Below, piece after piece: positions 1-64,000 of a DNA stretch of 64,000 nucleotides. Every line of letters starts with the position of its first letter. Position 1 is the first letter of the stretch. Below the pieces are notes generated by a model that was given only the letters and a program-made list of their open reading frames with translations, was not told the DNA's origin and made no database searches. The stretch lies in assembly GCA_965209055.1 (NCBI GenBank), contig OZ242374.1:1088001-1152000 (forward strand). The letters run 5' to 3'. The translations under genes were made by a program, and so were the position numbers. The DNA comes from Acidobacteriota bacterium (GTDB lineage Bacteria > Acidobacteriota > UBA6911 > RPQK01 > JAJDTT01).

Positions 1-48
1 TAAATTGTCCGCTCCCGGGATAAGCGGCGGGGGCACGACACCGAGTCA

Positions 49-2379
49 ATGACCAAGATCAACAAGCTCATCAACCAGGAGATCACGCCGCCTTTCCTGA
101 TCACGCTCCTGTTTCTCACCTTTGCCGTCCTGACCCGGGAGTTCGGCCGCCTGACCGAGATCCTCATCCGAGCCGACGCTCCCATCCTGACGGTCGTCAG
201 GACCGTGCTCTCGATACTTCCCAGCATCCTGGTCTTCAGCGTTCCCCTCTCCTTCCTCATCGGGACGCTGATCGGATTCAGCCGCCTCTCCACCGACAGC
301 GAGATCGTTGCCATGCGAGCCTGCGGCATCGGCATCCACCGGATGGTGCGCCATGTGGTCAACATCGGGTTGCTGGTGAGCCTGCTCACGCTGGGGCTGA
401 CGCTGGTGGCGCTGCCGGCCGGGAACTGGAGCCTGCAGACGCTCCGTCATGAGATGGGGGTCCAGCCGGTCCTTTCCCGGATCAAGCCGCGCGTCTTCTA
501 CGAAGGGTTGCCGGGGGGGGCCGTGCTCTACGCCGCCGACGTGGATCTGAGAAACGGTTTCTGGAACGGAGTCTTTCTTTCCAACGGCAACGACGCGGAG
601 ACGGAAATCGTCCTTTCCCGGGGCGGAGAGGCCCTGATCGACCAGGACAAGCGCCGGATTCAACTGCACCTCAAGAACGGGCTGCGCTACAAGACCCCGC
701 GGGACGCTCCCGAAAAAATGACGCTGACCCGGTTTCGCGTTCTGGACTTCGCCCTCCAACTTCCTCCCGTGGAAGAGAGCTCGAACGGTCCCAAGCGCCC
801 CGAAGACAAGGCGCCGATCCAACTCTGGAGGGAGATCCGAGGCGATCCTGGCGCCACGCGGGACCAGAGTTGGCTGGAGTTGAACCGCCGGTTGGCGCTG
901 GCGGTTTCGCCGATCATCTTCGCCGTGCTGGGAGTCGCCCTGGGCGCCCGCAATCATCGCGGCGGGCGCGGCTACGGACTGGTGGCCAGCGTGGTGGTGG
1001 CGCTGGCCTACTATGTCCTCTTCGCCACCGGCTTCGAATTGGCCCGCGGCGGAATGCTGCATCCCCTGGCCGGCGTGTGGGGAACCAACCTGTTGACCGG
1101 TCTGCTGGCTTGGGCGGCGTTCCGTTACGGCGCCCTGGATGCCCGGCCGTTGCGCTGGCGGCACGTCTACCCCCGCCTGGACCGGAGGTTGACCCGGGCC
1201 GCCCGCGCATTGCGGCGGGTGCTCTCCAGGATCCGAAGCAGCACCGCCTTCCAACCGCGACGGTCCCGCCTGGTCCAGATGAGGCCCAGGACGGCTCGCG
1301 TCATCGATCTGTACCTGGTGAAGACCTTTCTCCTCTACTCCGTCCTCGCCCTCTCGGTCACGATGGCGCTCTTCTATCTCTTCACCTTTTTCGACCTCAT
1401 CGACGACGTCCTGGAAAACGACCGTCCCTACGGCTTGTTGGCCTCCTACTTCTTCTACCTGGCGCCGCACATCCTCATGTTGCTGGTGCCCCTTTCCATT
1501 CTCATCGGGACCCTCGTCACCTTCGGCCTGCTGGACAAGACGGGGCAGATCACGGCGCTCAAGGCCTGCGGCGTCAGCGTCTACCGCGTCAGCTTGTCGG
1601 TGCTGGGGATGACTCTGCTGGTCGGGAGCTTCCTCTACGTGCTTCAGGAATACGTCCTTCCCTACGCCAACCAGCGGCAGGACAGCCTGCGCACCATCAT
1701 CAAGGGCCGTCCCGCCCAGACGTTCTACCAGCAGGGGCGGAACTGGATCTTCGGAGAGGGGAAGCGGCTCTACCACTACAACTATTTCGACGTCCACCGG
1801 GGCTTGTTCGGCGATCTCTCCATCCTGGATCTGGACATTCAGACCGGAAGGCTGAAACGGCACGTCTACTCTCAGAAGGCCGTCTGGGACCGGAGCGCCG
1901 GCCGTTGGGTCCTGTCCCAGGGTTGGATCCGCGACCTGGAACACCCGGATCGAAAGGACTTCATCCGGTTCGAGAGCCGTGACTTCGAATTGAGCGAGGG
2001 CCCCGAGTACTTCGCCCGTGAAGTGAAGGAATCCAGCAAGATGACCTACCCGGAGCTGAGCCGGTACATCCGGGACCTGCAGCAGGGGGGCTTCGAGGTG
2101 GACCACCTGAAGACGGATCTCTACACCAAGGTCTCCCTGCCCCTGGTCACGCCCATCATGGCCATTCTGGGCATCCCCTTCGCCTTCTCCATGGGCCGAA
2201 AAGGGGCGCTCTACGGCATTGCCGCCGGCGTGCTCATCGGGATCTGCTACTGGGGCGCCTTCGGAGTCTTCGGCATGATGGGCGCCAACGGCCTGCTCTC
2301 CCCGCTGCTGGCCGCCTGGGGGCCCAACTTCCTGTTCGGTTCCGGCGCCATTCTCCTGTTTTCCATGGTCCGAACTTGA
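49..2379 (+). CDS. lptFG: Fused LptF/LptG LPS export ABC permease
   Basis: Two tandem YjgP/YjgQ-like halves (RLSTDSEIVAMRACGIG; LDKTGQITALKACGVS), each with TM helices and a periplasmic segment. Confidence 0.9.
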   Translation: MTKINKLINQEITPPFLITLLFLTFAVLTREFGRLTEILIRADAPILTVVRTVLSILPSILVFSVPLSFLIGTLIGFSRLSTDSEIVAMRACGIGIHRMVRHVVNIGLLVSLLTLGLTLVALPAGNWSLQTLRHEMGVQPVLSRIKPRVFYEGLPGGAVLYAADVDLRNGFWNGVFLSNGNDAETEIVLSRGGEALIDQDKRRIQLHLKNGLRYKTPRDAPEKMTLTRFRVLDFALQLPPVEESSNGPKRPEDKAPIQLWREIRGDPGATRDQSWLELNRRLALAVSPIIFAVLGVALGARNHRGGRGYGLVASVVVALAYYVLFATGFELARGGMLHPLAGVWGTNLLTGLLAWAAFRYGALDARPLRWRHVYPRLDRRLTRAARALRRVLSRIRSSTAFQPRRSRLVQMRPRTARVIDLYLVKTFLLYSVLALSVTMALFYLFTFFDLIDDVLENDRPYGLLASYFFYLAPHILMLLVPLSILIGTLVTFGLLDKTGQITALKACGVSVYRVSLSVLGMTLLVGSFLYVLQEYVLPYANQRQDSLRTIIKGRPAQTFYQQGRNWIFGEGKRLYHYNYFDVHRGLFGDLSILDLDIQTGRLKRHVYSQKAVWDRSAGRWVLSQGWIRDLEHPDRKDFIRFESRDFELSEGPEYFAREVKESSKMTYPELSRYIRDLQQGGFEVDHLKTDLYTKVSLPLVTPIMAILGIPFAFSMGRKGALYGIAAGVLIGICYWGAFGVFGMMGANGLLSPLLAAWGPNFLFGSGAILLFSMVRT

Positions 2380-2403
2380 GACCATCTTCCGGGCGGTGCT
2401 GAA

Positions 2404-3204
2404 ATGGGAACGGTGAGTCGAGCTCGGAGGAAGCCCGAGGGCTTTCAGATCATTGCCCACGAACGGACCTTCTTCAAGGTCCTGGACCTCATGGACCGCC
2501 TGCCCCGCGGCAAGGTCCTGGACATTCCGTCCGGCGAGGGAGGAATCTCCCACTGCCTGCGGGAGATGGGTTTCCGGGTGGTGGCGGCGGACCTGGACCC
2601 GGGGTTCTTCAAGTGCGCCGGGGTGGAGTGCCGGGGACTGGACATGAACCGTCCCCTGGACCTGCCGGACGAGTCGTTCGACTACGTGGTCTGCCTGGAG
2701 GGGATCGAGCATCTGGAGCATCCCTACCGCTTCATCCGGGAATGCCACCGGGTCCTCAAGTGGCGGGGCAGGCTCATTCTGTCCACACCCAACATCCTGA
2801 ACTCGGCATCCCGGCTGAAGTATTTCCTGACCGGGTTCTATTCCCTCTGTCCCCGGCCTCTGAACGAGTTCGTCCATACGCCCGTCTTCGACCACATCAA
2901 CCCCATGACCTACTACCAGCTCCGGTACGGGCTCCACAGCAGCGGCTTTCGGATCACCCGGGCCACCACCGACCTCTGGCGCCGCTCCTGCTGGCCGCTG
3001 CTCCTCTTCTACCCGTTTCAGCGGCTCTACTCCATCCGGACCATGCGCAAGGAGGCCGACCCCCGCCAGCGGGAGGCCAACAAGGACGTGCGCCGGGCCA
3101 TGCACAGCCTGGATCTGCTGGCCGGCCGCACGCTGGTGCTGGAAGCGGTGAAGGATCATGCTCCCGGGATCGAGAGGATCGACGCCTCCGAAGCGAGGTC
3201 GTAG
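2404..3204 (+). CDS. Class I SAM-dependent methyltransferase
   Basis: VLDIPSGEG motif I; FDYVVCLEGIEHLEHP; RVLKWRGRLILSTPN. Confidence 0.85.
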   Translation: MGTVSRARRKPEGFQIIAHERTFFKVLDLMDRLPRGKVLDIPSGEGGISHCLREMGFRVVAADLDPGFFKCAGVECRGLDMNRPLDLPDESFDYVVCLEGIEHLEHPYRFIRECHRVLKWRGRLILSTPNILNSASRLKYFLTGFYSLCPRPLNEFVHTPVFDHINPMTYYQLRYGLHSSGFRITRATTDLWRRSCWPLLLFYPFQRLYSIRTMRKEADPRQREANKDVRRAMHSLDLLAGRTLVLEAVKDHAPGIERIDASEARS

Positions 3205-3283
3205 GAGTGGCGACATTCCTGTCGCCCGCGCGGAGGGGCGACTTTCCTGTCGCCCACCGGGAGGGGCGACTTTCCTGTCGCCC
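3204..3283 (+). repeat. Three tandem GGAG-type REP palindromes
   Basis: GGAG(G/T)GGCGAC(A/T)TTCCTGTCGCCC x3, directly after the stop codon. Confidence 0.85.
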
Positions 3284-3461
3284 GCCGGGAAGGACGATCT
3301 CCTGACCCGGCATAGCCGGAACCAGGAAACCTTCGGATTCTGATTTCTTCATGAACGTCCACGAGGAGAGACGTCATGAAGAACCCGTTTGTTCAGCTTT
3401 TCCGGATCCTCAATATGCCCCGGGCCAGGGGAGAGAGCTTCCAGGAAGAAAGTTGTCCGGC

Positions 3462-5960
3462 TTACTTTGCAGCGAGCCACCAGGAGGCTCCGAAGGCCGA
3501 GTTTGGGGTGACGAATTTCAAGACGAATTGAGCTGTCGTGACGAACGTACGGTTTGCCGTCTCCTTCTCCACCACCACGGTGCCGCCGATGAACGACCGC
3601 TTGTCCTGAGAAGGAACGCCATCGGGAATCTCGATTGAACTGTCGGATGGATCTCCGTCTCCGAAGTCCTCCGTGCATGTCACCTGGGTGCGCTGGAACG
3701 CCACCCATCCCGGCGAGGCATTCATTGCCGGGTCGAGGAGGGTTTCAAGACCGGCAAAATCTTTCGTCCCCTCGGTTGCCGAAGGGACGATCTCCGTAAG
3801 GTCGGCCAGACTCCAACCCTCCACCCGGTCATTCCCACGGCACTCCGCCACCGACGCATTCGGCCTGACTCCGATGCCATCGACCAGGATATGGAGTCCC
3901 GCTGGGGGCTCAGGCGCGGGGAATCCACCGAACACCGGTTCAACCAGATAGGGGTCCGGCAATGTGTTTCCCATCGCGTCGAAAAGCATCACTTTGTAGA
4001 GGGTCTTGGCGGCAATGAGTTGGTACTCGCCGGGGTCTCCGTAGTCGTCCGCCACCGACAGGAACTCGACCCGCTGATTCTTGTGAGCGCGCCCATGCAG
4101 AGACGACGACAGCAACGCGCCACCGTTGACGACCCGGTTGTTCTCCGAGGGGGTCGGTTCCAGCGCAACCGGCGGTCCGCTGCCGCTATCGTCTGCCCGG
4201 TTGTCGTCGTCCGTTGCGGCGTTATCCCCCTCTGCACCACCGTGCAGCATCGGCGCCAGGCGGGTGTCGTCCGTTCCGTCAAGCACGGTGTAGGCGGAAT
4301 CGATCAGGCCGTGGGTCACGCTGTCGCGCCCGCGGGTGGTCCCGACAGCCGGCCGCACCAGAGCGTTCACACCCCAGGAGACGCCGCCGGTTTCGCTGGA
4401 AACCTGTGCCGCCGTGTGGTGTCCGAGCAGGTAGTTGAAGGCCACGGGCTCATAGTTGTGTACCGTCAAGGGGCCCACGTTCCTGGTTGTCGCATCGGCC
4501 TCGTTTTCCGTGGCGCCCGGTTCGTCCTCCCTGCAATCGAATACTCCTTGGGGTCCGTTCCCGGTGTACCCGAGACCCATGCCGTCGAGCGAAATATTTC
4601 CGCAATTGTCGATGTTGCCGGTCCCATGCATGCCTGCCGCCAGGAAGTCGGGGAAAAGTATGTTCGCCGTGTTCACGGTGTTGGTGCCGTTGCCGTCATC
4701 ATCGACCGAGTTTGCCCCCACCGCCGTAACCACGATCAGAAAACGGCCGGAATTGACACCGGGACGAAGATTTTCGTCCTCATCCGTGAAACTCGTCGCA
4801 GGCAGCTCGCCGAGCAAATCGCTCACGTTGGTGTAATTCTCGCCGTCCTCGTCGTCCGTGCCTGGAATGCTGTGGTCGAAGGGGTCGACCAGGGAGTTTC
4901 CGCCTCCCGGGATGACTCTCAGGTACCAGAGCACCGGCGCCAGCTCGTCGTTGTGGTACTGAACCAACACCGTAACCGCCCTGCCGTCGTTGACGTTGGC
5001 AACGGAGATGAAGTTCTTGTGGGCCATGTCGGCGATGAATAGCAACTGGGAACCCATGCCGGCGTCGACTCCCGGATCCGTCAGCCACTCTGGAGGTGGC
5101 GGATCCTCGTCGTCGAGGATCTCCAACGGCGTCCAGCTCGTCACATAAGTCGCCACTCCCGATTGTCGCAACACCCTCACGTACAACAACTTCTTAGGCT
5201 CGGGATCGTCCTCGTCGTTGTCCACCGCCGTGATGGTCACGAGCCCGGTGCTTGCCGTCGAACCCTGCGGGATCGTCAAAAGTAGATTCGTGCTCAGTGT
5301 GTAGTCGCTGGAATCCGCCCCCTCTCCCTCCGGCAATAAACCCACCTGAACTTGATACTCTACTGGTCCTCGCTCGGAGGGATGGCTCAGCTCCGCCGTG
5401 ACCGTGCAGATCCCCCCGTTCTCTTCGATAATCGAAGGCGTCAGTGTCGCCGTCGTCACGGGAGATTCCTCGTCATCCAGAATCAGGAACTCCCGAACCC
5501 CCCCCAACTGGGCATTGTTCGTTGTCACCTGAGCGTTTACCCGGAGTCGCTTGTGCGGGCGACTGTCCGCGTTGTCGTCCACCGCTGTGATGGTCACAAG
5601 CCCAGTGCTTGAGGTCGACTGCGGAGCAAACGTCAAAATCGTATTCGTGCTCAAAGTGAAGTCGCCATTGTCAGACGGTTCCAAGGCCTGAACATTCGTT
5701 TGCACGGAGATCGTCACCGACACCGCTGTTGACGACGCTTTGTCCATAGTCGCCGTTATGGTCATCACGCCACCGTTTTCGTGGATGATGCCGGTCAATC
5801 CGGCGGCGCCGCTTGTTGCAGTCAGCACCAGTGACACTGTCGGGAGATCCTGCGCCTCCGCCTCGACCGCTCCAATTCCGACGAGATGCGCCAGAATCAG
5901 CAACGGCTCCACGAATCGGATCAGGCGCGCACGATACTCACTGTCTGTGAAGATGGCCAT
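3462..5960 (-). CDS. Secreted protein: two Calx-beta/Ig-like repeats plus a ~530-aa C-terminal module shared with 34177..37725
   Basis: Signal-like N-terminus ending AEA-Q; repeated motif D(F/Y)TLSTN..LT....ST.STGLVTITAVD; C-terminal half aligns by eye with the LRR protein. Confidence 0.75.
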   Translation of the reverse strand: MAIFTDSEYRARLIRFVEPLLILAHLVGIGAVEAEAQDLPTVSLVLTATSGAAGLTGIIHENGGVMTITATMDKASSTAVSVTISVQTNVQALEPSDNGDFTLSTNTILTFAPQSTSSTGLVTITAVDDNADSRPHKRLRVNAQVTTNNAQLGGVREFLILDDEESPVTTATLTPSIIEENGGICTVTAELSHPSERGPVEYQVQVGLLPEGEGADSSDYTLSTNLLLTIPQGSTASTGLVTITAVDNDEDDPEPKKLLYVRVLRQSGVATYVTSWTPLEILDDEDPPPPEWLTDPGVDAGMGSQLLFIADMAHKNFISVANVNDGRAVTVLVQYHNDELAPVLWYLRVIPGGGNSLVDPFDHSIPGTDDEDGENYTNVSDLLGELPATSFTDEDENLRPGVNSGRFLIVVTAVGANSVDDDGNGTNTVNTANILFPDFLAAGMHGTGNIDNCGNISLDGMGLGYTGNGPQGVFDCREDEPGATENEADATTRNVGPLTVHNYEPVAFNYLLGHHTAAQVSSETGGVSWGVNALVRPAVGTTRGRDSVTHGLIDSAYTVLDGTDDTRLAPMLHGGAEGDNAATDDDNRADDSGSGPPVALEPTPSENNRVVNGGALLSSSLHGRAHKNQRVEFLSVADDYGDPGEYQLIAAKTLYKVMLFDAMGNTLPDPYLVEPVFGGFPAPEPPAGLHILVDGIGVRPNASVAECRGNDRVEGWSLADLTEIVPSATEGTKDFAGLETLLDPAMNASPGWVAFQRTQVTCTEDFGDGDPSDSSIEIPDGVPSQDKRSFIGGTVVVEKETANRTFVTTAQFVLKFVTPNSAFGASWWLAAK

Positions 5961-6438
5961 GGTCTGGCGTCCAATACAAACGCTGGTGGTGGAATCTCGA
6001 ATGTGGTCTCGGAATCGAACAGCTCTGGCAGAGGTTGGCCGTCCTGGTCAGAGGGGGTGACGACCACGGTCCCTGCCATCCGGCGAGCCACGTAGTCGGG
6101 GAAGTGCAGGGTCGGTCCCCGGAATGGCCGTCGTCCGCCATTGGATCGACTCGTCGGCGGCCGGGCCATCGGTCTCCCGGGCTGGGCCAGGTCCTTGTGC
6201 CACCGACCCGGCGGTCAACAGCACAGAGGCGACCAGTGCACCCCATATTTTCTTCGCCATGCTGTGCATGACTTCCCCTTTTCTTGAAGCAACTCAGTTG
6301 GCCCCGTGCAGAATAGGGCCGACCGGCATTATACGGGGACGAGTGACATTTCGGTGAAGATCCAAGCTAACCTGGTGTAAAAACGATGATTTTTTCGCCG
6401 ATGCGTGAGCCTGACCGCCTCCACCCGCCCCATCGGCC

Positions 6439-6960
6439 TTGCTCGGCGCCCTGGAAGCGACGGCGGGAGGGATGATCGTGGACCCGGTTGATCCGTGGCG
6501 CACGATCGTCGAGACCCTGGATGGAGCGTTCCTCCGCGCGGCGGACGAGATCTTCCCGGCGAGGCTCTCGAATCCCCACGCCCGGACCGCCTACGCCCAC
6601 CAGGTGGGGCGGTTCCTCGCCTCTATCAAGACGGAGGACGGGTACGGGCTCCGGGACGGGGCGGTCCTGGGGACGCTGATTTGAACCGGCATCCGGGTCG
6701 GGGCCATCAGCCGGCTCCGGACCCGGGACCTGCGGGACCACGGCAACCACCGGGCGCTGCAGTTTGCCGGAAAGGGGGGCAGGTCCCGGGAGATCCCGGT
6801 GCGTCACGACCTGGAGGAGTGGATCGCAGCCTGCCTCGAAGGGGCGGCCCTTGCGGATGCGCCGAAGGCCTCGGCATTGTTTCGCGCCGGACAGCGGCGC
6901 GGCAGTCCGCTCACCGATAAGGAACCCATCGCCCGTTCTTCCGTGTTGTCACGCAATTCT
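6439..6960 (+). pseudogene. Tyrosine recombinase pseudogene
   Basis: One frame reads LRDGAVLGTLI*TGIRVGAISRLRTRD...GKGGRSREIPVRHDLEEW, with an in-frame TGA at 6682-6684; no HxxR or Tyr region follows. Confidence 0.75.
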
Positions 6961-7011
6961 GCCGTTGGAAAGCGTACAGGGGGGACTGCCGTCCCCCCTA
7001 ACACCCCCTTC

Positions 7012-7083
7012 GGCGACAGGAAAGTCGCCGCTCCAACGGCGGTAAGAAAACCGCCGCTCCCGGCGACAGGAAAGTCGCCGCTC
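7012..7083 (-). repeat. REP cluster (three hairpins) forming the 5' exon of the group II intron
   Basis: GGCGACAGGAAAGTCGCCGCTC x2 flanking GGCGGTAAGAAAACCGCCGCTCC. Confidence 0.85.
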
Positions 7084-8928
7084 GTGTGCCCGACATGGGC
7101 TGTCTCTAAGGGATGAAAGATCCCGAAGGAGGTGATGGAACCAACCTTAGCCGAACCGCAAGGCGTAGCCGCGAGGTGAAGCTGGAGGAAGCGGCAGGCA
7201 AACCCACGACTGCAGGAACACGAACCGGCAGTGAGGCCGGGTGCGGGCGGTGAGCTGGCGAGCAACAGCGAAACCCGAACTCCATCCAGACGCACCAGGT
7301 AGAGCCGGGCGGCGCGGGGGGAAAGAGGCAGCACCTTACTCGGGGAGGTCTCAAGGGTGAGAGCCTTTGAGAAGTCAGCAGAGGTCATAGTAGCGAAGAA
7401 GCCGGGTAGAGCTGGTGGAGCGAAGGACCGAAGGAGTCGTACCGACCTTATGGAGGACTCGTCAATGGGGGCATCAAGAACTCCGAGGACGGGACCTGGG
7501 GGAAACCCCGGCCCCGGCCCGGACGGCCCAAGGGTGGAACCCGTCAAGCCGGAAGGGCGGAGTCCGAGTCCCGTTGGCGGCGAAGACCCGGAAAGAAGGG
7601 ACCGGTACGAGTCGCTGATGGACGAGGTGGTCTCGGCAGACAACTTCGAGGCGGCCCTGAAAGCGGTGCAACGCAACCGGGGCGCGCCTGGGGTGGACGG
7701 CATGAAGACCACCGAGTTGAAGGGACACCTTCAGAAACACTGGCCGCGAATCCGAGCCAAACTGCTGGACGGGACCTACGCGGTGACCCCGGTGAAACGG
7801 GTGGAGATACCGAAGCCCAACGGCGGGGTGCGCTGCCTGGGGATCCCGACGGTGTTGGACCGATTCATCCAGCAACTGCTGTTGCAGGCGCTGGAGAAGA
7901 TCTTCGACCCGGGGTTCAGCGAACACAGCTACGGGTTCCGACCGGGACGCAGTGCCCACGACGCCGTGCGAGCGGCGCGTGAGTACGTGGTCCGGGGAGG
8001 CCGGGACTGGGTCGTCGATTTGGACATCGAAAAGTTCTTTGACCGGGTGCATCACGATATCTTGATGCGGCGAATCGGGGCCGTCATCCGGGACAAACGG
8101 GTGCTGAAGCTGATTGGTCGGTACCTGCGCAGCGGGGCTTTGGTGGAAGGCGTCGTGGTGGAGGCGCGGGAAGGGACGCCGCAAGGCGGACCGCTTTCGC
8201 CGCTACTGGCGAACATCTACCTGGACCCGCTGGACAAGGAACTGGAGAGACGCGGGCACCGCTTCGTGCGCTACGCAGACGACTTTCAAGTCTACGTGGG
8301 GGGAGCGGCCGCGGCCAATCGAGTGGTCCGGAACCTGCCGAAGTGGATCGCGAAACATCTGCGGCTGAAGGTGAACGCGCGCAAGTCCGGAGTGGGCCGG
8401 CCCTGGGAGCGAAAGTTCCTGGGCTTCCGGATCACCCGGCAGGGGCAGATCGAAGTGGCCCCGGAGAGCCTGAAGCGGCTGAAGTCACGGGTGCGCCAAC
8501 TCTGGGACGCCCGGCAGAACCTCAGCAGCCAGGGACTGAGAGACCAGTGGCGGCGGTACATCCGAGGTTGGTGGGGCTACTACCGGCTGGCGGAATGGCG
8601 GCGTCCGGTCTGGGACCTGGAGGGCTGGATCCGACGCCACATCCGTAAATGCTTCTGGACGCGCTGGCATAGCTGGCGGGGGCGTCTCCGGCGACTTCGG
8701 TCGCTGGGGATACGCGGTCGACTGTTGCTAGTGGCCCATAGCAGTCGAGGGAGCTGGCGAATCGCCCGGCACTGGACTATGCACACGGCCCTGAGCAACA
8801 GTCGCCTTCGCAACTATGGGTTCCTGGTTCCATCGGACCTCGGGTGACTCCAACCGCCGGATACTGAAAACGGTACGTCCGGTGGTGTGGGAGGGTGCAG
8901 GGGCGCAATCCCCTGCACTCGACCCGCT
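7084..8928 (+). mobile_element. Group II intron, class IIC
   Basis: 5' end GTGTGCCCGACATGG at 7084; short domain V AACCGCCGGATAC-TGAAAACG-GTACGTCCGGTGGT (8852-8886) with CGC triad; domain VI hairpin ending GACCCGCT; inserted right after a stem-loop. Confidence 0.9.
7357..8847 (+). CDS. ltrA: Group II intron reverse transcriptase/maturase, no endonuclease domain; true start probably 7450 or 7618
   Basis: GAPGVDG, RVEIPKPNGGVRCLGIPTVLDR, GTPQGGPLSPLLANIYL, YADD, followed by maturase X domain. Confidence 0.95.
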   Translation: MRAFEKSAEVIVAKKPGRAGGAKDRRSRTDLMEDSSMGASRTPRTGPGGNPGPGPDGPRVEPVKPEGRSPSPVGGEDPERRDRYESLMDEVVSADNFEAALKAVQRNRGAPGVDGMKTTELKGHLQKHWPRIRAKLLDGTYAVTPVKRVEIPKPNGGVRCLGIPTVLDRFIQQLLLQALEKIFDPGFSEHSYGFRPGRSAHDAVRAAREYVVRGGRDWVVDLDIEKFFDRVHHDILMRRIGAVIRDKRVLKLIGRYLRSGALVEGVVVEAREGTPQGGPLSPLLANIYLDPLDKELERRGHRFVRYADDFQVYVGGAAAANRVVRNLPKWIAKHLRLKVNARKSGVGRPWERKFLGFRITRQGQIEVAPESLKRLKSRVRQLWDARQNLSSQGLRDQWRRYIRGWWGYYRLAEWRRPVWDLEGWIRRHIRKCFWTRWHSWRGRLRRLRSLGIRGRLLLVAHSSRGSWRIARHWTMHTALSNSRLRNYGFLVPSDLG

Positions 8929-8932
8929 CTCC

Positions 8933-10552
8933 TCAATCCTCGTAATCCACCAGGATCTCGACGCTCTTGAGAGCGAGGGGGCTGGTGACCTGGGGATTCC
9001 GGGCCCGGACGGCGGCTCCGATTCGGTTCCAGCCCTGCTTGAGTTGGGGAGGACCGGCGGCGAATTCGAGCCAGGTTTCGGTGAAGAAGACGTGCCGCGT
9101 GTGGGGCTCCCCCATGGGTTGGCCGTTCAGGGTGACCTCCAACCGGTCCAGGGGAGTCAGTTGGTCGACCAGAAGACGGACCGTCGCCGCTTTCAGGACG
9201 CCCTCCCGGGCGGCCGCTTCCAAGTCGTCCGCCACGTCCAGGGAGATCTCCGCGGCGTCCCCCGCCTTGGCCAGGTCGAGCGGCAGCCGGCCGGCCCCCC
9301 AGGTCTTCTGATCCGCCAGGTAGTGCTTGTCCTTGCGTCCGATGGCCTGGGGGTCGCCCAGCTCCTTCCACGGGAGGCGGTCGTATTGCCGGTCCCGGAC
9401 CACCTGCAGGTAGTGGTTGTTGAACACGAAGATCCCCTGGGCGCCGGCCCGGTAGTGGGCCGCGGCCACGGCGCGGCACATCTCGGCCGTGTAGTAGTCC
9501 TTCTCGTTCCAGATCAGCTTGGCCGAGAGGGGCCTGGGTTGCTGGAAGAGGCCCAGTCCCTGGGCCACGACCTGGGTACGGGTCCCCCGAGCCGCCTCCA
9601 CGTACTCCTCCACAGGGAGGCGATGCTTGTTCCCCGGCTGGTAGCCGACGATGAGGATGTCCAGCAGACCCTTCGAGAGCCAGCTTCTCACGTCCATGCC
9701 CTGCGCCAGGGCCTCGTCCAGCGAGCCGGGCACTCTGACCGAGAGGGAGAGCCGGCGGCCCACCCGTTCCCCTTTTTCGTCCAGCGCCCGGCGGATGTCG
9801 CCCAACAAATCGGTCAGCAGGGGCGCACCCTCCGCTTCCCGGCCTTGGGGAAAGAGAAAGGGATGCCGGCAGAAGTCCCAGTCCAGTCCGTCCAGGTCGT
9901 AATTCCCGATGGCCTCCCGGGCCAGAGCCAGCTTGTATTCCCGGACCTGGGGCAGAGCGAAGTTGTAGGCCGTCCTGCGGGCGCCTTCCTCCCCCAGGAG
10001 CCAATCCGGATGCCGCCTCTTGACAGGCGACATGAGGGGGTCCTCCAGCCCGCCCTCCAGGCGGCTGTCGTGGATGTCGTTGACCCGCATGCAGACGAAG
10101 ACTTCCAGGCCGGCCCGATGCCCGTGCTCCACCACCACGGCGACGGGGTCGGTTCCGGCCTCCATCAGCCGTTTCGCGTTCTCCCGGATGCGCCAGAGTC
10201 CGGCGCTGTGGAAGGAAGGGTTCTCCACCCCCCAGATGGAGCCCACGTCCGTCGGGTGCGAGTACCAGTCCGAGAGCCTGTGGGACGGGGTCCCCAGGTA
10301 GGGGTCGGTTCCCAATTGCCAGAAAAGCGTGTTGATCTGCGTGTCCCGCAGCGGTTCGATGGCCAGCTTGACCAGGCCCTCCACTCCGATGGGAGCTTCC
10401 AGCACGGGACCCGCCACCGATCCCCCGTCGTTGGAGAGGATGAAACGGGTTTTGCCGCCGGGCTTCGCCCCGGGTTCCTCCGGGGCGGCGCAACCCGCCA
10501 GCAGGATCACGGCGCCGGCTGCGGCCGGGAGACGGCGGCAATAAAACCTCAT
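8933..10552 (-). CDS. Lipoprotein, glycoside hydrolase-like (GHL10/DUF187-type TIM barrel)
   Basis: Lipobox LLAGC; RVNDIHD, YNFALPQVR, YDLDGLDWDFCRHP; ATGA overlap with the upstream stop. Confidence 0.7.
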   Translation of the reverse strand: MRFYCRRLPAAAGAVILLAGCAAPEEPGAKPGGKTRFILSNDGGSVAGPVLEAPIGVEGLVKLAIEPLRDTQINTLFWQLGTDPYLGTPSHRLSDWYSHPTDVGSIWGVENPSFHSAGLWRIRENAKRLMEAGTDPVAVVVEHGHRAGLEVFVCMRVNDIHDSRLEGGLEDPLMSPVKRRHPDWLLGEEGARRTAYNFALPQVREYKLALAREAIGNYDLDGLDWDFCRHPFLFPQGREAEGAPLLTDLLGDIRRALDEKGERVGRRLSLSVRVPGSLDEALAQGMDVRSWLSKGLLDILIVGYQPGNKHRLPVEEYVEAARGTRTQVVAQGLGLFQQPRPLSAKLIWNEKDYYTAEMCRAVAAAHYRAGAQGIFVFNNHYLQVVRDRQYDRLPWKELGDPQAIGRKDKHYLADQKTWGAGRLPLDLAKAGDAAEISLDVADDLEAAAREGVLKAATVRLLVDQLTPLDRLEVTLNGQPMGEPHTRHVFFTETWLEFAAGPPQLKQGWNRIGAAVRARNPQVTSPLALKSVEILVDYED

Positions 10553-12048
10553 GCCAGCAGCTTCGCGACCACCTTGCCCCCCACGTCGGTCAGCCGGAAA
10601 TCCCGGCCCTGGAAGCGATGAGTGAGGCGGACGTGATCCAGACCGAAGAGATGCAGGATGGTGGCGTGGAGGTCGTTGATGTGAATCGGATCCTCGACCG
10701 GGTTCCAGCCGATGTCGTCGGTCCGGCCCAGCACCTGCCCTCCCTGGATGCCGCCGCCGGCCATGAACATGGAGAAGGCGAAGGGGTGGTGGTCCCGGCC
10801 CGTGTTCGGCTCCCGGCCCACGCGGTTCTCGCCCAGGGGAGTCCGGCCGAACTCGCCTCCCCAGATCACCAGGGTCTCGTCCAGCAGCCCCCGCTGCTTG
10901 AGATCCTTCAGCAGGGCCGCCACCGGCTGATCGCACATCATGCAGTTGAAACCCAGTCCGCTGTCCAGGTTGCTGTGGTGGTCCCAGGAAGCATGATAGA
11001 TGCTGACGAAGCGGACGCCCCGCTCCACCAGGCGCCGGGCCAGCAGGCAGTTCCGGGCGTAGGTCGAGAAGACTCCCGGACGGTAGCCCCGGCTGGGCTT
11101 GTCCTTCCACTTCCCCTCGGTCCGGTTCACGCCGTACATCTCAAGCGTCTTCTCGCTCTCCCCGCTGAGGTCGATGAGTTCGGGAGCCGACGACTGCATG
11201 CGGAAGGCCAACTCGTAGGAGGCGATCCGGGAGAGGATCTCGGGATCCCGGGTCTGCCGGAAACGCTCCTCGTTGAGCTGCCTGAGCCGGTCCAGTCCCA
11301 GGCGCTGGCACTCGTGGGGGAGTCCCGCGGGATTGGTCAGGTTCAGGACCGGGTCGCCCTGGTTTCGAAACAGCACCCCCTGGTAGTTGGTGGGCAGGAA
11401 TCCGCTGGTCCAGTTGGAGGCGCCGCCGCTGGTTCCCCGGCCGGCCGTGAGCACCACGTATCCGGGCAGGTTCTCCGACTCGCTCCCGAGGCCGTAGTTG
11501 ATCCAGGAGCCCATGGAGGGCCGGCCGAAGGTGGGCACGCCCGTGTTCATCATGAGCTGGCCGGGATGGTGGTTGAAGGTGTCGGTATGCAGCGACCGGA
11601 CGAGGGCGATGTCGTCGGCGCAACCGGCGATGTGGGGCAGCAGGTCGGAGATCTCCATGCCGCACTCGCCGCGTTTCCGAAACCTGGCTCCGGAACCCTT
11701 CAGCACCGCCGTCTCCTTGCGGATGAAGGCGAATCTCACCTTCTCCAGCAACGACTCGGGCATGGACTGGCCGTCCAGTTCGTTGAGCTTGGGCTTGGGA
11801 TCGAAAAGGTCCAACTGGCTGGGGGCGCCCGCCATGAAGAGGAAGATGCAGGACTTGGCCTTGGGTGCGAAATGGGGCTGCCTGGGGAAGAGAGGATTGG
11901 CGATGCCCGCGTCGGGCTTCGCCTGGAGCAGCCCCTCCCGCGCCAGCAGGGAGGCCAGGGCCGCGGTCCCGAGGCCGCTGGCCGAAGTGGTGAGGAAGTC
12001 CCGGCGGGAAGCCGGCAATCTGTCTTCCGGAGATTCCATGGTCGTCAC
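10549..12048 (-). CDS. DUF1501 family protein with Tat signal
   Basis: SRRDFL; KSCIFLFMAGAPSQLDLFDPKP; LARRLVERGVRFV; GEFGRTP; GRDHHP. Confidence 0.9.
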   Translation of the reverse strand: MTTMESPEDRLPASRRDFLTTSASGLGTAALASLLAREGLLQAKPDAGIANPLFPRQPHFAPKAKSCIFLFMAGAPSQLDLFDPKPKLNELDGQSMPESLLEKVRFAFIRKETAVLKGSGARFRKRGECGMEISDLLPHIAGCADDIALVRSLHTDTFNHHPGQLMMNTGVPTFGRPSMGSWINYGLGSESENLPGYVVLTAGRGTSGGASNWTSGFLPTNYQGVLFRNQGDPVLNLTNPAGLPHECQRLGLDRLRQLNEERFRQTRDPEILSRIASYELAFRMQSSAPELIDLSGESEKTLEMYGVNRTEGKWKDKPSRGYRPGVFSTYARNCLLARRLVERGVRFVSIYHASWDHHSNLDSGLGFNCMMCDQPVAALLKDLKQRGLLDETLVIWGGEFGRTPLGENRVGREPNTGRDHHPFAFSMFMAGGGIQGGQVLGRTDDIGWNPVEDPIHINDLHATILHLFGLDHVRLTHRFQGRDFRLTDVGGKVVAKLLA

Positions 12049-15000
12049 TCCCGGGTCAGGAACTCGTCCAGGTTCAGGATCATTCGGCCGGCGGCGATCC
12101 AGGCGGCCGTCTCGGTGGCCGGCGTGCCGGCTTCGGACCCGGCGAATTCGGCGGCCGCCTCAGGGTCTTGCTCGAAGGCGCTGCGGTGCTCGGCCAGCAA
12201 CTCGCGAACGATCCCGGCTTCCCGGGGGCTCGGGTCGCGGGCCAGCGCCAGGCGAAACGCGAATCCGATCCGATCGGCGTCCCCGGAGGGGGCCTCGGCC
12301 AGAATCCTCCGTCCCAGCGACCGGGCGCTCTCGACGAACAGAGGTCCGTTGAGCAGCGTCAGGGCCTGAAGCGGAGTGTTGGAACGGATCCGGCGGACGC
12401 AGGAGGTGTTGGAATCAGGACTGTCGAAGGTCATGAGCATGGGGTACGGAACGGTCCGCTGGAAGAAGATGTAGAGGCCCCGGCGATACTGGTCGGTCCC
12501 GGTGCTCACGGGCCACTCCGTCCCGCCGTATCCCAGATCGGCCACTCCCGCCGGCAGCGGCGGGTAGACGCTCTTGCCGCCGACCCGCGGCTCCAGCAGC
12601 CCGGCCACGGCCAGATAGAGGTCCCGCGTCGCTTCCGACTCGACGCGGAAACGGTTCTGCCGGGCCAGGAGCAGATTCTTGGGGTCCTTTTCCATGAGTT
12701 TGGGACGGACGTGGGAAGACTGCCGGTAGGTGGCCGACGTCGTGATCAATCGGATCAGGTCCTTGCGGCTCCACCCGCCGGCCACGAACTCCTTGGACAG
12801 CCAATCCAGGAGCCGGGGATGAGACGGTTTCTCGCCCCGGGTGCCGAAGTCCTCGCTGGTGGCCACCAGTCCCCGGCCGAAGAGGTGCTCCCAGAGGCGG
12901 TTGACCTCGACCCGGGCGGTCAGGGGGTGGGCAGGATCGGTCAGCCAGAAGGCCAGATCCAGCCGGTCCGGATTCTCGCCGCGAGGTTCGAACGGCGGCA
13001 GGACGGTGAGGGTGTTCGGCCGGACCTCCGCCCCCGGACTCAGGAAGTCTCCCCGCAGGTGAATGTGGGTCCGGGGCGGGTCGGGGTTCTCCACCAGTGT
13101 CTGGGCCATGGTGCCCGGAGGACGGGGCCGGGCCCGGCGGTGTCCCTCCAACGCCGCCAGGCGGTGCCGGACCTCGGGGTTCAGGTCCACGTAGTAGTCG
13201 AGGACGGCGGATTGCTGCTCCGGACTCCGTTCCCCGGCAGGAACCGCCAGGGCCCTCTCCACCGGCATGGGGAAGACCTGCTTCAGGTCCTTCCGCGGCG
13301 CCTGCGTCACGTAGGCCCTCAGGGAGCCGATGTTGTGGCTCTCGCCGTGGAGCTGCTCCAAGGTCAGGGTGAGTGACGATCCTCCATAGCGTCCCAGGCT
13401 CTGAGAGGTCACGAAGACCGCCTGTTGATCCCGGTTGGGTCCCAGGGGACCGTTCACGCCCCAACCGGTCTTGGGGTCTCCATCGACGGCCTTCTCGATC
13501 TCGAACCCCTTCCGGGAGGTGCCGGCGAAGACTCTCTCCACCGGAATCGCGGTGGGTTTGACCGGGTCGGAGAGCCGGGCGTCGCCGATCTTGAACTCGG
13601 AGAGGACGAAAGCTCCTTCCGGAGATCGTCCGGGACCGCCCGAGGGCAGGGACTCGTGCGTCGGAAAATCGAGCCGGACGGCATTGACTCCCCGGACCTC
13701 GATGTTGGCCACCAGAGTGTATCGGTCCTTCCTGGGGTTGTTGCCGGTCACCAGCAGCGCGCCGGCGCCGTCTTCGCTGAACTCGGCGCCCCCGGCGGCG
13801 ACGTAGCCGGACAAGTCCAGCGGAATCCACTCCACGGGAGTGTGGTCCAGACCCTTCTCCCAGAGGGCCAGTTCCCGGGACCCCTCCAGCTTCTCCTTCA
13901 GCTCCGAACGCTGCTCCGCCAGGGCGGCCAGCAGCTTCTCATGCTCCCGCTCCCACTGCCGGGTCGCCAACCGGTAGGCCACCTGTTCCCGGGGAAGCGG
14001 GGCGGGGATGTTCTTTTCGACTCCGGTGTTGAAGAACGAGAAGAGTTGGTAGTACTCCCGGTGCGAAATGGGGTCGTACTTGTGGGAGTGGCACCGGGCG
14101 CAGCCCACGGTGAGGCCCATGAAGACCAGGCCCGTGGTGTCGGTCCGGTCCACCACCTGCTCCACCCGGTACTCCTCCGGGTCCACGCCCCCCTCGGTGT
14201 TGGTCAACGTGTTGCGGTGAAAACCGGTGGCCGTCTTCTGCTCCACGGTGGCGTCCGGCAGCAGGTCGCCTGCCAACTGCTCCACCACGAACTGGTCGTA
14301 GGGAAGGTCGCGGTTGAAGGCGTCGATGACCCACTCGCGGTAGCGCCAGGCATGGGGCCTGACCCTGTCCTTCTCGAAGCCGTCGCTGTCGGCGTAGCGG
14401 GCCAGGTCCAGCCAGTGGCGGGCCCAGCGCTCCCCGAAGTGGGGCGACGACAACACCCGGTTGACCAGCCGCTCGTAGGCGTAGGGACGCCGGTCGTCGA
14501 GGAAGCGATCCTGTTGAGCCGGCGTCGGAGGAAGGCCCAGGAGATCCAGGTAGAGTCGCCGAATCAAGGTGGACCGGCCGGCTTCGGGCGAGGGCTCCAA
14601 GCCCTCGCTGCGCAGCTGGCGCAGCACGAAGGCGTCGATGTCGTTTCGAATCCAATCGCCGTCCGCGATCCGGGGCGGCGGGTCGTGCCGAACCGGCCGG
14701 AAAGTCCAATGGCCTCCGACGCGAGCCGCTTGGGCTGCTGCTTCGTCCGGAGTTCGGCGGTTGGATACCGCCGCTTCCCAGACCGCCCCTTGATCGATCC
14801 AGGCCCTCAGGACTCCGACCTGCTCCGGGCTGAGGGGCTCCCCGTCCAGGGGCATCTTCAAGTCGTCCAAGCCCGCCACCAGCCGGATCAGACGGCTGCC
14901 GGCGCTGTTCCCCTCCAGCACCGCCGCGCCCTTGTCCCCGCCTGCCAGAAGGTCCGAACGGGTGTGCAGCCGGAGTCCGCCCATGGCCATGGCGGGTCCG

Positions 15001-15224
15001 TGGCATTTGAAGCAACTGGCCTCGAATATGGGAAGGACGTCGGTCTCAAAGTCGACGGTGCGGTCCGCGGCAGGCGCCATCTCCGCCGCCTTGGCCCCCG
15101 GCGCCGCGGTCCCCGGCACCGCGGGCAAGGTCGGCAGCGCGGCCAACCCCGCCATGGCGACGACGAAACGGCAGGCCGTAATCCAGAATACTCTCAAGGT
15201 TCCGCTCCTCTTGTTTTCGGCCAT
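12045..15224 (-). CDS. PSD1/planctomycete cytochrome c protein (DUF1549/DUF1553)
   Basis: VDFETDVLPIFEASCFKCHG; FGERWARHWLDLARYADS; CARCHSHKYDP; PSHPRLLDWL; start trimmed to MAENKRSG. Confidence 0.9.
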   Translation of the reverse strand: MAENKRSGTLRVFWITACRFVVAMAGLAALPTLPAVPGTAAPGAKAAEMAPAADRTVDFETDVLPIFEASCFKCHGPAMAMGGLRLHTRSDLLAGGDKGAAVLEGNSAGSRLIRLVAGLDDLKMPLDGEPLSPEQVGVLRAWIDQGAVWEAAVSNRRTPDEAAAQAARVGGHWTFRPVRHDPPPRIADGDWIRNDIDAFVLRQLRSEGLEPSPEAGRSTLIRRLYLDLLGLPPTPAQQDRFLDDRRPYAYERLVNRVLSSPHFGERWARHWLDLARYADSDGFEKDRVRPHAWRYREWVIDAFNRDLPYDQFVVEQLAGDLLPDATVEQKTATGFHRNTLTNTEGGVDPEEYRVEQVVDRTDTTGLVFMGLTVGCARCHSHKYDPISHREYYQLFSFFNTGVEKNIPAPLPREQVAYRLATRQWEREHEKLLAALAEQRSELKEKLEGSRELALWEKGLDHTPVEWIPLDLSGYVAAGGAEFSEDGAGALLVTGNNPRKDRYTLVANIEVRGVNAVRLDFPTHESLPSGGPGRSPEGAFVLSEFKIGDARLSDPVKPTAIPVERVFAGTSRKGFEIEKAVDGDPKTGWGVNGPLGPNRDQQAVFVTSQSLGRYGGSSLTLTLEQLHGESHNIGSLRAYVTQAPRKDLKQVFPMPVERALAVPAGERSPEQQSAVLDYYVDLNPEVRHRLAALEGHRRARPRPPGTMAQTLVENPDPPRTHIHLRGDFLSPGAEVRPNTLTVLPPFEPRGENPDRLDLAFWLTDPAHPLTARVEVNRLWEHLFGRGLVATSEDFGTRGEKPSHPRLLDWLSKEFVAGGWSRKDLIRLITTSATYRQSSHVRPKLMEKDPKNLLLARQNRFRVESEATRDLYLAVAGLLEPRVGGKSVYPPLPAGVADLGYGGTEWPVSTGTDQYRRGLYIFFQRTVPYPMLMTFDSPDSNTSCVRRIRSNTPLQALTLLNGPLFVESARSLGRRILAEAPSGDADRIGFAFRLALARDPSPREAGIVRELLAEHRSAFEQDPEAAAEFAGSEAGTPATETAAWIAAGRMILNLDEFLTRE

Positions 15225-15380
15225 TCTATATTGTTTGGACGCCGACTTTCGCGTTTTTCCGGATCGCGCCGTTTGGGATATCAGGAGATCCAGGACGGCG
15301 GTGGGGAGATTTCCGATCGCCCATTCCTCCGTGTTTGGGGAGCCCGTCCGGGATGTTATTCTTGAATCTACGAGGAAACG

Positions 15381-16106
15381 ATGGCGCCTGAACTTGCCCA
15401 GTGGATCACTCCCGCGATTTTCGTTTCCGGCTTCTTGTACCTGGTCCGTTCCATCCGTTCCGTACGCGGCGAGTTGCGGGCAGACATGGGCGCAATGCGG
15501 GCAGACGTGGGCAAGTTGCAGTCGGACATGGGCGCAATGCGGGCAGACGTGGGCAAGTTGCAGTCGGACATGGGCGCAATGCGGGCAGACGTGGGCAAGT
15601 TGCAGTCGGACATGGGCGCAATGCGGGCAGACGTGGGCAAGTTGCGGTCGGACATGGGCGCAATGCGGGCAGACGTGGGCAAGTTGCGGTCGGACGTGGA
15701 CGAATTGCAGTCGGACGTGGGCGAATTGCGGTCGGACGTGGGCGAATTGCGAACGGACATGGGCGAATTGCGAACGGATTTCAATGACTTGCGTGACCGG
15801 GGGGATCGTCAGATCGGAGATCTCCGCGACCATGGGGATCAGCAGGTCGGCAATCTCCGCGACCACGTGGATCACCAGATCGGCGATCTCCGCGATCAAG
15901 TGAATCACCAGTTCGGCGATCTCCGCGACCATGGGGATCGGCAGGTCGGCAATCTCCGCGATCATATGGATCGGCGCTTCGGTGAATCCCGCGACCACGT
16001 GGATCACCAGTTCGGCGATCTCCGCGACCGAATGGGGCGGGTCGAAGGGGCTGTGGATGTGCTGCGGGATTTCCTCGTCCGCAATGGCCGCGGCACCGCC
16101 GCTTGA
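15381..16106 (+). CDS. Membrane-anchored coiled-coil repeat protein
   Basis: N-terminal hydrophobic helix; 15 heptads (G.LR.D[MV]) then 7 hendecads (GDLRDH.D.Q[IVF]); underlying 21/42-nt and 33-nt DNA repeats. Confidence 0.75.
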   Translation: MAPELAQWITPAIFVSGFLYLVRSIRSVRGELRADMGAMRADVGKLQSDMGAMRADVGKLQSDMGAMRADVGKLQSDMGAMRADVGKLRSDMGAMRADVGKLRSDVDELQSDVGELRSDVGELRTDMGELRTDFNDLRDRGDRQIGDLRDHGDQQVGNLRDHVDHQIGDLRDQVNHQFGDLRDHGDRQVGNLRDHMDRRFGESRDHVDHQFGDLRDRMGRVEGAVDVLRDFLVRNGRGTAA

Positions 16107-16160
16107 ACTCGACGCCGGCCCGGATGGCCGGACCTGGCCGGGCGCCGCGGAATCGAGCGC

Positions 16161-17513
16161 CTACTCTTCTCCCAGCAGCGTCAACGAGTCGATGCGGTCC
16201 AGCAGATCGCCCCTGCTCCGTGACAACGTCCTGATCTCGATTCCCGGCGACAGACCGGTGATGACCGATTTCGCGATCAGGAACCGCCCCGAGATCGACT
16301 CGTCTTTGGAAGCCGTCCGCAGTCCCCAGATGGTGTGAAACGCCGCCGGAGAGCCCCGGAAGGCTCCGAGATAGAGCATGACGTGGCCCCGAATGTTCAG
16401 CAGCGTGCGGAAGGGGACCGCCGTTTCCAGAATTCGCTTTCGTTTTTCGTCCGGGGAAAGTTCCGAGATGTCCACGACTCTCCCCGCGGCTGCCTGGTTC
16501 CTGGAATTGCGCGGCAGGGGAAGGCCGAAGGGCAGAAAGATGTCCAGGACCGTGGAGGAGCAGTCCCGGTGTCCGCCCAGCCCGCCCCATCCGTAGGGCT
16601 GACCCATGATCTGGTTGATCAGCTCGGCCAGCCGGTTCTGGGAGAACGGAAATGGAATCGGCGCGGCGTCGTCCTCCGTCAGCCGGACCTGCGACAGGGC
16701 CGCCCGGCGGCTCTCGTCGCTCACGGGAGCCAACAGGCGGACGACGCCCGTTCCGGCTCCGTCCACCAGGGGCAGCAGCATCCCGACGCGGCCCTCGAAG
16801 AGGAACCCGCCGGGGTCCCCGGAAATCGGGATCCGGTCGCGCCGCAGGGCGGCCAGGCGGGGATGCCGGTAGGCCGCCATGAATTCCTCGTCGACGGTCG
16901 CCACGTCCCGCGCATCGATCCAACCGCAGGTGTAGGGTGATTCGGCGCCCACGAACCGTCCGTCCCCGGAAACGTGCGTCAGCAGAAGGGGCGTCCCCGC
17001 CCAGACGGCCGAATTCTGGTTGTAGTCGAACGGGTATCCTTCTCCCGCCTCGCGGAAGTCGAAATAGAACGGTTCGGCCGAAGGCAGCGCGCGCAGGGAG
17101 GTGTTGCGGACGGCGATCCCATATTCGGACCGGCTGGGATACTCGTCGAGCCGCGCATTGGCAACGACGGCTTTTACCTGCGAAGCGGAGAGCCTCAGCA
17201 GATTGGGGCCGAAGACCGGCTTCCTGGCGAACGATTCGGCGGCCCAGCCGAACATGGCCTCCGTGCAGACCGCGGGCCCGGTCCGCTCCCAGGGCCCGTA
17301 CCAGTAGGCTTCGAACTTCTCGAGCCGGTCCTCGTCGGCTTCCAGGATGGGACGGTCTCCGCTCTCGGTAAAGATGGCGGCGTCCTGGGGAATCCGGACC
17401 AGGTCGCGGAGGGGCCCGGTCGAGATCAGGGGAACCCGGACCGGTGTGCAGGCGGCGCCCCATGCCAGGGCCAACGCCATCATCGATCCGGCCAGCGGCG
17501 CGAGCTTTCTCAT
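16161..17513 (-). CDS. NlpC/P60 peptidoglycan endopeptidase lipoprotein with SH3-like domains
   Basis: Lipobox WGAAC; RNTSLRALPS..P; GQPYGWGG...RDCS; LPRNS; GHVMLYLG. Confidence 0.9.
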   Translation of the reverse strand: MRKLAPLAGSMMALALAWGAACTPVRVPLISTGPLRDLVRIPQDAAIFTESGDRPILEADEDRLEKFEAYWYGPWERTGPAVCTEAMFGWAAESFARKPVFGPNLLRLSASQVKAVVANARLDEYPSRSEYGIAVRNTSLRALPSAEPFYFDFREAGEGYPFDYNQNSAVWAGTPLLLTHVSGDGRFVGAESPYTCGWIDARDVATVDEEFMAAYRHPRLAALRRDRIPISGDPGGFLFEGRVGMLLPLVDGAGTGVVRLLAPVSDESRRAALSQVRLTEDDAAPIPFPFSQNRLAELINQIMGQPYGWGGLGGHRDCSSTVLDIFLPFGLPLPRNSRNQAAAGRVVDISELSPDEKRKRILETAVPFRTLLNIRGHVMLYLGAFRGSPAAFHTIWGLRTASKDESISGRFLIAKSVITGLSPGIEIRTLSRSRGDLLDRIDSLTLLGEE

Positions 17514-17670
17514 GGCGGGAAACAACCTAGCACAGGGGGGGCGACTTCCCGGCCGCCCGTCGGAACGGCGGCCGCAGGGCCACCGGACGCCGCCCGCGAA
17601 TTCTTTACTCATCTTCGGTTGCCCGGAAAGCGTTTTCCGGTGTAGGTTTGAAACCAGCGAGACGACGAAC

Positions 17671-20586
17671 ATGGTACGCAATTTCTGGCTGACGCCGTTG
17701 GCCTGCCTGATTCTCGGACCTGCCGTTCCGGCCTCCCGGTCCGATGCCTCAGACTTCGAAAGGGACATTCTCCCCATATTCGAAAGGACCTGCCTGCAGT
17801 GCCACAGCGGCGCCTCTCCCCAGGGGGAACTCCATTTGGACAGGCTCGAGTCCATGTTGGCCGGAGGGAAGTCGGGCCCCGCCCTGGTGCCGGGAGCTTC
17901 GGACCGGAGCCTGCTGGTCTCCAAGCTGGTCTCGGGCGCCATGCCTCCAGGCGACGTCAACCTGTCCCGGGAAGAGATCGGGGCCATCCGGCTCTGGATC
18001 GACGGACAGTCCGCGCACACCGCCGGCGTGGCGTACACCGAGAAGGACGTGCTGCCCATCTTCCAAATGCACTGCGTCAACTGTCACGGAAAGGCGAAGC
18101 AGGAGGCGGGACTGGACCTGCGGACCCGCGCCGCCCGTCTCCGGGGAGGCGAGTCGGGTCCGGCCATCGTCCCCGGCGACCCGGGCCGGAGCCTGCTCTA
18201 TTCCCGCATCATCTCTCAGGAGATGCCTCCCCTGGACGAGATCCGGCCGCCCACCACGGCCGAGGTGGAAGTTCTGAGGCAGTGGATTCTGGCCGGCGCC
18301 CGCGACGACCCACCCGGGACGGAAGCCGTCGCGGACCGTTCCCTGGCCCCTGAAGACAAGGAGTTCTGGTCCTTTCGCTCCCCCCGGCCACCGGCGCTGC
18401 CCCGGGTCCTCCACCCCGAACAGGCTCGCAATCCCATCGACCTCTTTCTGCTGTCACGGCTGGAGTCCAAGGGTCTGGGCTTCTCTCCCGAGGCCGAGCC
18501 CCTGGTCCTGTTGCGCCGGGCCTACCTGGACCTGACCGGGATGCCTCCCACCTCCCGGGAAGTATTGGACTACCTGGAGGACCGGGAGCCGGGAGCCTAC
18601 GAGCGGCTTCTGGACCGACTGCTGGACTCTCCCGCCTACGGAGAGCGCTGGGCCCAGTACTGGCTGGACCTGGCCGGATACAGCGATTCGGAGGGAATCG
18701 TCGACGAGGACAAGGTCCGCCCCCATGCCTGGCGCTATCGCGACTACGTCATCCGGGCGCTGAACGGCGACACTCCCTACGACCGTTTCCTGACGGAGCA
18801 ACTGGCAGGCGACGAGTTGGTGGACTACAAGAATCAGGAGAGGGTCACCCGGGAACTGGTGGATGTCCTGGCCGCAACCGGGTTCCTGCGGCTGACCCCC
18901 GACGGGACGTACAACCAGCCCAACCGGTCGCTCCAGGACAAGATGGACATCATCGCCGACGAGCTTCAGGTCCTGGGCTCCTCGGTTCTGGGCCTGACCG
19001 TCGGATGCGCCCGCTGCCACGATCACAAGTACGATCCCCTGAGCCAGCGCGAGTACTACAGCCTGGCCGCCATCCTCCAGACCGCGCTGGACCCCTACGA
19101 CTGGCGCCCGCCCACCGAGAGGGTCCTGCGCGTCGCGTTGGAGGCGGACCTCAAGGAGATCGAGGCCCACAACGCCCCCCTCCAGGTCAAGCTCCGGAAC
19201 CTGGAAAAGGAGTTGGAGGACAAGGCCCGGCCCTACAAGGAGAAGTTCCGGAAGGAGGCGCTGGCCGCCCTTCCTCCCAACCTGCAGGCGGACCTCAGAA
19301 CCATCGCCGAAACGCCGAAAGGGAAGCGGACCAGCCTGCAGCGTTTTCTGGCCCGGAAGTTCAAGGAGGTCGTGGAACCCACTTACGCCGCCCTCGGCGA
19401 CGAGTTCCCCGAGTTCAAGGAGTCCGCGAGCCAGTTGCAGACGGACATCGAGCACATCAAGAACTCCAAGTACGGTTCGGAGACCAACTTCCGCGACAAG
19501 ACCAAGTACCGGACCCTGCCCGGCATCCGGGCGCTCTACGACATGGGAGGCGACGCCTCCCCCGCTTATCGCCTGAACCGGGGCGAAGCCCGGTCGGTGG
19601 CGGAACGGGTGTACCCCGGCGTGCCCCGCGTCCTGTCCGGCAACGGATTGGAGCCCTACCGGCCGCTGCCGCCGCCTGGCCGGGACACCAGCGGAAACCG
19701 CCTGGGCCTGGCCCGCTGGCTGACTCAGGAGGGGCACCCTCTGACGTCGCGGGTCCAGGTCAATCGGATCTGGGGCCATCACTTCGGCCGCGAACTGGTC
19801 ACCACCCCGGGGGACTTCGGCCGGACCGGGTCCCAGCCGTCCCATCCGCGGCTCCTGGATTGGCTGGCGGCCGAGTTCGAGGACCGGGGGTGGAGCATGA
19901 AGGCCATGCACCGGCTGATCATGACCTCGGCGGCCTACCGGCAGACGTCCCGGGTCGGTCCCGGAGCGAGCCGACAGGACCCGGACAACCTGCTCTTCTC
20001 CCGGATGCCCCTGAGGCGGTTGGACGCGGAAGCCATTCACGATTCGGTGCTGCGGGTGACGGGGCGCCTCGACCCGACTCTCTTCGGAATCCCCGTTCAC
20101 CTGAAGGAGGAATCCAGCGGCGAGGTGGTGCCCGAATCGACCCCGGGCGGGTGGCGCCGGGCCGTCTACGTGCTCAAGCGGCGCCGCATGCCCGTCTCTT
20201 CCCTGGAGGCCTTCGACTATCCGGTGATGATCCCCAACTGCGGCCAGCGCCGGCAGTCCAACGTCCCGTTGCAGGCGCTCCAGCTCGTCAACGGAGAGCT
20301 GATGCGCGGCCACGCCCGCTACCTGGCCGGGCGGCTCATGGACCAGTCTCCGGGAGACCCGGCGGGCCAGATCGAGGGCCTCTACCTGGAGGTCCTGGGC
20401 CGATATCCCACATCCGGGGAGAGCCGGCGTATCGAGAAGTCGCTGCAGCGCCTCGAGCGGGAGTGGCGCAGCCACCTGGAACGGAAGAACGATCCGGCGC
20501 CGCGGGGCCCCGGGGCCCGCTGGTCGGCGCTGAGCTCGGTGGCCCTCACTCTCCTCAATTCGGCGGAGTTTATGTATATTGATTGA
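17671..20586 (+). CDS. PSD1 protein with two planctomycete cytochrome c domains
   Basis: Signal peptide MVRNFWL; CLQCH, CVNCH, CARCH; YGERWAQYWLDLAGYSDS. Confidence 0.9.
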   Translation: MVRNFWLTPLACLILGPAVPASRSDASDFERDILPIFERTCLQCHSGASPQGELHLDRLESMLAGGKSGPALVPGASDRSLLVSKLVSGAMPPGDVNLSREEIGAIRLWIDGQSAHTAGVAYTEKDVLPIFQMHCVNCHGKAKQEAGLDLRTRAARLRGGESGPAIVPGDPGRSLLYSRIISQEMPPLDEIRPPTTAEVEVLRQWILAGARDDPPGTEAVADRSLAPEDKEFWSFRSPRPPALPRVLHPEQARNPIDLFLLSRLESKGLGFSPEAEPLVLLRRAYLDLTGMPPTSREVLDYLEDREPGAYERLLDRLLDSPAYGERWAQYWLDLAGYSDSEGIVDEDKVRPHAWRYRDYVIRALNGDTPYDRFLTEQLAGDELVDYKNQERVTRELVDVLAATGFLRLTPDGTYNQPNRSLQDKMDIIADELQVLGSSVLGLTVGCARCHDHKYDPLSQREYYSLAAILQTALDPYDWRPPTERVLRVALEADLKEIEAHNAPLQVKLRNLEKELEDKARPYKEKFRKEALAALPPNLQADLRTIAETPKGKRTSLQRFLARKFKEVVEPTYAALGDEFPEFKESASQLQTDIEHIKNSKYGSETNFRDKTKYRTLPGIRALYDMGGDASPAYRLNRGEARSVAERVYPGVPRVLSGNGLEPYRPLPPPGRDTSGNRLGLARWLTQEGHPLTSRVQVNRIWGHHFGRELVTTPGDFGRTGSQPSHPRLLDWLAAEFEDRGWSMKAMHRLIMTSAAYRQTSRVGPGASRQDPDNLLFSRMPLRRLDAEAIHDSVLRVTGRLDPTLFGIPVHLKEESSGEVVPESTPGGWRRAVYVLKRRRMPVSSLEAFDYPVMIPNCGQRRQSNVPLQALQLVNGELMRGHARYLAGRLMDQSPGDPAGQIEGLYLEVLGRYPTSGESRRIEKSLQRLEREWRSHLERKNDPAPRGPGARWSALSSVALTLLNSAEFMYID

Positions 20587-20602
20587 CCGGGCGAGACATC
20601 CC

Positions 20603-22048
20603 ATGACCCACTTCGGAACGAAATTCCGCGGCTCCCGGCGGGACTTCTTCTCCCGTCTCGGCGACGGAGTCCACGGCGCGGCCCTGGCTTGGCTTCTGCA
20701 GAAGGACCTTCCGGGTTCGCCGGGCCCCGGCCACGGCCGGCCCCGGATCGACTTGACTCCTCAGGCCCCCCACCGTGAGCCGAAGGCCAAGTCGGTCATT
20801 CACCTGTTCATGAACGGCGGCCCCAGCCAGGTCGACCTCTTCGACCACAAGCCGACCCTGGCTCGAATGGCGGGAGGCGCCGCCCCCCGCGACCTGCTCA
20901 ACCAGATCGAGAACATGGATCAGGTGGGCACTCTGATGCCGTCCTACTGGGAGTTCTCCCGGCACGGGAAGTGCGGGATGGAGCTGTCGGAGCTCCTGCC
21001 GCATACGGCCACCATCGTGGACGACATCACCCTTGTCCGGTCCATGTACAGTGAGCACTTCAATCACGAGCCCGCCATCAACCTCTTCCACACGGGCCGG
21101 ACCATTACCGGCCGCCCCACCATGGGGGCCTGGGTGACCTACGCGCTGGGCACCGAGAACCAGAACCTGCCGGGATATGTGGTTCTGGAGGACACGAACC
21201 TCCCGGTCAATGGAATTCAGAACTGGCAGGCGGGCTGGTTGCCTCCCACGTATCAGGGCACCCGGTTCCGGGAGAAGGACCCGGCCGTGCTCAACCTGAA
21301 CCCCAGGGAGCGGTTGCCCAACCCGCTGATCGAAGCCGAACGGTCGTTGTTGCGCAGCCTGGACCATTCCCATCGCATGGAACGTCCGTGGCAGCCGGAC
21401 CTGGCTGCCCGGATCTCCTCCTACGAACTGGCCGCCCGCATGCAGTTGGCCGCCAGCGACGCCCTGGACCTCTCCCAGGAGAGCGAGGCCACCAAGGAGA
21501 TGTACGGTCTCAACAACGAGGCCACCGCCTCCTACGGGAGACGCTGCCTGCTGGCCCGGCGGTTGGTGGAGCGGGGCGTGCGCTTCGTCCAGATCTTCAT
21601 CGAGTACCAGATCTGGGACAATCACCATAGCTTGAAGGAGAAACTGGAATACTGCTGCCGGAAGACCGACCAGCCGTCCGCCGCCCTGGTTCGCGACCTG
21701 AAGCAGCGGGGGCTGCTGGACGACACGCTGGTCGTCTGGGGAGGGGAATTCGGCCGCATGCCCATCTCCCAGGTTCGGGACGGCGGCGCCGCCGGCCGGG
21801 ACCACGGTCCCGACGGCTTCAGCCTCTGGATGGCCGGGGGGGGAGTCAAGGCCGGCTACGTCCATGGCGCCACCGACGACATCGGCCACAAGGCCGCCGT
21901 GGACCGGGTCAGCGTCCACGACTTTCACGCCACCTTCCTGCACCTGCTGGGCCTGAACCACCGGGACCTGGTCTTCCGCCGCCACGGCCTGGAGGAGCGC
22001 CTCACCGATCAGTACCCGGCCCGGCTGGTCCATGAGATCCTCGCCTGA
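20603..22048 (+). CDS. DUF1501 family protein with Tat signal
   Basis: SRRDFF; VIHLFMNGGPSQVDLFDHKP; GEFGRMP; GRDH. Confidence 0.9.
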   Translation: MTHFGTKFRGSRRDFFSRLGDGVHGAALAWLLQKDLPGSPGPGHGRPRIDLTPQAPHREPKAKSVIHLFMNGGPSQVDLFDHKPTLARMAGGAAPRDLLNQIENMDQVGTLMPSYWEFSRHGKCGMELSELLPHTATIVDDITLVRSMYSEHFNHEPAINLFHTGRTITGRPTMGAWVTYALGTENQNLPGYVVLEDTNLPVNGIQNWQAGWLPPTYQGTRFREKDPAVLNLNPRERLPNPLIEAERSLLRSLDHSHRMERPWQPDLAARISSYELAARMQLAASDALDLSQESEATKEMYGLNNEATASYGRRCLLARRLVERGVRFVQIFIEYQIWDNHHSLKEKLEYCCRKTDQPSAALVRDLKQRGLLDDTLVVWGGEFGRMPISQVRDGGAAGRDHGPDGFSLWMAGGGVKAGYVHGATDDIGHKAAVDRVSVHDFHATFLHLLGLNHRDLVFRRHGLEERLTDQYPARLVHEILA

Positions 22049-22126
22049 CCGAAAGTCAGAAGGAAAGAGAAAAGAGGCGCCGCCGGGCAGACGCTGGCGC
22101 CGCACGATCGATTTGGAGAAATTCGC

Positions 22127-23263
22127 ATGAAGCTCGACCCTGTTTCCCTGACGCGGGATCTCGTCGCCATCAAATCGGTCAGCCGCTGGAGCAATGCCCT
22201 GATCTCCGACCTGGTGGAGGAGCGGTTTCGGGAGCATGGCTTCGAGACCGAACGCCTGGACTACGTCGACGAGAACGGGGAGACCAAGGTCAGCATCGTC
22301 GGCCGGAAGGGATCGGGAACCGGAGGCCTCGCCTTCTTCTCCCACACCGACACGGTGCCGGGACAGGAAGAGGACTGGGACCCCTACGACCCGGTGTTGG
22401 GCGACGGAAAGATCTCCGGACGGGGGTCCTGCGACATGAAGGGCCCTCTGGCGGCCACCATGGCCGCCGCCGCCGCCGTCGACGAAGAGGAACTGGAGCA
22501 ACCGGTCCTGGTCATGGCCACCGCCGACGAGGAAGTGGGCGGAGGCGGAGCCAAGCAGGTCGTCCGGGAATCGCGTTTCTTCAGCGAAGCGCGTCCCCGC
22601 TACGCCGTGGTGGCCGAACCCACCGAGTTGTGGCCGGTCTACGCCCACAAGGGCGGGGCCTTGGTCATGGCCACGGCCCGGGGAACAGCCGCCCACACCA
22701 GCACCGATCTGGGCACCTCGGCGAATTTTCTGATCGCTCCGTTCCTGGCTGAGATGGCCGAGCTGGCCAAGGAGGTGAAGCAGGACCCGCGCTACCGGAA
22801 CCAGGACTTCAATCCCCCCACCAACGGGTTCAACATGGTCTTCGACGACGGCGGCACCCGTCCCAACGTGAGCGCGGCCCGAAGCACCTGCCAGATCGGG
22901 TTCCGGCCCATGCCCGGCGACGAGAGCCGGGACTTGATGGAGATCGTCGCCGGGCGGGCCCGGGCCCATGGGCTGGAGGTGGAGACCAGGTACAAGGGTC
23001 CTTTCTACGTTTCTCCCGGCGCCGACCTGGTGCAACTGGCCTCCCGGGCCGGCGGCGGACGGAAGCCCAAGACCGTCCCCTACGGAACCGACTCCATCTG
23101 GATCAAGGACCAGGTCGACGAGCTGGTGGTCCTGGGTCCCGGCAATATCGCTCAGGCCCACACGGTGGGAGAGTGGATCTCCATCGGACAACTCGAGGAG
23201 GCGGTGGAGATCTATCGCCGGATGATCCGCGAAATCTGCGGAAATGGGGCGGCGGTTTCCTAA
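22127..23263 (+). CDS. M20 metallopeptidase, acetylornithine deacetylase (ArgE)-like
   Basis: SHTDTVP, GRGSCDMKG, ADEEVG, AEPT, GPGNIAQAHT. Confidence 0.85.
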   Translation: MKLDPVSLTRDLVAIKSVSRWSNALISDLVEERFREHGFETERLDYVDENGETKVSIVGRKGSGTGGLAFFSHTDTVPGQEEDWDPYDPVLGDGKISGRGSCDMKGPLAATMAAAAAVDEEELEQPVLVMATADEEVGGGGAKQVVRESRFFSEARPRYAVVAEPTELWPVYAHKGGALVMATARGTAAHTSTDLGTSANFLIAPFLAEMAELAKEVKQDPRYRNQDFNPPTNGFNMVFDDGGTRPNVSAARSTCQIGFRPMPGDESRDLMEIVAGRARAHGLEVETRYKGPFYVSPGADLVQLASRAGGGRKPKTVPYGTDSIWIKDQVDELVVLGPGNIAQAHTVGEWISIGQLEEAVEIYRRMIREICGNGAAVS

Positions 23264-23383
23264 CCGCCGAATCTTCGAGCCCCGGTTTCCTAACCGCCGA
23301 ATCTTGGCCCGCCCGTTATTCCCAACCGCCCGATCCCCTCCGTTCGCCAATGTCAAATGAATCGGCGGTAAGAAAGCCGCCGC
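23246..23383. repeat. REP cluster; the M20 stop codon lies in the first hairpin
   Basis: CGGCGGTTTCCTAACCGCCG at 23250-23269, partial copies, and inverted CGGCGGTAAGAAAGCCGCCG. Confidence 0.75.
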
Positions 23384-23859
23384 CTGCCAGGTTCAAACAG
23401 CCTCGTCCCAGCCAACACCCTGATCCGACAGGATCGCACCCGGTTGCCCGTAGCACCCCGCCGGGCGCGCCCGTGCTGCGCGAACCGGACCGATCACCTG
23501 CTCACAGAGACTGAGACTGAACCCTTCACGGACCAATGACATCAGAAGGAAGTGCCCGGGATTCAGAATCCACACCTTGCAACATGGATACTCCCAAAAC
23601 CCTCAACCCGCGCCGGCGTTCATCCACCGTTCACCAATTGTTAAGCTATATGGTGAACGAAACGCCGGCGGAGGAATAAACATGACACGTAAGTCGGTCG
23701 CGGCGGCACGGCCTGTCTGCGGATGGAGAGAGTCGTTCTCTGTGCGCCTGACAGCCACAACATCGAAGACGCGACCCTGAACCGGTGCCGGGTCACCTTC
23801 ACGGCGTGTAGGGACAAGAGCGGGAACTGGACGATTTCCAAAGTTTCCATATCGGCGGA

Positions 23860-26800
23860 TTGAAATCCCCGGCGGGGAACTCTCGCCGGATGAGCAGGTG
23901 GACTATGCGGAAAGCAGACAAGAGAACCATCGGAGTCCTGGCGGCGGTGGCCGTGGCCGCAATTCTGGCGGGACTGGTCCCCTACACCAGGAAGCCCGTC
24001 GAACGGCAAGAGGCGTCGCTGACGGGAAAGGCCATGGCGACCCGTGCCGTCATGGCCCGGATCGAAGCGGAAAGCCGTGGAATCGTCCGGGAACCCGGGA
24101 TTCAGGCCGCTCCCCGCATGGCCGAAGCACCGGCCGCCGCCGAAAGGCCGGCGGAGGACACGGTTCCCTCGCCGCCCGAAGGCTACTCCTTCGTCTCCTA
24201 CCACGGGAACATGCCCCGGGCCCGGATCACAGCCGGCGCCGAAACCGGGGACGAGCGGTCCGGTCCCGTTCCGGACTGGCTGAACACGGCCGCTTCCATC
24301 GAAACCATCGTCGACCAGGCGACCGCCGCCGGACGCGACTGGTCCTTCGGCTGGGTCCGGGCGGCCCGGGACGCCCAACCGAACGGCGTAGCGGCGTCCC
24401 TGGGCGAGTTCGGCGCGACGGCCCTGGGCTCATCGGGCAACCTTGTCCGCGCCGAATTGCCTGCTGATCCGGCGCTGCTGCACGAGATCGCGGCGTTGCC
24501 GGAAGTCGACGGCCTGGGAGCCGTCCCTCCGGAGCGGAAACTTCCGGAGGCGTTCGCCCGCGAATTGGCGGAACTGTCCCCTTTTGATCAGGCGCCCGTC
24601 TTCATCACCCTGATGGCGGACGATCCCGACGGCCGGTGGCGGCGGGAACTCGAGGGCCTGGGCGCGGTGGTGGGCCGTTTCGATCCGGACCTGCGAGCCT
24701 ACGCGGCCAACGTGTCCTACGGCCAGGTGGAGGCCATCGCGGCCGCGGACTACGTGCTGGCCGTCGAGCCGGTCGGCATCGTCCGGCCCGCCCACGACAC
24801 CTCGGTTCCCGCCATGGGAGCGGACGCCCTGCGAACCTACGACGGTATCCCGGGGATTTTCTCGGGCATGGGCGGCGCTTCCGTCCCCATCGCCGTCATG
24901 GACACGGGGCTCAACATCAACCACCTGGACATCGCGTCGAACCGCGAGAGCATCTGCGGCGCCAACTTCTCCTGGCTCTCCTTCATTTCCCCTCCCGCCG
25001 AAGAGGCCGCGGATCTGTGGGTCGATGCAGGGCTGCACGGGACCCACGTCACCGGGACCATGATCGGCAACGGGACCGTCCAGCCCCGCTTCGCCGGCAT
25101 GGCGCCCTCGGTGAGGCACATTCGGTTCGCCAGAGTGCTCGGCAGCCTTGGCTTCGGTACGGCGGACTCGATCATTCGCGGGATGGACTTCCTGTCCGAA
25201 GCCACGGAGTGTGCCGGGCCGGGCGAGGCGCCCGAGCCTCTCAAGCCCCTCATCGTCAACATGAGCCTGGGCGGTTCCTCCAGGCGTTTCGGGGGCAGAG
25301 GCTTCAGCGAACGCAAGCTGGACTCCGTCGTCTGGGGACATCGCCAACTGTACGTCGTCGCCCAGTCCAACGAGAGCATTGACGGCTTCTCCAATTTCGG
25401 AGCCGCCAAGAGCTCCCTCGCCGTGGGCGCCGCGCTGGACAGTGGCGACATCGCGTTCTTCAGCAGCCACGGGCCCACGGCGGACGGCCGCCTGGCGCCA
25501 CAGGTGGTCGCTACCGGCGTCCGCGTGCATTCGGCCCTCGGCGGCGGGAGCCGCGGCGAGTATCGGGCCATCAGCGGAACCAGCATGTCCTCCCCCACGG
25601 TGGCGGGGGTGGCCGCCCTCTTGATGGATGCGGCCCCGGAGCACCGGGAGCATCCCGCGTTGGCCCGGGCCCGGCTCATGGCCGGGGCCATCCGGCCGGA
25701 CGCCTGGTTGGACGCTCCGGACGCCTTCCCCACCACCAATACCGGCGGACCGGGGCCGATGCAGGCCCAGTACGGCCTGGGCAAGGTTTCGGCCCGCACC
25801 AGCGCCCTCAGCCGGGACGGATCCGGCGGCTGGATCGGCGGCGGCGCGATTTCGGAATTGCAGGAGGGGGAGTACGCCCACCACGACATCGAGGTGCCGG
25901 AGGGAACCAGCCGCCTCGACCTGGTGATGACCTGGGACGAGCCGCCGGCGGACGCGATCGCCAGCACGGTGTTGAACGACCTGGACCTGTGGCTGGACCG
26001 GGACGGCGATTGCGAAGAGGCCGCGTGCGGGGAGCAGTCTTCCGCGTCCCGCGTGGACAACGTGGAGTGGATCGTCCTCAGGAATCCACAGCCCGGGACG
26101 TATCGGGCGAAGGTGGTGGCGCGGAGAGTCTACACGGCGCCTCCCCGGGCGGCGCTGGCCTGGACGGTGATCCGGGGCAAGTCCACACCGAAACTGGTGG
26201 TCGCAACCGACCGGACCCTCCTGGCGGGGAACGAGGAGCAGGAGTTGACCGTGACGGTGACCGCGGACGAGTACGTGGCGGCCGGGACGCGGCTGCACCT
26301 GGATTGCCGGGATATCGGCGAGTCCTCGGGATGCGGACAGATCCGGATCCACTCCATGGCCGTGTCTCGTGAGGACGGCATCTGGGTCGACCTGTCGGAC
26401 GAACTCGAATCCGCGGTCCAAAGACCGCAACCGGGCGAATTGGCGCTTCCACGTCCTCCCGTTTCGGCGATCCTGCCGGGTTCTCCGATCCCTCTGGGCT
26501 CGTCGATCCCGCTCGGTGAGGTCGCCGCCGGCGAGAGCCAGGAAGTCCGGTTCACGGTTTCGTCCGCCGGAAACGGGGAGCCGGCCCGCCTCTATTTCAG
26601 GGCGAGCGCCTGGAACGCCAGGGGAGCGTCCGCACCGGTGGACGTCGCACCCGGCGGAGCCGCCGGTTCCCGGAAGGTCCGGCGCCCCGCCAACGACGAC
26701 TTCGCCGCGGCCGCCGTCATTGAAAAAGGACGGGGTCTCCGAACCGTGGACCTGTTGCTGGCCACACCGGAACCGGGAGAACCGTTGTTCGGCGCCCTTG

Positions 26801-29730
26801 AGGGCCGGCCCGCGGGTTCGGTCTGGTACCGGTGGACGGCGCCGGCAGACGGTGCGGTCCGCTTCAACATCAACCCGCCGGGCGGGACCGGGGTTCAGCG
26901 CAACGATCGCGTTGACGTTTTCCGCGGCGACGCCATCTCGGGTCTGGAACTGGTCGCCTCGGATCAGTGGGGTGCGCTCTTCTTTGCCGACCAGGGAGAA
27001 ACCTATCGGGTCCGCGTGAGCCACATGCGGCGGGGAACCGTCGTCGACCTCCGTTGGTCTCAGGGGAACCGCCCGGCCAACGACGACTTCGACCGGGCCG
27101 CCATGCTGGAGGGTGCCGACGGCGCCGTTTCCGGCAACAGCCAGGGAGCCACCCTGGAGCCGGGCGAGTGGTTCGGCCTCGACGCGGGCACCACCTGGTA
27201 TCGCTGGACCGCACCCGGCGACGGCTGGTGGGGCTTCTCGAGCGGCCCGTCGAAGCGCGTGTTCGTATTCGAGGGGGACGGCATTGCGGCCCTTCGGCTG
27301 GTCTCCCATCTGCCCCGTTCGCAGGCTTCGTTCCCCGCGGCCGCCGGCAAGGAATACCGCATCGCGGTCGCCGCACCCGGCGCCGATGCGCCCAGTGGTC
27401 CCTACGAGTTGAGATGGGAAGGACTGGTGCGGGCAGCCGTCCTCGACAACGATCAATGGATCGGCGCGATCCCCCTGGAGAGTGTCCCCTCGTCCCAGTT
27501 CCTGATGGGCATCGACCCCCTGTCGACGGTGGACCCGGGCGAGCCCGTCGAGACCGGGGTGCGGACCCGGTGGTGGGTCTGGGAAGCCCCGGAGGACGGC
27601 CGCTACACCTGGAGGCTCCAGGATTTCCTCACCTATTCGACTTTGCGGGTGACCGTGTTCACCGGCTCATCCATGGAAGATTTGGAGCTGGTGGCGCAGA
27701 ACCGTCCCCACGCGGCTCCTTCCGATTTCGTGTTTCAGGCCGCGGCGGGGCAGCGGTATTGGATCGCGGCCGGATTTTCGGCGCGAAGCCTGGAAGCCTA
27801 CCTGCTGGGCGGCGCGTTCGTCCCGGTGATCTGGGGGGCCACTCCGGGCAACGACAACCTGGCCGGCTCGGCGCCGTTGGAGGGTGCGTCGGGATCCGTC
27901 GCCGAATCGAATCTCTTTGCCACCACCGACCGGGGAGAACGGAGTGCGCTCCTGGGCCACTCCTCCCTCTGGTGGACTTATGAAGCTCCCGCCGCGGGTT
28001 GGTATCGCTTCTGGCTGGACGATCCCTACAGTCCCAATGTGCTCGCGGTGTACCGGGACCGCGAGGACGGCTCCGGCTCCATCGAGTTCGTCAGGAGCAG
28101 CCACCAGCCCGAGGGAGTCGAGTCCGACGCCGTGGAGGTCGTCTTCCGTGGCGAGGCGGGAAGCCGCTACACGATCCGGTTGGGAGCCCGCGGCGCCTCC
28201 ATGGGCGGCGACTTCACCCTGAACTGGGAGGAGACCGATCCGCCGATCTGGCTCAGGTACGCCGGACGGCCGGCCGACGGCGGCCGGGACGACAACGGCG
28301 CCCCGGTGCGGCTCCGGGGCCCCGCCAGCCTGGCCCTCAACCACCGGGGCACGGCTCTGTATGCGGCGTCTAAGCTGGGGCTGCAAGTCTTCGAACGCGA
28401 CTCCGGGACCGGCAGTCTGACTTCCGTCCAGCTATTGGAAGCCGACGGGTTGGAAGGCAGTTCACTGGTCTGGGACCCGCATCGGGACCGGCTCTACGCC
28501 CATCGCTGCGGGACCTGGCGCAGTTTCGCGCCTCTCGATGAGACCCAAAGGGAATTCGAGGACGAGGGGACGATTCCGGTCACCGGGGATCCGCCCGACA
28601 CCGGCGAGTGCGGCGCCGGCGTGTTCGGCGACGTCTTCATGGACGCCGGAGGCTCGTTCCTGAACGCGATTCTTCCCGGCTCCGGCCAGTTGCAGGTCCT
28701 GGCGCTGGATACCCCGGGCGAACTGCCGCATGTCCAGACCGTGGAGGTCCGCGGACTCAGGCGTGCCTTGATCTCCAATGCCGGAAGCCACGTCTATGCG
28801 GGGACGGGCCACTCCTTGCACGTCTTCGAACGCGACGCCGAAACGGGGATGCTCACGGACGTCACCAGGGACAGGATTCCGCTCCCGCGCCTGGAAGCGC
28901 TGGCCATCACCGGCGACGACCGGCACCTGTTCGTCTTTCACGGCGGCGGCCAGAGCGCGACGGTCTTCGACCTGGAAGCGGATCCCACCGATCCGAGTCC
29001 GTTGGGAACGCTCGGATCGACTTTGGGCGGGCGTGGAATGGCCGGCGGCTTCGACCAGCTCCCAGGGTTTCTCCCCTTCCGGCCGGGCAGCCGGTGCGGG
29101 CTCGCCGGCGTCCGTCATGGGATCCCTGCGGTGGACGTGTTCTGTACGGATCTCGCTTACGATGTCGAGTGGCGGCCGGGAGCCGATGACGCCGGGATCG
29201 TCGACGAGGTGCTTGATGAGGCCCTACCCGGTGAAGTCGTCCTGACCGACTATGTGTCGGTCCGGCAACCGGACCGTTTCAACAATCCGGTGCCCGAATT
29301 CGGCGAGACCCGGAGCCTCGCGGCCAGTCCCGACGGCAGGCACGCCTACGTCGACACGGCGGATGAAGGCATCGTGATCTTCGAGCGGGTTGGAGCCGGA
29401 GCCGGCAAAACCGGTTTGGAAGGCGGCGCCTACACGCGGCTGGAGATGCTCTCGGTGTCGGCCGGCAGAGTGACGTTCGGCCCCATTTCCACGGCAGGCT
29501 GCATCGGGTTGGAGGACGCCGTCGTCGAGGGCGCCCACTACTCCGTGGCCGGTTCGGGATGGCAGACTCGAGCGTCCTCGGAGGCCGACTGGGCCGACGT
29601 CGAAAGCACCCGGACCACCGGTCAGCTCTGTGCCGGCACGCCGCCGGCGGGAGGAGAACACCGGCTGGTGGTTGAGATCCGGATCGACGGAGAATTGGGC
29701 AGGTATGCCAGCAACGCCATTGGGGAGTAG
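23860..29730 (+). CDS. Large S8 subtilisin-like protease with PPC-like repeats and a C-terminal beta-propeller; start may be 23890 or 23905
   Basis: Catalytic VMDTG, HGTHV, GTSMSSP; four repeats ND(D/N/Q)....AT.EPGE....W(Y/W).W.AP..G; SLAASPDGRHAYV. Confidence 0.88.
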   Translation: MKSPAGNSRRMSRWTMRKADKRTIGVLAAVAVAAILAGLVPYTRKPVERQEASLTGKAMATRAVMARIEAESRGIVREPGIQAAPRMAEAPAAAERPAEDTVPSPPEGYSFVSYHGNMPRARITAGAETGDERSGPVPDWLNTAASIETIVDQATAAGRDWSFGWVRAARDAQPNGVAASLGEFGATALGSSGNLVRAELPADPALLHEIAALPEVDGLGAVPPERKLPEAFARELAELSPFDQAPVFITLMADDPDGRWRRELEGLGAVVGRFDPDLRAYAANVSYGQVEAIAAADYVLAVEPVGIVRPAHDTSVPAMGADALRTYDGIPGIFSGMGGASVPIAVMDTGLNINHLDIASNRESICGANFSWLSFISPPAEEAADLWVDAGLHGTHVTGTMIGNGTVQPRFAGMAPSVRHIRFARVLGSLGFGTADSIIRGMDFLSEATECAGPGEAPEPLKPLIVNMSLGGSSRRFGGRGFSERKLDSVVWGHRQLYVVAQSNESIDGFSNFGAAKSSLAVGAALDSGDIAFFSSHGPTADGRLAPQVVATGVRVHSALGGGSRGEYRAISGTSMSSPTVAGVAALLMDAAPEHREHPALARARLMAGAIRPDAWLDAPDAFPTTNTGGPGPMQAQYGLGKVSARTSALSRDGSGGWIGGGAISELQEGEYAHHDIEVPEGTSRLDLVMTWDEPPADAIASTVLNDLDLWLDRDGDCEEAACGEQSSASRVDNVEWIVLRNPQPGTYRAKVVARRVYTAPPRAALAWTVIRGKSTPKLVVATDRTLLAGNEEQELTVTVTADEYVAAGTRLHLDCRDIGESSGCGQIRIHSMAVSREDGIWVDLSDELESAVQRPQPGELALPRPPVSAILPGSPIPLGSSIPLGEVAAGESQEVRFTVSSAGNGEPARLYFRASAWNARGASAPVDVAPGGAAGSRKVRRPANDDFAAAAVIEKGRGLRTVDLLLATPEPGEPLFGALEGRPAGSVWYRWTAPADGAVRFNINPPGGTGVQRNDRVDVFRGDAISGLELVASDQWGALFFADQGETYRVRVSHMRRGTVVDLRWSQGNRPANDDFDRAAMLEGADGAVSGNSQGATLEPGEWFGLDAGTTWYRWTAPGDGWWGFSSGPSKRVFVFEGDGIAALRLVSHLPRSQASFPAAAGKEYRIAVAAPGADAPSGPYELRWEGLVRAAVLDNDQWIGAIPLESVPSSQFLMGIDPLSTVDPGEPVETGVRTRWWVWEAPEDGRYTWRLQDFLTYSTLRVTVFTGSSMEDLELVAQNRPHAAPSDFVFQAAAGQRYWIAAGFSARSLEAYLLGGAFVPVIWGATPGNDNLAGSAPLEGASGSVAESNLFATTDRGERSALLGHSSLWWTYEAPAAGWYRFWLDDPYSPNVLAVYRDREDGSGSIEFVRSSHQPEGVESDAVEVVFRGEAGSRYTIRLGARGASMGGDFTLNWEETDPPIWLRYAGRPADGGRDDNGAPVRLRGPASLALNHRGTALYAASKLGLQVFERDSGTGSLTSVQLLEADGLEGSSLVWDPHRDRLYAHRCGTWRSFAPLDETQREFEDEGTIPVTGDPPDTGECGAGVFGDVFMDAGGSFLNAILPGSGQLQVLALDTPGELPHVQTVEVRGLRRALISNAGSHVYAGTGHSLHVFERDAETGMLTDVTRDRIPLPRLEALAITGDDRHLFVFHGGGQSATVFDLEADPTDPSPLGTLGSTLGGRGMAGGFDQLPGFLPFRPGSRCGLAGVRHGIPAVDVFCTDLAYDVEWRPGADDAGIVDEVLDEALPGEVVLTDYVSVRQPDRFNNPVPEFGETRSLAASPDGRHAYVDTADEGIVIFERVGAGAGKTGLEGGAYTRLEMLSVSAGRVTFGPISTAGCIGLEDAVVEGAHYSVAGSGWQTRASSEADWADVESTRTTGQLCAGTPPAGGEHRLVVEIRIDGELGRYASNAIGE

Positions 29731-29885
29731 GAAGGGAGGCCGCCGCTCCCCACCATCTTGACATTCCGAGAGGGCCCAAATTAGAATCCGGTTCCGGAGT
29801 CTTGGTTGGCGCCGGATGGCTGATGAGGCGCCCCGGGACGTAAATCCGCGGTCGGACACATCTTCATCGCTCAAAGCAGACGACA

Positions 29886-30764
29886 TTGTTCAAAGCCGGC
29901 GACACTTACACGCTGATCATCGCGCGTTCCGGGAGGGAAGGCGCCAGGAAGTATTCCGCCTCCGTGGCCCTGACCACCGTGATCGGTCTGCTCGGCGGCG
30001 TCCTGATTCTCTCCTTCATGTTCTCCATGCTCCACTACTGGTGGATGGCGGAACGGACCGTCCACGTGTTCGAGCTCGAGTCGGAGGTCGCCCGCATGCG
30101 GCAGGAAAATGCGGGTCTGAGAGCCGTCTCCGGCAAGTTGACCGACAAGATCTCCTCGCTGGAGGTGACCGCCACCCGGCTCAAGTTTCTCTCCGAGACC
30201 GATGACGACGGCCTGGGCGGCGCCGGTGGTCCCACGAAAGTGGCCCGCCCACTCCTGACCCTGGATCATGGAGACCTCTTGAAGCGTTTCCGGACCCTGG
30301 ACGGGCGGCGGATGACTCTGGAGAGCGAGTTGCGCCGGCTTCAGGACTACTACACGACTCGCAGCATCCTTCAGTCCGCCCTGCCCACCCTGATGCCGGT
30401 GCGGGGGTATCCGTCGGGCGCATACGGCTACCGGAACGACCCCTTCACCGGAAAAAGGGAATTCCATCCCGGAGTCGACATTTCGGCTCCCCGCGGCGCC
30501 AAGGTCGTGGCCACCAGCGACGGCGAGGTGACCCAAGCCGGCTGGCACCACGGGTACGGCCGGTTGGTCACGCTCCGCCACCGTTTCGGCATCGTGACTC
30601 GCTATGGCCATCTGGCCGAGACCAATGTCAAGGTCGGGCAGAAGGTCCAGCGGGGCGACATCGTCGGATACGTCGGTTCCACGGGCCGCACCACCGGCGT
30701 GCATCTCCACTACGAAATCCAGTTGGGCGGCCGCCCGCTGAATCCTGTCCGGTTTTTTCGGTAG
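29886..30764 (+). CDS. M23 family peptidase
   Basis: TM helix and coiled coil; HPGVD (HxxxD); TRYGHL; GRTTGVHLHYE. Confidence 0.9.
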   Translation: MFKAGDTYTLIIARSGREGARKYSASVALTTVIGLLGGVLILSFMFSMLHYWWMAERTVHVFELESEVARMRQENAGLRAVSGKLTDKISSLEVTATRLKFLSETDDDGLGGAGGPTKVARPLLTLDHGDLLKRFRTLDGRRMTLESELRRLQDYYTTRSILQSALPTLMPVRGYPSGAYGYRNDPFTGKREFHPGVDISAPRGAKVVATSDGEVTQAGWHHGYGRLVTLRHRFGIVTRYGHLAETNVKVGQKVQRGDIVGYVGSTGRTTGVHLHYEIQLGGRPLNPVRFFR

Positions 30765-31110
30765 TAGAAGGAGGGGCGATTTCCAATCCCAACCGTCCCT
30801 CAGTCAATAACTACTAAACATTAACGTTTTCAATGGCTTACCGGGTTCTTCGCCGAATCGGTAAAGTGGTTGACTCCCTATGTTTGACGTGCTGAACAGG
30901 CAACAAACAGGCAGCCGCATCGGTTCCTGAACGCCGACAATCTCTTCTCTTTTCCCTTGTTCCCCAGGTTCCATCACATTATGCGTGCGCTGTGTCGATC
31001 TTTGGACAGCGATGCTCGGAAACGCTTGAACCCTGACAAATTCGTTTCCCATTAACAACGGCTTCCCGTCTTCACTCACCTTCATCACAAGGTGATCCTT
31101 GAAAAAATAT

Positions 31111-31671
31111 CTAATTGCCGGACTTCGATTCCAGTCGGCCAGCACCACCCTGGCTCCATTCTCCTCTTTGCGACGGAGGGATCTCGTAAATGCCACCCAT
31201 CTTTGAGCCCATGAAAAACGGGATGGAGACACCGACGGGAAGGGCAATCCCGAATAAAACCTGGGCACTCGGAGCAAAGTCGTCATTCAGGAAACCTGAG
31301 CAAAGCGCCAATCCCAGGCCCAGGGCAACCCATCCAGCCCATCGCTTGCCGAAGTCACGCTCGACCAGCACCTTGCGGATGTCCGGTCGCTGGAACGTCT
31401 GCGACGTCCCATCCGTGGACACGATCGTCATGGACCGGGAGGACGCCCCGTAGAACTGCCCCGTGTACTTGGCAGGGCCGGCACCAAGAGTGTTGTCCTC
31501 ATACAGTTCCACCCGCGTGTTCGCGTTGTCACGGATGTTCTCCAACTTCTCCCAATCCGGCATGTGCCGCGCGACACACCCCGGCAAGACCACTAGGAGC
31601 AGCAAGGGAACCAATCCCGCTGCCATCGTTTTCCGGAACCGCCTGTTGCGCATGCCTTTAAGGATTCTCAT
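31111..31671 (-). CDS. Hypothetical lipoprotein with C-terminal TM hairpin
   Basis: Basic N-terminus, hydrophobic stretch, lipobox VLPGC; two hydrophobic segments near the C-terminus. Confidence 0.65.
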   Translation of the reverse strand: MRILKGMRNRRFRKTMAAGLVPLLLLVVLPGCVARHMPDWEKLENIRDNANTRVELYEDNTLGAGPAKYTGQFYGASSRSMTIVSTDGTSQTFQRPDIRKVLVERDFGKRWAGWVALGLGLALCSGFLNDDFAPSAQVLFGIALPVGVSIPFFMGSKMGGIYEIPPSQRGEWSQGGAGRLESKSGN

Positions 31672-32622
31672 GATGCCACCTCCCAGTCGTGATCAGACTC
31701 GCATCATGAAATGTGTATTTTTCTCCGCAATCGGCTCACTGGGTACGTTCAGATGGCGTGAATTTAGGGAAGGGCTGAACCAGCCTACGGTCCTCTAGCG
31801 GAGAGTCTGACCTCTTCCCTCGCCTTGGCGGGAGATGACTCCGGCTGAGTTTCCCGGGAAGAATGAAGAATGTTGCCATCTGGCCGTCGGCTGCCCGCGA
31901 GAAGCGATTTCCCTAGCCCCTGATGAGCGTCAAGATCACGGTTTCGTGGTACGCATAGGCGTGGAACATCACGCCCGCCAGTGAGCCACCGGCAACAATC
32001 AGGCCGAAGGCGATCAGGGTCATTTCTCATGATTGCCGTTGTGACCTTAATCTCCGGGGACGGTTCCCGGCTTCCCAGGATGGCGTCCGTCCTTCACTAG
32101 AGTCGGATTTGTCCGTTCCTTTGCTCAGCCCGTTCTCTATGGCAGACCGATCCACAGACCTGTTCAGGCAGAAGCGCCGACGGATGGCCGGCGGGGCGGG
32201 TTCCTTGCCTAGCGAAGGTCAAGACCTGGAGACGGATCCCATCCATTGATCCGACGCGCTCGTTGAGGGGAATCTCGGGAGTCTGGACACCCAAACCGAT
32301 CCCGGCGTCCATGAGCTTCGAGCGGACTTGCGCCGGATGGCGAGACTATCGGGTCGGGCCAGTTGAGCAGTATTGAGAACGTTGCAGACGGTCGCTGAGA
32401 CTGTTACGCACTTGGCAGTCGCAAAGGCTGATGGAGGGCCGTTTCGGCTGTGCGAAAAGAGGGTCTCACGCCCGATCCGGGATGTGAATGGGACAAAGGG
32501 GGTGGATTCACAAAAAGCGATCCCGGTGACTCACAAATGCACTCTCCCCGATCTTGTTTCCTTTCAGTCAGTTGCGGCCCTATTTCCGGCCACCGGGTGG
32601 CCGCACGGGGAAAATGGAGGTG

Positions 32623-32719
32623 GACGGGAGCGACCCCCCCTTTTTGCCGCCCGGTGCGGGCGCGGGGGTGTTGCGCGATTCACATCTGCGCAACACCCCC
32701 TGGGGGGGTCGCTCCCGTC
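32623..32719. repeat. Nested inverted-repeat element
   Basis: Perfect 18-bp outer IR (32623-32640 / 32702-32719) enclosing a perfect 13-bp IR (32664-32676 / 32688-32700). Confidence 0.8.
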
Positions 32720-33099
32720 GAATTGATCCCTGCGGGAAGGCCCCTGCGAAGATTTCTGAAGACTTGTTGCGGTCATCCAAGGAGTTCATTCCCCCAACGC
32801 GGCACTTATCCCGGAAACTCTACCTACGAAAGCACCACCGCTTCGGAGTTGGGGGGTCCCTACAAGCTCGAAGAGGGCTCCTAGAATTCGTCCTGCCTGG
32901 GCAAAACCGAAAAGCTCCCCGAGAACCTGGTCTATTGCTCTATCGAGTGGCGGGAGGAGGATTTCCCCGAGAGGCGGAAATAATTCTGGCGAAGGCCATC
33001 TTGATCTGTTACGGAAGTTTTTCGGCGGCGGAAGTGGCACCGCCGTGTGAGCCGCAGAAGGTTACTGAAAATCCTATGGGCCGGCTATGTTGTGGCGTC

Positions 33100-33636
33100 T
33101 CAGTGGTTCTCTCGGCTGTCAGGTTCGTCAGCGCTGCTTGGACCACGAGGGGGGTCGATTCGATCCAGCCGTTTCAGTAACCTGTCGCCCATTTCCCTTA
33201 AGTCGCTACAACGATCACCGTCCGGGTAATTTCTCTCGACCCAACTGACAATCGCGTCCAAGCTATACATCATGTACAAGACATCCACATTTCCGAAAGG
33301 CGAATCGGAATAGTCTTCTGGCGGTTGTGTCAACGGAGGTTGGTCAATCCATTCTGCCCCTCCCTTGGAGTTAAAACCTTGGTCAGGCCAATTTGTTTGC
33401 CATGTGTGAATCAGGGCGTTCTCTAGCAGCCTAATAACTTCTTCGTCTCCCTCAGCTACCACCTTCCAAGAAAATCCATCGGCACCGTATGCTCGGATGG
33501 CTTGGTGGAAAAAGGTATTGTCCACCTCCTTCTTGGCATGGCTTTCGTGCGTACTCCTACGGAGACTCAGCGAGCCCTTGGTGATGCCGACATATCGCCT
33601 CCCACTCTCATTGTGCGTCGCCACGTAGCAGATCAT
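33100..33636 (-). CDS. GIY-YIG nuclease family protein
   Basis: ICYVATHNESGRRYVGIT...LRR..H; FHQAIRAYG...F; conserved E and GFN. Confidence 0.8.
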   Translation of the reverse strand: MICYVATHNESGRRYVGITKGSLSLRRSTHESHAKKEVDNTFFHQAIRAYGADGFSWKVVAEGDEEVIRLLENALIHTWQTNWPDQGFNSKGGAEWIDQPPLTQPPEDYSDSPFGNVDVLYMMYSLDAIVSWVERNYPDGDRCSDLREMGDRLLKRLDRIDPPRGPSSADEPDSRENH

Positions 33637-34116
33637 TGAATCCTTATCCTGTCCAGTCTATCCCTTGCCGGATTCGCGGACCTGGATCGAGCCGCGCCGC
33701 TGGAAGAGGCCTTTAGGGGGGAACTGTTCTACTGGCTACTCAGCGGGGGCAGTGCTCCTCGTTCACCCGCAGGTACTCCACCAGGAACTCGTCGCTCTTC
33801 CTCTCCTGTGTCCGGTCTGGACCCCCAGCCCCCGTTAATCCCCTATATCTGCGACTGGGCGAGGGGAGGGGACGCCACGACACCGCTCCGCTGGGTGGCG
33901 TTCGGAAACGCTCGGAGTTGGACCAGGTCAACAAGGAGTGACACCCGGTCGCGGAGATCCCCGCTCCGTCGCGCTCCGCTGGCGGAGGCTGGACGGACAG
34001 CCACACGCCCATGCCTGACCTTAGTGACGGCCTTTCGAGCCAAGCTGTGCTAAATTTGCCGCGGAAGGGGCGGCACGGATGCTTGACTAAAGGGGACGCT
34101 CAGTGCACACGATCTT

Positions 34117-34161
34117 GCCAGGAGCCAGGAGCCAGGAGCCAGGAGCCAGGAGCCAGGAGCC
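34117..34161 (+). repeat. Heptanucleotide tandem repeat (GCCAGGA)6
   Basis: Six perfect copies plus GCC, just upstream of the LRR gene. Confidence 0.9.
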
Positions 34162-34176
34162 CCGTCGCCTGCCCGT

Positions 34177-37100
34177 TTGATGGCCCGCACCCAGTTGGCG
34201 CCCTTGCTGCCTTTTCCGAAGCATTGCGCTGGCGCTGCCGCCCGGATGGGTGGGGCGATGCTCTCCCGCGCCCGCGGCGGTGTTGGCCTCCGCTGGCGCG
34301 GCTTGGCGATGGCTTTGTCGAGCCCGGTCTTCCTGTTGGGACTGGCAACCGAAGCTGGTGCACAGACCTCTTGCGCGGTGACCGACGTCGCGATCACCGG
34401 CGTGACACCTGCTCCCTCCGACCCCGCGGCGCTGTCCGACGACTGCACCACCCTGCTCGGGCTCATGGACACCTTGCGGGGCACGGCGAGCCTGAACTGG
34501 TCCAATACCCTGAGCATGACCTCGTGGGACGGGATCACCGTAACCGGGAGTCGGGTCACCGCTCTCCTCCTCCATAGCAAGCAACTCACCGGAACGATCC
34601 CGGCGGCCCTGAATAGCCTCACCGGCCTCGAATCCCTCTGGCTCCACACCAACCAACTCAGCGGGAGCATCCCGGACCTGAGCGTCCTGACCGGCCTCCG
34701 AACACTCCTCCTCTCCGACAACGAATTGAGCGGGGGGATTCCCGATCTGAGCGCCCTGACCAATGTGGTCAGTCTCCAGCTCGACAGCAACGAGTTGAGC
34801 GGGAATATTCCGGCAACCCTGAATAGTCTCACCAGCCTGACCACCCTCTCCCTCAACAACAACGAATTGAGCGGGGGGGTTCCCAATCTGAGCGCCCTGA
34901 CCAGCCTGACCACCCTCTCCCTCAACAACAACGAATTGAGCGGGGGGATTCCCAATCTGAGCGCCCTGACCAGCCTGACCACCCTCTCCCTCAACAACAA
35001 CGAATTGAGCGGGAGCATTGACGGCAGCGTTTTCCCGGCCAGCCTCCAAAGACTCATCCTCCACACCAACCAACTCAGCGGGAGCATCCCGGACCTGAGC
35101 GCCCTGACCAGCCTCACTATTCTCTACCTCCACCGCAACCAGCTCAGCGGGAGCATTGACGCCAGCGTTTTCCCGGCCAGCCTCCAAAGACTCGTCCTCA
35201 GTATCAACCAGTTCAGCGGGAGCCTTCCGGATTTTAGCGCCCTGACCAGCCTCGCCTGGCTCCTCGTCTCCGACAACCGATTGAGCGGGAGCATTGACGC
35301 CAGCCATTTCCCGCCCAACCTGATCCTCCTCTACCTCCATAGAAATCAACTCAGCGGGAGCATCCCGGACCTGAGCGCCCTGACCAGCCTCCGACGCCTC
35401 CTCCTCCACCAGAACCAGCTCAGCGGCCCGCTGCCCACATGGTGGAGCAGCCTGCCCGATCTCCAATGGTTGCATCTGGCTGACAACCCCCTTACCGGGG
35501 GGATTCCCAGCCAACTCGGCAGTCTGGCCAACCTGGCCGATCTCTCCCTGTGCGGCACGAATCTGGACGCCACCGCAACGCTGCCGGCGGCCCTCGAGAC
35601 CCGCCGCACGGACGACGACCTGACCGTATGGTCGTGTCTGCGCATCGAGGACGCCAGCGCCCCCGAAGGCAGCGCGCTCAGCTTCATGGTGGAGCACTCG
35701 ACCTATCCGGTGCGGGGGGTGGCCGGGGCCACGGGCGGCCTGACGCTGAGCTACGAGACGGAAGACGGCACGGCCAGCAGCGCCGATTACACCGGCACGG
35801 CGGCGGGCAGCGTGACGATCCCGGCCAACACCGACACCGATGATTCGACGAGCAGCACGGCCATCAGCGTGCCCACGACAGCCGACACTCTTGCCGACGA
35901 TGGTGAGACCCTGACCGTGACCCTGCTGCCGGCCGACCCAGAGGCGGGCTGGGCTCCGGTCTTCCCGCTGCGGCGGACCGCCACCGGGACCATCCTGGCC
36001 GACGATGGTTCTCTGCCGGGGGGGAGACTGGACCTCTCCGGCGGGGGACCGATAGGAAGCACAAGTGCCGTTGACGATCACCCCGGGTCCCAGTTGCTGT
36101 TTCTCGCCGATACGGGAATCGACGCCCGTGCTTATGCTCACTCCGACCCGTTGGCCCCAACGGCCTCCAGGAGCGTCTCAGGATGGCTGGGAGCGACCGA
36201 AGCCGCCCAGCGCAACTTCATCTCCGTCACCAACACTGCGGACGGGCAAGCCGTCACGCTGCTCGTCCAGTACCACAACGACCAGATGGAACCGGTGCTC
36301 TGGTATCTGCGCGTCCTGCGGGCCGGGGCCAACGTCCTGGTCGATCCCTTTCACCACGAGATCCCGGGAACGGACCAGGAAGACGGATCAGGACCGGTGA
36401 ACGTGAGGGAGATCCTCTTCGACGAGATCCCGGCCGTGAGTTTCAAAGACGAGACTGGAAAAGATCGACCCGGGTTCAACTCGGGTCGGTTCCTCATCGC
36501 CGTCACCGCCGTGGGGGCTCGCTCCGAAGAGGACGACCGCGCTCCGGGAGACCCCCCGGAAACGGCCAACGTCCTCTTCCCCGACTTTCTGGCCGAGGGT
36601 CTGCACGGCGCGGACAATATCGACGCCATCGGAGATCTCGGATTCCAGACCGTCGCTCAGTTCGCCACCGACCGACAACCTCAGGAATACGAGAAAGAAC
36701 GTACCGGCCGCAACGTCGGGCCCTTGACGGTTCACAACGTCGAGCCTGTCGCCTTCAACGACCTCGTCGGCCATCACACCGCCGCCGAGGTTTCCGCCCT
36801 CAACGGAGGGATCGCCTGGGGCGTCAACGCCTTGGTGCGCCCCGCCGTCACGGTGGCCAGCGGTGACGGTTCCGACCACCGGATCGGAGTCGCCTACGCG
36901 ATGCTGAACGGCACGAACGAGGCCCGTTTGTCCCCCAGGACGCACGGAGGAGTCGAGGCGGTCAACGCGGCCACCGATGAGGACAACCGGGCGGATGACA
37001 GCGGCGACGGGTCGCCTGTAGCCCTTGATCCGACCCCCACGGAGAACAACCGGGTCGTCAACGGCGGGGCGCTCGTCTGGTCCTCCCTGTACGGCAACGA

Positions 37101-37725
37101 CCCTATGGATCAGAGAGTGCAGTTCCTGTCCGTCGCGGATGACTACGGGGAGCCGGGGGAGTATCGGTTGATCGGTGCGAAAACACTCTACCGGATTCGC
37201 CTGTTCGATCCCAAGGGAAACGAATTGCCGGACCCGGTCTGGGTCCCTCCCGTGTATGGACCCATCGTGCCGCCCCACCTGCCGGGACTCTACCTTCTGG
37301 TCGATGGCATCGGGGTGATGCCGGACGCTTCCCCGATGGGCTGTACCGGAAACCCACGGGTCCAAGGGTGGAGCCTGTCCGACCTGACCGATCTCGTCCC
37401 CACGGTCCGGACCGGCGACGGGGACTTCCAGGGCCTGGATGCCGGGTTGGACCCGAACCGGAACGCCTCTCCCGGGTGGGTGGTGTTCCAGCGGACGACG
37501 ATGACCTGCACCGAGGACTACGGGGACGGAGACCCGTCCGACCTCACCACGATCGAGATTCCGGATGGAGTCCCGACTCAGGACCAGCGATCGTTCATCG
37601 GCGGGACCCTGGTGGTCGAGAAAGAGACCGCCCGCCGGACGTTCGTAACGGCGGGACAGGCCGTCCTGAGGTTCCTGACCCCCAACTCCACCTTCGCCGC
37701 CTCCTGGTGGCTGACCGTGAAATAG
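34177..37725 (+). CDS. Secreted plant-type leucine-rich repeat protein with Calx-beta and the shared C-terminal module; start may be downstream (34258 or 34309)
   Basis: LRR N-cap (LNWS...SWDGITV); about 14 repeats L..L..L.L..N.LSG.IP; Calx-beta (YETEDGTASSADY); C-terminus paralogous to 3462..5960. Confidence 0.88.
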   Translation: MMARTQLAPLLPFPKHCAGAAARMGGAMLSRARGGVGLRWRGLAMALSSPVFLLGLATEAGAQTSCAVTDVAITGVTPAPSDPAALSDDCTTLLGLMDTLRGTASLNWSNTLSMTSWDGITVTGSRVTALLLHSKQLTGTIPAALNSLTGLESLWLHTNQLSGSIPDLSVLTGLRTLLLSDNELSGGIPDLSALTNVVSLQLDSNELSGNIPATLNSLTSLTTLSLNNNELSGGVPNLSALTSLTTLSLNNNELSGGIPNLSALTSLTTLSLNNNELSGSIDGSVFPASLQRLILHTNQLSGSIPDLSALTSLTILYLHRNQLSGSIDASVFPASLQRLVLSINQFSGSLPDFSALTSLAWLLVSDNRLSGSIDASHFPPNLILLYLHRNQLSGSIPDLSALTSLRRLLLHQNQLSGPLPTWWSSLPDLQWLHLADNPLTGGIPSQLGSLANLADLSLCGTNLDATATLPAALETRRTDDDLTVWSCLRIEDASAPEGSALSFMVEHSTYPVRGVAGATGGLTLSYETEDGTASSADYTGTAAGSVTIPANTDTDDSTSSTAISVPTTADTLADDGETLTVTLLPADPEAGWAPVFPLRRTATGTILADDGSLPGGRLDLSGGGPIGSTSAVDDHPGSQLLFLADTGIDARAYAHSDPLAPTASRSVSGWLGATEAAQRNFISVTNTADGQAVTLLVQYHNDQMEPVLWYLRVLRAGANVLVDPFHHEIPGTDQEDGSGPVNVREILFDEIPAVSFKDETGKDRPGFNSGRFLIAVTAVGARSEEDDRAPGDPPETANVLFPDFLAEGLHGADNIDAIGDLGFQTVAQFATDRQPQEYEKERTGRNVGPLTVHNVEPVAFNDLVGHHTAAEVSALNGGIAWGVNALVRPAVTVASGDGSDHRIGVAYAMLNGTNEARLSPRTHGGVEAVNAATDEDNRADDSGDGSPVALDPTPTENNRVVNGGALVWSSLYGNDPMDQRVQFLSVADDYGEPGEYRLIGAKTLYRIRLFDPKGNELPDPVWVPPVYGPIVPPHLPGLYLLVDGIGVMPDASPMGCTGNPRVQGWSLSDLTDLVPTVRTGDGDFQGLDAGLDPNRNASPGWVVFQRTTMTCTEDYGDGDPSDLTTIEIPDGVPTQDQRSFIGGTLVVEKETARRTFVTAGQAVLRFLTPNSTFAASWWLTVK

Positions 37726-37857
37726 GCGGGGGAGTCTTTTCCTGCCGGACGTTCCTGGACGGACCTCCCGGGGGCGGTCATGGGCGAGGCGAATCTGCGC
37801 GGCGCATTTCTGGACGGAGCGCGGAGCCGCCGGACAACCCCTCCTGAAAAGTTTTTA

Positions 37858-37884
37858 GGTCCGATAAAATCCACTTATCGGACC
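37858..37884. other. Palindromic recombination-site-like sequence
   Basis: GGTCCGATAA-aatccac-TTATCGGACC: perfect 10-bp arms with a 7-bp spacer. Confidence 0.55.
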
Positions 37885-37932
37885 CTGATCCGATCCCAGA
37901 GGGTCGTGGCTTTCCTCCCGCCGGCGCGCCGC

Positions 37933-38125
37933 CTACTGGGTGAGTGAGGGAACCGACGGAGCGGATGGCTCGACAATGAGGACGCCCCGCGCCAGCCCGA
38001 AGTTAAGATCCGGCCACGCCTCCTTGATCTTCTTCAACTTGCGGAGCGACCTCTTCCGAGAGTTATTGGCGGCCGCTTTGTCACCGGCCTTGGCGGGGTT
38101 CACGCCAAACTGGCGGTAGAAGTTG
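37933..38125 (-). pseudogene. C-terminal fragment resembling a plasmid RepA (RepA_C-type) protein
   Basis: YRQFGVNPAKAGDK...RKLKKIKEAWPDLNFGLARGVLIVEPS.PSVP*; recalled similarity only; the 5' part is replaced by the integrase upstream region. Confidence 0.5.
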
Positions 38126-38177
38126 CTGCCGGGTCCTCGCCCTGGAGGACTTGAACGCCGACGTTGATTTGCTTGAG

Positions 38178-38227
38178 CCGTGGTAGGATTCGCACCACGG
38201 CGAAGAACCCGGATCCAGAAAGGAGGA
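38178..38227 (+). promoter_or_regulatory. Integrase promoter and RBS with overlapping inverted repeat
   Basis: Extended -10 TGgTAGGAT (TGgTACGAT in the second copy) inside CCGTGG..N..CCACGG; AGGAGG RBS; conserved in both integrase copies. Confidence 0.6.
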
Positions 38228-38232
38228 GATGC

Positions 38233-39348
38233 ATGGGCATCTACAAGGTGAAGGATCGCCGGGGGAGACGACGTTTCGTCGTCAGCAAGTACTGGCCGAA
38301 CGGATCCGGTCGGCTCAGAATGTACGCCCCCAACTACCGGAGCGCACAGGCGCTTCAAACACGAATCGAGTCCAGCATCCTGGACGGCACCTGGAAGCAG
38401 CTCAAGGAGGAGCTCGCCGGCGGGAAACGCTCCATCTGGACGGTCCAGAGCTTCTACAAGCGTTTTCTCGAGGAGTACTGCAAACCTCGTCTGCGCTCCT
38501 GGCGGAGCTATGAGGGTTCGTTCAAGAGCCTCAACTCCATGCTGGGGAACATTCCCCTGAAGGAGTTCCAACGCAAAGACCTGCACCGCTACGTCGCCCA
38601 GAGGAAGAAGCAAGTCAAACCGGCCACGGTGAACCGCGCCATTGCCGCCATCAGCAAGCTGTTTTCCTACGCGCTGGAGTGCGGAGAGGTGGACACGCAC
38701 CCGTTGATTCGGTTCCCCAAACTGAAGGAGCCGAAGAAGGTCTTCCGGCCTTTGACGGTCCAGCAGTTCCGCGACCTGGTCGAGGCGGTGGAGAATCCCT
38801 ACCTGCAAGCCATGATCGCGGCGATCGGCGAGACGGGGATACGAAAAGGCGAAGCTTTGTCGCTCACCTGGAAACGGGTGGACCTATCCCGGAGGCTGCT
38901 ATGGGTGGAATTCACCAAGAACGACAGGACGAGGGAGATACCGCTGTCGCAGTACGCCACCGGATATCTGGCAGGGCTCCCACGGTACCTGAACACCTCA
39001 TATGTCTTTGTCAACAGCAGGACCGGGACGAGATGGGTGAATCCCGACATGCCACTGCGCCGGGCCGGCGAGAGGGTCGGCTTGGAGGTCGGATTTCACG
39101 ACCTGCGGCGATTCCGGTGCAGCCACTGGCTGATGCAGGGGGTGGACGTGAGGACGGTGCAGAAGCTGATGGGCCACTCGGCGATCAGCACGACCATGCG
39201 GTATGCGGGGTACGTCAGTTCTCATGCGCTGGCCAGCATTCGGGAGGCACAGGCTAACGAAGACTCCCAAACGCAACCGGCAACAAACAGGCAACGAGTA
39301 AGAACCAAGAGGGAGCATTTAGAGGGGAGAATTGGGATAAACTGTTGA
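38233..39348 (+). CDS. Tyrosine recombinase/integrase, copy 1
   Basis: Full catalytic set: TGIRKGE, TKN, FHDLRR, MGH, TMRY; N-terminal arm-binding-like and SAM-like regions. Confidence 0.93.
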   Translation: MGIYKVKDRRGRRRFVVSKYWPNGSGRLRMYAPNYRSAQALQTRIESSILDGTWKQLKEELAGGKRSIWTVQSFYKRFLEEYCKPRLRSWRSYEGSFKSLNSMLGNIPLKEFQRKDLHRYVAQRKKQVKPATVNRAIAAISKLFSYALECGEVDTHPLIRFPKLKEPKKVFRPLTVQQFRDLVEAVENPYLQAMIAAIGETGIRKGEALSLTWKRVDLSRRLLWVEFTKNDRTREIPLSQYATGYLAGLPRYLNTSYVFVNSRTGTRWVNPDMPLRRAGERVGLEVGFHDLRRFRCSHWLMQGVDVRTVQKLMGHSAISTTMRYAGYVSSHALASIREAQANEDSQTQPATNRQRVRTKREHLEGRIGINC

Positions 39349-39390
39349 AAATACAGGACCAATCCCCTATCTCATCTGGACAGAGTAACG

Positions 39391-39472
39391 GATTTCCAAT
39401 CGCCCGTTCTTGCGTCGCTACGGTGAAATGCGAAGATCGGCGGTTGGGAAACCGCCGCCCCGCCCCCCCCCC
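39391..39472. repeat. Right part of the interrupted REP doublet
   Basis: GATTTCCAATCGCCC, spacer, CGGCGGTTGGGAAACCGCCGCCCC; same layout as the intact copy at 51010-51090 (reverse strand). Confidence 0.8.
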
Positions 39473-39806
39473 AGAGGACGGGTGAGGCCGCCGGGTTCCC
39501 ACCCTGATTCTGCGAAGCAAATGTACTTCCGGCGACCTCACCCGATCCAGTCGAAAACGGAGTCTCGGGTCCTCTTCCCAAAGCAACTTCGGGGCCAAAC
39601 CCGGTCCGGGAGGCGCGAGCCATCCATCAGATCCGGCCTTTGCTGGTAAACTGGCGGAAGGTTGCTGCGGCCGGAACGTGACTCCGGACCGGGAGTTGTT
39701 CTCTGGCCGGGGGCTCGTTCCAAGAAATGTCTTTTTGCGGCGAAGACATCGACCGGCCCTTGGAAAATCAGACCGAAAACGACTTTTCTTTAGACTTTCA
39801 GACGGT

Positions 39807-40385
39807 ATGGAGCATCCTCATCAAACAGGCAGGAGGATGAGTTTCAGCGACGAGAACTTGCTCCGATTGGCATTGGCCGGCGACGGCGGCTGTTTCGGCG
39901 AATTGGTGACCCGGTGGGAACGGAGGATCTACGGCTTCATCTTCCGCTACGTCGGCGATCGTGAGGAAGCCCGCGATCTGACCCAGGAGACCTTCGCCAA
40001 GGCGTACAAGAACCTGGGACGCCTGTCCGATCCCGGGAAATTTTCCTCCTGGCTCTACAAGATCGCCCTCAACGAGTGCCGGATGCGTTTCCGCCGGCGC
40101 CGTTGGGATACCGTGCCTCTGCCGGAGTCGGTCGAGGCGACTCTGGAAAAAGCCGACGAGCCGACGCCCGAGCAGGCTCTGGCCTCCAAGGAGAGGGTTC
40201 AACTGCTGCGGGAAACGCTGTTGAAGCTGCCCGAGGAACAGAAGACGGTCATCTTGATGAAAGAGTACCAGGGCCTGAAGTTTCGCGAGATCGCTCAGAT
40301 CCTGGATCTGCCCCTTTCCACCGTGAAATCACGCATGTATTTGGGATTGAAGACGTTGAGAAGATTGATGGAGAAGAGACTATGA
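39807..40385 (+). CDS. ECF RNA polymerase sigma-70 factor
   Basis: EARDLTQETF; FSSWLYKIALN; region 4 LKFREIAQILDLPLSTVKSRM. Confidence 0.92.
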   Translation: MEHPHQTGRRMSFSDENLLRLALAGDGGCFGELVTRWERRIYGFIFRYVGDREEARDLTQETFAKAYKNLGRLSDPGKFSSWLYKIALNECRMRFRRRRWDTVPLPESVEATLEKADEPTPEQALASKERVQLLRETLLKLPEEQKTVILMKEYQGLKFREIAQILDLPLSTVKSRMYLGLKTLRRLMEKRL

Positions 40386-40942
40386 ACTGCACGACCATGC
40401 ACGAGCGGATGATGGACGTCCTCTACGGAGAGGAGTTGGACCCCGGTCGCTGCCTGGAGTTCTTCCGCCACCTGGAGAGTTGCCCCGATTGCAAGGCCGA
40501 ATACCTGGAGCTGGTGGAGACCCGTTCGCTGCTGGCCCAGTGGGACCTGGGGCAGGCGGTTCCCGAGGTCCGCGCCGGCGCCGGCGGCAAGGTCAGCCTC
40601 TTTCTCCGCAGAATCGACCGCAGTCCGGCCTGGAGAGCCGTCTACAAGGCGGCGGCGTGCATCCTGATTCTCCTTGGGATGACGGTCATCGCCCGGGATC
40701 TGGGCTGGACGGAGCGGGCCGTCCTGGAGGTGAGCCGCCAGGAACTGGAGACCATGATCAACGACGTGGCGGTCGCCCGTCAGGAGGAGGAGCGGCGCCT
40801 CATCGGACAGGCTCTGATCCAGGTGCGCGACGACCTGGAGCGGGACATCGGCCAGGTCCATCGGTATCTGCAGGTCCTGGACCTGCAGCAGAGGGATGCA
40901 CAGGAGGACTACCGGGCCGTGCGCGCCCTGATCACGCGCTGA
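40382..40942 (+). CDS. Zinc-binding (zf-HC2) transmembrane anti-sigma factor
   Basis: MNC...HLESCPDC (HxxxCxxC); one TM helix; ATGA overlap with the sigma gene. Confidence 0.85.
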   Translation: MNCTTMHERMMDVLYGEELDPGRCLEFFRHLESCPDCKAEYLELVETRSLLAQWDLGQAVPEVRAGAGGKVSLFLRRIDRSPAWRAVYKAAACILILLGMTVIARDLGWTERAVLEVSRQELETMINDVAVARQEEERRLIGQALIQVRDDLERDIGQVHRYLQVLDLQQRDAQEDYRAVRALITR

Positions 40943-41064
40943 CCGTCCAGGTGTCCGGAAACGGGACAAACTGTCCGCTATCGGACACGTCCGGGGAAAA
41001 GAGGAATGAGGAAAGGACAAAGAGTGAAGGAACCGCGGGTTTTCACGTGCAAAGGGGGGCGAAG

Positions 41065-41616
41065 GTGATATGGTACATTGGACTGGCCGTGCTTGCGGGC
41101 TGGTTGTCCGGCGTGAACGGACTCGCCCAGCAGCATCTCAACCTGGAGCGGTTGAAACAGGACACCGAGATCTTCGAACGCATCGTCCACGAAGTGCTCA
41201 AGCAGAACTTCTCCGATCCGTTCGCCATTACGAGTGAGCCCCGGGGAGCCTATCTGCAGGGCTACGGGATGCTCTTCTCCTTCCAGATCAACGTCAATCG
41301 CCGGACCATTCGGACTCCGTTCGGCGAGGTTCGGGACCCGCGGCCGGTGTCGAGGCGCACCACCGAAGAGCACATGCGCGTGATCCGGACGACCCTCATC
41401 GACGCCTTGATCGAGTACGGCGACAGCATCAAGCAACTGGGGGGGCACGACCGCATCTCCATCGCCGCGTACGTCGACGACCGGAACGAGCTGGATGCCC
41501 GGAAGAGCCGGAAGACCCTGGTCCTGACCACCTCCAAGGACGACGTGGACCTGGTGGCCATGGAGAAGATCTCCGCCGAGAACTTCCGGGACCGGGTCGA
41601 CGTCATGGAGTACTGA
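41065..41616 (+). CDS. Hypothetical exported protein
   Basis: GTG start, signal peptide ending GLA-QQ, typical codon usage. Confidence 0.7.
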   Translation: MIWYIGLAVLAGWLSGVNGLAQQHLNLERLKQDTEIFERIVHEVLKQNFSDPFAITSEPRGAYLQGYGMLFSFQINVNRRTIRTPFGEVRDPRPVSRRTTEEHMRVIRTTLIDALIEYGDSIKQLGGHDRISIAAYVDDRNELDARKSRKTLVLTTSKDDVDLVAMEKISAENFRDRVDVMEY

Positions 41617-41630
41617 TTTCGAGAACTCCC

Positions 41631-43343
41631 ATGGTCAAACTGGCTGAGTTGAAGGAAAAGGCCCTCTTCGGAGAGGTGCTGGCGGAGCGGGGGATCATCT
41701 CGTCCGAGGAACTGGGCACGGCCCGCAATCTCCAGAGGCAGTCCCGGGAGAAGCTGGGGAAGCTGCTCATCGACATGGGCGCTCTCTCGGAGACCGATCT
41801 GGTCAAGCACCTGAGCGAGTACCTGGAGATCCCCTACGTCGTCGCCGAGAGCTTCCCCACGGTCCCGGTGGTGGAGAACACCTTCTCCGTGCAGTTCATG
41901 CGGGAGTGCAAGTTCGTTCCCGTCGGCGCCGACGACGGAGAGTTGACCATCGCCATGGTCGACCCGCTGGACCGCTCCACCCTGGATGCCATCCGCCTCT
42001 ACACCCGCTACGACCGGGTTACGGTGGTCCTGGCCCCGGAGAGCGAGATCCTGGATCTGATCGAGCGCTTCTACGGCAACCAGGCGTCGAGCCTGGGGCG
42101 CATCGTGGAGGGGATCGACGCCGACGTGGAGGGCCTGGGGGATGACACCGACGACGTGGAGCATCTCAAGGACCTGGCTTCCGAAGCTCCCGTCATCCGA
42201 CTGGTCAACCTGATCCTGTCCCGGGCCATCGAGTCCCGCGCCTCCGACATCCATATCGAGCCCTTCGAACGGGAGCTCAAGGTGCGCTACCGCATCGACG
42301 GCGTCCTCTACGACGTCGAGTCGCCGCCCAAGCGGCTGAAGGCCGCCACCATCTCCCGCATCAAGATCATGGCGAAGCTCAACATCGCCGAGCGCCGGAT
42401 CCCCCAGGACGGCCGGATCAAGATGAAGGTCCTGGGCAAGGACGTGGACCTCCGCGTCTCCACGCTGCCGACCATGTATGGGGAGAGCGTGGTCATGCGG
42501 ATCCTGGACAAGAGCAACACCCAGATCTACGACCTGGAGAAGCTGGGATTCGCGTCCGAAACCTACGAAGCGTTCCAGAAACTGATCCTGCGGCCCCACG
42601 GGATCATCCTGGTGACGGGCCCCACCGGCAGCGGCAAGACCACGACCCTTTACGGCGCCCTCAGCAAGATCAATCTCCCCGACAAGAAGATCATCACCAT
42701 CGAGGACCCGGTGGAGTACCAGATCAACGGCATCAACCAGATCCACGTCAATCCGCGGATCGGGCTGACCTTCGCCGCCGGGCTCCGTTCCATCGTCCGC
42801 CAGGATCCGGACGTCATCATGGTGGGTGAGATCCGGGATCTGGAGACGGCGGAGATCGCCATCCGCGCCGCCCTGACCGGCCACCTGGTGTTCAGCACAC
42901 TGCACACCAACGACGCTCCCAGCGCCATCGCCCGGCTGGTGGACATGGGGGCCCAGGACTATCTGCTGGCCTCCTCGGTCCTGGGCGTGCTGGCCCAGCG
43001 GCTGGTCCGGGTCGTCTGCCCCCATTGCCGTCAGGAGCAGTTGCTGGAGCCGGGATTCCTCAGGGAGATCGGCTTCCCGCTGCAGTCGGGGGTCGCCGCC
43101 TCCCAGGGAATGGGTTGCAAGGAGTGCGACCACACGGGATATCAGGGCCGGGTCGGGATCTTCGAACTGATGCTGATGCGGGAGCCGATCCGGAGGCTCA
43201 CCATCACCAACGCCGACTCCACCCGGTTGCGGAAGGCGGCCCTGGAGGGCGGGATGGCGGCGTTGCGCCAGGACGGTTTCGAGAAGGTCAAGTCCGGACT
43301 GACCTCCGTCTCCGAGGTGTTGCGAGTGACCCAGGACGCGTAG
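41631..43343 (+). CDS. gspE: Type II secretion ATPase
   Basis: ASDIHIEP; Walker A GPTGSGKTT; EDPVEY; RQDPDVIMVGEIRD; CPHC and CKEC zinc motif. Confidence 0.93.
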   Translation: MVKLAELKEKALFGEVLAERGIISSEELGTARNLQRQSREKLGKLLIDMGALSETDLVKHLSEYLEIPYVVAESFPTVPVVENTFSVQFMRECKFVPVGADDGELTIAMVDPLDRSTLDAIRLYTRYDRVTVVLAPESEILDLIERFYGNQASSLGRIVEGIDADVEGLGDDTDDVEHLKDLASEAPVIRLVNLILSRAIESRASDIHIEPFERELKVRYRIDGVLYDVESPPKRLKAATISRIKIMAKLNIAERRIPQDGRIKMKVLGKDVDLRVSTLPTMYGESVVMRILDKSNTQIYDLEKLGFASETYEAFQKLILRPHGIILVTGPTGSGKTTTLYGALSKINLPDKKIITIEDPVEYQINGINQIHVNPRIGLTFAAGLRSIVRQDPDVIMVGEIRDLETAEIAIRAALTGHLVFSTLHTNDAPSAIARLVDMGAQDYLLASSVLGVLAQRLVRVVCPHCRQEQLLEPGFLREIGFPLQSGVAASQGMGCKECDHTGYQGRVGIFELMLMREPIRRLTITNADSTRLRKAALEGGMAALRQDGFEKVKSGLTSVSEVLRVTQDA

Positions 43344-43420
43344 GGGGGGCGGCGGTTTCCTAACCGCCGATTCTTTGCGAGTGACCCAGGACGCGTAGGG
43401 GCGCCCCTCGCTGGCGCCCT
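43320..43420 (+). repeat. REP hairpin between 27-bp direct repeats, followed by a GTAG-type palindrome
   Basis: TTGCGAGTGACCCAGGACGCGTAGGGG at 43320-43346 and 43375-43401 flanks CGGCGGTTTCCTAACCGCCG. Confidence 0.85.
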
Positions 43421-43467
43421 CTTCGATCCTCGGCAGGATCGGCAATTTGAACCGAAGGAACTGAATT

Positions 43468-44697
43468 TTGGCTTTCTTCCAATACAAAGCGGTCACCGCC
43501 GACGGCCGTGTCATCGAAGGAACCTTGGAGGCGGCGGACGTGCGCGGCGTCACCTCGCGCCTCCGGGAGCAGGGCCAGTTCCCGGTGACCATCTCCTCCG
43601 CGGGCGCCTCCGAGTCGGGCGGCCTGCTGGGCCGCGAGATCAAGCTCCCCTGGCGCCGCAATCGAGTCCCGCAGGCCGACCTCATGGTCTTCACCCAGGA
43701 ACTCTCCACCCTGGTGAAGGCGGGTCTGCCCCTGGACCGGAGCCTGGGCGTGCTGGGCGAGTTGACCGAAAACCGCCATCTGCGCGACGTGGTCAAGGAA
43801 TTGCTGCGGGAGATCAAGGGGGGCAAGTCCCTTTCCGAGGGCATGGCCATGCACCCCCACATCTTCCCCAAGATCTACGTGAACATGGTTCGCGCGGGTG
43901 AGATCGGCGGCGCCCTGGACAAGATCCTGGAGCGTCTGCAGGAGTACCTGGAGCGCTCCGAAGAGCTGCGGAACTACTTCGTCTCGTCCCTCATCTACCC
44001 ACTGGTCCTGGCGCTGGTGGGCGGAGCCTCCATCATCGTCATGATCAGCTTCGTCATCCCCAAGTTCGCGGACATCTTCGAGAACGCCGGAGCTCCCATA
44101 CCCCTGCCCATGAAGATCATGCTGGCCGCCGGCGACGTCATGACCGGATACTGGTGGCTGATCCTGCTGGGAGGGATCGCCGTCTTCCAGCTCTTCAAGC
44201 GCTACCTCCGCACCGAGAAGGGAAGGCTCAACTGGGATGCCCGGTTGCTGAAGCTCCCCCTCCTGGGGTCCATCTTCCGCAAGATGGAGGTCAGCCGTTT
44301 CAGCCGGACCCTGGGGACCCTGCTGCGCAGCACCGTGCCCCTGATCCAGGCCATGAACATCGTCAAGGAGGTGATCGGGAACCAGGCCATCGCCTCCACC
44401 ATGGAGTCGGTCAAGTCGGGCATCAAGAAGGGAGAGGGCCTGACCAAGCCCATCCGCGATGCGGACATCTTTCCTCCCTTCGCCCTGCATCTGCTGGCGG
44501 TGGGCGAGGAGACGGGCCGCCTGGACGCCATGCTGCTCCAGATCGCCGAGGCCTACGACCGCGACCTGCGCACGGCGCTCAAGCGGTTCGTGGCCCTGTT
44601 CGAGCCGGTGCTCATCCTGTTCATGGGCCTGGTCATCGGCACCATGGTGGTCTCCATGCTCTATTCCATATTCAGCATCAACGACGTCCCGCTTTAG
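43468..44697 (+). CDS. gspF: Type II secretion inner-membrane platform protein
   Basis: FTQELSTLVKAGLPL; VRAGEIGGAL; GEETGRLDAML; EP motif before the last TM helix. Confidence 0.93.
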   Translation: MAFFQYKAVTADGRVIEGTLEAADVRGVTSRLREQGQFPVTISSAGASESGGLLGREIKLPWRRNRVPQADLMVFTQELSTLVKAGLPLDRSLGVLGELTENRHLRDVVKELLREIKGGKSLSEGMAMHPHIFPKIYVNMVRAGEIGGALDKILERLQEYLERSEELRNYFVSSLIYPLVLALVGGASIIVMISFVIPKFADIFENAGAPIPLPMKIMLAAGDVMTGYWWLILLGGIAVFQLFKRYLRTEKGRLNWDARLLKLPLLGSIFRKMEVSRFSRTLGTLLRSTVPLIQAMNIVKEVIGNQAIASTMESVKSGIKKGEGLTKPIRDADIFPPFALHLLAVGEETGRLDAMLLQIAEAYDRDLRTALKRFVALFEPVLILFMGLVIGTMVVSMLYSIFSINDVPL

Positions 44698-44712
44698 GAA
44701 AAATCAGAGGAG

Positions 44713-45174
44713 GTGCTCGTGAGACGGACAGTCGGCCAACCGGTCAAGGTCATGGAAACGGAAGACAGGAAACGGAATCGGGGGTTCTCGCTGATCGAGC
44801 TCATCGTGGTGCTGGTGATCCTGGGACTTCTGGCCACGGTGGTGGGTCCCAAGGTGATGGAGCGCCTGGGCCGGGGCAAGAGCGAGATCGCCAAGCTCCA
44901 GATCGACCAGTTCGAAGGCGCCCTGGGGCTCTTTCGTTTTGACGTGGGCCGCTACCCCACCTCGTCCGAAGGCCTCACCAGCCTGCTGGAGAATGCCGGC
45001 CTCCACAATTGGAGCGGCCCCTACCTGGACAAGCGGACCCTCCCCAACGACCCCTGGGGCCGTGAGTACCAGTACCGCTCGCCGGGTCAGTACGGAGACT
45101 ACGACCTCTGGAGCTGGGGCGCGGACGGCGTGGAAGGAGGCGAATCCGACAGCGCCGACGTCACCTCATGGTAA
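44713..45174 (+). CDS. gspG: Major pseudopilin
   Basis: G|FSLIEL; DVGRYPT; WSGPYL; DPWGREYQY; S.GADG. Confidence 0.93.
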   Translation: MLVRRTVGQPVKVMETEDRKRNRGFSLIELIVVLVILGLLATVVGPKVMERLGRGKSEIAKLQIDQFEGALGLFRFDVGRYPTSSEGLTSLLENAGLHNWSGPYLDKRTLPNDPWGREYQYRSPGQYGDYDLWSWGADGVEGGESDSADVTSW

Positions 45175-45251
45175 GGGGGAGCGGCGGTTTCCAGCCGCCG
45201 AAGGAACGGCGGTTTCCAACCGCCGAAAGCGAAGCGCTCCCGCAACGCAAC

Positions 45252-45743
45252 ATGACCCAAGCCAAAGCCCCTGCCCCCTCCGCCTTCACCCTGGTCGAGA
45301 TCCTCGTCCTCCTGGTCATCATGGGCCTGGCGGCCATGCTGATCCTGCCGTCCTTCACCTCCGGCCTCCAGGGGCTGGAGCTGGAGGCCGCCTGCCGCGA
45401 TCTGGCGACGCACATGAAGCGGGCCCGTTTCGAGGCCATCGGCCGCCACACCGTCCGCCGCATCATCGTGGCCCAGGACGACATGGGACTCGGCTACTAC
45501 GTCCTGGCCAACGAGTTCGGAGAGGAGATCGGCAGCGTGGTTCTCCCGGACGGAATCGTGCCCCGGACCATTGACCAGGCACCGCTGCCGTGGCGGGTCA
45601 ACTTCTACTCCAACGGCCGCAGCTCGGGCGGCGCCATCGGCCTGGTCAACCGGCAGGAAAAGCGCCTCTACGTCACCGCCGACCCCGTCACCGGCCTGGC
45701 CAAGGTGTCGCCGATCCTCGTATCGCAGGGGAGGCCGAGGTGA
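45252..45743 (+). CDS. gspH: Minor pseudopilin, GspH-like
   Basis: A|FTLVEIL N-methylation motif; FYSNGRSSGG; gene order. Confidence 0.8.
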   Translation: MTQAKAPAPSAFTLVEILVLLVIMGLAAMLILPSFTSGLQGLELEAACRDLATHMKRARFEAIGRHTVRRIIVAQDDMGLGYYVLANEFGEEIGSVVLPDGIVPRTIDQAPLPWRVNFYSNGRSSGGAIGLVNRQEKRLYVTADPVTGLAKVSPILVSQGRPR

Positions 45744-46324
45744 AGCTGGAATTCGGCCGCACGAATGCCGCCGCTTCGCTCCGCTCCCCCGGCGGTAGGA
45801 AAACCGCCGGGCCCGGGTCGCTTCGCTCCCCCGGCGACAGGAAAGTCGCCGCTCCATGCCGCTCCCATGCGGGATTCACCCTCCTGGAGGTCCTGGTCGC
45901 GGTCTCCATTCTCGGCTTGGGCGTCGCCGTCACCATGCAGACCTTCTCGGGTGGCCTGAAGAACGTCCGGCGGATCGATCTCGCCCATCAGGCCATGGAA
46001 CACGCCGAGAACATCATGAACCGACTGCTCAGCGACGAGGACCTGGTGGGCCCCATCCAACTGGACGGCAACCTGGACGACGAGTTCGACTACACGGCCA
46101 TGGTGGACTTCTGGGACCCGCCCCGGCGGGGCCTCTCCCTGGAGATCGCCCTCCCGCCCGTGAACCTCCTGCTGGTGGAAGTCCGGGTGCGCTACAAGAA
46201 CGACAGCCGCGGCAAGTTCTACACCGCCCGCTGCCTCAAGCTGGTCCCCGATCCCAACGCCGCCCCGGCGAACCGGGGAGGGTCTCAAAGTGAAATGGAA
46301 AGGATCCTCCGTGGCGGACGGTAG
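45740..46324 (+). CDS. gspI: Minor pseudopilin, GspI-like, with REP doublet in the leader
   Basis: GTGA overlap with the gspH stop and a GGAGG RBS; G|FTLLEVL. Confidence 0.8.
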   Translation: MKLEFGRTNAAASLRSPGGRKTAGPGSLRSPGDRKVAAPCRSHAGFTLLEVLVAVSILGLGVAVTMQTFSGGLKNVRRIDLAHQAMEHAENIMNRLLSDEDLVGPIQLDGNLDDEFDYTAMVDFWDPPRRGLSLEIALPPVNLLLVEVRVRYKNDSRGKFYTARCLKLVPDPNAAPANRGGSQSEMERILRGGR

Positions 46325-47102
46325 CGGAGCGGCGACTTTCCTGTCGCCGGGGGAGCGAAGCGACCCGGGAGCGGCGGTTTTCCTACCGCCGCAAGCGGAG
46401 CGTCCCGGAGACGCCGGCTTCACCCTCATGGAACTCGTCGTCGCCTTCACCATCCTGGGACTGGTGGCCGGAATCGTTTTCTCCTCCTTCCGCCTGGCTC
46501 TCAACAGCTACCAGAAGAGCCAGACCCGCCTGGAGGAGGAGGCGGCCGAGAGAATCCTCGGCGACCAGGTCAAACGCCAGGTCGCGTCCCTCTACCCCCT
46601 GCGCCCGGTGGCCCCGCCGGACCGGACGGGGTTGGGCCCGGTGGAATCTCCCACCCGCTTCCAGACGCCGCTCTTCTTCGGCGCCCCCGATTCGGTCACC
46701 TTCATCACCGTGGCGCCGCTGGTCATGCATGAGACGCCGGGACTGACGGTGGTCCGCTACGGACTGGCCGAAGACGAGTACGGAGACCGCTACATGGGCT
46801 CCATGGAGGCCCAGTTCGTGGGCCTGGACAGCTTCAACGCCATGGTCCGGATCCCGGGCGGGAAGCCGCTTCCCCTGATCCGGGGCATCGACGCGCTGGA
46901 GTTCCAGTACTACGGATACGACCCCCGCCAGCGGGCGTTCGCCTGGTTCTCCGAATGGCTGGGAGAGGAAATGCAGTCCGTGCCTCGGGCCATCCGCATC
47001 GTTCATAACAGAGGGGAGGTCTTCGCCTCCGTCAACGCCAGCTTCATCGGGCGCCGGGGAAGGTCGAACCGGGTGTTCGGAACGGCGGGGGATCAACAAT
47101 GA
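46311..47102 (+). CDS. gspJ: Minor pseudopilin, GspJ-like, with REP doublet in the leader
   Basis: G|FTLMELV; GTG start preceded by AAAGGA; gene order. Confidence 0.8.
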   Translation: MADGSGAATFLSPGERSDPGAAVFLPPQAERPGDAGFTLMELVVAFTILGLVAGIVFSSFRLALNSYQKSQTRLEEEAAERILGDQVKRQVASLYPLRPVAPPDRTGLGPVESPTRFQTPLFFGAPDSVTFITVAPLVMHETPGLTVVRYGLAEDEYGDRYMGSMEAQFVGLDSFNAMVRIPGGKPLPLIRGIDALEFQYYGYDPRQRAFAWFSEWLGEEMQSVPRAIRIVHNRGEVFASVNASFIGRRGRSNRVFGTAGDQQ

Positions 47103-48103
47103 GCAATCGATGGAGCGCCGGCGACGCCGAACGGGGCGCGGTCCTCATCATCGTCCTCTGGGTGATGCTGGCCCTGGGACTCTTGGCGCTGAGCTTCGGA
47201 GCGGCGATCCGCACCGAAATCGACGCCACCCGCAACCTGGTGGAGCAGAAGCGGGCGCACTACCTGGCCCGGGCCGGAATCGACTATGCCGTCTATCGGA
47301 TCATCGAATCCCAGATGGCCTTTGCCCAGAGCCGGCAGCGCATGGAACTGGGTCCGGGATCGGTCCCCGAAGTCATGACCGGCGCCGTCACCCTCCAGTT
47401 GGGACCCGATCTCGCCGACGTGCAGGTGGTGGACGAGACCGGGAAGATCAACCTGAACACCGCTCCGTCCCACTTGATCTACAACCTCCTGATCACGGTG
47501 GGAATGGAGCCGGGCGACGCCGACAGGCTCACCGATGCCATCGAGGACTGGAGGGACCCCGACGAGTTCTTCCGGCCCAACGGGGCCGAGAGCGACTACT
47601 ATCTTTCACTCCCGCAGCCCTACTACGCCAAGAACGGTCCCTTCGACGTCCCCGAAGAGCTGCTCCTGGTGCGGGGCGTGACGCCCGAGATCTACTACGG
47701 CCGCAAGGGGCTCACGCCCGAGGGCGACCGGGTCGAATACTTCGGGCTGGGCAAGTACCTGACCGTCTTCAGCCAGGTGAACCGGATCAACGTCAACTCG
47801 GCGCCGGTCCCGGTCCTGGCCGCCATCCCCGGCCTGACCTACGAGACGGCTCTGGTCATCGACGAGATGCGCCGCCAGTTTCCCCTGGGCGACGTGAGCA
47901 CCGCGTTGACCCAAATCCCCGGCCTGCCCACGGACACGGCCTCCTATCTTTCGACCCTTCGATCCAACGTCTACAGCCTGATCAGCACCGGACGCCTTTC
48001 GGGTTCGGAAGTGATCGGCCGCATCAACGCCGTGATCCAGGTCGGAGTCGGAATCAAGCAGTATGCTGTCCTCTACTGGAATGAAGCGAACACGGAACTC
48101 TAA
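47099..48103 (+). CDS. gspK: Minor pseudopilin GspK
   Basis: ERG|AVLIIVLW; DETGKINLN; DWRDPD; GAESDYY; INVNSA. Confidence 0.9.
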   Translation: MSNRWSAGDAERGAVLIIVLWVMLALGLLALSFGAAIRTEIDATRNLVEQKRAHYLARAGIDYAVYRIIESQMAFAQSRQRMELGPGSVPEVMTGAVTLQLGPDLADVQVVDETGKINLNTAPSHLIYNLLITVGMEPGDADRLTDAIEDWRDPDEFFRPNGAESDYYLSLPQPYYAKNGPFDVPEELLLVRGVTPEIYYGRKGLTPEGDRVEYFGLGKYLTVFSQVNRINVNSAPVPVLAAIPGLTYETALVIDEMRRQFPLGDVSTALTQIPGLPTDTASYLSTLRSNVYSLISTGRLSGSEVIGRINAVIQVGVGIKQYAVLYWNEANTEL

Positions 48104-48169
48104 GGAGCGGCGGTTTTCCTACCGCCGAGGGAGCGAAGCGACCCAGGATCGGCGACTTTCCTGTCGCCG
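48103..48169 (+). repeat. REP doublet
   Basis: GGAGCGGCGGTTTTCCTACCGCCG followed by CGGCGACTTTCCTGTCGCCG. Confidence 0.8.
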
Positions 48170-48215
48170 AAAGCGAATCGTCCCCGACCCCTCCCCCACG
48201 AGGTGAAATAGAACC

Positions 48216-49616
48216 ATGAGATTCAGCTTGGGCGCCGCCCTCGGCATCGAAGTCCACGGCCCGGACCTGGTCCTCGCCGTCGTCCGAAAGGGTTTCCGCC
48301 ATTTCGAGCTCCAGGACCACGCCGTCATCGAGGATTTCCGGACTCTGCCACCGGGCCGGCTCCGGGAGCGGATCCGCCAGTCCGTCCGGTCCTACGGCGC
48401 GCTCAAGGACCGGATCGTCCTGGGGGTTCCCCGTGACGAGGCCGTCGTCCGGTGGCTGGAACTTCCGCTGGAGGTGGAAGAGAACCTGGATCAGATGGTC
48501 CAGTTTCAAGTGGAGCGCCTGGAACCCACCGAGGAGAACGGGTCCTACTACGAATACCAGGTGCTGGAGAAGGACGAGGCCACAGGCAAGCTGCTGATCC
48601 AGATCACCATGCTGCCGCGGGCCACGCTGGACCGGTATCTGGAGATCCTCCAGCCCGCCGACCTCTACCCCGTGGCCATCCGCCTGTCCAGCATCGCCTA
48701 CCACCAGGTTCTGCTGGCTCACGCCGACGGACTGCCCGCGAAGCAGCCTTGCCTGGCCCTGGCTCTGAACCCCGGTTCCATCGAGATGGTGCTGATCTCC
48801 GGCTCCAGCAAGTATTTCTCCCAGAAGGTGGGGCTGGGGGAAGGGGAGGCGCAGACGCTGTCGTCGATCCTGCGCCACGTGGACGCCTTTCTCTCCCAAG
48901 TCAGTCCGTTGGGCGGCGAGCTTCGCAAGATCTACCTGAGCGGCTCACTGGCCCGCTCTCTCCTGGGCGAGTTCCGGGCCCGCTTCGAGGATTGCGAGCT
49001 GCTCCGCACGCATCTTCAATTGGCCCCCGGGAGCGTCCGGGCGGAGGCGGTGGAACCCTTTCTGCCGGCCGCCGGCCTGGCCATTTCAGGCCTGACCCGG
49101 TCGGGGCCCGCCCGGTACAACCTGATTCCGGAGGAGAAGCGCCTGGTGCTGGAACGGTCCAGCATGTTGCCGACGGCGCTGCTGGCCGGACTCCTGGCCG
49201 TGATGGCCGTGGCCCTGCTGGGCAGGGATTATTTCCAGCAGTCCGATCTGACCCACCAGATCCAGGTGGAGCTCAACGCCCTCCAGCCCAGGATCCAGGA
49301 GGTCATGGAGCTGCGGGAGAGGACCCGCCGGGCCGAACTCCGGCTGGCCGAGCTGCAGGAGTTGATGCAGGGCCGGGAGAAGGTCCTGGGCATCCTGCGC
49401 GAAATGACGGAGAAGACCCCCGACGACGCGTTCCTGGACCAGCTTTCGATACGAGGAGAACAGGTCACCATGGTGGGCTACGCGTCGTCGGCGTCCGGGC
49501 TCCTGTCCAACCTCACCACCACCGAGTCGCTGGACACCGTCGAACCCCGGAACATCGCGCCCGCCAGGGGGATGGGGGATCGGGAGAAGTTCACCTTCGA
49601 CGCCACGTCCAAGTGA
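48216..49616 (+). CDS. GspL/PilM-PilN-like assembly protein
   Basis: Actin-like N-terminus (LGIEV); NLIP motif, TM helix, coiled coil, PilN-like C-terminus. Confidence 0.78.
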   Translation: MRFSLGAALGIEVHGPDLVLAVVRKGFRHFELQDHAVIEDFRTLPPGRLRERIRQSVRSYGALKDRIVLGVPRDEAVVRWLELPLEVEENLDQMVQFQVERLEPTEENGSYYEYQVLEKDEATGKLLIQITMLPRATLDRYLEILQPADLYPVAIRLSSIAYHQVLLAHADGLPAKQPCLALALNPGSIEMVLISGSSKYFSQKVGLGEGEAQTLSSILRHVDAFLSQVSPLGGELRKIYLSGSLARSLLGEFRARFEDCELLRTHLQLAPGSVRAEAVEPFLPAAGLAISGLTRSGPARYNLIPEEKRLVLERSSMLPTALLAGLLAVMAVALLGRDYFQQSDLTHQIQVELNALQPRIQEVMELRERTRRAELRLAELQELMQGREKVLGILREMTEKTPDDAFLDQLSIRGEQVTMVGYASSASGLLSNLTTTESLDTVEPRNIAPARGMGDREKFTFDATSK

Positions 49617-49625
49617 AAGGGAACC

Positions 49626-50216
49626 ATGAGGAAGCTGACACTCAGAGAACGGCGCATTCTGCAGGGAGGGGGGCTGACGGCAGCGGTCGTGCTGGTCTAC
49701 TTCTTTGCGGTGGAACCCTTCAATGAAGCCCGGGCCTCCATCCCGGCCGAACTGGAGACCAAGGCCAAGTTGCTGCAGCGTTCAAGGCAGCTCCTCTCTC
49801 AGCGGGACTACTACCGGTCCCGGAGCGACGAGCTGGAGCGGCGGGTCCAGCAGTACGAGAATCGCTTCATCGACGCCGAGAATTCCAGCGACGCCACCAC
49901 CAAGGTCGAGCTGGCGGTGCGGGATCTGGCGTCCCGGCTGGGAATCACCATCGCCCGGAGCAGCCGGGTCCAGGAGCGGGTCCTGGACGACCGCTACGCC
50001 AGGATCACGCTGAGAGTGAATCTCCGGGCCGACCTGCGGCAGGTGTTGGAGTTCGTCCACGCCGTTTCGAACTACCCCAAGTTCCTCAAGGTTGAGAACC
50101 TGGAGCTCCGGGTCGCAAGGGTCAGAGGCAAGCGCCGCCTCAACCCCAGCATGCACGTCTCGGGGCTGATTCAACTTTCTCCCGCGCCGGGCATCTCTAC
50201 CAGGAGCGGAACATGA
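49626..50216 (+). CDS. GspM/PilO-like protein
   Basis: LTLRERRIL, then TM helix, coiled coil and ferredoxin-like C-terminus; gene order. Confidence 0.75.
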   Translation: MRKLTLRERRILQGGGLTAAVVLVYFFAVEPFNEARASIPAELETKAKLLQRSRQLLSQRDYYRSRSDELERRVQQYENRFIDAENSSDATTKVELAVRDLASRLGITIARSSRVQERVLDDRYARITLRVNLRADLRQVLEFVHAVSNYPKFLKVENLELRVARVRGKRRLNPSMHVSGLIQLSPAPGISTRSGT

Positions 50217-51010
50217 GGCAGGGAATCGTTTTGCTCAACCTGTTGCTGGTGGCGGGCGTCGGCCTGCTGGGAGAGCGCCTGATCTCGAATTGGCGCCATT
50301 TCCAGGAGTCCACCCGTCAGGAGGTCTATCAGCGGATCAACCGGAGTCCCGAGCGGCCGGAGGAAGCGTCGTTCCGGCAGGAACCGGCGCGGCCCATCAA
50401 CCACTACCTGGAGATCCACGAGCGGAACCTCTTCAACCCCGAACGCCGGCCGGAGGAGGAGGAGGCCGGCGCGGAGGAGATCGCCGTCCAGAAGCCCCCT
50501 CCACTGCCCATCAAGCCGACGCTGCACGGCGTCTCCACCATCCGCGGCGAGCAGAGGGCGTTTCTGACCGTTTTCGCGGGGAAGAAGAACCAGGGCGAGT
50601 CCCGGACGGTGATGCTGGGAGACATGGTGCAGGGGTACCGGGTGGGCGAGATCACGCCGACCACGGTCACGCTGGTATGGAATCATCACACCGAGCTGAT
50701 TGACATCATGGACTCCAGGAAGGGCAAGCAGCCCAAGAAATCGGCGGCCAACAAGGGCGGCGCCGGCGCGGTCAACATCGTGACCGTCGGCTCCACCCGG
50801 GCTGCGGTGGAGACGGTGGCCGCATCGGTCCCGCCCGCCGAAGAGGGGGCGCGCGCGGCCGTGAGTCCCGCCGCCGGCCAACAACGGGTCCGGTCCGGCG
50901 GAGCCGCCGCCCGGGGCCGAACCACCCTCACGGGCCGCCAGGGCGCCGCCCGCGGCCGCACCAGCACCGCCAGGCGTTCCGTCTATGGCACCGCCGCGAC
51001 CCGGAGATGA
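50213..51010 (+). CDS. GspC/PilP-like protein
   Basis: N-terminal TM helix; RNLFNPERRP; LHGV....GD.VQGYRVGEI....V. Confidence 0.65.
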   Translation: MRQGIVLLNLLLVAGVGLLGERLISNWRHFQESTRQEVYQRINRSPERPEEASFRQEPARPINHYLEIHERNLFNPERRPEEEEAGAEEIAVQKPPPLPIKPTLHGVSTIRGEQRAFLTVFAGKKNQGESRTVMLGDMVQGYRVGEITPTTVTLVWNHHTELIDIMDSRKGKQPKKSAANKGGAGAVNIVTVGSTRAAVETVAASVPPAEEGARAAVSPAAGQQRVRSGGAAARGRTTLTGRQGAARGRTSTARRSVYGTAATRR

Positions 51011-51090
51011 GGAGGGGGGGCGGGGGCGGCGGTTTCCAACCGCCGATTCTTATATCCCATGCGAATCACGCGATCGGAAATCGCCCCTCC
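51010..51090. repeat. Intact REP doublet (empty equivalent of the island target)
   Basis: CGGCGGTTTCCAACCGCCG, spacer, GCGATCGGAAATCGCCCCTCC. Confidence 0.85.
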
Positions 51091-51147
51091 CGCCATGATT
51101 TCGAAATCTATACGTGACCCAATGACGACTCAAAAGAGGTTCAAATA

Positions 51148-53889
51148 ATGCGTGCGTTGATCGCAGTGGTTGTAATTCTTTTCAGCGGGAGCGAACTCTT
51201 CGTCGCTGCACAGCGCGTCGGCTTCGCTCAGCGTTCCGGGACCACCCGGCAGACGGGTCAGGAGCCGTTGATCGTCGATGACGGCGCTCCCCCGGCGTCC
51301 GGCTCGAGGTCCGACATGCAGGACGCGCTCCGGAAGCGCCGTGAGGCGCTTCAGAAGGTGTACGGAAGACAGGGACAGGAGGCTTCGGGCGGCTCCGGGG
51401 CGGCCACCGCGGCGGGATCCTCTCGCGATGAGCCGCGGACCCCGACCTCGGCCGGGAACCGGGCAGGGCGCTCCGGCAACGGCAACGGAGGAGTCAAGCT
51501 GGCCTTTACCGACATGCCCATCGACCGGGTGGTGAACGCCGTCATGACCGAGCTGGGCTACTCCTACGTCATCGACCCGGCTGTCTCCGGAACGGTCAGC
51601 CTGTTCACCATGGACGACATCCCCAAGAAGACCCTCTTCCGGGTCCTGGAGCAGGTGCTCAAGCTGTCCGGTCAGGCCATCGTCAAGCAGGAGGGGATCT
51701 ACGTCGTCCTGCCCATCGGCAAGAGTCCGCGCGTGCCGCACAAGATTCTGGCCCGGCCGCCTGTATCCGGCGCGAGCCCGGCCGTCCCCGCTCCGCTCCA
51801 GGAGAAGACAGACGCCCGGGAGGAGGAACCCGAGACCGCGCCTCCCGGGCGGGAATCCCCCGAGTCCGCTCCCTCGGAAGGCGCCGTGAGGGTGGTGTCT
51901 CCGGGGGGAACCGCTCCCGCGCCGGGAGCGGCTCTCTCCGGAGAGACGGCAACGCCCGCCACGACCGTGCTCTCTCAAGAGGAAGGGGCTTCCGCGGCGG
52001 AACAGGCGACGGCCTCGCAGGCCGCTCCCGGCCCCACCGTACTGACACCAGGGGAGTCGGAGGAGGCCCTCCGGCTGGAGGACGAAGAGGGCATCATCAC
52101 TTACGTCATCCCCCTCCACTACCTGCCCTCCGAAGACATGATCGAGATCGTGCAGCCCTTCGTCTCCGAGGGGGCCACTGTGGTCAACCTGGTCTCGGTC
52201 AACATTCTCCTCATCACCGACTACCGCCGGAACATCCAACAGGCGCTGAACCTGATCCGGATGCTGGACACCGAGTATTTCTCCATCAACACCGTCGATC
52301 TGATCACCATACGGCACAACCACGCCGTGGACGTGGCCACAGACCTGAGTGCGGTCTTCTCTCCAAGTGAGAAGGGCGGCGGCGTGCGCATCGTCGCCAT
52401 CGAGCGGCTCAACAGCATCCTGGTGGTCACGCACGCGCCTGCGGTCCTGCAGGAGGTCAAGACCTGGGTGGCCAAGCTGGACACTCCTTCCACCAACACC
52501 AATCTCAAGACCTACGTCTACGAGGTCGAGAACAACACCGCCGCCTACATCGCCGACGTCCTGGGCCAACTCTACTACCAGGGCATGGGCCTGCCCATGG
52601 GCGGCACCGATTCCACGGACCCGCAGGCGGACGATCAGCTCCGGCGGACTCCGACCCAGGACCCCGGCTTCCTCCGCCAGCAGCGGGGCTTCGGGGGCTA
52701 CGGCGGCGGCTACGGCGGGTACGGAGGCGGCTACGGCGGGTACGGAGGCGGTGGCTACGGAGGTTACGGTGGCGGCTACGGCGGGTACGGCGGTGGTGGC
52801 TACGGAGGTTATGGCGGCGGCTATGGCGGCTACGGCGGTGGCATGGGCGGCGGTTACGGGAGGGGATTGGGACCCTCACTGATGGGGCGTTCCCTCAGCC
52901 GCCCGTCCGGTATCCGGGTGGTGAGTGCGGGAGATATCCGCATCGTCGTCAACGATTTCAGCAACTCGCTGATCATCCAGTCCACGGAGGCGGACTACCG
53001 GTTCCTGCTGGACACCATCCGTCAACTGGACAAGCTGCCGCGCCAGGTTTTCATGGAGGCCCGGATCTACTCGGTGGAGTTGCGGGACGATCTCAGCTTC
53101 GGCGTGGCCGCCTTCCTCCGGGGCCGGCAGGCCGACGCCACGGGACCGCCCACCACCGGCAGCCTCACCGGAGCCTCTGACGCGGGCGGCGGAGGCGGCG
53201 CCCTGTCCATGGTCACCAAGGCCTTCATCGGGGCGCAAAGGGAGTTGGAGGCCGCTATCACCGCGCTCCGTTCCCGGACCAACGTGGAGATCCTGGAGGC
53301 CCCCACGCTGCTGGCGGTGGACGGCATGCAGGCCCGAATCAACGTGGGCGCCGAGGTCCCGGTCACGACCGCTTCCTACGGCGACCCCATCACCTCGGGA
53401 GTCGCCAGCGCCTTCGCCAACAGCATCAACTATCGTCCCACCGGGACTTCGCTCCTGATCATGCCCCGCACCAGCGCCAGCGGCATCGTGACCATGGACC
53501 TGGCCATCGAGGTCAGCCAGGCGGCGGGTTCCTCACTCACCCCCACCATCAGCCAGAATTACGTGGAGACCTCCCTGATCGTCCGGGACGGCGAGACGGT
53601 GGCTATCGCGGGCATCATCAGCGACATCAGCGACCGCAGCCGCAACCGGATCCCCGTGCTGGGGGACATCCCGGTGGTGGGAGCCCTGTTCGGGCGGACT
53701 GCCAAGAGCAAGCGCCGGTCCGAGCTGGTCGTCTTCATCACGCCCCACGTCATTCACGGCCTGCCCACGGCCGTGGAGGTCACGCTGGACTTCAAACGGG
53801 CGCTCCGAAACGCCTACCACACCATCAACCGAAAGGACCAGGAACGACGCGACTTGATCCAGAGGCGCAAAAACGAAGAAGGGCACTGA
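51148..53889 (+). CDS. gspD: Type II secretion secretin with a Gly/Tyr-rich insert
   Basis: N0-N3 domains; LDKLPRQVFMEARI; VRDGETVAIAGII; IPVLGDIPVVGALF; ELVVFITPHVI. Confidence 0.92.
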   Translation: MRALIAVVVILFSGSELFVAAQRVGFAQRSGTTRQTGQEPLIVDDGAPPASGSRSDMQDALRKRREALQKVYGRQGQEASGGSGAATAAGSSRDEPRTPTSAGNRAGRSGNGNGGVKLAFTDMPIDRVVNAVMTELGYSYVIDPAVSGTVSLFTMDDIPKKTLFRVLEQVLKLSGQAIVKQEGIYVVLPIGKSPRVPHKILARPPVSGASPAVPAPLQEKTDAREEEPETAPPGRESPESAPSEGAVRVVSPGGTAPAPGAALSGETATPATTVLSQEEGASAAEQATASQAAPGPTVLTPGESEEALRLEDEEGIITYVIPLHYLPSEDMIEIVQPFVSEGATVVNLVSVNILLITDYRRNIQQALNLIRMLDTEYFSINTVDLITIRHNHAVDVATDLSAVFSPSEKGGGVRIVAIERLNSILVVTHAPAVLQEVKTWVAKLDTPSTNTNLKTYVYEVENNTAAYIADVLGQLYYQGMGLPMGGTDSTDPQADDQLRRTPTQDPGFLRQQRGFGGYGGGYGGYGGGYGGYGGGGYGGYGGGYGGYGGGGYGGYGGGYGGYGGGMGGGYGRGLGPSLMGRSLSRPSGIRVVSAGDIRIVVNDFSNSLIIQSTEADYRFLLDTIRQLDKLPRQVFMEARIYSVELRDDLSFGVAAFLRGRQADATGPPTTGSLTGASDAGGGGGALSMVTKAFIGAQRELEAAITALRSRTNVEILEAPTLLAVDGMQARINVGAEVPVTTASYGDPITSGVASAFANSINYRPTGTSLLIMPRTSASGIVTMDLAIEVSQAAGSSLTPTISQNYVETSLIVRDGETVAIAGIISDISDRSRNRIPVLGDIPVVGALFGRTAKSKRRSELVVFITPHVIHGLPTAVEVTLDFKRALRNAYHTINRKDQERRDLIQRRKNEEGH

Positions 53890-53891
53890 AA

Positions 53892-54848
53892 ATGAGGCGC
53901 GCAGCGTCTGCCGCACTGTTGCTGGCCTGGCTCGGTCCGTCCGCCGCCTCAGCCGCTTCTCCCCACCCGGTCCGCCTCGTCAAGACCGACGCGGCGCGGG
54001 TGGACATCTACGCCGGCGAGGCCCTGTTCGCCTCCTACCACTACGGCATCGGCCTGCACAAACCCATCCTCCATCCCCTGCGCAGTCCCGGAGGACACCG
54101 GATCACCAGGGGATTCCCCATGGTGTTCGGCATCCCCGGCGAGCAGACCGACCACTGGCAACACGAAGGCGTCTTCCTCACCTACCGCAACGTCAACGGC
54201 GTTGACTTCTGGTCCAAGTTTCCCCCCACGCGAGACCGGCCCGGCAGCGGCCGGATCCGCCACACCGGCTTCACCCGCCTGGAGGGCGGAGAAAAGGGCA
54301 TCCTGGGGACCACTGCCGACTGGATCGCCCCCACCGGCAAAGTCCTGCTGAAACAGGACTCTCAAATGACCATCCGAGCGGGACCCGACTGGCGAACCCT
54401 GGATCTTCAGATCACCCTGACCGCCCGGGACGAGCCGGTCACCTTCGGCGACATCGAAGAAGGCCTGCTGGCCATCCGCGTCGCCTCCGGCCTGCGCGAG
54501 GACCGCACCGGCCGCTACCTCAACGCCGAAGGCCTGGAGCTGGCGAAAAACGTCTGGGGCAAGAGGTCGCCCTGGGTGGCCCTGCGCGGAACCGTCCGGG
54601 ACGAGGACCTCACCCTGGCCATCCTGAACCACCCCCGCAGCGTCCGATTTCCCACTTACTGGCACGCCCGCGCCTACGGCCTCTTCGCCGCCAACCCCTT
54701 CGGCCGCGCCGATTTCGAAAAGGGCGCTCCGCCCCTGAACTACTCCCTGTCCCCCGGCGAATCGGCCCTCCTCCTCTACCGCATCCTCATCCACTCCGGC
54801 CACCTCACCCGCTCCCGGATCGAGGACGAGTTCCGCAAATACCGATAG
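53892..54848 (+). CDS. Exported PmoA-like/DUF6807 family protein
   Basis: Signal peptide; KPILHPL; DHWQHEG; VNGVDFW; WHARAYGLFAANPFG. Confidence 0.75.
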   Translation: MRRAASAALLLAWLGPSAASAASPHPVRLVKTDAARVDIYAGEALFASYHYGIGLHKPILHPLRSPGGHRITRGFPMVFGIPGEQTDHWQHEGVFLTYRNVNGVDFWSKFPPTRDRPGSGRIRHTGFTRLEGGEKGILGTTADWIAPTGKVLLKQDSQMTIRAGPDWRTLDLQITLTARDEPVTFGDIEEGLLAIRVASGLREDRTGRYLNAEGLELAKNVWGKRSPWVALRGTVRDEDLTLAILNHPRSVRFPTYWHARAYGLFAANPFGRADFEKGAPPLNYSLSPGESALLLYRILIHSGHLTRSRIEDEFRKYR

Positions 54849-55563
54849 CAGGGGCGGTTTTCCTACCGCTCCGTGTCAGGCGAGTTGGCCGTCGATCGGC
54901 AAGCCAGCTCTCCTGCACCCTCTCGAAAAGAAGAAATTCCCCATCTCTCAATCCGGCTTTTTCCGGGTTCTCGCGGATGTATTCCAGACACTTCATGAAA
55001 TGCATCTCGTCCCTGATCAATCGGTCCCAATAATCCTTTTCCCAGAGCTTGCCCGACCTTCCGGTCTTCCGATTGATCTGACGAGCCGTAAACAGCTTCC
55101 AGGACCTTAGAATGTCTCCGAGCCGATGAGATCCAAGAGGTCTGAACAGCACATGAACGTGGTTGGGCATTACGACGAACGCGGCCAGTTCGTATCGTTG
55201 GCCGTCAAAGAATCGCAGTGCGTCAGCGACGATCCTGGACAATGCGGGATCCCTGAGGATGCAGGACCCGCTGCCTTGATCCAAACAGTTGTCAATCCGT
55301 CCGGAGAAACGTTTGCGGTAGCGTTTCGCCGTCTCAGAGTTCCAAGGTCGAGGATTTCGTTTCAACCAGAATTCGCGCTCCTCCCGCCACTGAGCCAGTT
55401 TGATTTGGGGAAGCGAATCTCCCAGCCGCCAGGTCACAAAAACGAATGTGTGATCCTGTTGCCAGTGGGGCAGGCGATTTTGGCGAACATCCCCGGGTCC
55501 ATAGGGGTCGAAATAGAATCGGGAGCGCGTTCCTTGCCGAACATTCTCGGGATCACGTGACAC
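54805..55563 (-). CDS. REP-associated tyrosine transposase (RAYT, HUH Y1)
   Basis: LPHW...FVTWRL; FVVMPNHVH (HUH); W.KDYWDRLIRDE; catalytic EYIRENP; REPs on both sides (54849-54872 and 55605-55783). Confidence 0.9.
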   Translation of the reverse strand: MSRDPENVRQGTRSRFYFDPYGPGDVRQNRLPHWQQDHTFVFVTWRLGDSLPQIKLAQWREEREFWLKRNPRPWNSETAKRYRKRFSGRIDNCLDQGSGSCILRDPALSRIVADALRFFDGQRYELAAFVVMPNHVHVLFRPLGSHRLGDILRSWKLFTARQINRKTGRSGKLWEKDYWDRLIRDEMHFMKCLEYIRENPEKAGLRDGEFLLFERVQESWLADRRPTRLTRSGRKTAPAIGICGTRPRSGSG

Positions 55564-55604
55564 ATAGTCCCAAACGTCACCAAAGCAAAAACAACGAAAT
55601 CGAT

Positions 55605-55783
55605 GGGGGGGCGGGGGCGGGGGCGGCGGTTTCCCAACCGCCGAATCCCGAGCAGCAGGAGAACAGGAGCGATGCCGGGCGATTAGGAAATCGCCCCTCC
55701 GAAGGAGAACACGCGCAGTACCGGGCGATTAGGAAATCGCCCTTCCGAAGGAAAACACGCGCAGTGCCAAGCGATTAGAAATC
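55605..55783. repeat. REP array upstream of RAYT; last unit interrupted by island 2
   Basis: CGGCGGTTTCCCAACCGCCG, then GGGCGATTAGGAAATCGCCC x2 in ~46-bp tandem units; third unit stops at GCGATTAGAAATC. Confidence 0.85.
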
Positions 55784-55833
55784 CTTTACTCTGTCCAACG
55801 GAGTCATGGGATTTATCCTGTCTTTTCAACAAG

Positions 55834-56940
55834 TTATCCTGATACTCCTCTCAAATTGTTCCCCTTGGCTCTTACCCGTTGCCTGTTTGTTGCCTGTTGC
55901 GTTTGGGAGTCTTCGTTAGCCTGTGCCTCCCGAATGCTCTGGAGCGCATGGGAACTGACGTACCCGGCGTAGCGCATAGTCGTGCTGATCGCCGAGTGTC
56001 CCATCAACTTCTGGACCGTTCTCACGTCCACACCCTGCATCAGCCAGTGGCTGCAGCGGAATCGTCTCAGATCGTGAAATCCGACCTTCAAGCCGACCCT
56101 CTCGCCAGCCCGGCGCAGTGGCATGTCGGGATTCACCCATCTCGTCCCGGTCCGGCTGTTGACGAAGACGTAAGGGATGTTCAGGTAGCGAACCAGTCCA
56201 GCCAGATATCCGGTGGCATACTTCGAGATCGGAATCTCCCTCGGCTCGTCGTTCTTGGTGAGTTCCACCCAGAGTAATCCGCGCCCTAGGTCCACCCGTT
56301 TCCAGGTCAGCGACAATGCTTCTCCCTTTCGGATGCCCGTCTCGCCGATCACTGCAATCATGGCTTGCAGGTAGGGATTGTCCGCCGCCTCGACGAGGTC
56401 GCGGAACTGTTGAACCGTCAAAGGCCGGAAGACCTTCTTGGGCTCCTTCAGTTTGGGGAACCGAACCAGCGGGTGCGTGTCCACCTCTCCGCACTCCAGC
56501 GCGTAGGAAAACAGCTTGCTGATGGCGGCAATGGCGCGGTTCACCGTGGCCGGCGCGACCTGTTTCTTCCTCTGGGCGACGTAGCGGTGCAGGTCTTTGC
56601 GTTGGAACTCCTTCAGGGGAATGTTCCCCAGCATGGCATTGAGGCTCTTGAACGAACCCTCATAGCTCCGCCAGGAGCGCATGCGAGGTTTGCAATACTC
56701 CTCGAGAAATCGCTCGTAGAAGCTCCGGACCGTCCAGACGGTGCGTTTCCCACCGGCGAGCTCCCTCTTGAGCTGCTTCCAGGTGCCGTCCAGGATGCTG
56801 GACTCGATTCGTGTTTGAAGCGCCTGTGCGCTCCGGTAGTTGGGGGCGTACATTCGGAGCCGACCGGATCCGTTCGGCCAGTACTTGCTGACGACGAAAC
56901 GTCGTCTCCCCCGGCGATCCTTTACCTTGTAGATGCCCAT
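55834..56940 (-). CDS. Tyrosine recombinase/integrase, copy 2
   Basis: Near-identical to 38233..39348 with intact R-K-H-R-H-Y residues; AGGAGG RBS. Confidence 0.93.
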   Translation of the reverse strand: MGIYKVKDRRGRRRFVVSKYWPNGSGRLRMYAPNYRSAQALQTRIESSILDGTWKQLKRELAGGKRTVWTVRSFYERFLEEYCKPRMRSWRSYEGSFKSLNAMLGNIPLKEFQRKDLHRYVAQRKKQVAPATVNRAIAAISKLFSYALECGEVDTHPLVRFPKLKEPKKVFRPLTVQQFRDLVEAADNPYLQAMIAVIGETGIRKGEALSLTWKRVDLGRGLLWVELTKNDEPREIPISKYATGYLAGLVRYLNIPYVFVNSRTGTRWVNPDMPLRRAGERVGLKVGFHDLRRFRCSHWLMQGVDVRTVQKLMGHSAISTTMRYAGYVSSHALQSIREAQANEDSQTQQATNRQRVRAKGNNLRGVSG

Positions 56941-57057
56941 GCATCTCCTCCTTTCTGGATCCGGGTTCTTCGCCGTGGGACGAATCGTACCACGGCGACA
57001 GAGATTCGACGTCGGCGTTCAGGTTCTTCAGAGCGAGAACGCGGTGGCGACTTCTAG

Positions 57058-58246
57058 GGAAGGTCTGATTAAGTCGAGTCAGCGTTCTGCACGATAATTC
57101 TTCCATCATCACTGCATGGAGGATAGATGATGTCGCAACGAACGTTCGCAGATCTGGAATACGACGGCAAGAAGCGGGTGACCCGTCGGGAGAGATTTCT
57201 GGCCCGGATGGACCGGTTGATTCCATGGGAGCAGTTGGAAGCCCGGATTCGGCCCGTTTACCCGAAAGCGGGACGGGGACGGCGTCCCTACCCGCTCTCG
57301 ACGATGCTTCGGATCCACTGCGTGCAGCTGTTTTACAACCTGAGCGATCCGGGGATGGAGGATCTGCTCTATGAGGTGGAGTCGGTGCGGCGGTTCGTGG
57401 GCCTGAAGCTCACGGGGCCGCTGCCGGACGAGACGACGATTCTGAAATTCCGTCATCGGCTGGAGGAGCATGGTCTGGGGGAGGCGCTGTTCGAGGAGAT
57501 CGGTTCTCACCTGCAGCGGCAAGGCCTGCGGCTGAGCCGGGGGACGATCGTGGACGCGAGTATCCTGGCGGCGCCTTCCTCGACCAAGAACAGGGAGGGG
57601 GCGCGGGACCCGGAGATGCATCAGACGAAGAAGGGAAAACAGTGGTATTTCGGAATGAAGGCCCACCTGGGGGTGGACGCCCAGACGGGGGTGGCGCACA
57701 CGGTGGTGACGGCGCCGGCTAACGAGCATGACGTGACGCGAGCCGGTGAGTTGCTGCACGGCTCGGAGTCTCAAGTTTGGGGGGATTCGGGATACCAGGG
57801 AGTGGGAAAGCGGTCGGAGAATCGAGATCGGCCGGTGGATTGGCAGGTGATGATGAAGCCGGGGAAGCGTTGGCGGCTGCCACCGGAGAGTGAGGCGGCG
57901 TTGGCCGAGCGGCGCAAAGCGTCGGTTCGGGCCAAGGCAGAACATGTATTCGGGTACCTGAAACGGCATTTCGGCTACGCGAAGGTGCGCTACCGGGGGC
58001 TGGCGAAAAACACCCAACGGATCTATTTGCTGGTGGGGTTCGCCAATCTGATGATCGCCGAGCGCTCTGGCGTGAACGCCTGATCCGGGCGCGGGAGAGG
58101 TGCGTCGAGATTCGGGGAATCAGTCTGAGAATGGGGGCACCCAGAGCCTTGCCAGGGTGGTACTCCTCATAATGAAGGTTTGGACACCGCAAAGCCGAAA
58201 CAATAACGGCTCTCACGTCCCTTGAATCGACTTGTTCAGACCTTCC
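57058..58246 (+). mobile_element. IS5-family insertion sequence
   Basis: TIRs GGAAGGTCTGATTAAGTC and GACTTGTTCAGACCTTCC; CTAG duplicated at 57054-57057 and 58247-58250. Confidence 0.95.
57127..58083 (+). CDS. IS5-family DDE transposase
   Basis: TRRERFL; PDETTILKFRH; IVDAS; WYFGMKAH; WGDSGY; RAKAEH; VRYRGLAKN. Confidence 0.95.
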   Translation: MMSQRTFADLEYDGKKRVTRRERFLARMDRLIPWEQLEARIRPVYPKAGRGRRPYPLSTMLRIHCVQLFYNLSDPGMEDLLYEVESVRRFVGLKLTGPLPDETTILKFRHRLEEHGLGEALFEEIGSHLQRQGLRLSRGTIVDASILAAPSSTKNREGARDPEMHQTKKGKQWYFGMKAHLGVDAQTGVAHTVVTAPANEHDVTRAGELLHGSESQVWGDSGYQGVGKRSENRDRPVDWQVMMKPGKRWRLPPESEAALAERRKASVRAKAEHVFGYLKRHFGYAKVRYRGLAKNTQRIYLLVGFANLMIAERSGVNA

Positions 58247-58710
58247 CTAGTGCTAGTTTGGGATGAGCCCCCCATAACTGCCTCTCGCGATCATTACGCA
58301 GTTGGTCCTGTGTCGGGACTTCCACCGAATACAACAGTCCGAAACACACCGCAGGCGTAGGGTAGCTCCCACGTCCATTCGGACGGACAGGTAGGCTCTT
58401 CAACTACCCAATTGAGGAATCGTTGCAGGACCGACTCCCATCCGGGGGTTTGGACGATCTTAGGTGACGCCGGGTTAGGGGAGAGTAGAAAAAAGTTTTT
58501 GCCCGCCGTGACTTCCGACGTCATATTTCAAATCGAAACAAACTAGACAGATAGTCCCGAAGAAAATACAAAATAGTCGGGTGAGAAGCCCAATGGCCCT
58601 GGAGAATACCGGGAAGTCGAACCCAGAGGTGGGAAGGTGTCGAGCCCTCGCGATATGACGATTGAGAAGGACGATACGCTTCTGCCTCCGACACAAGAGC
58701 CGGGAAGGCA

Positions 58711-59463
58711 GTGGAAGTGAACAGGCCCGCCGAAACCGTGAGGAAAGCCTACGTCACATCGGAAGTCGCTGAAGTACACCTTGAACCTTCGGACGATGCG
58801 CCAGTGGTGGTTCGTTTGTACAAGCGAGAACTCGTGGATGTCTTCGAAGAATCAGGCGAATGGGCCAGAGTGTCCCACTATTACGACCATTTTTGTGACG
58901 GTCGAATGCTCGCTCGGTGGATCAAGGATTCATGCCTGGGGTCGGAAAGACCCGCACCACCGAAACACGGATTACCCAATGACGCTTTGGGGAACGCACT
59001 TGCCAATTCGGACGATGTTGAGAGGTACTGGAAGCGGTTTCACCAAGGAGCGAAACGTGCAATGGAGAGAGGTTTGGCGTCTGTAGAGCATTTCATCGAG
59101 TGCGGCGGATGGATACGGTCTGGTACGGAAGGCTTCTACTTTGTTCACACCGAGTCACGCGTCCGGGGCCGAATCTACGTACATGGGCCAACCGGCAAGA
59201 TGGCCCAATGGCATCCTTGGATGGACGACAAACGAGCTTCCGAATACCTGTATCAGATACAGGATCGGAAATGCGCATTGTGTGAAGTCCCGTTCCCGCA
59301 TAGGAACCTTGAGGTAGACCACATCGTTCCGAAGAAGGTGGGGCGTAACGACAAACTCGCCAATCTCCAGCTTCTCTGTCCAGCATGCAATCGTCTCAAG
59401 GGAGACAGACCGATGGATTGGGCTGTAGGTCAGGTGCGTGATCTTGGAATCGTCAGAGAATAG
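58711..59463 (+). CDS. SH3b-like domain fused to an HNH endonuclease
   Basis: YVT.....VHLEPSDDAPVVVRL.....V.V....GEWARV; C-terminal CALC...VDHIVP......N....NLQLLCPACN..K. Confidence 0.8.
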   Translation: MEVNRPAETVRKAYVTSEVAEVHLEPSDDAPVVVRLYKRELVDVFEESGEWARVSHYYDHFCDGRMLARWIKDSCLGSERPAPPKHGLPNDALGNALANSDDVERYWKRFHQGAKRAMERGLASVEHFIECGGWIRSGTEGFYFVHTESRVRGRIYVHGPTGKMAQWHPWMDDKRASEYLYQIQDRKCALCEVPFPHRNLEVDHIVPKKVGRNDKLANLQLLCPACNRLKGDRPMDWAVGQVRDLGIVRE

Positions 59464-59601
59464 GGTGGCAGATAAGCCGACACCAGCACCGAGGGTTCCG
59501 CCCGAACTGGATGCTGCCGTAGACGCGGTGCTGATATTCAGGAAATCGTGAGGGAAGTGGGCTCCCGAACAGCCGAGACAGGATCTCCTTCAGCCAAGTG
59601 G

Positions 59602-62454
59602 TCATCGCGACACCGGGATCACCGGCAAGGTCGTAAAGATCCGGTTGTCGGGATCCATTTCCAATGCAACTCCGGTAAACCGCCCCTCGTCCGGGGCACT
59701 GCAGCGCACCACTCCCACGAAGTCAGACGTATCAGTCTCGAATATCTCATCAATGAACTTGGCTACTTGACCGTTGCCTGGCAGCGGGATCTCTTTCTCT
59801 TCCAGCACGGCACCCTTTCGCATCAACTGGCAGGTCAGTGTCATCGGGTCCGGTTCCAGGTTGCGGATGGCCGCGCCGGTATTGATTCCTCCTGCTTGGC
59901 GGCGAGCTGGAAAGACGGCAGCTGGGACTGATTGGCTGGCGCCGACTCCCGCCACACCGATGGCCGGAGCGTTGAAGCGCAGGACCCCACCGAGCGGGCC
60001 GTCAGAAACCACTCGTACCGATCCAATCCTCAACCTCCCTTCCCCAGTGGTTGATATCGTCCGCTCGCCCAGAGGCTTGATCTTCGTCCTGATGGTCAAA
60101 ACCCCTTCGTCTGTGAGTTCCAGATCGCCCGTCAAGTTCACCACTGAGTCGCCGGCGATGGTATTGCCCTTGGGATCGAAGAAGGAGAGAGTCGGGGTAG
60201 CGTCCGCACTGGACACGTTCACCAGCACCACCTCGGAAGAAATGGATTCTCCGTTGGCGAAGTGCGCAAAGTCCAGGCTCGCCGCCTGCTCTTCGGTCGC
60301 CACAGGCACGAGCGGCAACGTGGTGAAGATCCGATTGTCAGGATCCATCTCCAGAGCCACTCCGGTGAAGATTTCGTCGTTCGGAGCAGTGCAACGAACC
60401 GAGCCCACGAAGTCTGATGTATCGGTCTTGGTGAACAACTCCTGGATGAACTTGGCCGTCTGCCCGTTGCCGTCCAAAGGAATGTCCTTCTCTTCCAATT
60501 CCGTGCCGTCTTGCATCAATCGGCAACTCACTACGATCGGGTCTTCTCCCAGGTTCCGGATCGCCGCGCCGGTGTTGATTCCGCCCTCTTTGCGGCGCGC
60601 TGGAAAAATGGCGTCCCGGACAGGTTGGCTGGCGCCTACCCCGGCTACCCCAATTTCCGGAATGTCAAAGCGCAGGACCCCACCGATAGGACCGTCTGCC
60701 TCCACCCTCACGGACCCAGTCACCAACTCCCCTTGACCGCGGGTCGATATCGTCAGCTCCCCCAAGGGTTCCATCTTGGTTCGGACGGAAATTGCTCCGT
60801 CTTGTTCACTCCCCAAGTCTCCCCTGAGATCCACAATCGACTCTCCGCGAATGAGATGTCCCTGTTTGTTGTAGAAGGAGATGGTGGCCCGGATCGGCGC
60901 AGCGCCCACATTCACCAACACCAAGTCGGAGGTGATGGAAGCCCCGTTGGCAAAATGGGCGAAGTCCAAACCCGGCATGGGCGTGGATTCCGTCGTGGCC
61001 TCAGCGCCAGCGCCCTTGCTGTTCACTGCCCTCACCTGAAACTCATAGGACGTCCCATTGGTCAGACCCGTGATGGTGATGCTGCGCGCAGTGGCGCCGC
61101 CCTCGACTTCCATCCAGGTGCCCCAGCCGGCACCCGACTCGCGATAGCGGACATCGTAGTTGAGGATCGGGGAACCACCGTCATTCGCCGGCTCATTCCA
61201 CCGGAGTGTCACGGCCCCATTGCCGCCTCGGGCAGACAATGACGGGGTTCCCGGAACCGCGCCTGGCGTCTGGTTGACCATGGACGGCTCACCATCACCG
61301 ATGTCGTTCACGGCCCGCACTTGAAAGGCATACTCGATCCCGTTGGTCAGACCGGAGATGGTCACTCTGGTTGCGCTCGATCCTCCAGAGACTTCCGTCC
61401 ATTCGCTGTAACTGCTATTTCCGCCGCCGGCTCTATAGCGGTACTCGTAGCGGAGGATGCTGGAGCCACCGTCGGCCGCTGCATTCCAGCTCAAGGTGAT
61501 GCTTCCGTTACCCGCTGCGGCCATCAGTCCCACCGGTGCACCAGGAACAGAAGCCGCGCCCAAGCAGTTCAGTTCGGCCTCGCCGCCAGCGAGGAGCGTC
61601 TCAAGCGCATCACGCTCCGCCGGGTCGACACTCAACTCGTATTCTTGCTTCACGGCAATCACGCGAGCTGCGAACCAGGCGCGGTGTCGGGCCGGCGTCC
61701 AGTCGGCGGCATCCCGGTCACTCTTTTCCGACCGGTTCACCGTCGAGTCTGCGATCGTCAGGTTGTCGAGGTCGCTCGCGATGTCCCGGCGCCTGTCGTC
61801 GGCGATCCCGCTGTCGTGCGCCTCCGCCAGGGCGACGATGTGCTCGATGTCCGTTGCAGCGGTCCCCGCCACCGTAATGTCGAACGCAATGCAGGAATAC
61901 GGCGTATAGACTTGCCCGTCTTTCTTCATGGTCGCTGGCAGCGCCGCGATGATGTCGTCTTCCAGGCGTGTGTATCCCGATCCGTAATCATCGCGATCGT
62001 AGCCGTCGCGTGACCGCTCCGCGCAGACCTTCAGGCCACGCCAAGTCTCTGCATCCGCCGGGCATCCCGTGGACTGCGGATCATCGGTTCGTTTTTTTGG
62101 AATGTACCCTCTGGGGTTCGAGGATGAGTCACAAGCGATGTCGTCGTTGTCCGTGTCGCTCGACCGCTGCCGCTCAAGCCACTCGTAGATGATCCCGGTG
62201 CCGTCACGGTTGTCCTTGTATGCCGGCAACCGCAGCCCCTCATCGCGGTTCAATGCTTCAGAGCAGGTCAGGTCCCCGTTGCCGTTGCCGTCCCAGTAGG
62301 CGAACTCATCACGCGATTGTGCCCCTGCTGAAGGACTAGGCCCCAACACGAGAGCCGCGGTCATCAGGGCCATGATTCTCGGTTTCCAGCGGCCTGAGAT
62401 GTTTCGGGGATTTCCGCAGCCGGCCGGCGAGGTTTCTTGTATCTGACTGTTCAT
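59602..62454 (-). CDS. Secreted multidomain nuclease-like protein: EF-hand-like loop, DUF1524-type His-Me domain, two FN3, two C-terminal repeats
   Basis: DGNGNGDLTCSE; DIEHIVALAEAHDSG...DLDNL.......N..KSDRDAADW; FN3 (ITGLTNGTSYEFQVRAVN); LDFAHFANG...RIFTTLP repeated twice. Confidence 0.8.
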   Translation of the reverse strand: MNSQIQETSPAGCGNPRNISGRWKPRIMALMTAALVLGPSPSAGAQSRDEFAYWDGNGNGDLTCSEALNRDEGLRLPAYKDNRDGTGIIYEWLERQRSSDTDNDDIACDSSSNPRGYIPKKRTDDPQSTGCPADAETWRGLKVCAERSRDGYDRDDYGSGYTRLEDDIIAALPATMKKDGQVYTPYSCIAFDITVAGTAATDIEHIVALAEAHDSGIADDRRRDIASDLDNLTIADSTVNRSEKSDRDAADWTPARHRAWFAARVIAVKQEYELSVDPAERDALETLLAGGEAELNCLGAASVPGAPVGLMAAAGNGSITLSWNAAADGGSSILRYEYRYRAGGGNSSYSEWTEVSGGSSATRVTISGLTNGIEYAFQVRAVNDIGDGEPSMVNQTPGAVPGTPSLSARGGNGAVTLRWNEPANDGGSPILNYDVRYRESGAGWGTWMEVEGGATARSITITGLTNGTSYEFQVRAVNSKGAGAEATTESTPMPGLDFAHFANGASITSDLVLVNVGAAPIRATISFYNKQGHLIRGESIVDLRGDLGSEQDGAISVRTKMEPLGELTISTRGQGELVTGSVRVEADGPIGGVLRFDIPEIGVAGVGASQPVRDAIFPARRKEGGINTGAAIRNLGEDPIVVSCRLMQDGTELEEKDIPLDGNGQTAKFIQELFTKTDTSDFVGSVRCTAPNDEIFTGVALEMDPDNRIFTTLPLVPVATEEQAASLDFAHFANGESISSEVVLVNVSSADATPTLSFFDPKGNTIAGDSVVNLTGDLELTDEGVLTIRTKIKPLGERTISTTGEGRLRIGSVRVVSDGPLGGVLRFNAPAIGVAGVGASQSVPAAVFPARRQAGGINTGAAIRNLEPDPMTLTCQLMRKGAVLEEKEIPLPGNGQVAKFIDEIFETDTSDFVGVVRCSAPDEGRFTGVALEMDPDNRIFTTLPVIPVSR

Positions 62455-62779
62455 GAGCCCGTCAATCTAACACAGGGTCCGGTGAGGGACGCTGCCACAT
62501 CCTCTCCCTGATGGACTGCGAGGCTACCACAGGCGGAAAGCGAGAAAATCCCGGATTCTAGAAAAATTCGAGCCCGTGAGAGGCCCCAGAATCGACGATC
62601 TCCCTTGATCCAGGGGTAAGGGCCTTCAGGCGTTGTCCCAGCGACTCGCGGCGAACCGGTAGGGAAGATCGCCCAGGACCTTTTGCTAGACTGCCGGAAG
62701 GATGCAACCCCCGAAGTCCGGAGCTTGAGGCCAAAGACAGAGCTTGACGTCCCCATTGGGGAGTCCACGAACACCCCCA

Positions 62780-63067
62780 ATGAGGGTGTTGGGGCCACTG
62801 TTCCTCCCTTGGGTGGGAGAGGCAATCCGGGATGAAGAGGTGGCCGTGATCTTCCTGAAGGAATTCTGGTCTCAGATCGTAGGGGATCAGTCGGCGGAAT
62901 CGACGGTGCCGCTGCGTCTGCGAAAGTGCACTCTGGAGATCGGCGTCTCCGGCCGCGAATGGGAGCGGGTGCTCCAGGGGATGGCTCAGCCCTTGATGGC
63001 CAAGGTCAATGAGTTCTGGAGCCGGTCGCTGGTTCGGCGGCTGGATTTCCAGGTGGTCGATCCCTGA
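62780..63067 (+). CDS. DUF721/DciA-like small protein
   Basis: WSQIVG......T.PL.L....L.I.V....W...L......L..KVN pattern. Confidence 0.6.
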   Translation: MRVLGPLFLPWVGEAIRDEEVAVIFLKEFWSQIVGDQSAESTVPLRLRKCTLEIGVSGREWERVLQGMAQPLMAKVNEFWSRSLVRRLDFQVVDP

Positions 63068-63124
63068 CCAGGGGAGCGCTCGGGCTGAGGGTGGCGGAGA
63101 GTGCCATCCTTGTCTTCTGTCGGC

Positions 63125-63673
63125 TCAGCGCCGACGGCAATCCTCTTTGTTCACTCGCAGGTACTCTTGCCGAAACCTAAGGATGAGGGAGTTTAGCGGT
63201 GCAAGGACGAACGACGCGCCGGTGAAGCGAAGCGCTCCAGGCGCTCCGGGGAGCACATGCCCTACTTGGTGAGCCCGCCAGACTGCCCCCAGGCGGTTGC
63301 TTGGCACTACCCCCCGCCCCCCCTTGTGGTACTCCACTGATACGTTGAACCCAGAACCAACGACGTGAGCGCTCACGTATAGAACGGACCCGTCTGTCTT
63401 GGTTCGGTCATAAGAATCCGAGTAGATGCCAACTGGGCGCAAGTGCGTCACCGCCGCAAGCCAGAGGCGATGCTCGGTTAGACCGATTCTCTTCGCATCG
63501 TTGCTCAAGCGTTTCACCACGACCGCCATGGGGCGGCAGGCGTTGTACAGCCTTCTCCGGTCGTGGTCGTTAATATGCTGGGCCTTGATGGATCCGGGTT
63601 GAATTACCGCGAAAACAGCGAGTGCAACGAACCAAGTTGGGAGTCTGCCAATCAGGAGATTGCGGTAACTCAT
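63125..63673 (-). CDS. Hypothetical exported protein
   Basis: Signal peptide ending IKA-Q; C-terminus EYLRVNKEDC matches the fragment at 33740-33800. Confidence 0.6.
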   Translation of the reverse strand: MSYRNLLIGRLPTWFVALAVFAVIQPGSIKAQHINDHDRRRLYNACRPMAVVVKRLSNDAKRIGLTEHRLWLAAVTHLRPVGIYSDSYDRTKTDGSVLYVSAHVVGSGFNVSVEYHKGGRGVVPSNRLGAVWRAHQVGHVLPGAPGALRFTGASFVLAPLNSLILRFRQEYLRVNKEDCRRR

Positions 63674-63721
63674 GCGGTGAAATCCTACTACACCCTCTCC
63701 CGAGGCCGGCACTGCTGCGTT

Positions 63722-63735
63722 CGTAACGCTTTACG
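63722..63735. promoter_or_regulatory. Putative TA operator palindrome
   Basis: CGTAA-cgct-TTACG about 30 bp upstream of the toxin ATG. Confidence 0.45.
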
Positions 63736-63766
63736 GATATCATAAAGGTGGCTACCCTGACGCTCT

Positions 63767-64000
63767 ATGATCCGAAGCTTCAGTGACCGAAGTACCCGGC
63801 GCTTCTTCGAGGGCCATCGGGTGAGGGCGTTCCAGGGATTCGCGGATCAGGCTGTGCGACGTCTCACCCTGTTGGACAACGCGGAGTCCCTCCGGGACCT
63901 GGCCGGGCTGCCAAGCAACCGCCTGGAAGCGCTTCGCGGCAACCGGACCGGCCAGTACAGCATTCGGATCAATGCCCGGTGGAGAATCTGTTTCCGTTGG
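63767..64000 (+). CDS. higB: HigB/RelE-family toxin, truncated by the window end
   Basis: Own translation: MIRSFSDRSTRRFFEG...DLAGLPSNRLEALRGNRTGQYSIRINARWRICFRW. Confidence 0.9.
   Translation, partial: MIRSFSDRSTRRFFEGHRVRAFQGFADQAVRRLTLLDNAESLRDLAGLPSNRLEALRGNRTGQYSIRINARWRICFRW

What the first reader, a model, noticed from the sequence alone, without database searches (positions are those of the whole stretch)
30771..39472. Tyrosine-integrase island that uses a REP palindrome as its attachment site
Seen: GATTTCCAATC occurs at 30778-30788 and 39391-39401, with an intact integrase ending 43 bp before the right copy. Removing the intervening DNA gives GGAG-GGGCGATT-TCC-AATCGCCC followed by the second hairpin CGGCGGTTGGGAAACCGCCG. 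This is the same REP doublet found uninterrupted at 51010-51090 and 55605-55700. The predicted circular junction is also palindromic (GGATT-TCC-AATCC). Known: integrative islands mostly target single-copy tRNA/tmRNA or housekeeping genes, while REP targeting is described for IS3 and IS110 family elements (IS1397, IS621). Inference: this integrase family reads a multicopy RAYT-associated repeat as attB, giving it many safe intergenic landing sites. I do not recall this being described for a tyrosine-integrase island.
Basis: partly seen in the sequence, partly recalled or inferred. Interest (0 to 1): 0.92.

Follow-up and report, generated by a model that had tools for sequence, protein, structure and literature searches.

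The report
Integrase elements that insert into REP hairpins
This 8.6-kb island is one of about 25 related mobile elements in one sponge-associated bacterial genome that carry their own integrase and insert into the loops of short repeated DNA palindromes, a habit that seems to have evolved from inserting into a transfer-RNA gene.

Summary
The 11-bp repeat lies at 30778-30788 and 39391-39401, and the integrase ends 42 nt before the right copy.

The island is not a one-off.
- The genome (an uncultured Acidobacteriota MAG) holds 26 full-length paralogous integrases.
- 25 complete elements of 2.7-25 kb share the same ends. The left end is about 150 bp; the right end is the integrase plus about 45 bp.
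- Removing each of the 25 rebuilds a perfect palindrome. Random genome positions do so 3.9% of the time.

Empty sites exist.
- A congener carries the intact REP at the orthologous locus.
- A metagenome contig joins 30779 to 39393 precisely.

The shortest identity between the two junctions is the 7-nt hairpin loop.

The right end is a degenerate 5' half of tRNA-Arg. A congener's relative sits in the tRNA-Arg(UCU) anticodon loop in the same register. On a midpoint-rooted tree (the rooting is assumed) it branches below the REP-associated clade.

Conserved repeats about 105-120 bp either side of the core look like arm-type sites.

Cargo is mostly restriction or CRISPR genes.

Six literature searches found no precedent. 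This is a new variant of lambda-type integration. No circular form or activity was shown.

The parts
30771..30788 (+). attL: the left arm of the REP hairpin from the chromosome plus the shared 11-bp identity block (30778-30788)
   Evidence: The same hybrid junction occurs 4 times in the genome, equal to the number of type-A elements.
30789..30938 (+). Conserved left end of the element, found as 30 copies in the genome. It holds two candidate arm-type sites AACAGGCA at 30895-30902 and 30906-30913.
   Evidence: 30 left ends at 79-100% identity; motif at +108/+119 in 24 of 25 elements and at +119 in all 25
32406..32743 (+). Conserved structured non-coding module, present once and in the same orientation in every element. 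Function unknown.
   Evidence: 25 of 25 elements; no frame open across 43 copies; z -4.7 and -6.1; 14 of 60 pairs with changes on both sides; no Rfam family above threshold
33100..33636 (-). Cargo ORF with a borderline GIY-YIG nuclease match
   Evidence: 22.4 bits against a cut-off of 22.6
34177..37725 (+). Cargo: 1182-aa leucine-rich-repeat protein
   Evidence: LRR_4 4.2e-29, LRR_8, LRR_1. A 1115-aa LRR protein sits in the sister element.
38233..39348 (+). Tyrosine integrase. A candidate arm-type site, ACAGGCA, lies inside its 3' end at 39287-39293.
   Evidence: Phage_integrase 4.9e-26; aligns with XerA/XerC-like 4a8e at 3.2e-16, with the GxR, HxxR, GHS and Y positions matching
39361..39399 (+). 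Right end: a degenerate 5' half of tRNA-Arg (D arm plus 5' anticodon stem) running into the loop-like core
   Evidence: 29 of 38 positions match the host's own tRNA-Arg(tct), against 16 for tRNA-Asn or tRNA-Gly
39391..39458 (+). attR: identity block 39391-39401, the right arm of the REP hairpin, a spacer, and the second REP hairpin 39439-39458
   Evidence: The empty-site contig resumes at 39393.
55771..56940 (-). Second family member in the window. Its integrase is at 55834-56940(-) and its attR at 55771-55783 lies in a REP array. Its left end lies beyond the window, at genome position 1156399.
54805..55770 (-). Y1_Tnp (RAYT-like) ORF at 54805-55563(-), followed by a REP array at 55605-55770
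   Evidence: 29.7 bits, cut-off 23

Best explanation
The island is an integrated member of a family of self-encoded, lambda-type site-specific integrative elements. Their chromosomal attachment site is the stem-loop of a REP-like palindrome.

Each element has the same layout:
- a conserved left end;
- a structured non-coding module;
- variable cargo;
- a tyrosine integrase gene;
- a roughly 45-bp right end that is a degenerate 5' half of tRNA-Arg.

Proposed mechanism (inferred, not shown). In the circular form the two ends join into an attP. Its core is a small palindrome around a 7-nt loop-like spacer. Paired AACAGGCA repeats lie about 105-120 bp away on both sides and would serve as arm-type sites. 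The integrase would bind the two inverted stems of the REP as core-type sites and exchange strands at the edges of the 7-nt loop, which acts as the overlap region. The sequence of that loop would set both which palindromes are usable and the orientation of insertion.

The family appears to descend from integrases that recombine in the anticodon loop of tRNA-Arg. On that reading, REP hairpins with similar 7-nt loops are mimics of that site.

Shown here: the structure of the junctions, the empty sites, the multiplicity of copies, the tRNA homology, and the phylogenetic order under a midpoint root.

Inferred: the cleavage positions, the role of the arm sites, and current activity.
For: Family in this genome
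- 26 full-length integrase paralogues at 81-100% amino-acid identity.
- 30 conserved left ends and 29 right-end matches, pairing into 26 elements.
- 25 of 25 complete elements rebuild perfect palindromes, against 3.9% at random positions.

Junction identity
- The identity between the two junctions is 7-15 bp.
- Where it is shortest, in 4 of the 25 elements, it is exactly the 7-nt loop (TTTCCTA or TTTCCAA).

Orientation
- Two groups use the same palindrome in opposite orientations. Only the central 3 nt of their cores are inverted.
- Their integrases intermingle in one starred clade.

Target counts
- Intact type-A target: 80 copies.
- Hybrid junctions: 4 + 4, equal to the number of type-A elements.

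Empty sites
- 7 of 7 congeners have the two flanks 29-423 bp apart.
- G001 carries the intact REP there.
- A 6016-bp contig of run X1 skips 8613 bp between 30779 and 39393.

Other species
- 9 of 9 elements in G004, G005 and G007 rebuild palindromes.

tRNA ancestry
- Right ends match tRNA-Arg(tct) at 25-31 of 38 positions, against 14-18 for tRNA-Asn and tRNA-Gly.
- The G003 relative (82% identity) regenerates an intact tRNA-Arg(tct). It leaves the displaced 5' half at its left junction in the same register.
- On a midpoint-rooted tree the tRNA-associated integrases branch outside a 99/93-supported clade of 29 REP-associated ones.

Arm-type candidates
- AACAGGCA stands at fixed distances in 25 of 25 left ends and 25 of 25 right ends. 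There are 0-3 copies elsewhere in each element.

Recent movement
- Two 2756-bp elements are 100% identical at loci with different flanks.

Catalytic domain
- It aligns with solved Xer-type recombinases.
Against: - No circular junction and no excision product from the same strain was seen. The runs were available only as contigs, which drop rare forms.
- No excisionase or other directionality factor was recognised. The minimal 2.7-kb elements show no second conserved ORF.
- The N-terminal 80 residues match no Pfam arm-binding family, so the heterobivalent model rests on the DNA repeats alone.
- For the commonest target palindrome, only 8 intact copies stand against 15 occupied ones. 'Abundant REP' therefore holds for the type-A target but not for all types.
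- Extragenic placement of the targets was not tested genome-wide.
- The genome is a metagenome-assembled one (contamination 7.4%). One element is cut by the contig end, so the copy number could be slightly off.
- The tree is rooted at the midpoint only, and the outgroup branches are long.
Confidence: 0.88

Rival explanations
1. The palindrome halves belong to the element as terminal inverted repeats, and the 11-bp repeat is a target-site duplication made by a transposase-like reaction at arbitrary sites.
For: The flanks next to the ends are similar from copy to copy. For the commonest type, occupied sites outnumber intact ones, 15 to 8.
Against: - The empty sites in G001 and in run X1 carry an intact palindrome with a single copy of the repeat.
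- 80 intact copies of the type-A palindrome exist with no element nearby.
- Beyond the hairpin the right flank continues into the usual second REP hairpin.
- The only recombinase conserved in all copies is a tyrosine integrase, which makes no target duplications. That last point is established knowledge, not tested here.
Confidence: 0.03
2. The elements were placed or copied by homologous recombination between dispersed REP copies, or REPs accumulated at island borders afterwards. On this view the integrase does not read the REP.
For: REPs are known substrates for homologous recombination; a reference to Kofoid et al. 2003 was seen only in the reference list of PMC3390384. REP arrays lie next to several elements.
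Against: - Both junctions are hybrids. One REP arm is joined to an element-specific arm that differs from the REP arm, at the same register in 25 of 25 elements.
- The break lies inside the 7-nt loop, and there is no full REP at either end for recombination to use.
- The core of the element changes together with the target type. The orientation follows the central 3 nt.
- A relative uses the tRNA-Arg anticodon loop in the same register.
Confidence: 0.04
3. The integrase recombines folded single-stranded hairpins (an extruded or replicating REP), as integron integrases do with attC, rather than a double-stranded palindrome.
For: The targets are strong hairpins. The arms tolerated differ in sequence while the loop is kept: the same integrase clade uses arms of GCGA type and of GGGGGT type. 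That would fit recognition of shape.
Against: - The closest relatives use a tRNA anticodon stem-loop, the classical double-stranded core site. That is established knowledge (Williams 2002), seen here only as a reference.
- Both junctions keep complete duplex hybrids with no sign of replicative resolution.
- Similarity to IntI4 covers only 54 residues at 1.2e-7.
- Nothing tested here discriminates directly between the two.
Confidence: 0.05

Closest known systems
Genomic islands and tycheposons that integrate into tRNA genes through tyrosine integrases (anticodon-loop sublocation; tRNA-Arg(tct) is one tycheposon target)
   Same: A tyrosine integrase sits at one end and a partial tRNA copy lies at the junction. 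The elements are small and carry cargo, often defence genes. A congener's family member sits in tRNA-Arg(tct) itself. Passages of the tycheposon preprint 10.1101/2020.12.28.424599 were read.
   Different: The window's element and 24 others in this genome are in no tRNA gene. They use repeated palindromes, so there are many sites per genome instead of one per integrase. There are 25 copies per genome, against the 1-2 per genome stated for tycheposons. The word 'palindrom' does not occur in that preprint.
REP-targeting insertion sequences (ISPsy8, ISPa11, ISPpu9/10, ISRm22/19; IS1397 and IS621 recalled)
   Same: They insert specifically into REP palindromes, using a multi-copy intergenic sequence as a safe landing site. 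The abstract of Tobes & Pareja 2006, PMC1525189, was read.
   Different: Those use IS transposases. For IS621 a bridge RNA is involved (PMC11208160, search listing only). Here the enzyme is a tyrosine integrase with attP-like ends. No internal match of 9 nt or more to the target recurs in the conserved backbone, and the 5 smallest elements have none. The elements also carry up to 25 kb of cargo.
Lambda-type heterobivalent integrases (core sites around a 7-bp overlap, plus arm-type sites)
   Same: The core is inverted arms around a 7-nt spacer. Identity in that spacer is shared by attP and attB. Repeated motifs lie about 105-120 bp either side of the core.
   Different: Arm binding, accessory factors and a directionality factor are not identified. 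The N-terminus has no family match. attB is a repeat family rather than a unique locus.
Integron integrase with attC hairpins
   Same: A tyrosine recombinase acts on repeated imperfect palindromes and moves cargo cassettes.
   Different: There is no attI or cassette array. Each element carries its own integrase. Similarity to IntI4 is weak and partial. Single-stranded recombination is not indicated.

Membership tests
Tyrosine recombinase (phage integrase) superfamily | Catalytic domain with the conserved Arg, His-x-x-Arg, His and Tyr positions | tested here: met
   Pfam PF00589 at 4.9e-26. The alignment to 4a8e shows GIR/GLR, HDLRR/HQLRH, GHS/GHS and a terminal Y aligned. The naming of these residues as catalytic is recalled, not taken from a call.
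Lambda-type heterobivalent integrase system | Arm-type sites in attP, away from the core, on both sides | tested here: inconclusive
   AACAGGCA repeats stand at +108/+119 and about -104/-115 in 25 of 25 elements. Binding was not tested.
Lambda-type heterobivalent integrase system | N-terminal arm-binding domain | tested here: inconclusive
   Residues 1-80 match no Pfam family even at E-value 10. No structure was predicted.
tRNA-gene integrative islands (anticodon-loop sublocation) | attB lies inside a tRNA gene, which the element regenerates | tested here: not met
   ARAGORN finds 0 tRNA genes in the window. The flanks form a REP hairpin. The feature is met only by the G003 and G010 relatives.
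REP (repetitive extragenic palindromic) sequences, as the target | Short imperfect palindrome in many copies per genome | tested here: met
   The type-A hairpin has 132 loose and 80 exact copies. The partner hairpin has 201 copies, and there are 99 doublets. The commonest other target has only 8 intact copies.
REP (repetitive extragenic palindromic) sequences, as the target | Extragenic location and association with a RAYT (Y1 transposase) | tested here: inconclusive
   Two Y1_Tnp matches in the genome, at 30.8 and 23.6 bits. One is a 252-aa ORF beside a REP array, on one side only. Extragenic placement was seen in the examples but not counted genome-wide.
IS110/IS621-type REP-targeting elements | DEDD transposase and a guide (bridge) RNA complementary to the target | tested here: not met
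   The only conserved protein is a tyrosine integrase. No recurring internal match of 9 nt or more to the target was found in the backbone. No Rfam family was found.
Integrons | IntI-type integrase with attI and an array of attC cassettes | tested here: not met
   The match to IntI4 covers 54 residues only. Each element has its own integrase and unique flanks.
Tycheposons | Membership of the tycheposon integrase clade, with its replication module | not tested
   No tycheposon sequence was compared. The resemblance is by architecture only.

The most novel reading that the evidence does not exclude
A lineage of tRNA-Arg anticodon-loop integrases has turned into a site-specific 'transposon' system. 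It reads the 7-nt loop of REP-type hairpins as the overlap region and tolerates different stems. Changing a few loop bases in attP would then create new target specificities and orientations. At least five loop types occur among integrases more than 80% identical. The elements would thereby spread defence systems and eukaryote-like repeat proteins to dozens of intergenic sites in sponge-symbiont genomes. If the loop alone sets specificity, these would be naturally re-targetable integrases.
Probability: 0.45. Interest if true: 0.88.

Novelty: new variant of a known kind. Interest (0 to 1): 0.8.

Why it matters
Integrative islands are thought of as tied to one or a few unique sites, mostly tRNA genes. 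Multi-copy REP targeting has been a property of insertion sequences.

This family shows a tyrosine-integrase element that has apparently left its tRNA site for a repeat family. It has multiplied to about 25 copies per genome. It has split into several target specificities while the integrases stay 81-100% identical.

That makes it a natural series for asking how att-site specificity evolves. The pieces available for comparison are the stems, the 7-nt overlap and the inversion of the overlap.

It also offers candidate integrases that land in many safe intergenic sites.

Finally, it suggests how restriction-modification, GmrSD, CRISPR-Cas and LRR or fn3 genes are shuffled within sponge-associated Acidobacteriota.

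Tried and rejected
- Chance repeat: rejected.
- Guide-RNA targeting of the IS621 kind: I looked for internal copies of each element's own target (9 nt or more) in its interior. None recurs in the conserved backbone, and the 5 smallest elements have none. Three closely related type-D elements share a 10-mer inside the integrase gene, which I take as shared descent.
- Second protein gene in the minimal element (excisionase): no frame stays open across 43 copies of the conserved module. Ten small ORFs of the window element gave no meaningful Pfam match; the only one listed was a chance-level LIME1 match at E 0.098.
- Rfam: only one sub-threshold hit, 30 bits against a gathering score of 53.
- Arm-binding domain by Pfam: nothing.
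- Circular junction in public runs: none listed, but all four runs were contigs, which cannot show rare forms. This is no evidence against excision. Parts of the island without cover in X3 and X7 are likewise no finding.
- Run X3 joints (30767 or 30788 to 39438, with 12 or 37 letters between) look like empty sites with a diverged spacer. Only 20-22 letters lie on the shorter side, so I do not count them.
- The 26th element (genome 6074478) was dropped from all counts because the contig end cuts its right end. Four solitary left ends (416692, 474734, 484587, 4708653) and several integrase fragments were not analysed further.
- Cargo survey: 20 of the 98 ORFs of 200 aa or more listed were scanned. 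They were chosen among the largest. The 1333-aa ORF fetched as L129 was not scanned.
- Loci L023-L102 were used only for their record titles (organism).
- Literature searches found no tyrosine-integrase element described as targeting REPs. Only open-access papers and preprints are covered, and supplements were closed.
- G016 (unpublished) appears only in the tallies.

Full report
**1. The observation**

The 11-mer GATTTCCAATC stands at 30778-30788 and 39391-39401 and nowhere else in the window. With one mismatch allowed there are 6 matches against 0.92 expected.

The ORF ending at 39348 is a tyrosine recombinase (Phage_integrase 4.9e-26, with SAM-like N-terminal domains).

The DNA left of 30778 and right of 39401 forms the two arms of a hairpin. 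A second hairpin follows at 39439-39458. Both hairpin kinds are repeated through the genome. There are 132 and 201 loose matches, 80 exact copies of the 15-nt core of the first, and 99 doublets.

G+C falls from about 0.67-0.70 outside to 0.52-0.60 in the left third of the island.

**2. It is a family, not a single island**

The window lies in a 6.08-Mb single-contig genome. Record titles of close relatives call them uncultured Acidobacteriota MAGs. The runs that hold the sequence are mostly labelled sponge metagenomes.

- tblastn finds 26 full-length copies of the integrase at 81-100% amino-acid identity, plus fragments.
- 23 of the 26 keep the MGIY start. Three have their first roughly 25 codons displaced by an insert.
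- BLAST of the island against the genome shows three conserved pieces: a left end of about 150 bp (30789-30938), a 340-bp module (32406-32743), and the integrase with its downstream 45 bp.
- There are 30 left ends and 29 right-end matches. They pair into 26 elements of 2.7 to 25 kb, leaving four solitary left ends.
- One of the 26 is cut by the contig end and was dropped.
- A second member lies in the window itself. Its integrase is at 55834-56940 on the minus strand. Its right junction at 55771-55783 lies in a REP array beside a Y1_Tnp-like ORF.

**3. Every element splits a palindrome**

For each of the 25 complete elements I removed the DNA between the two junctions in a script. All 25 gave a perfect palindrome centred on the junction. 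Arms were 5-16 bp, and 20 of 25 had arms of 8 bp or more. Of 200,000 random genome positions, 3.9% had arms of 5 or more and 0.12% had arms of 8 or more.

Target types differ:

| Type | Elements | Target | Junction identity |
|---|---|---|---|
| A (includes this island) | 4 | abundant REP, loop TTTCCAA | 11 bp |
| A variant | 1 | loop TTTCTAA | 11 bp |
| A variant | 1 | same TTTCCAA loop, quite different G-rich stems | 7 bp |
| D | 4 | loop TTTCCTA | 7 bp in three |
| B | 8 | one G-rich palindrome, centre GTT | 15 bp |
| C | 7 | the same palindrome, opposite orientation, centre AAC | 14 bp |

- Where the identity is shortest it is exactly the 7-nt loop.
- The hybrid junction motifs of type A occur 4 + 4 times, the number of type-A elements. 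The predicted circular core occurs 0 times.
- The B/C palindrome has 8 intact copies against 15 occupied.

**4. Empty sites**

- The orthologous locus was found in 7 congeners: M23 peptidase on the left and an ECF-type sigma factor on the right. In all 7 the two flanks are 29-423 bp apart.
- In G001 the intergenic DNA carries the intact type-A hairpin, followed by the same spacer start as in the window.
- G007 has a variant doublet, G008 has other REPs, and four have none. This intergenic region is fluid.
- Independently, run X1, which belongs to a different study from the best holder X19, has a 6016-bp contig that lies on 29753-30779 and continues at 39393-40600. The joint skips 8613 bp, and 9 letters fit either side. 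That is the signature of a single copy of the repeat.
- X19 contigs stop at 30797 and start at 39374, as expected at the borders of a multi-copy repeat.

**5. Other species**

In G004, G005 and G007 I read both junctions of 9 elements. All 9 rebuild palindromes, including further loop types. G004 alone has 29 left-end matches and 30 integrase matches.

**6. Origin from a tRNA-Arg site**

- The 45 bp after the integrase look like a tRNA D arm and anticodon stem.
- Against the first 38 nt of the host's own tRNAs, the 25 right ends match tRNA-Arg(tct) at 25-31 positions. They match tRNA-Asn and tRNA-Gly at 14-18.
- In congener G003 an integrase 82% identical is followed by a complete tRNA-Arg(tct), called by ARAGORN.
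- The single family left end in G003, 47 kb away, is preceded by a displaced 5' half of that tRNA, ending in the anticodon loop in the same register as the REP junctions.
- A 69%-identical integrase in another genus abuts tRNA-Arg(tcg). Three at about 50% abut tRNA-Arg(tct), or a fragment of it, in the opposite orientation.
- In a maximum-likelihood tree of 34 integrases, rooted at the midpoint, these tRNA-associated ones branch successively outside a clade (support 99/93) of 29 REP-associated ones.
- Within that clade, type D, type A (with congeners) and types B plus C form groups. B and C intermingle.
- The long outgroup branches and the midpoint root are caveats.

**7. Mechanism**

The integrase aligns over its catalytic domain with solved Xer-type recombinases. 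The conserved Arg, His-x-x-Arg, His and Tyr positions match. Their catalytic role is recalled knowledge.

The motif AACAGGCA occurs in all 25 left ends, at +119 and in 24 of them also at +108. It occurs in all 25 right ends at about -103, often with a second copy. There are 0-3 copies elsewhere in each element. I read these as arm-type sites of an attP of about 250 bp.

The core would be the two short inverted arms around a 7-nt overlap, corresponding to anticodon-loop positions 32-38 of the ancestral site. Orientation following the central 3 nt fits the overlap rule of tyrosine recombinases.

All of this is inference from sequence. No directionality factor was found. The N-terminus has no family match.

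Two 2756-bp elements are identical at loci with different flanks. The window's integrase has an identical protein copy in a sister element that is 94-96% identical in DNA. This suggests recent movement.

**8. Content**

All 25 elements carry the 340-bp module once, in the same orientation.

- No frame in it is conserved.
- It folds strongly (z -4.7 and -6.1).
- An alignment of 39 distinct copies shows 14 of 60 predicted pairs with changes on both sides.
- No Rfam family matches.
- Its role is unknown.

Of the 20 large cargo ORFs scanned (out of 98 listed):

- 15 are restriction-modification, GmrSD or CRISPR-Cas proteins;
- one is an LRR protein;
- one is an fn3 protein;
- one is a DDE transposase;
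- two have no match.

The window's element carries a 1182-aa LRR protein and a borderline GIY-YIG ORF.

**9. Comparison and novelty**

REP-specific insertion is documented for insertion sequences (abstract of PMC1525189). tRNA-targeting cargo elements with tyrosine recombinases include tycheposons, which use seven tRNA or tmRNA genes, among them Arg(tct), at 1-2 elements per genome (passages of 10.1101/2020.12.28.424599).

Six full-text searches, with passages read, gave no description of a tyrosine-integrase element using REPs as attB. Subscription journals and supplements were not covered.

I file this as a new variant of lambda-type site-specific integration. It is not a member of the tRNA-island class for this element. 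It is not an integron and not an IS110-type system.

**10. Verdict**

The wider picture is more interesting than a single island. It comprises a radiating, REP-loop-targeting integrase family, apparently derived from a tRNA-Arg integrase, that carries defence genes. Activity remains to be shown.

Noticed in passing
window 32406-32743 (and 42 other copies in the genome): A 340-bp structured non-coding module is present in all 25 elements, and at least 15 further copies lie outside them. It has a branched hairpin with compensatory changes, no conserved ORF and no Rfam family. Read depth over it in run X19 is about 50 times the flank depth.
   Followed up: partly
genome 784075-785694, 3708491-3710110, 5305980-5307599 (outside the window): In three elements the first roughly 25 codons of the integrase are displaced about 1.9 kb by an insert. 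The insert holds a 539-aa ORF with no Pfam match. It may be an unrecognised insertion sequence with a preferred site in this gene.
   Followed up: partly
window 54805-55563 (-) and 55605-55770: A 252-aa ORF with a weak Y1_Tnp (IS200-like) match sits beside an array of one G-rich hairpin and three type-A hairpins. It is a candidate RAYT for this REP family. REPs were seen on one side only.
   Followed up: partly
window 57127-58083 (+): A DDE_Tnp_1/DUF772 transposase ORF lies inside the second integrase element of the window, so an insertion sequence is nested in the cargo.
   Followed up: no
genome ends (6077063-6077182 and 1-160): The single contig ends inside the right end of a family element and its start does not continue it. 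The assembly is therefore broken, or mis-circularised, in this repeat.
   Followed up: partly
genome-wide element cargo (for example 2191004-2196609 and 3911316-3915771): The elements carry complete-looking Type I restriction-modification operons, GmrSD, Type IIG/ISP enzymes and a Cas3 plus GSU0054-family pair. The family acts as a carrier of defence genes.
   Followed up: partly
window 23860-29730 (+): A 1956-aa ORF lies just upstream of the M23 peptidase gene. It was not examined.
   Followed up: no
type-D elements, 729 nt before their right ends: Three related type-D elements share a 10-nt match to their own target inside the integrase gene. It is probably shared descent, but it was not tested against a control.
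   Followed up: no
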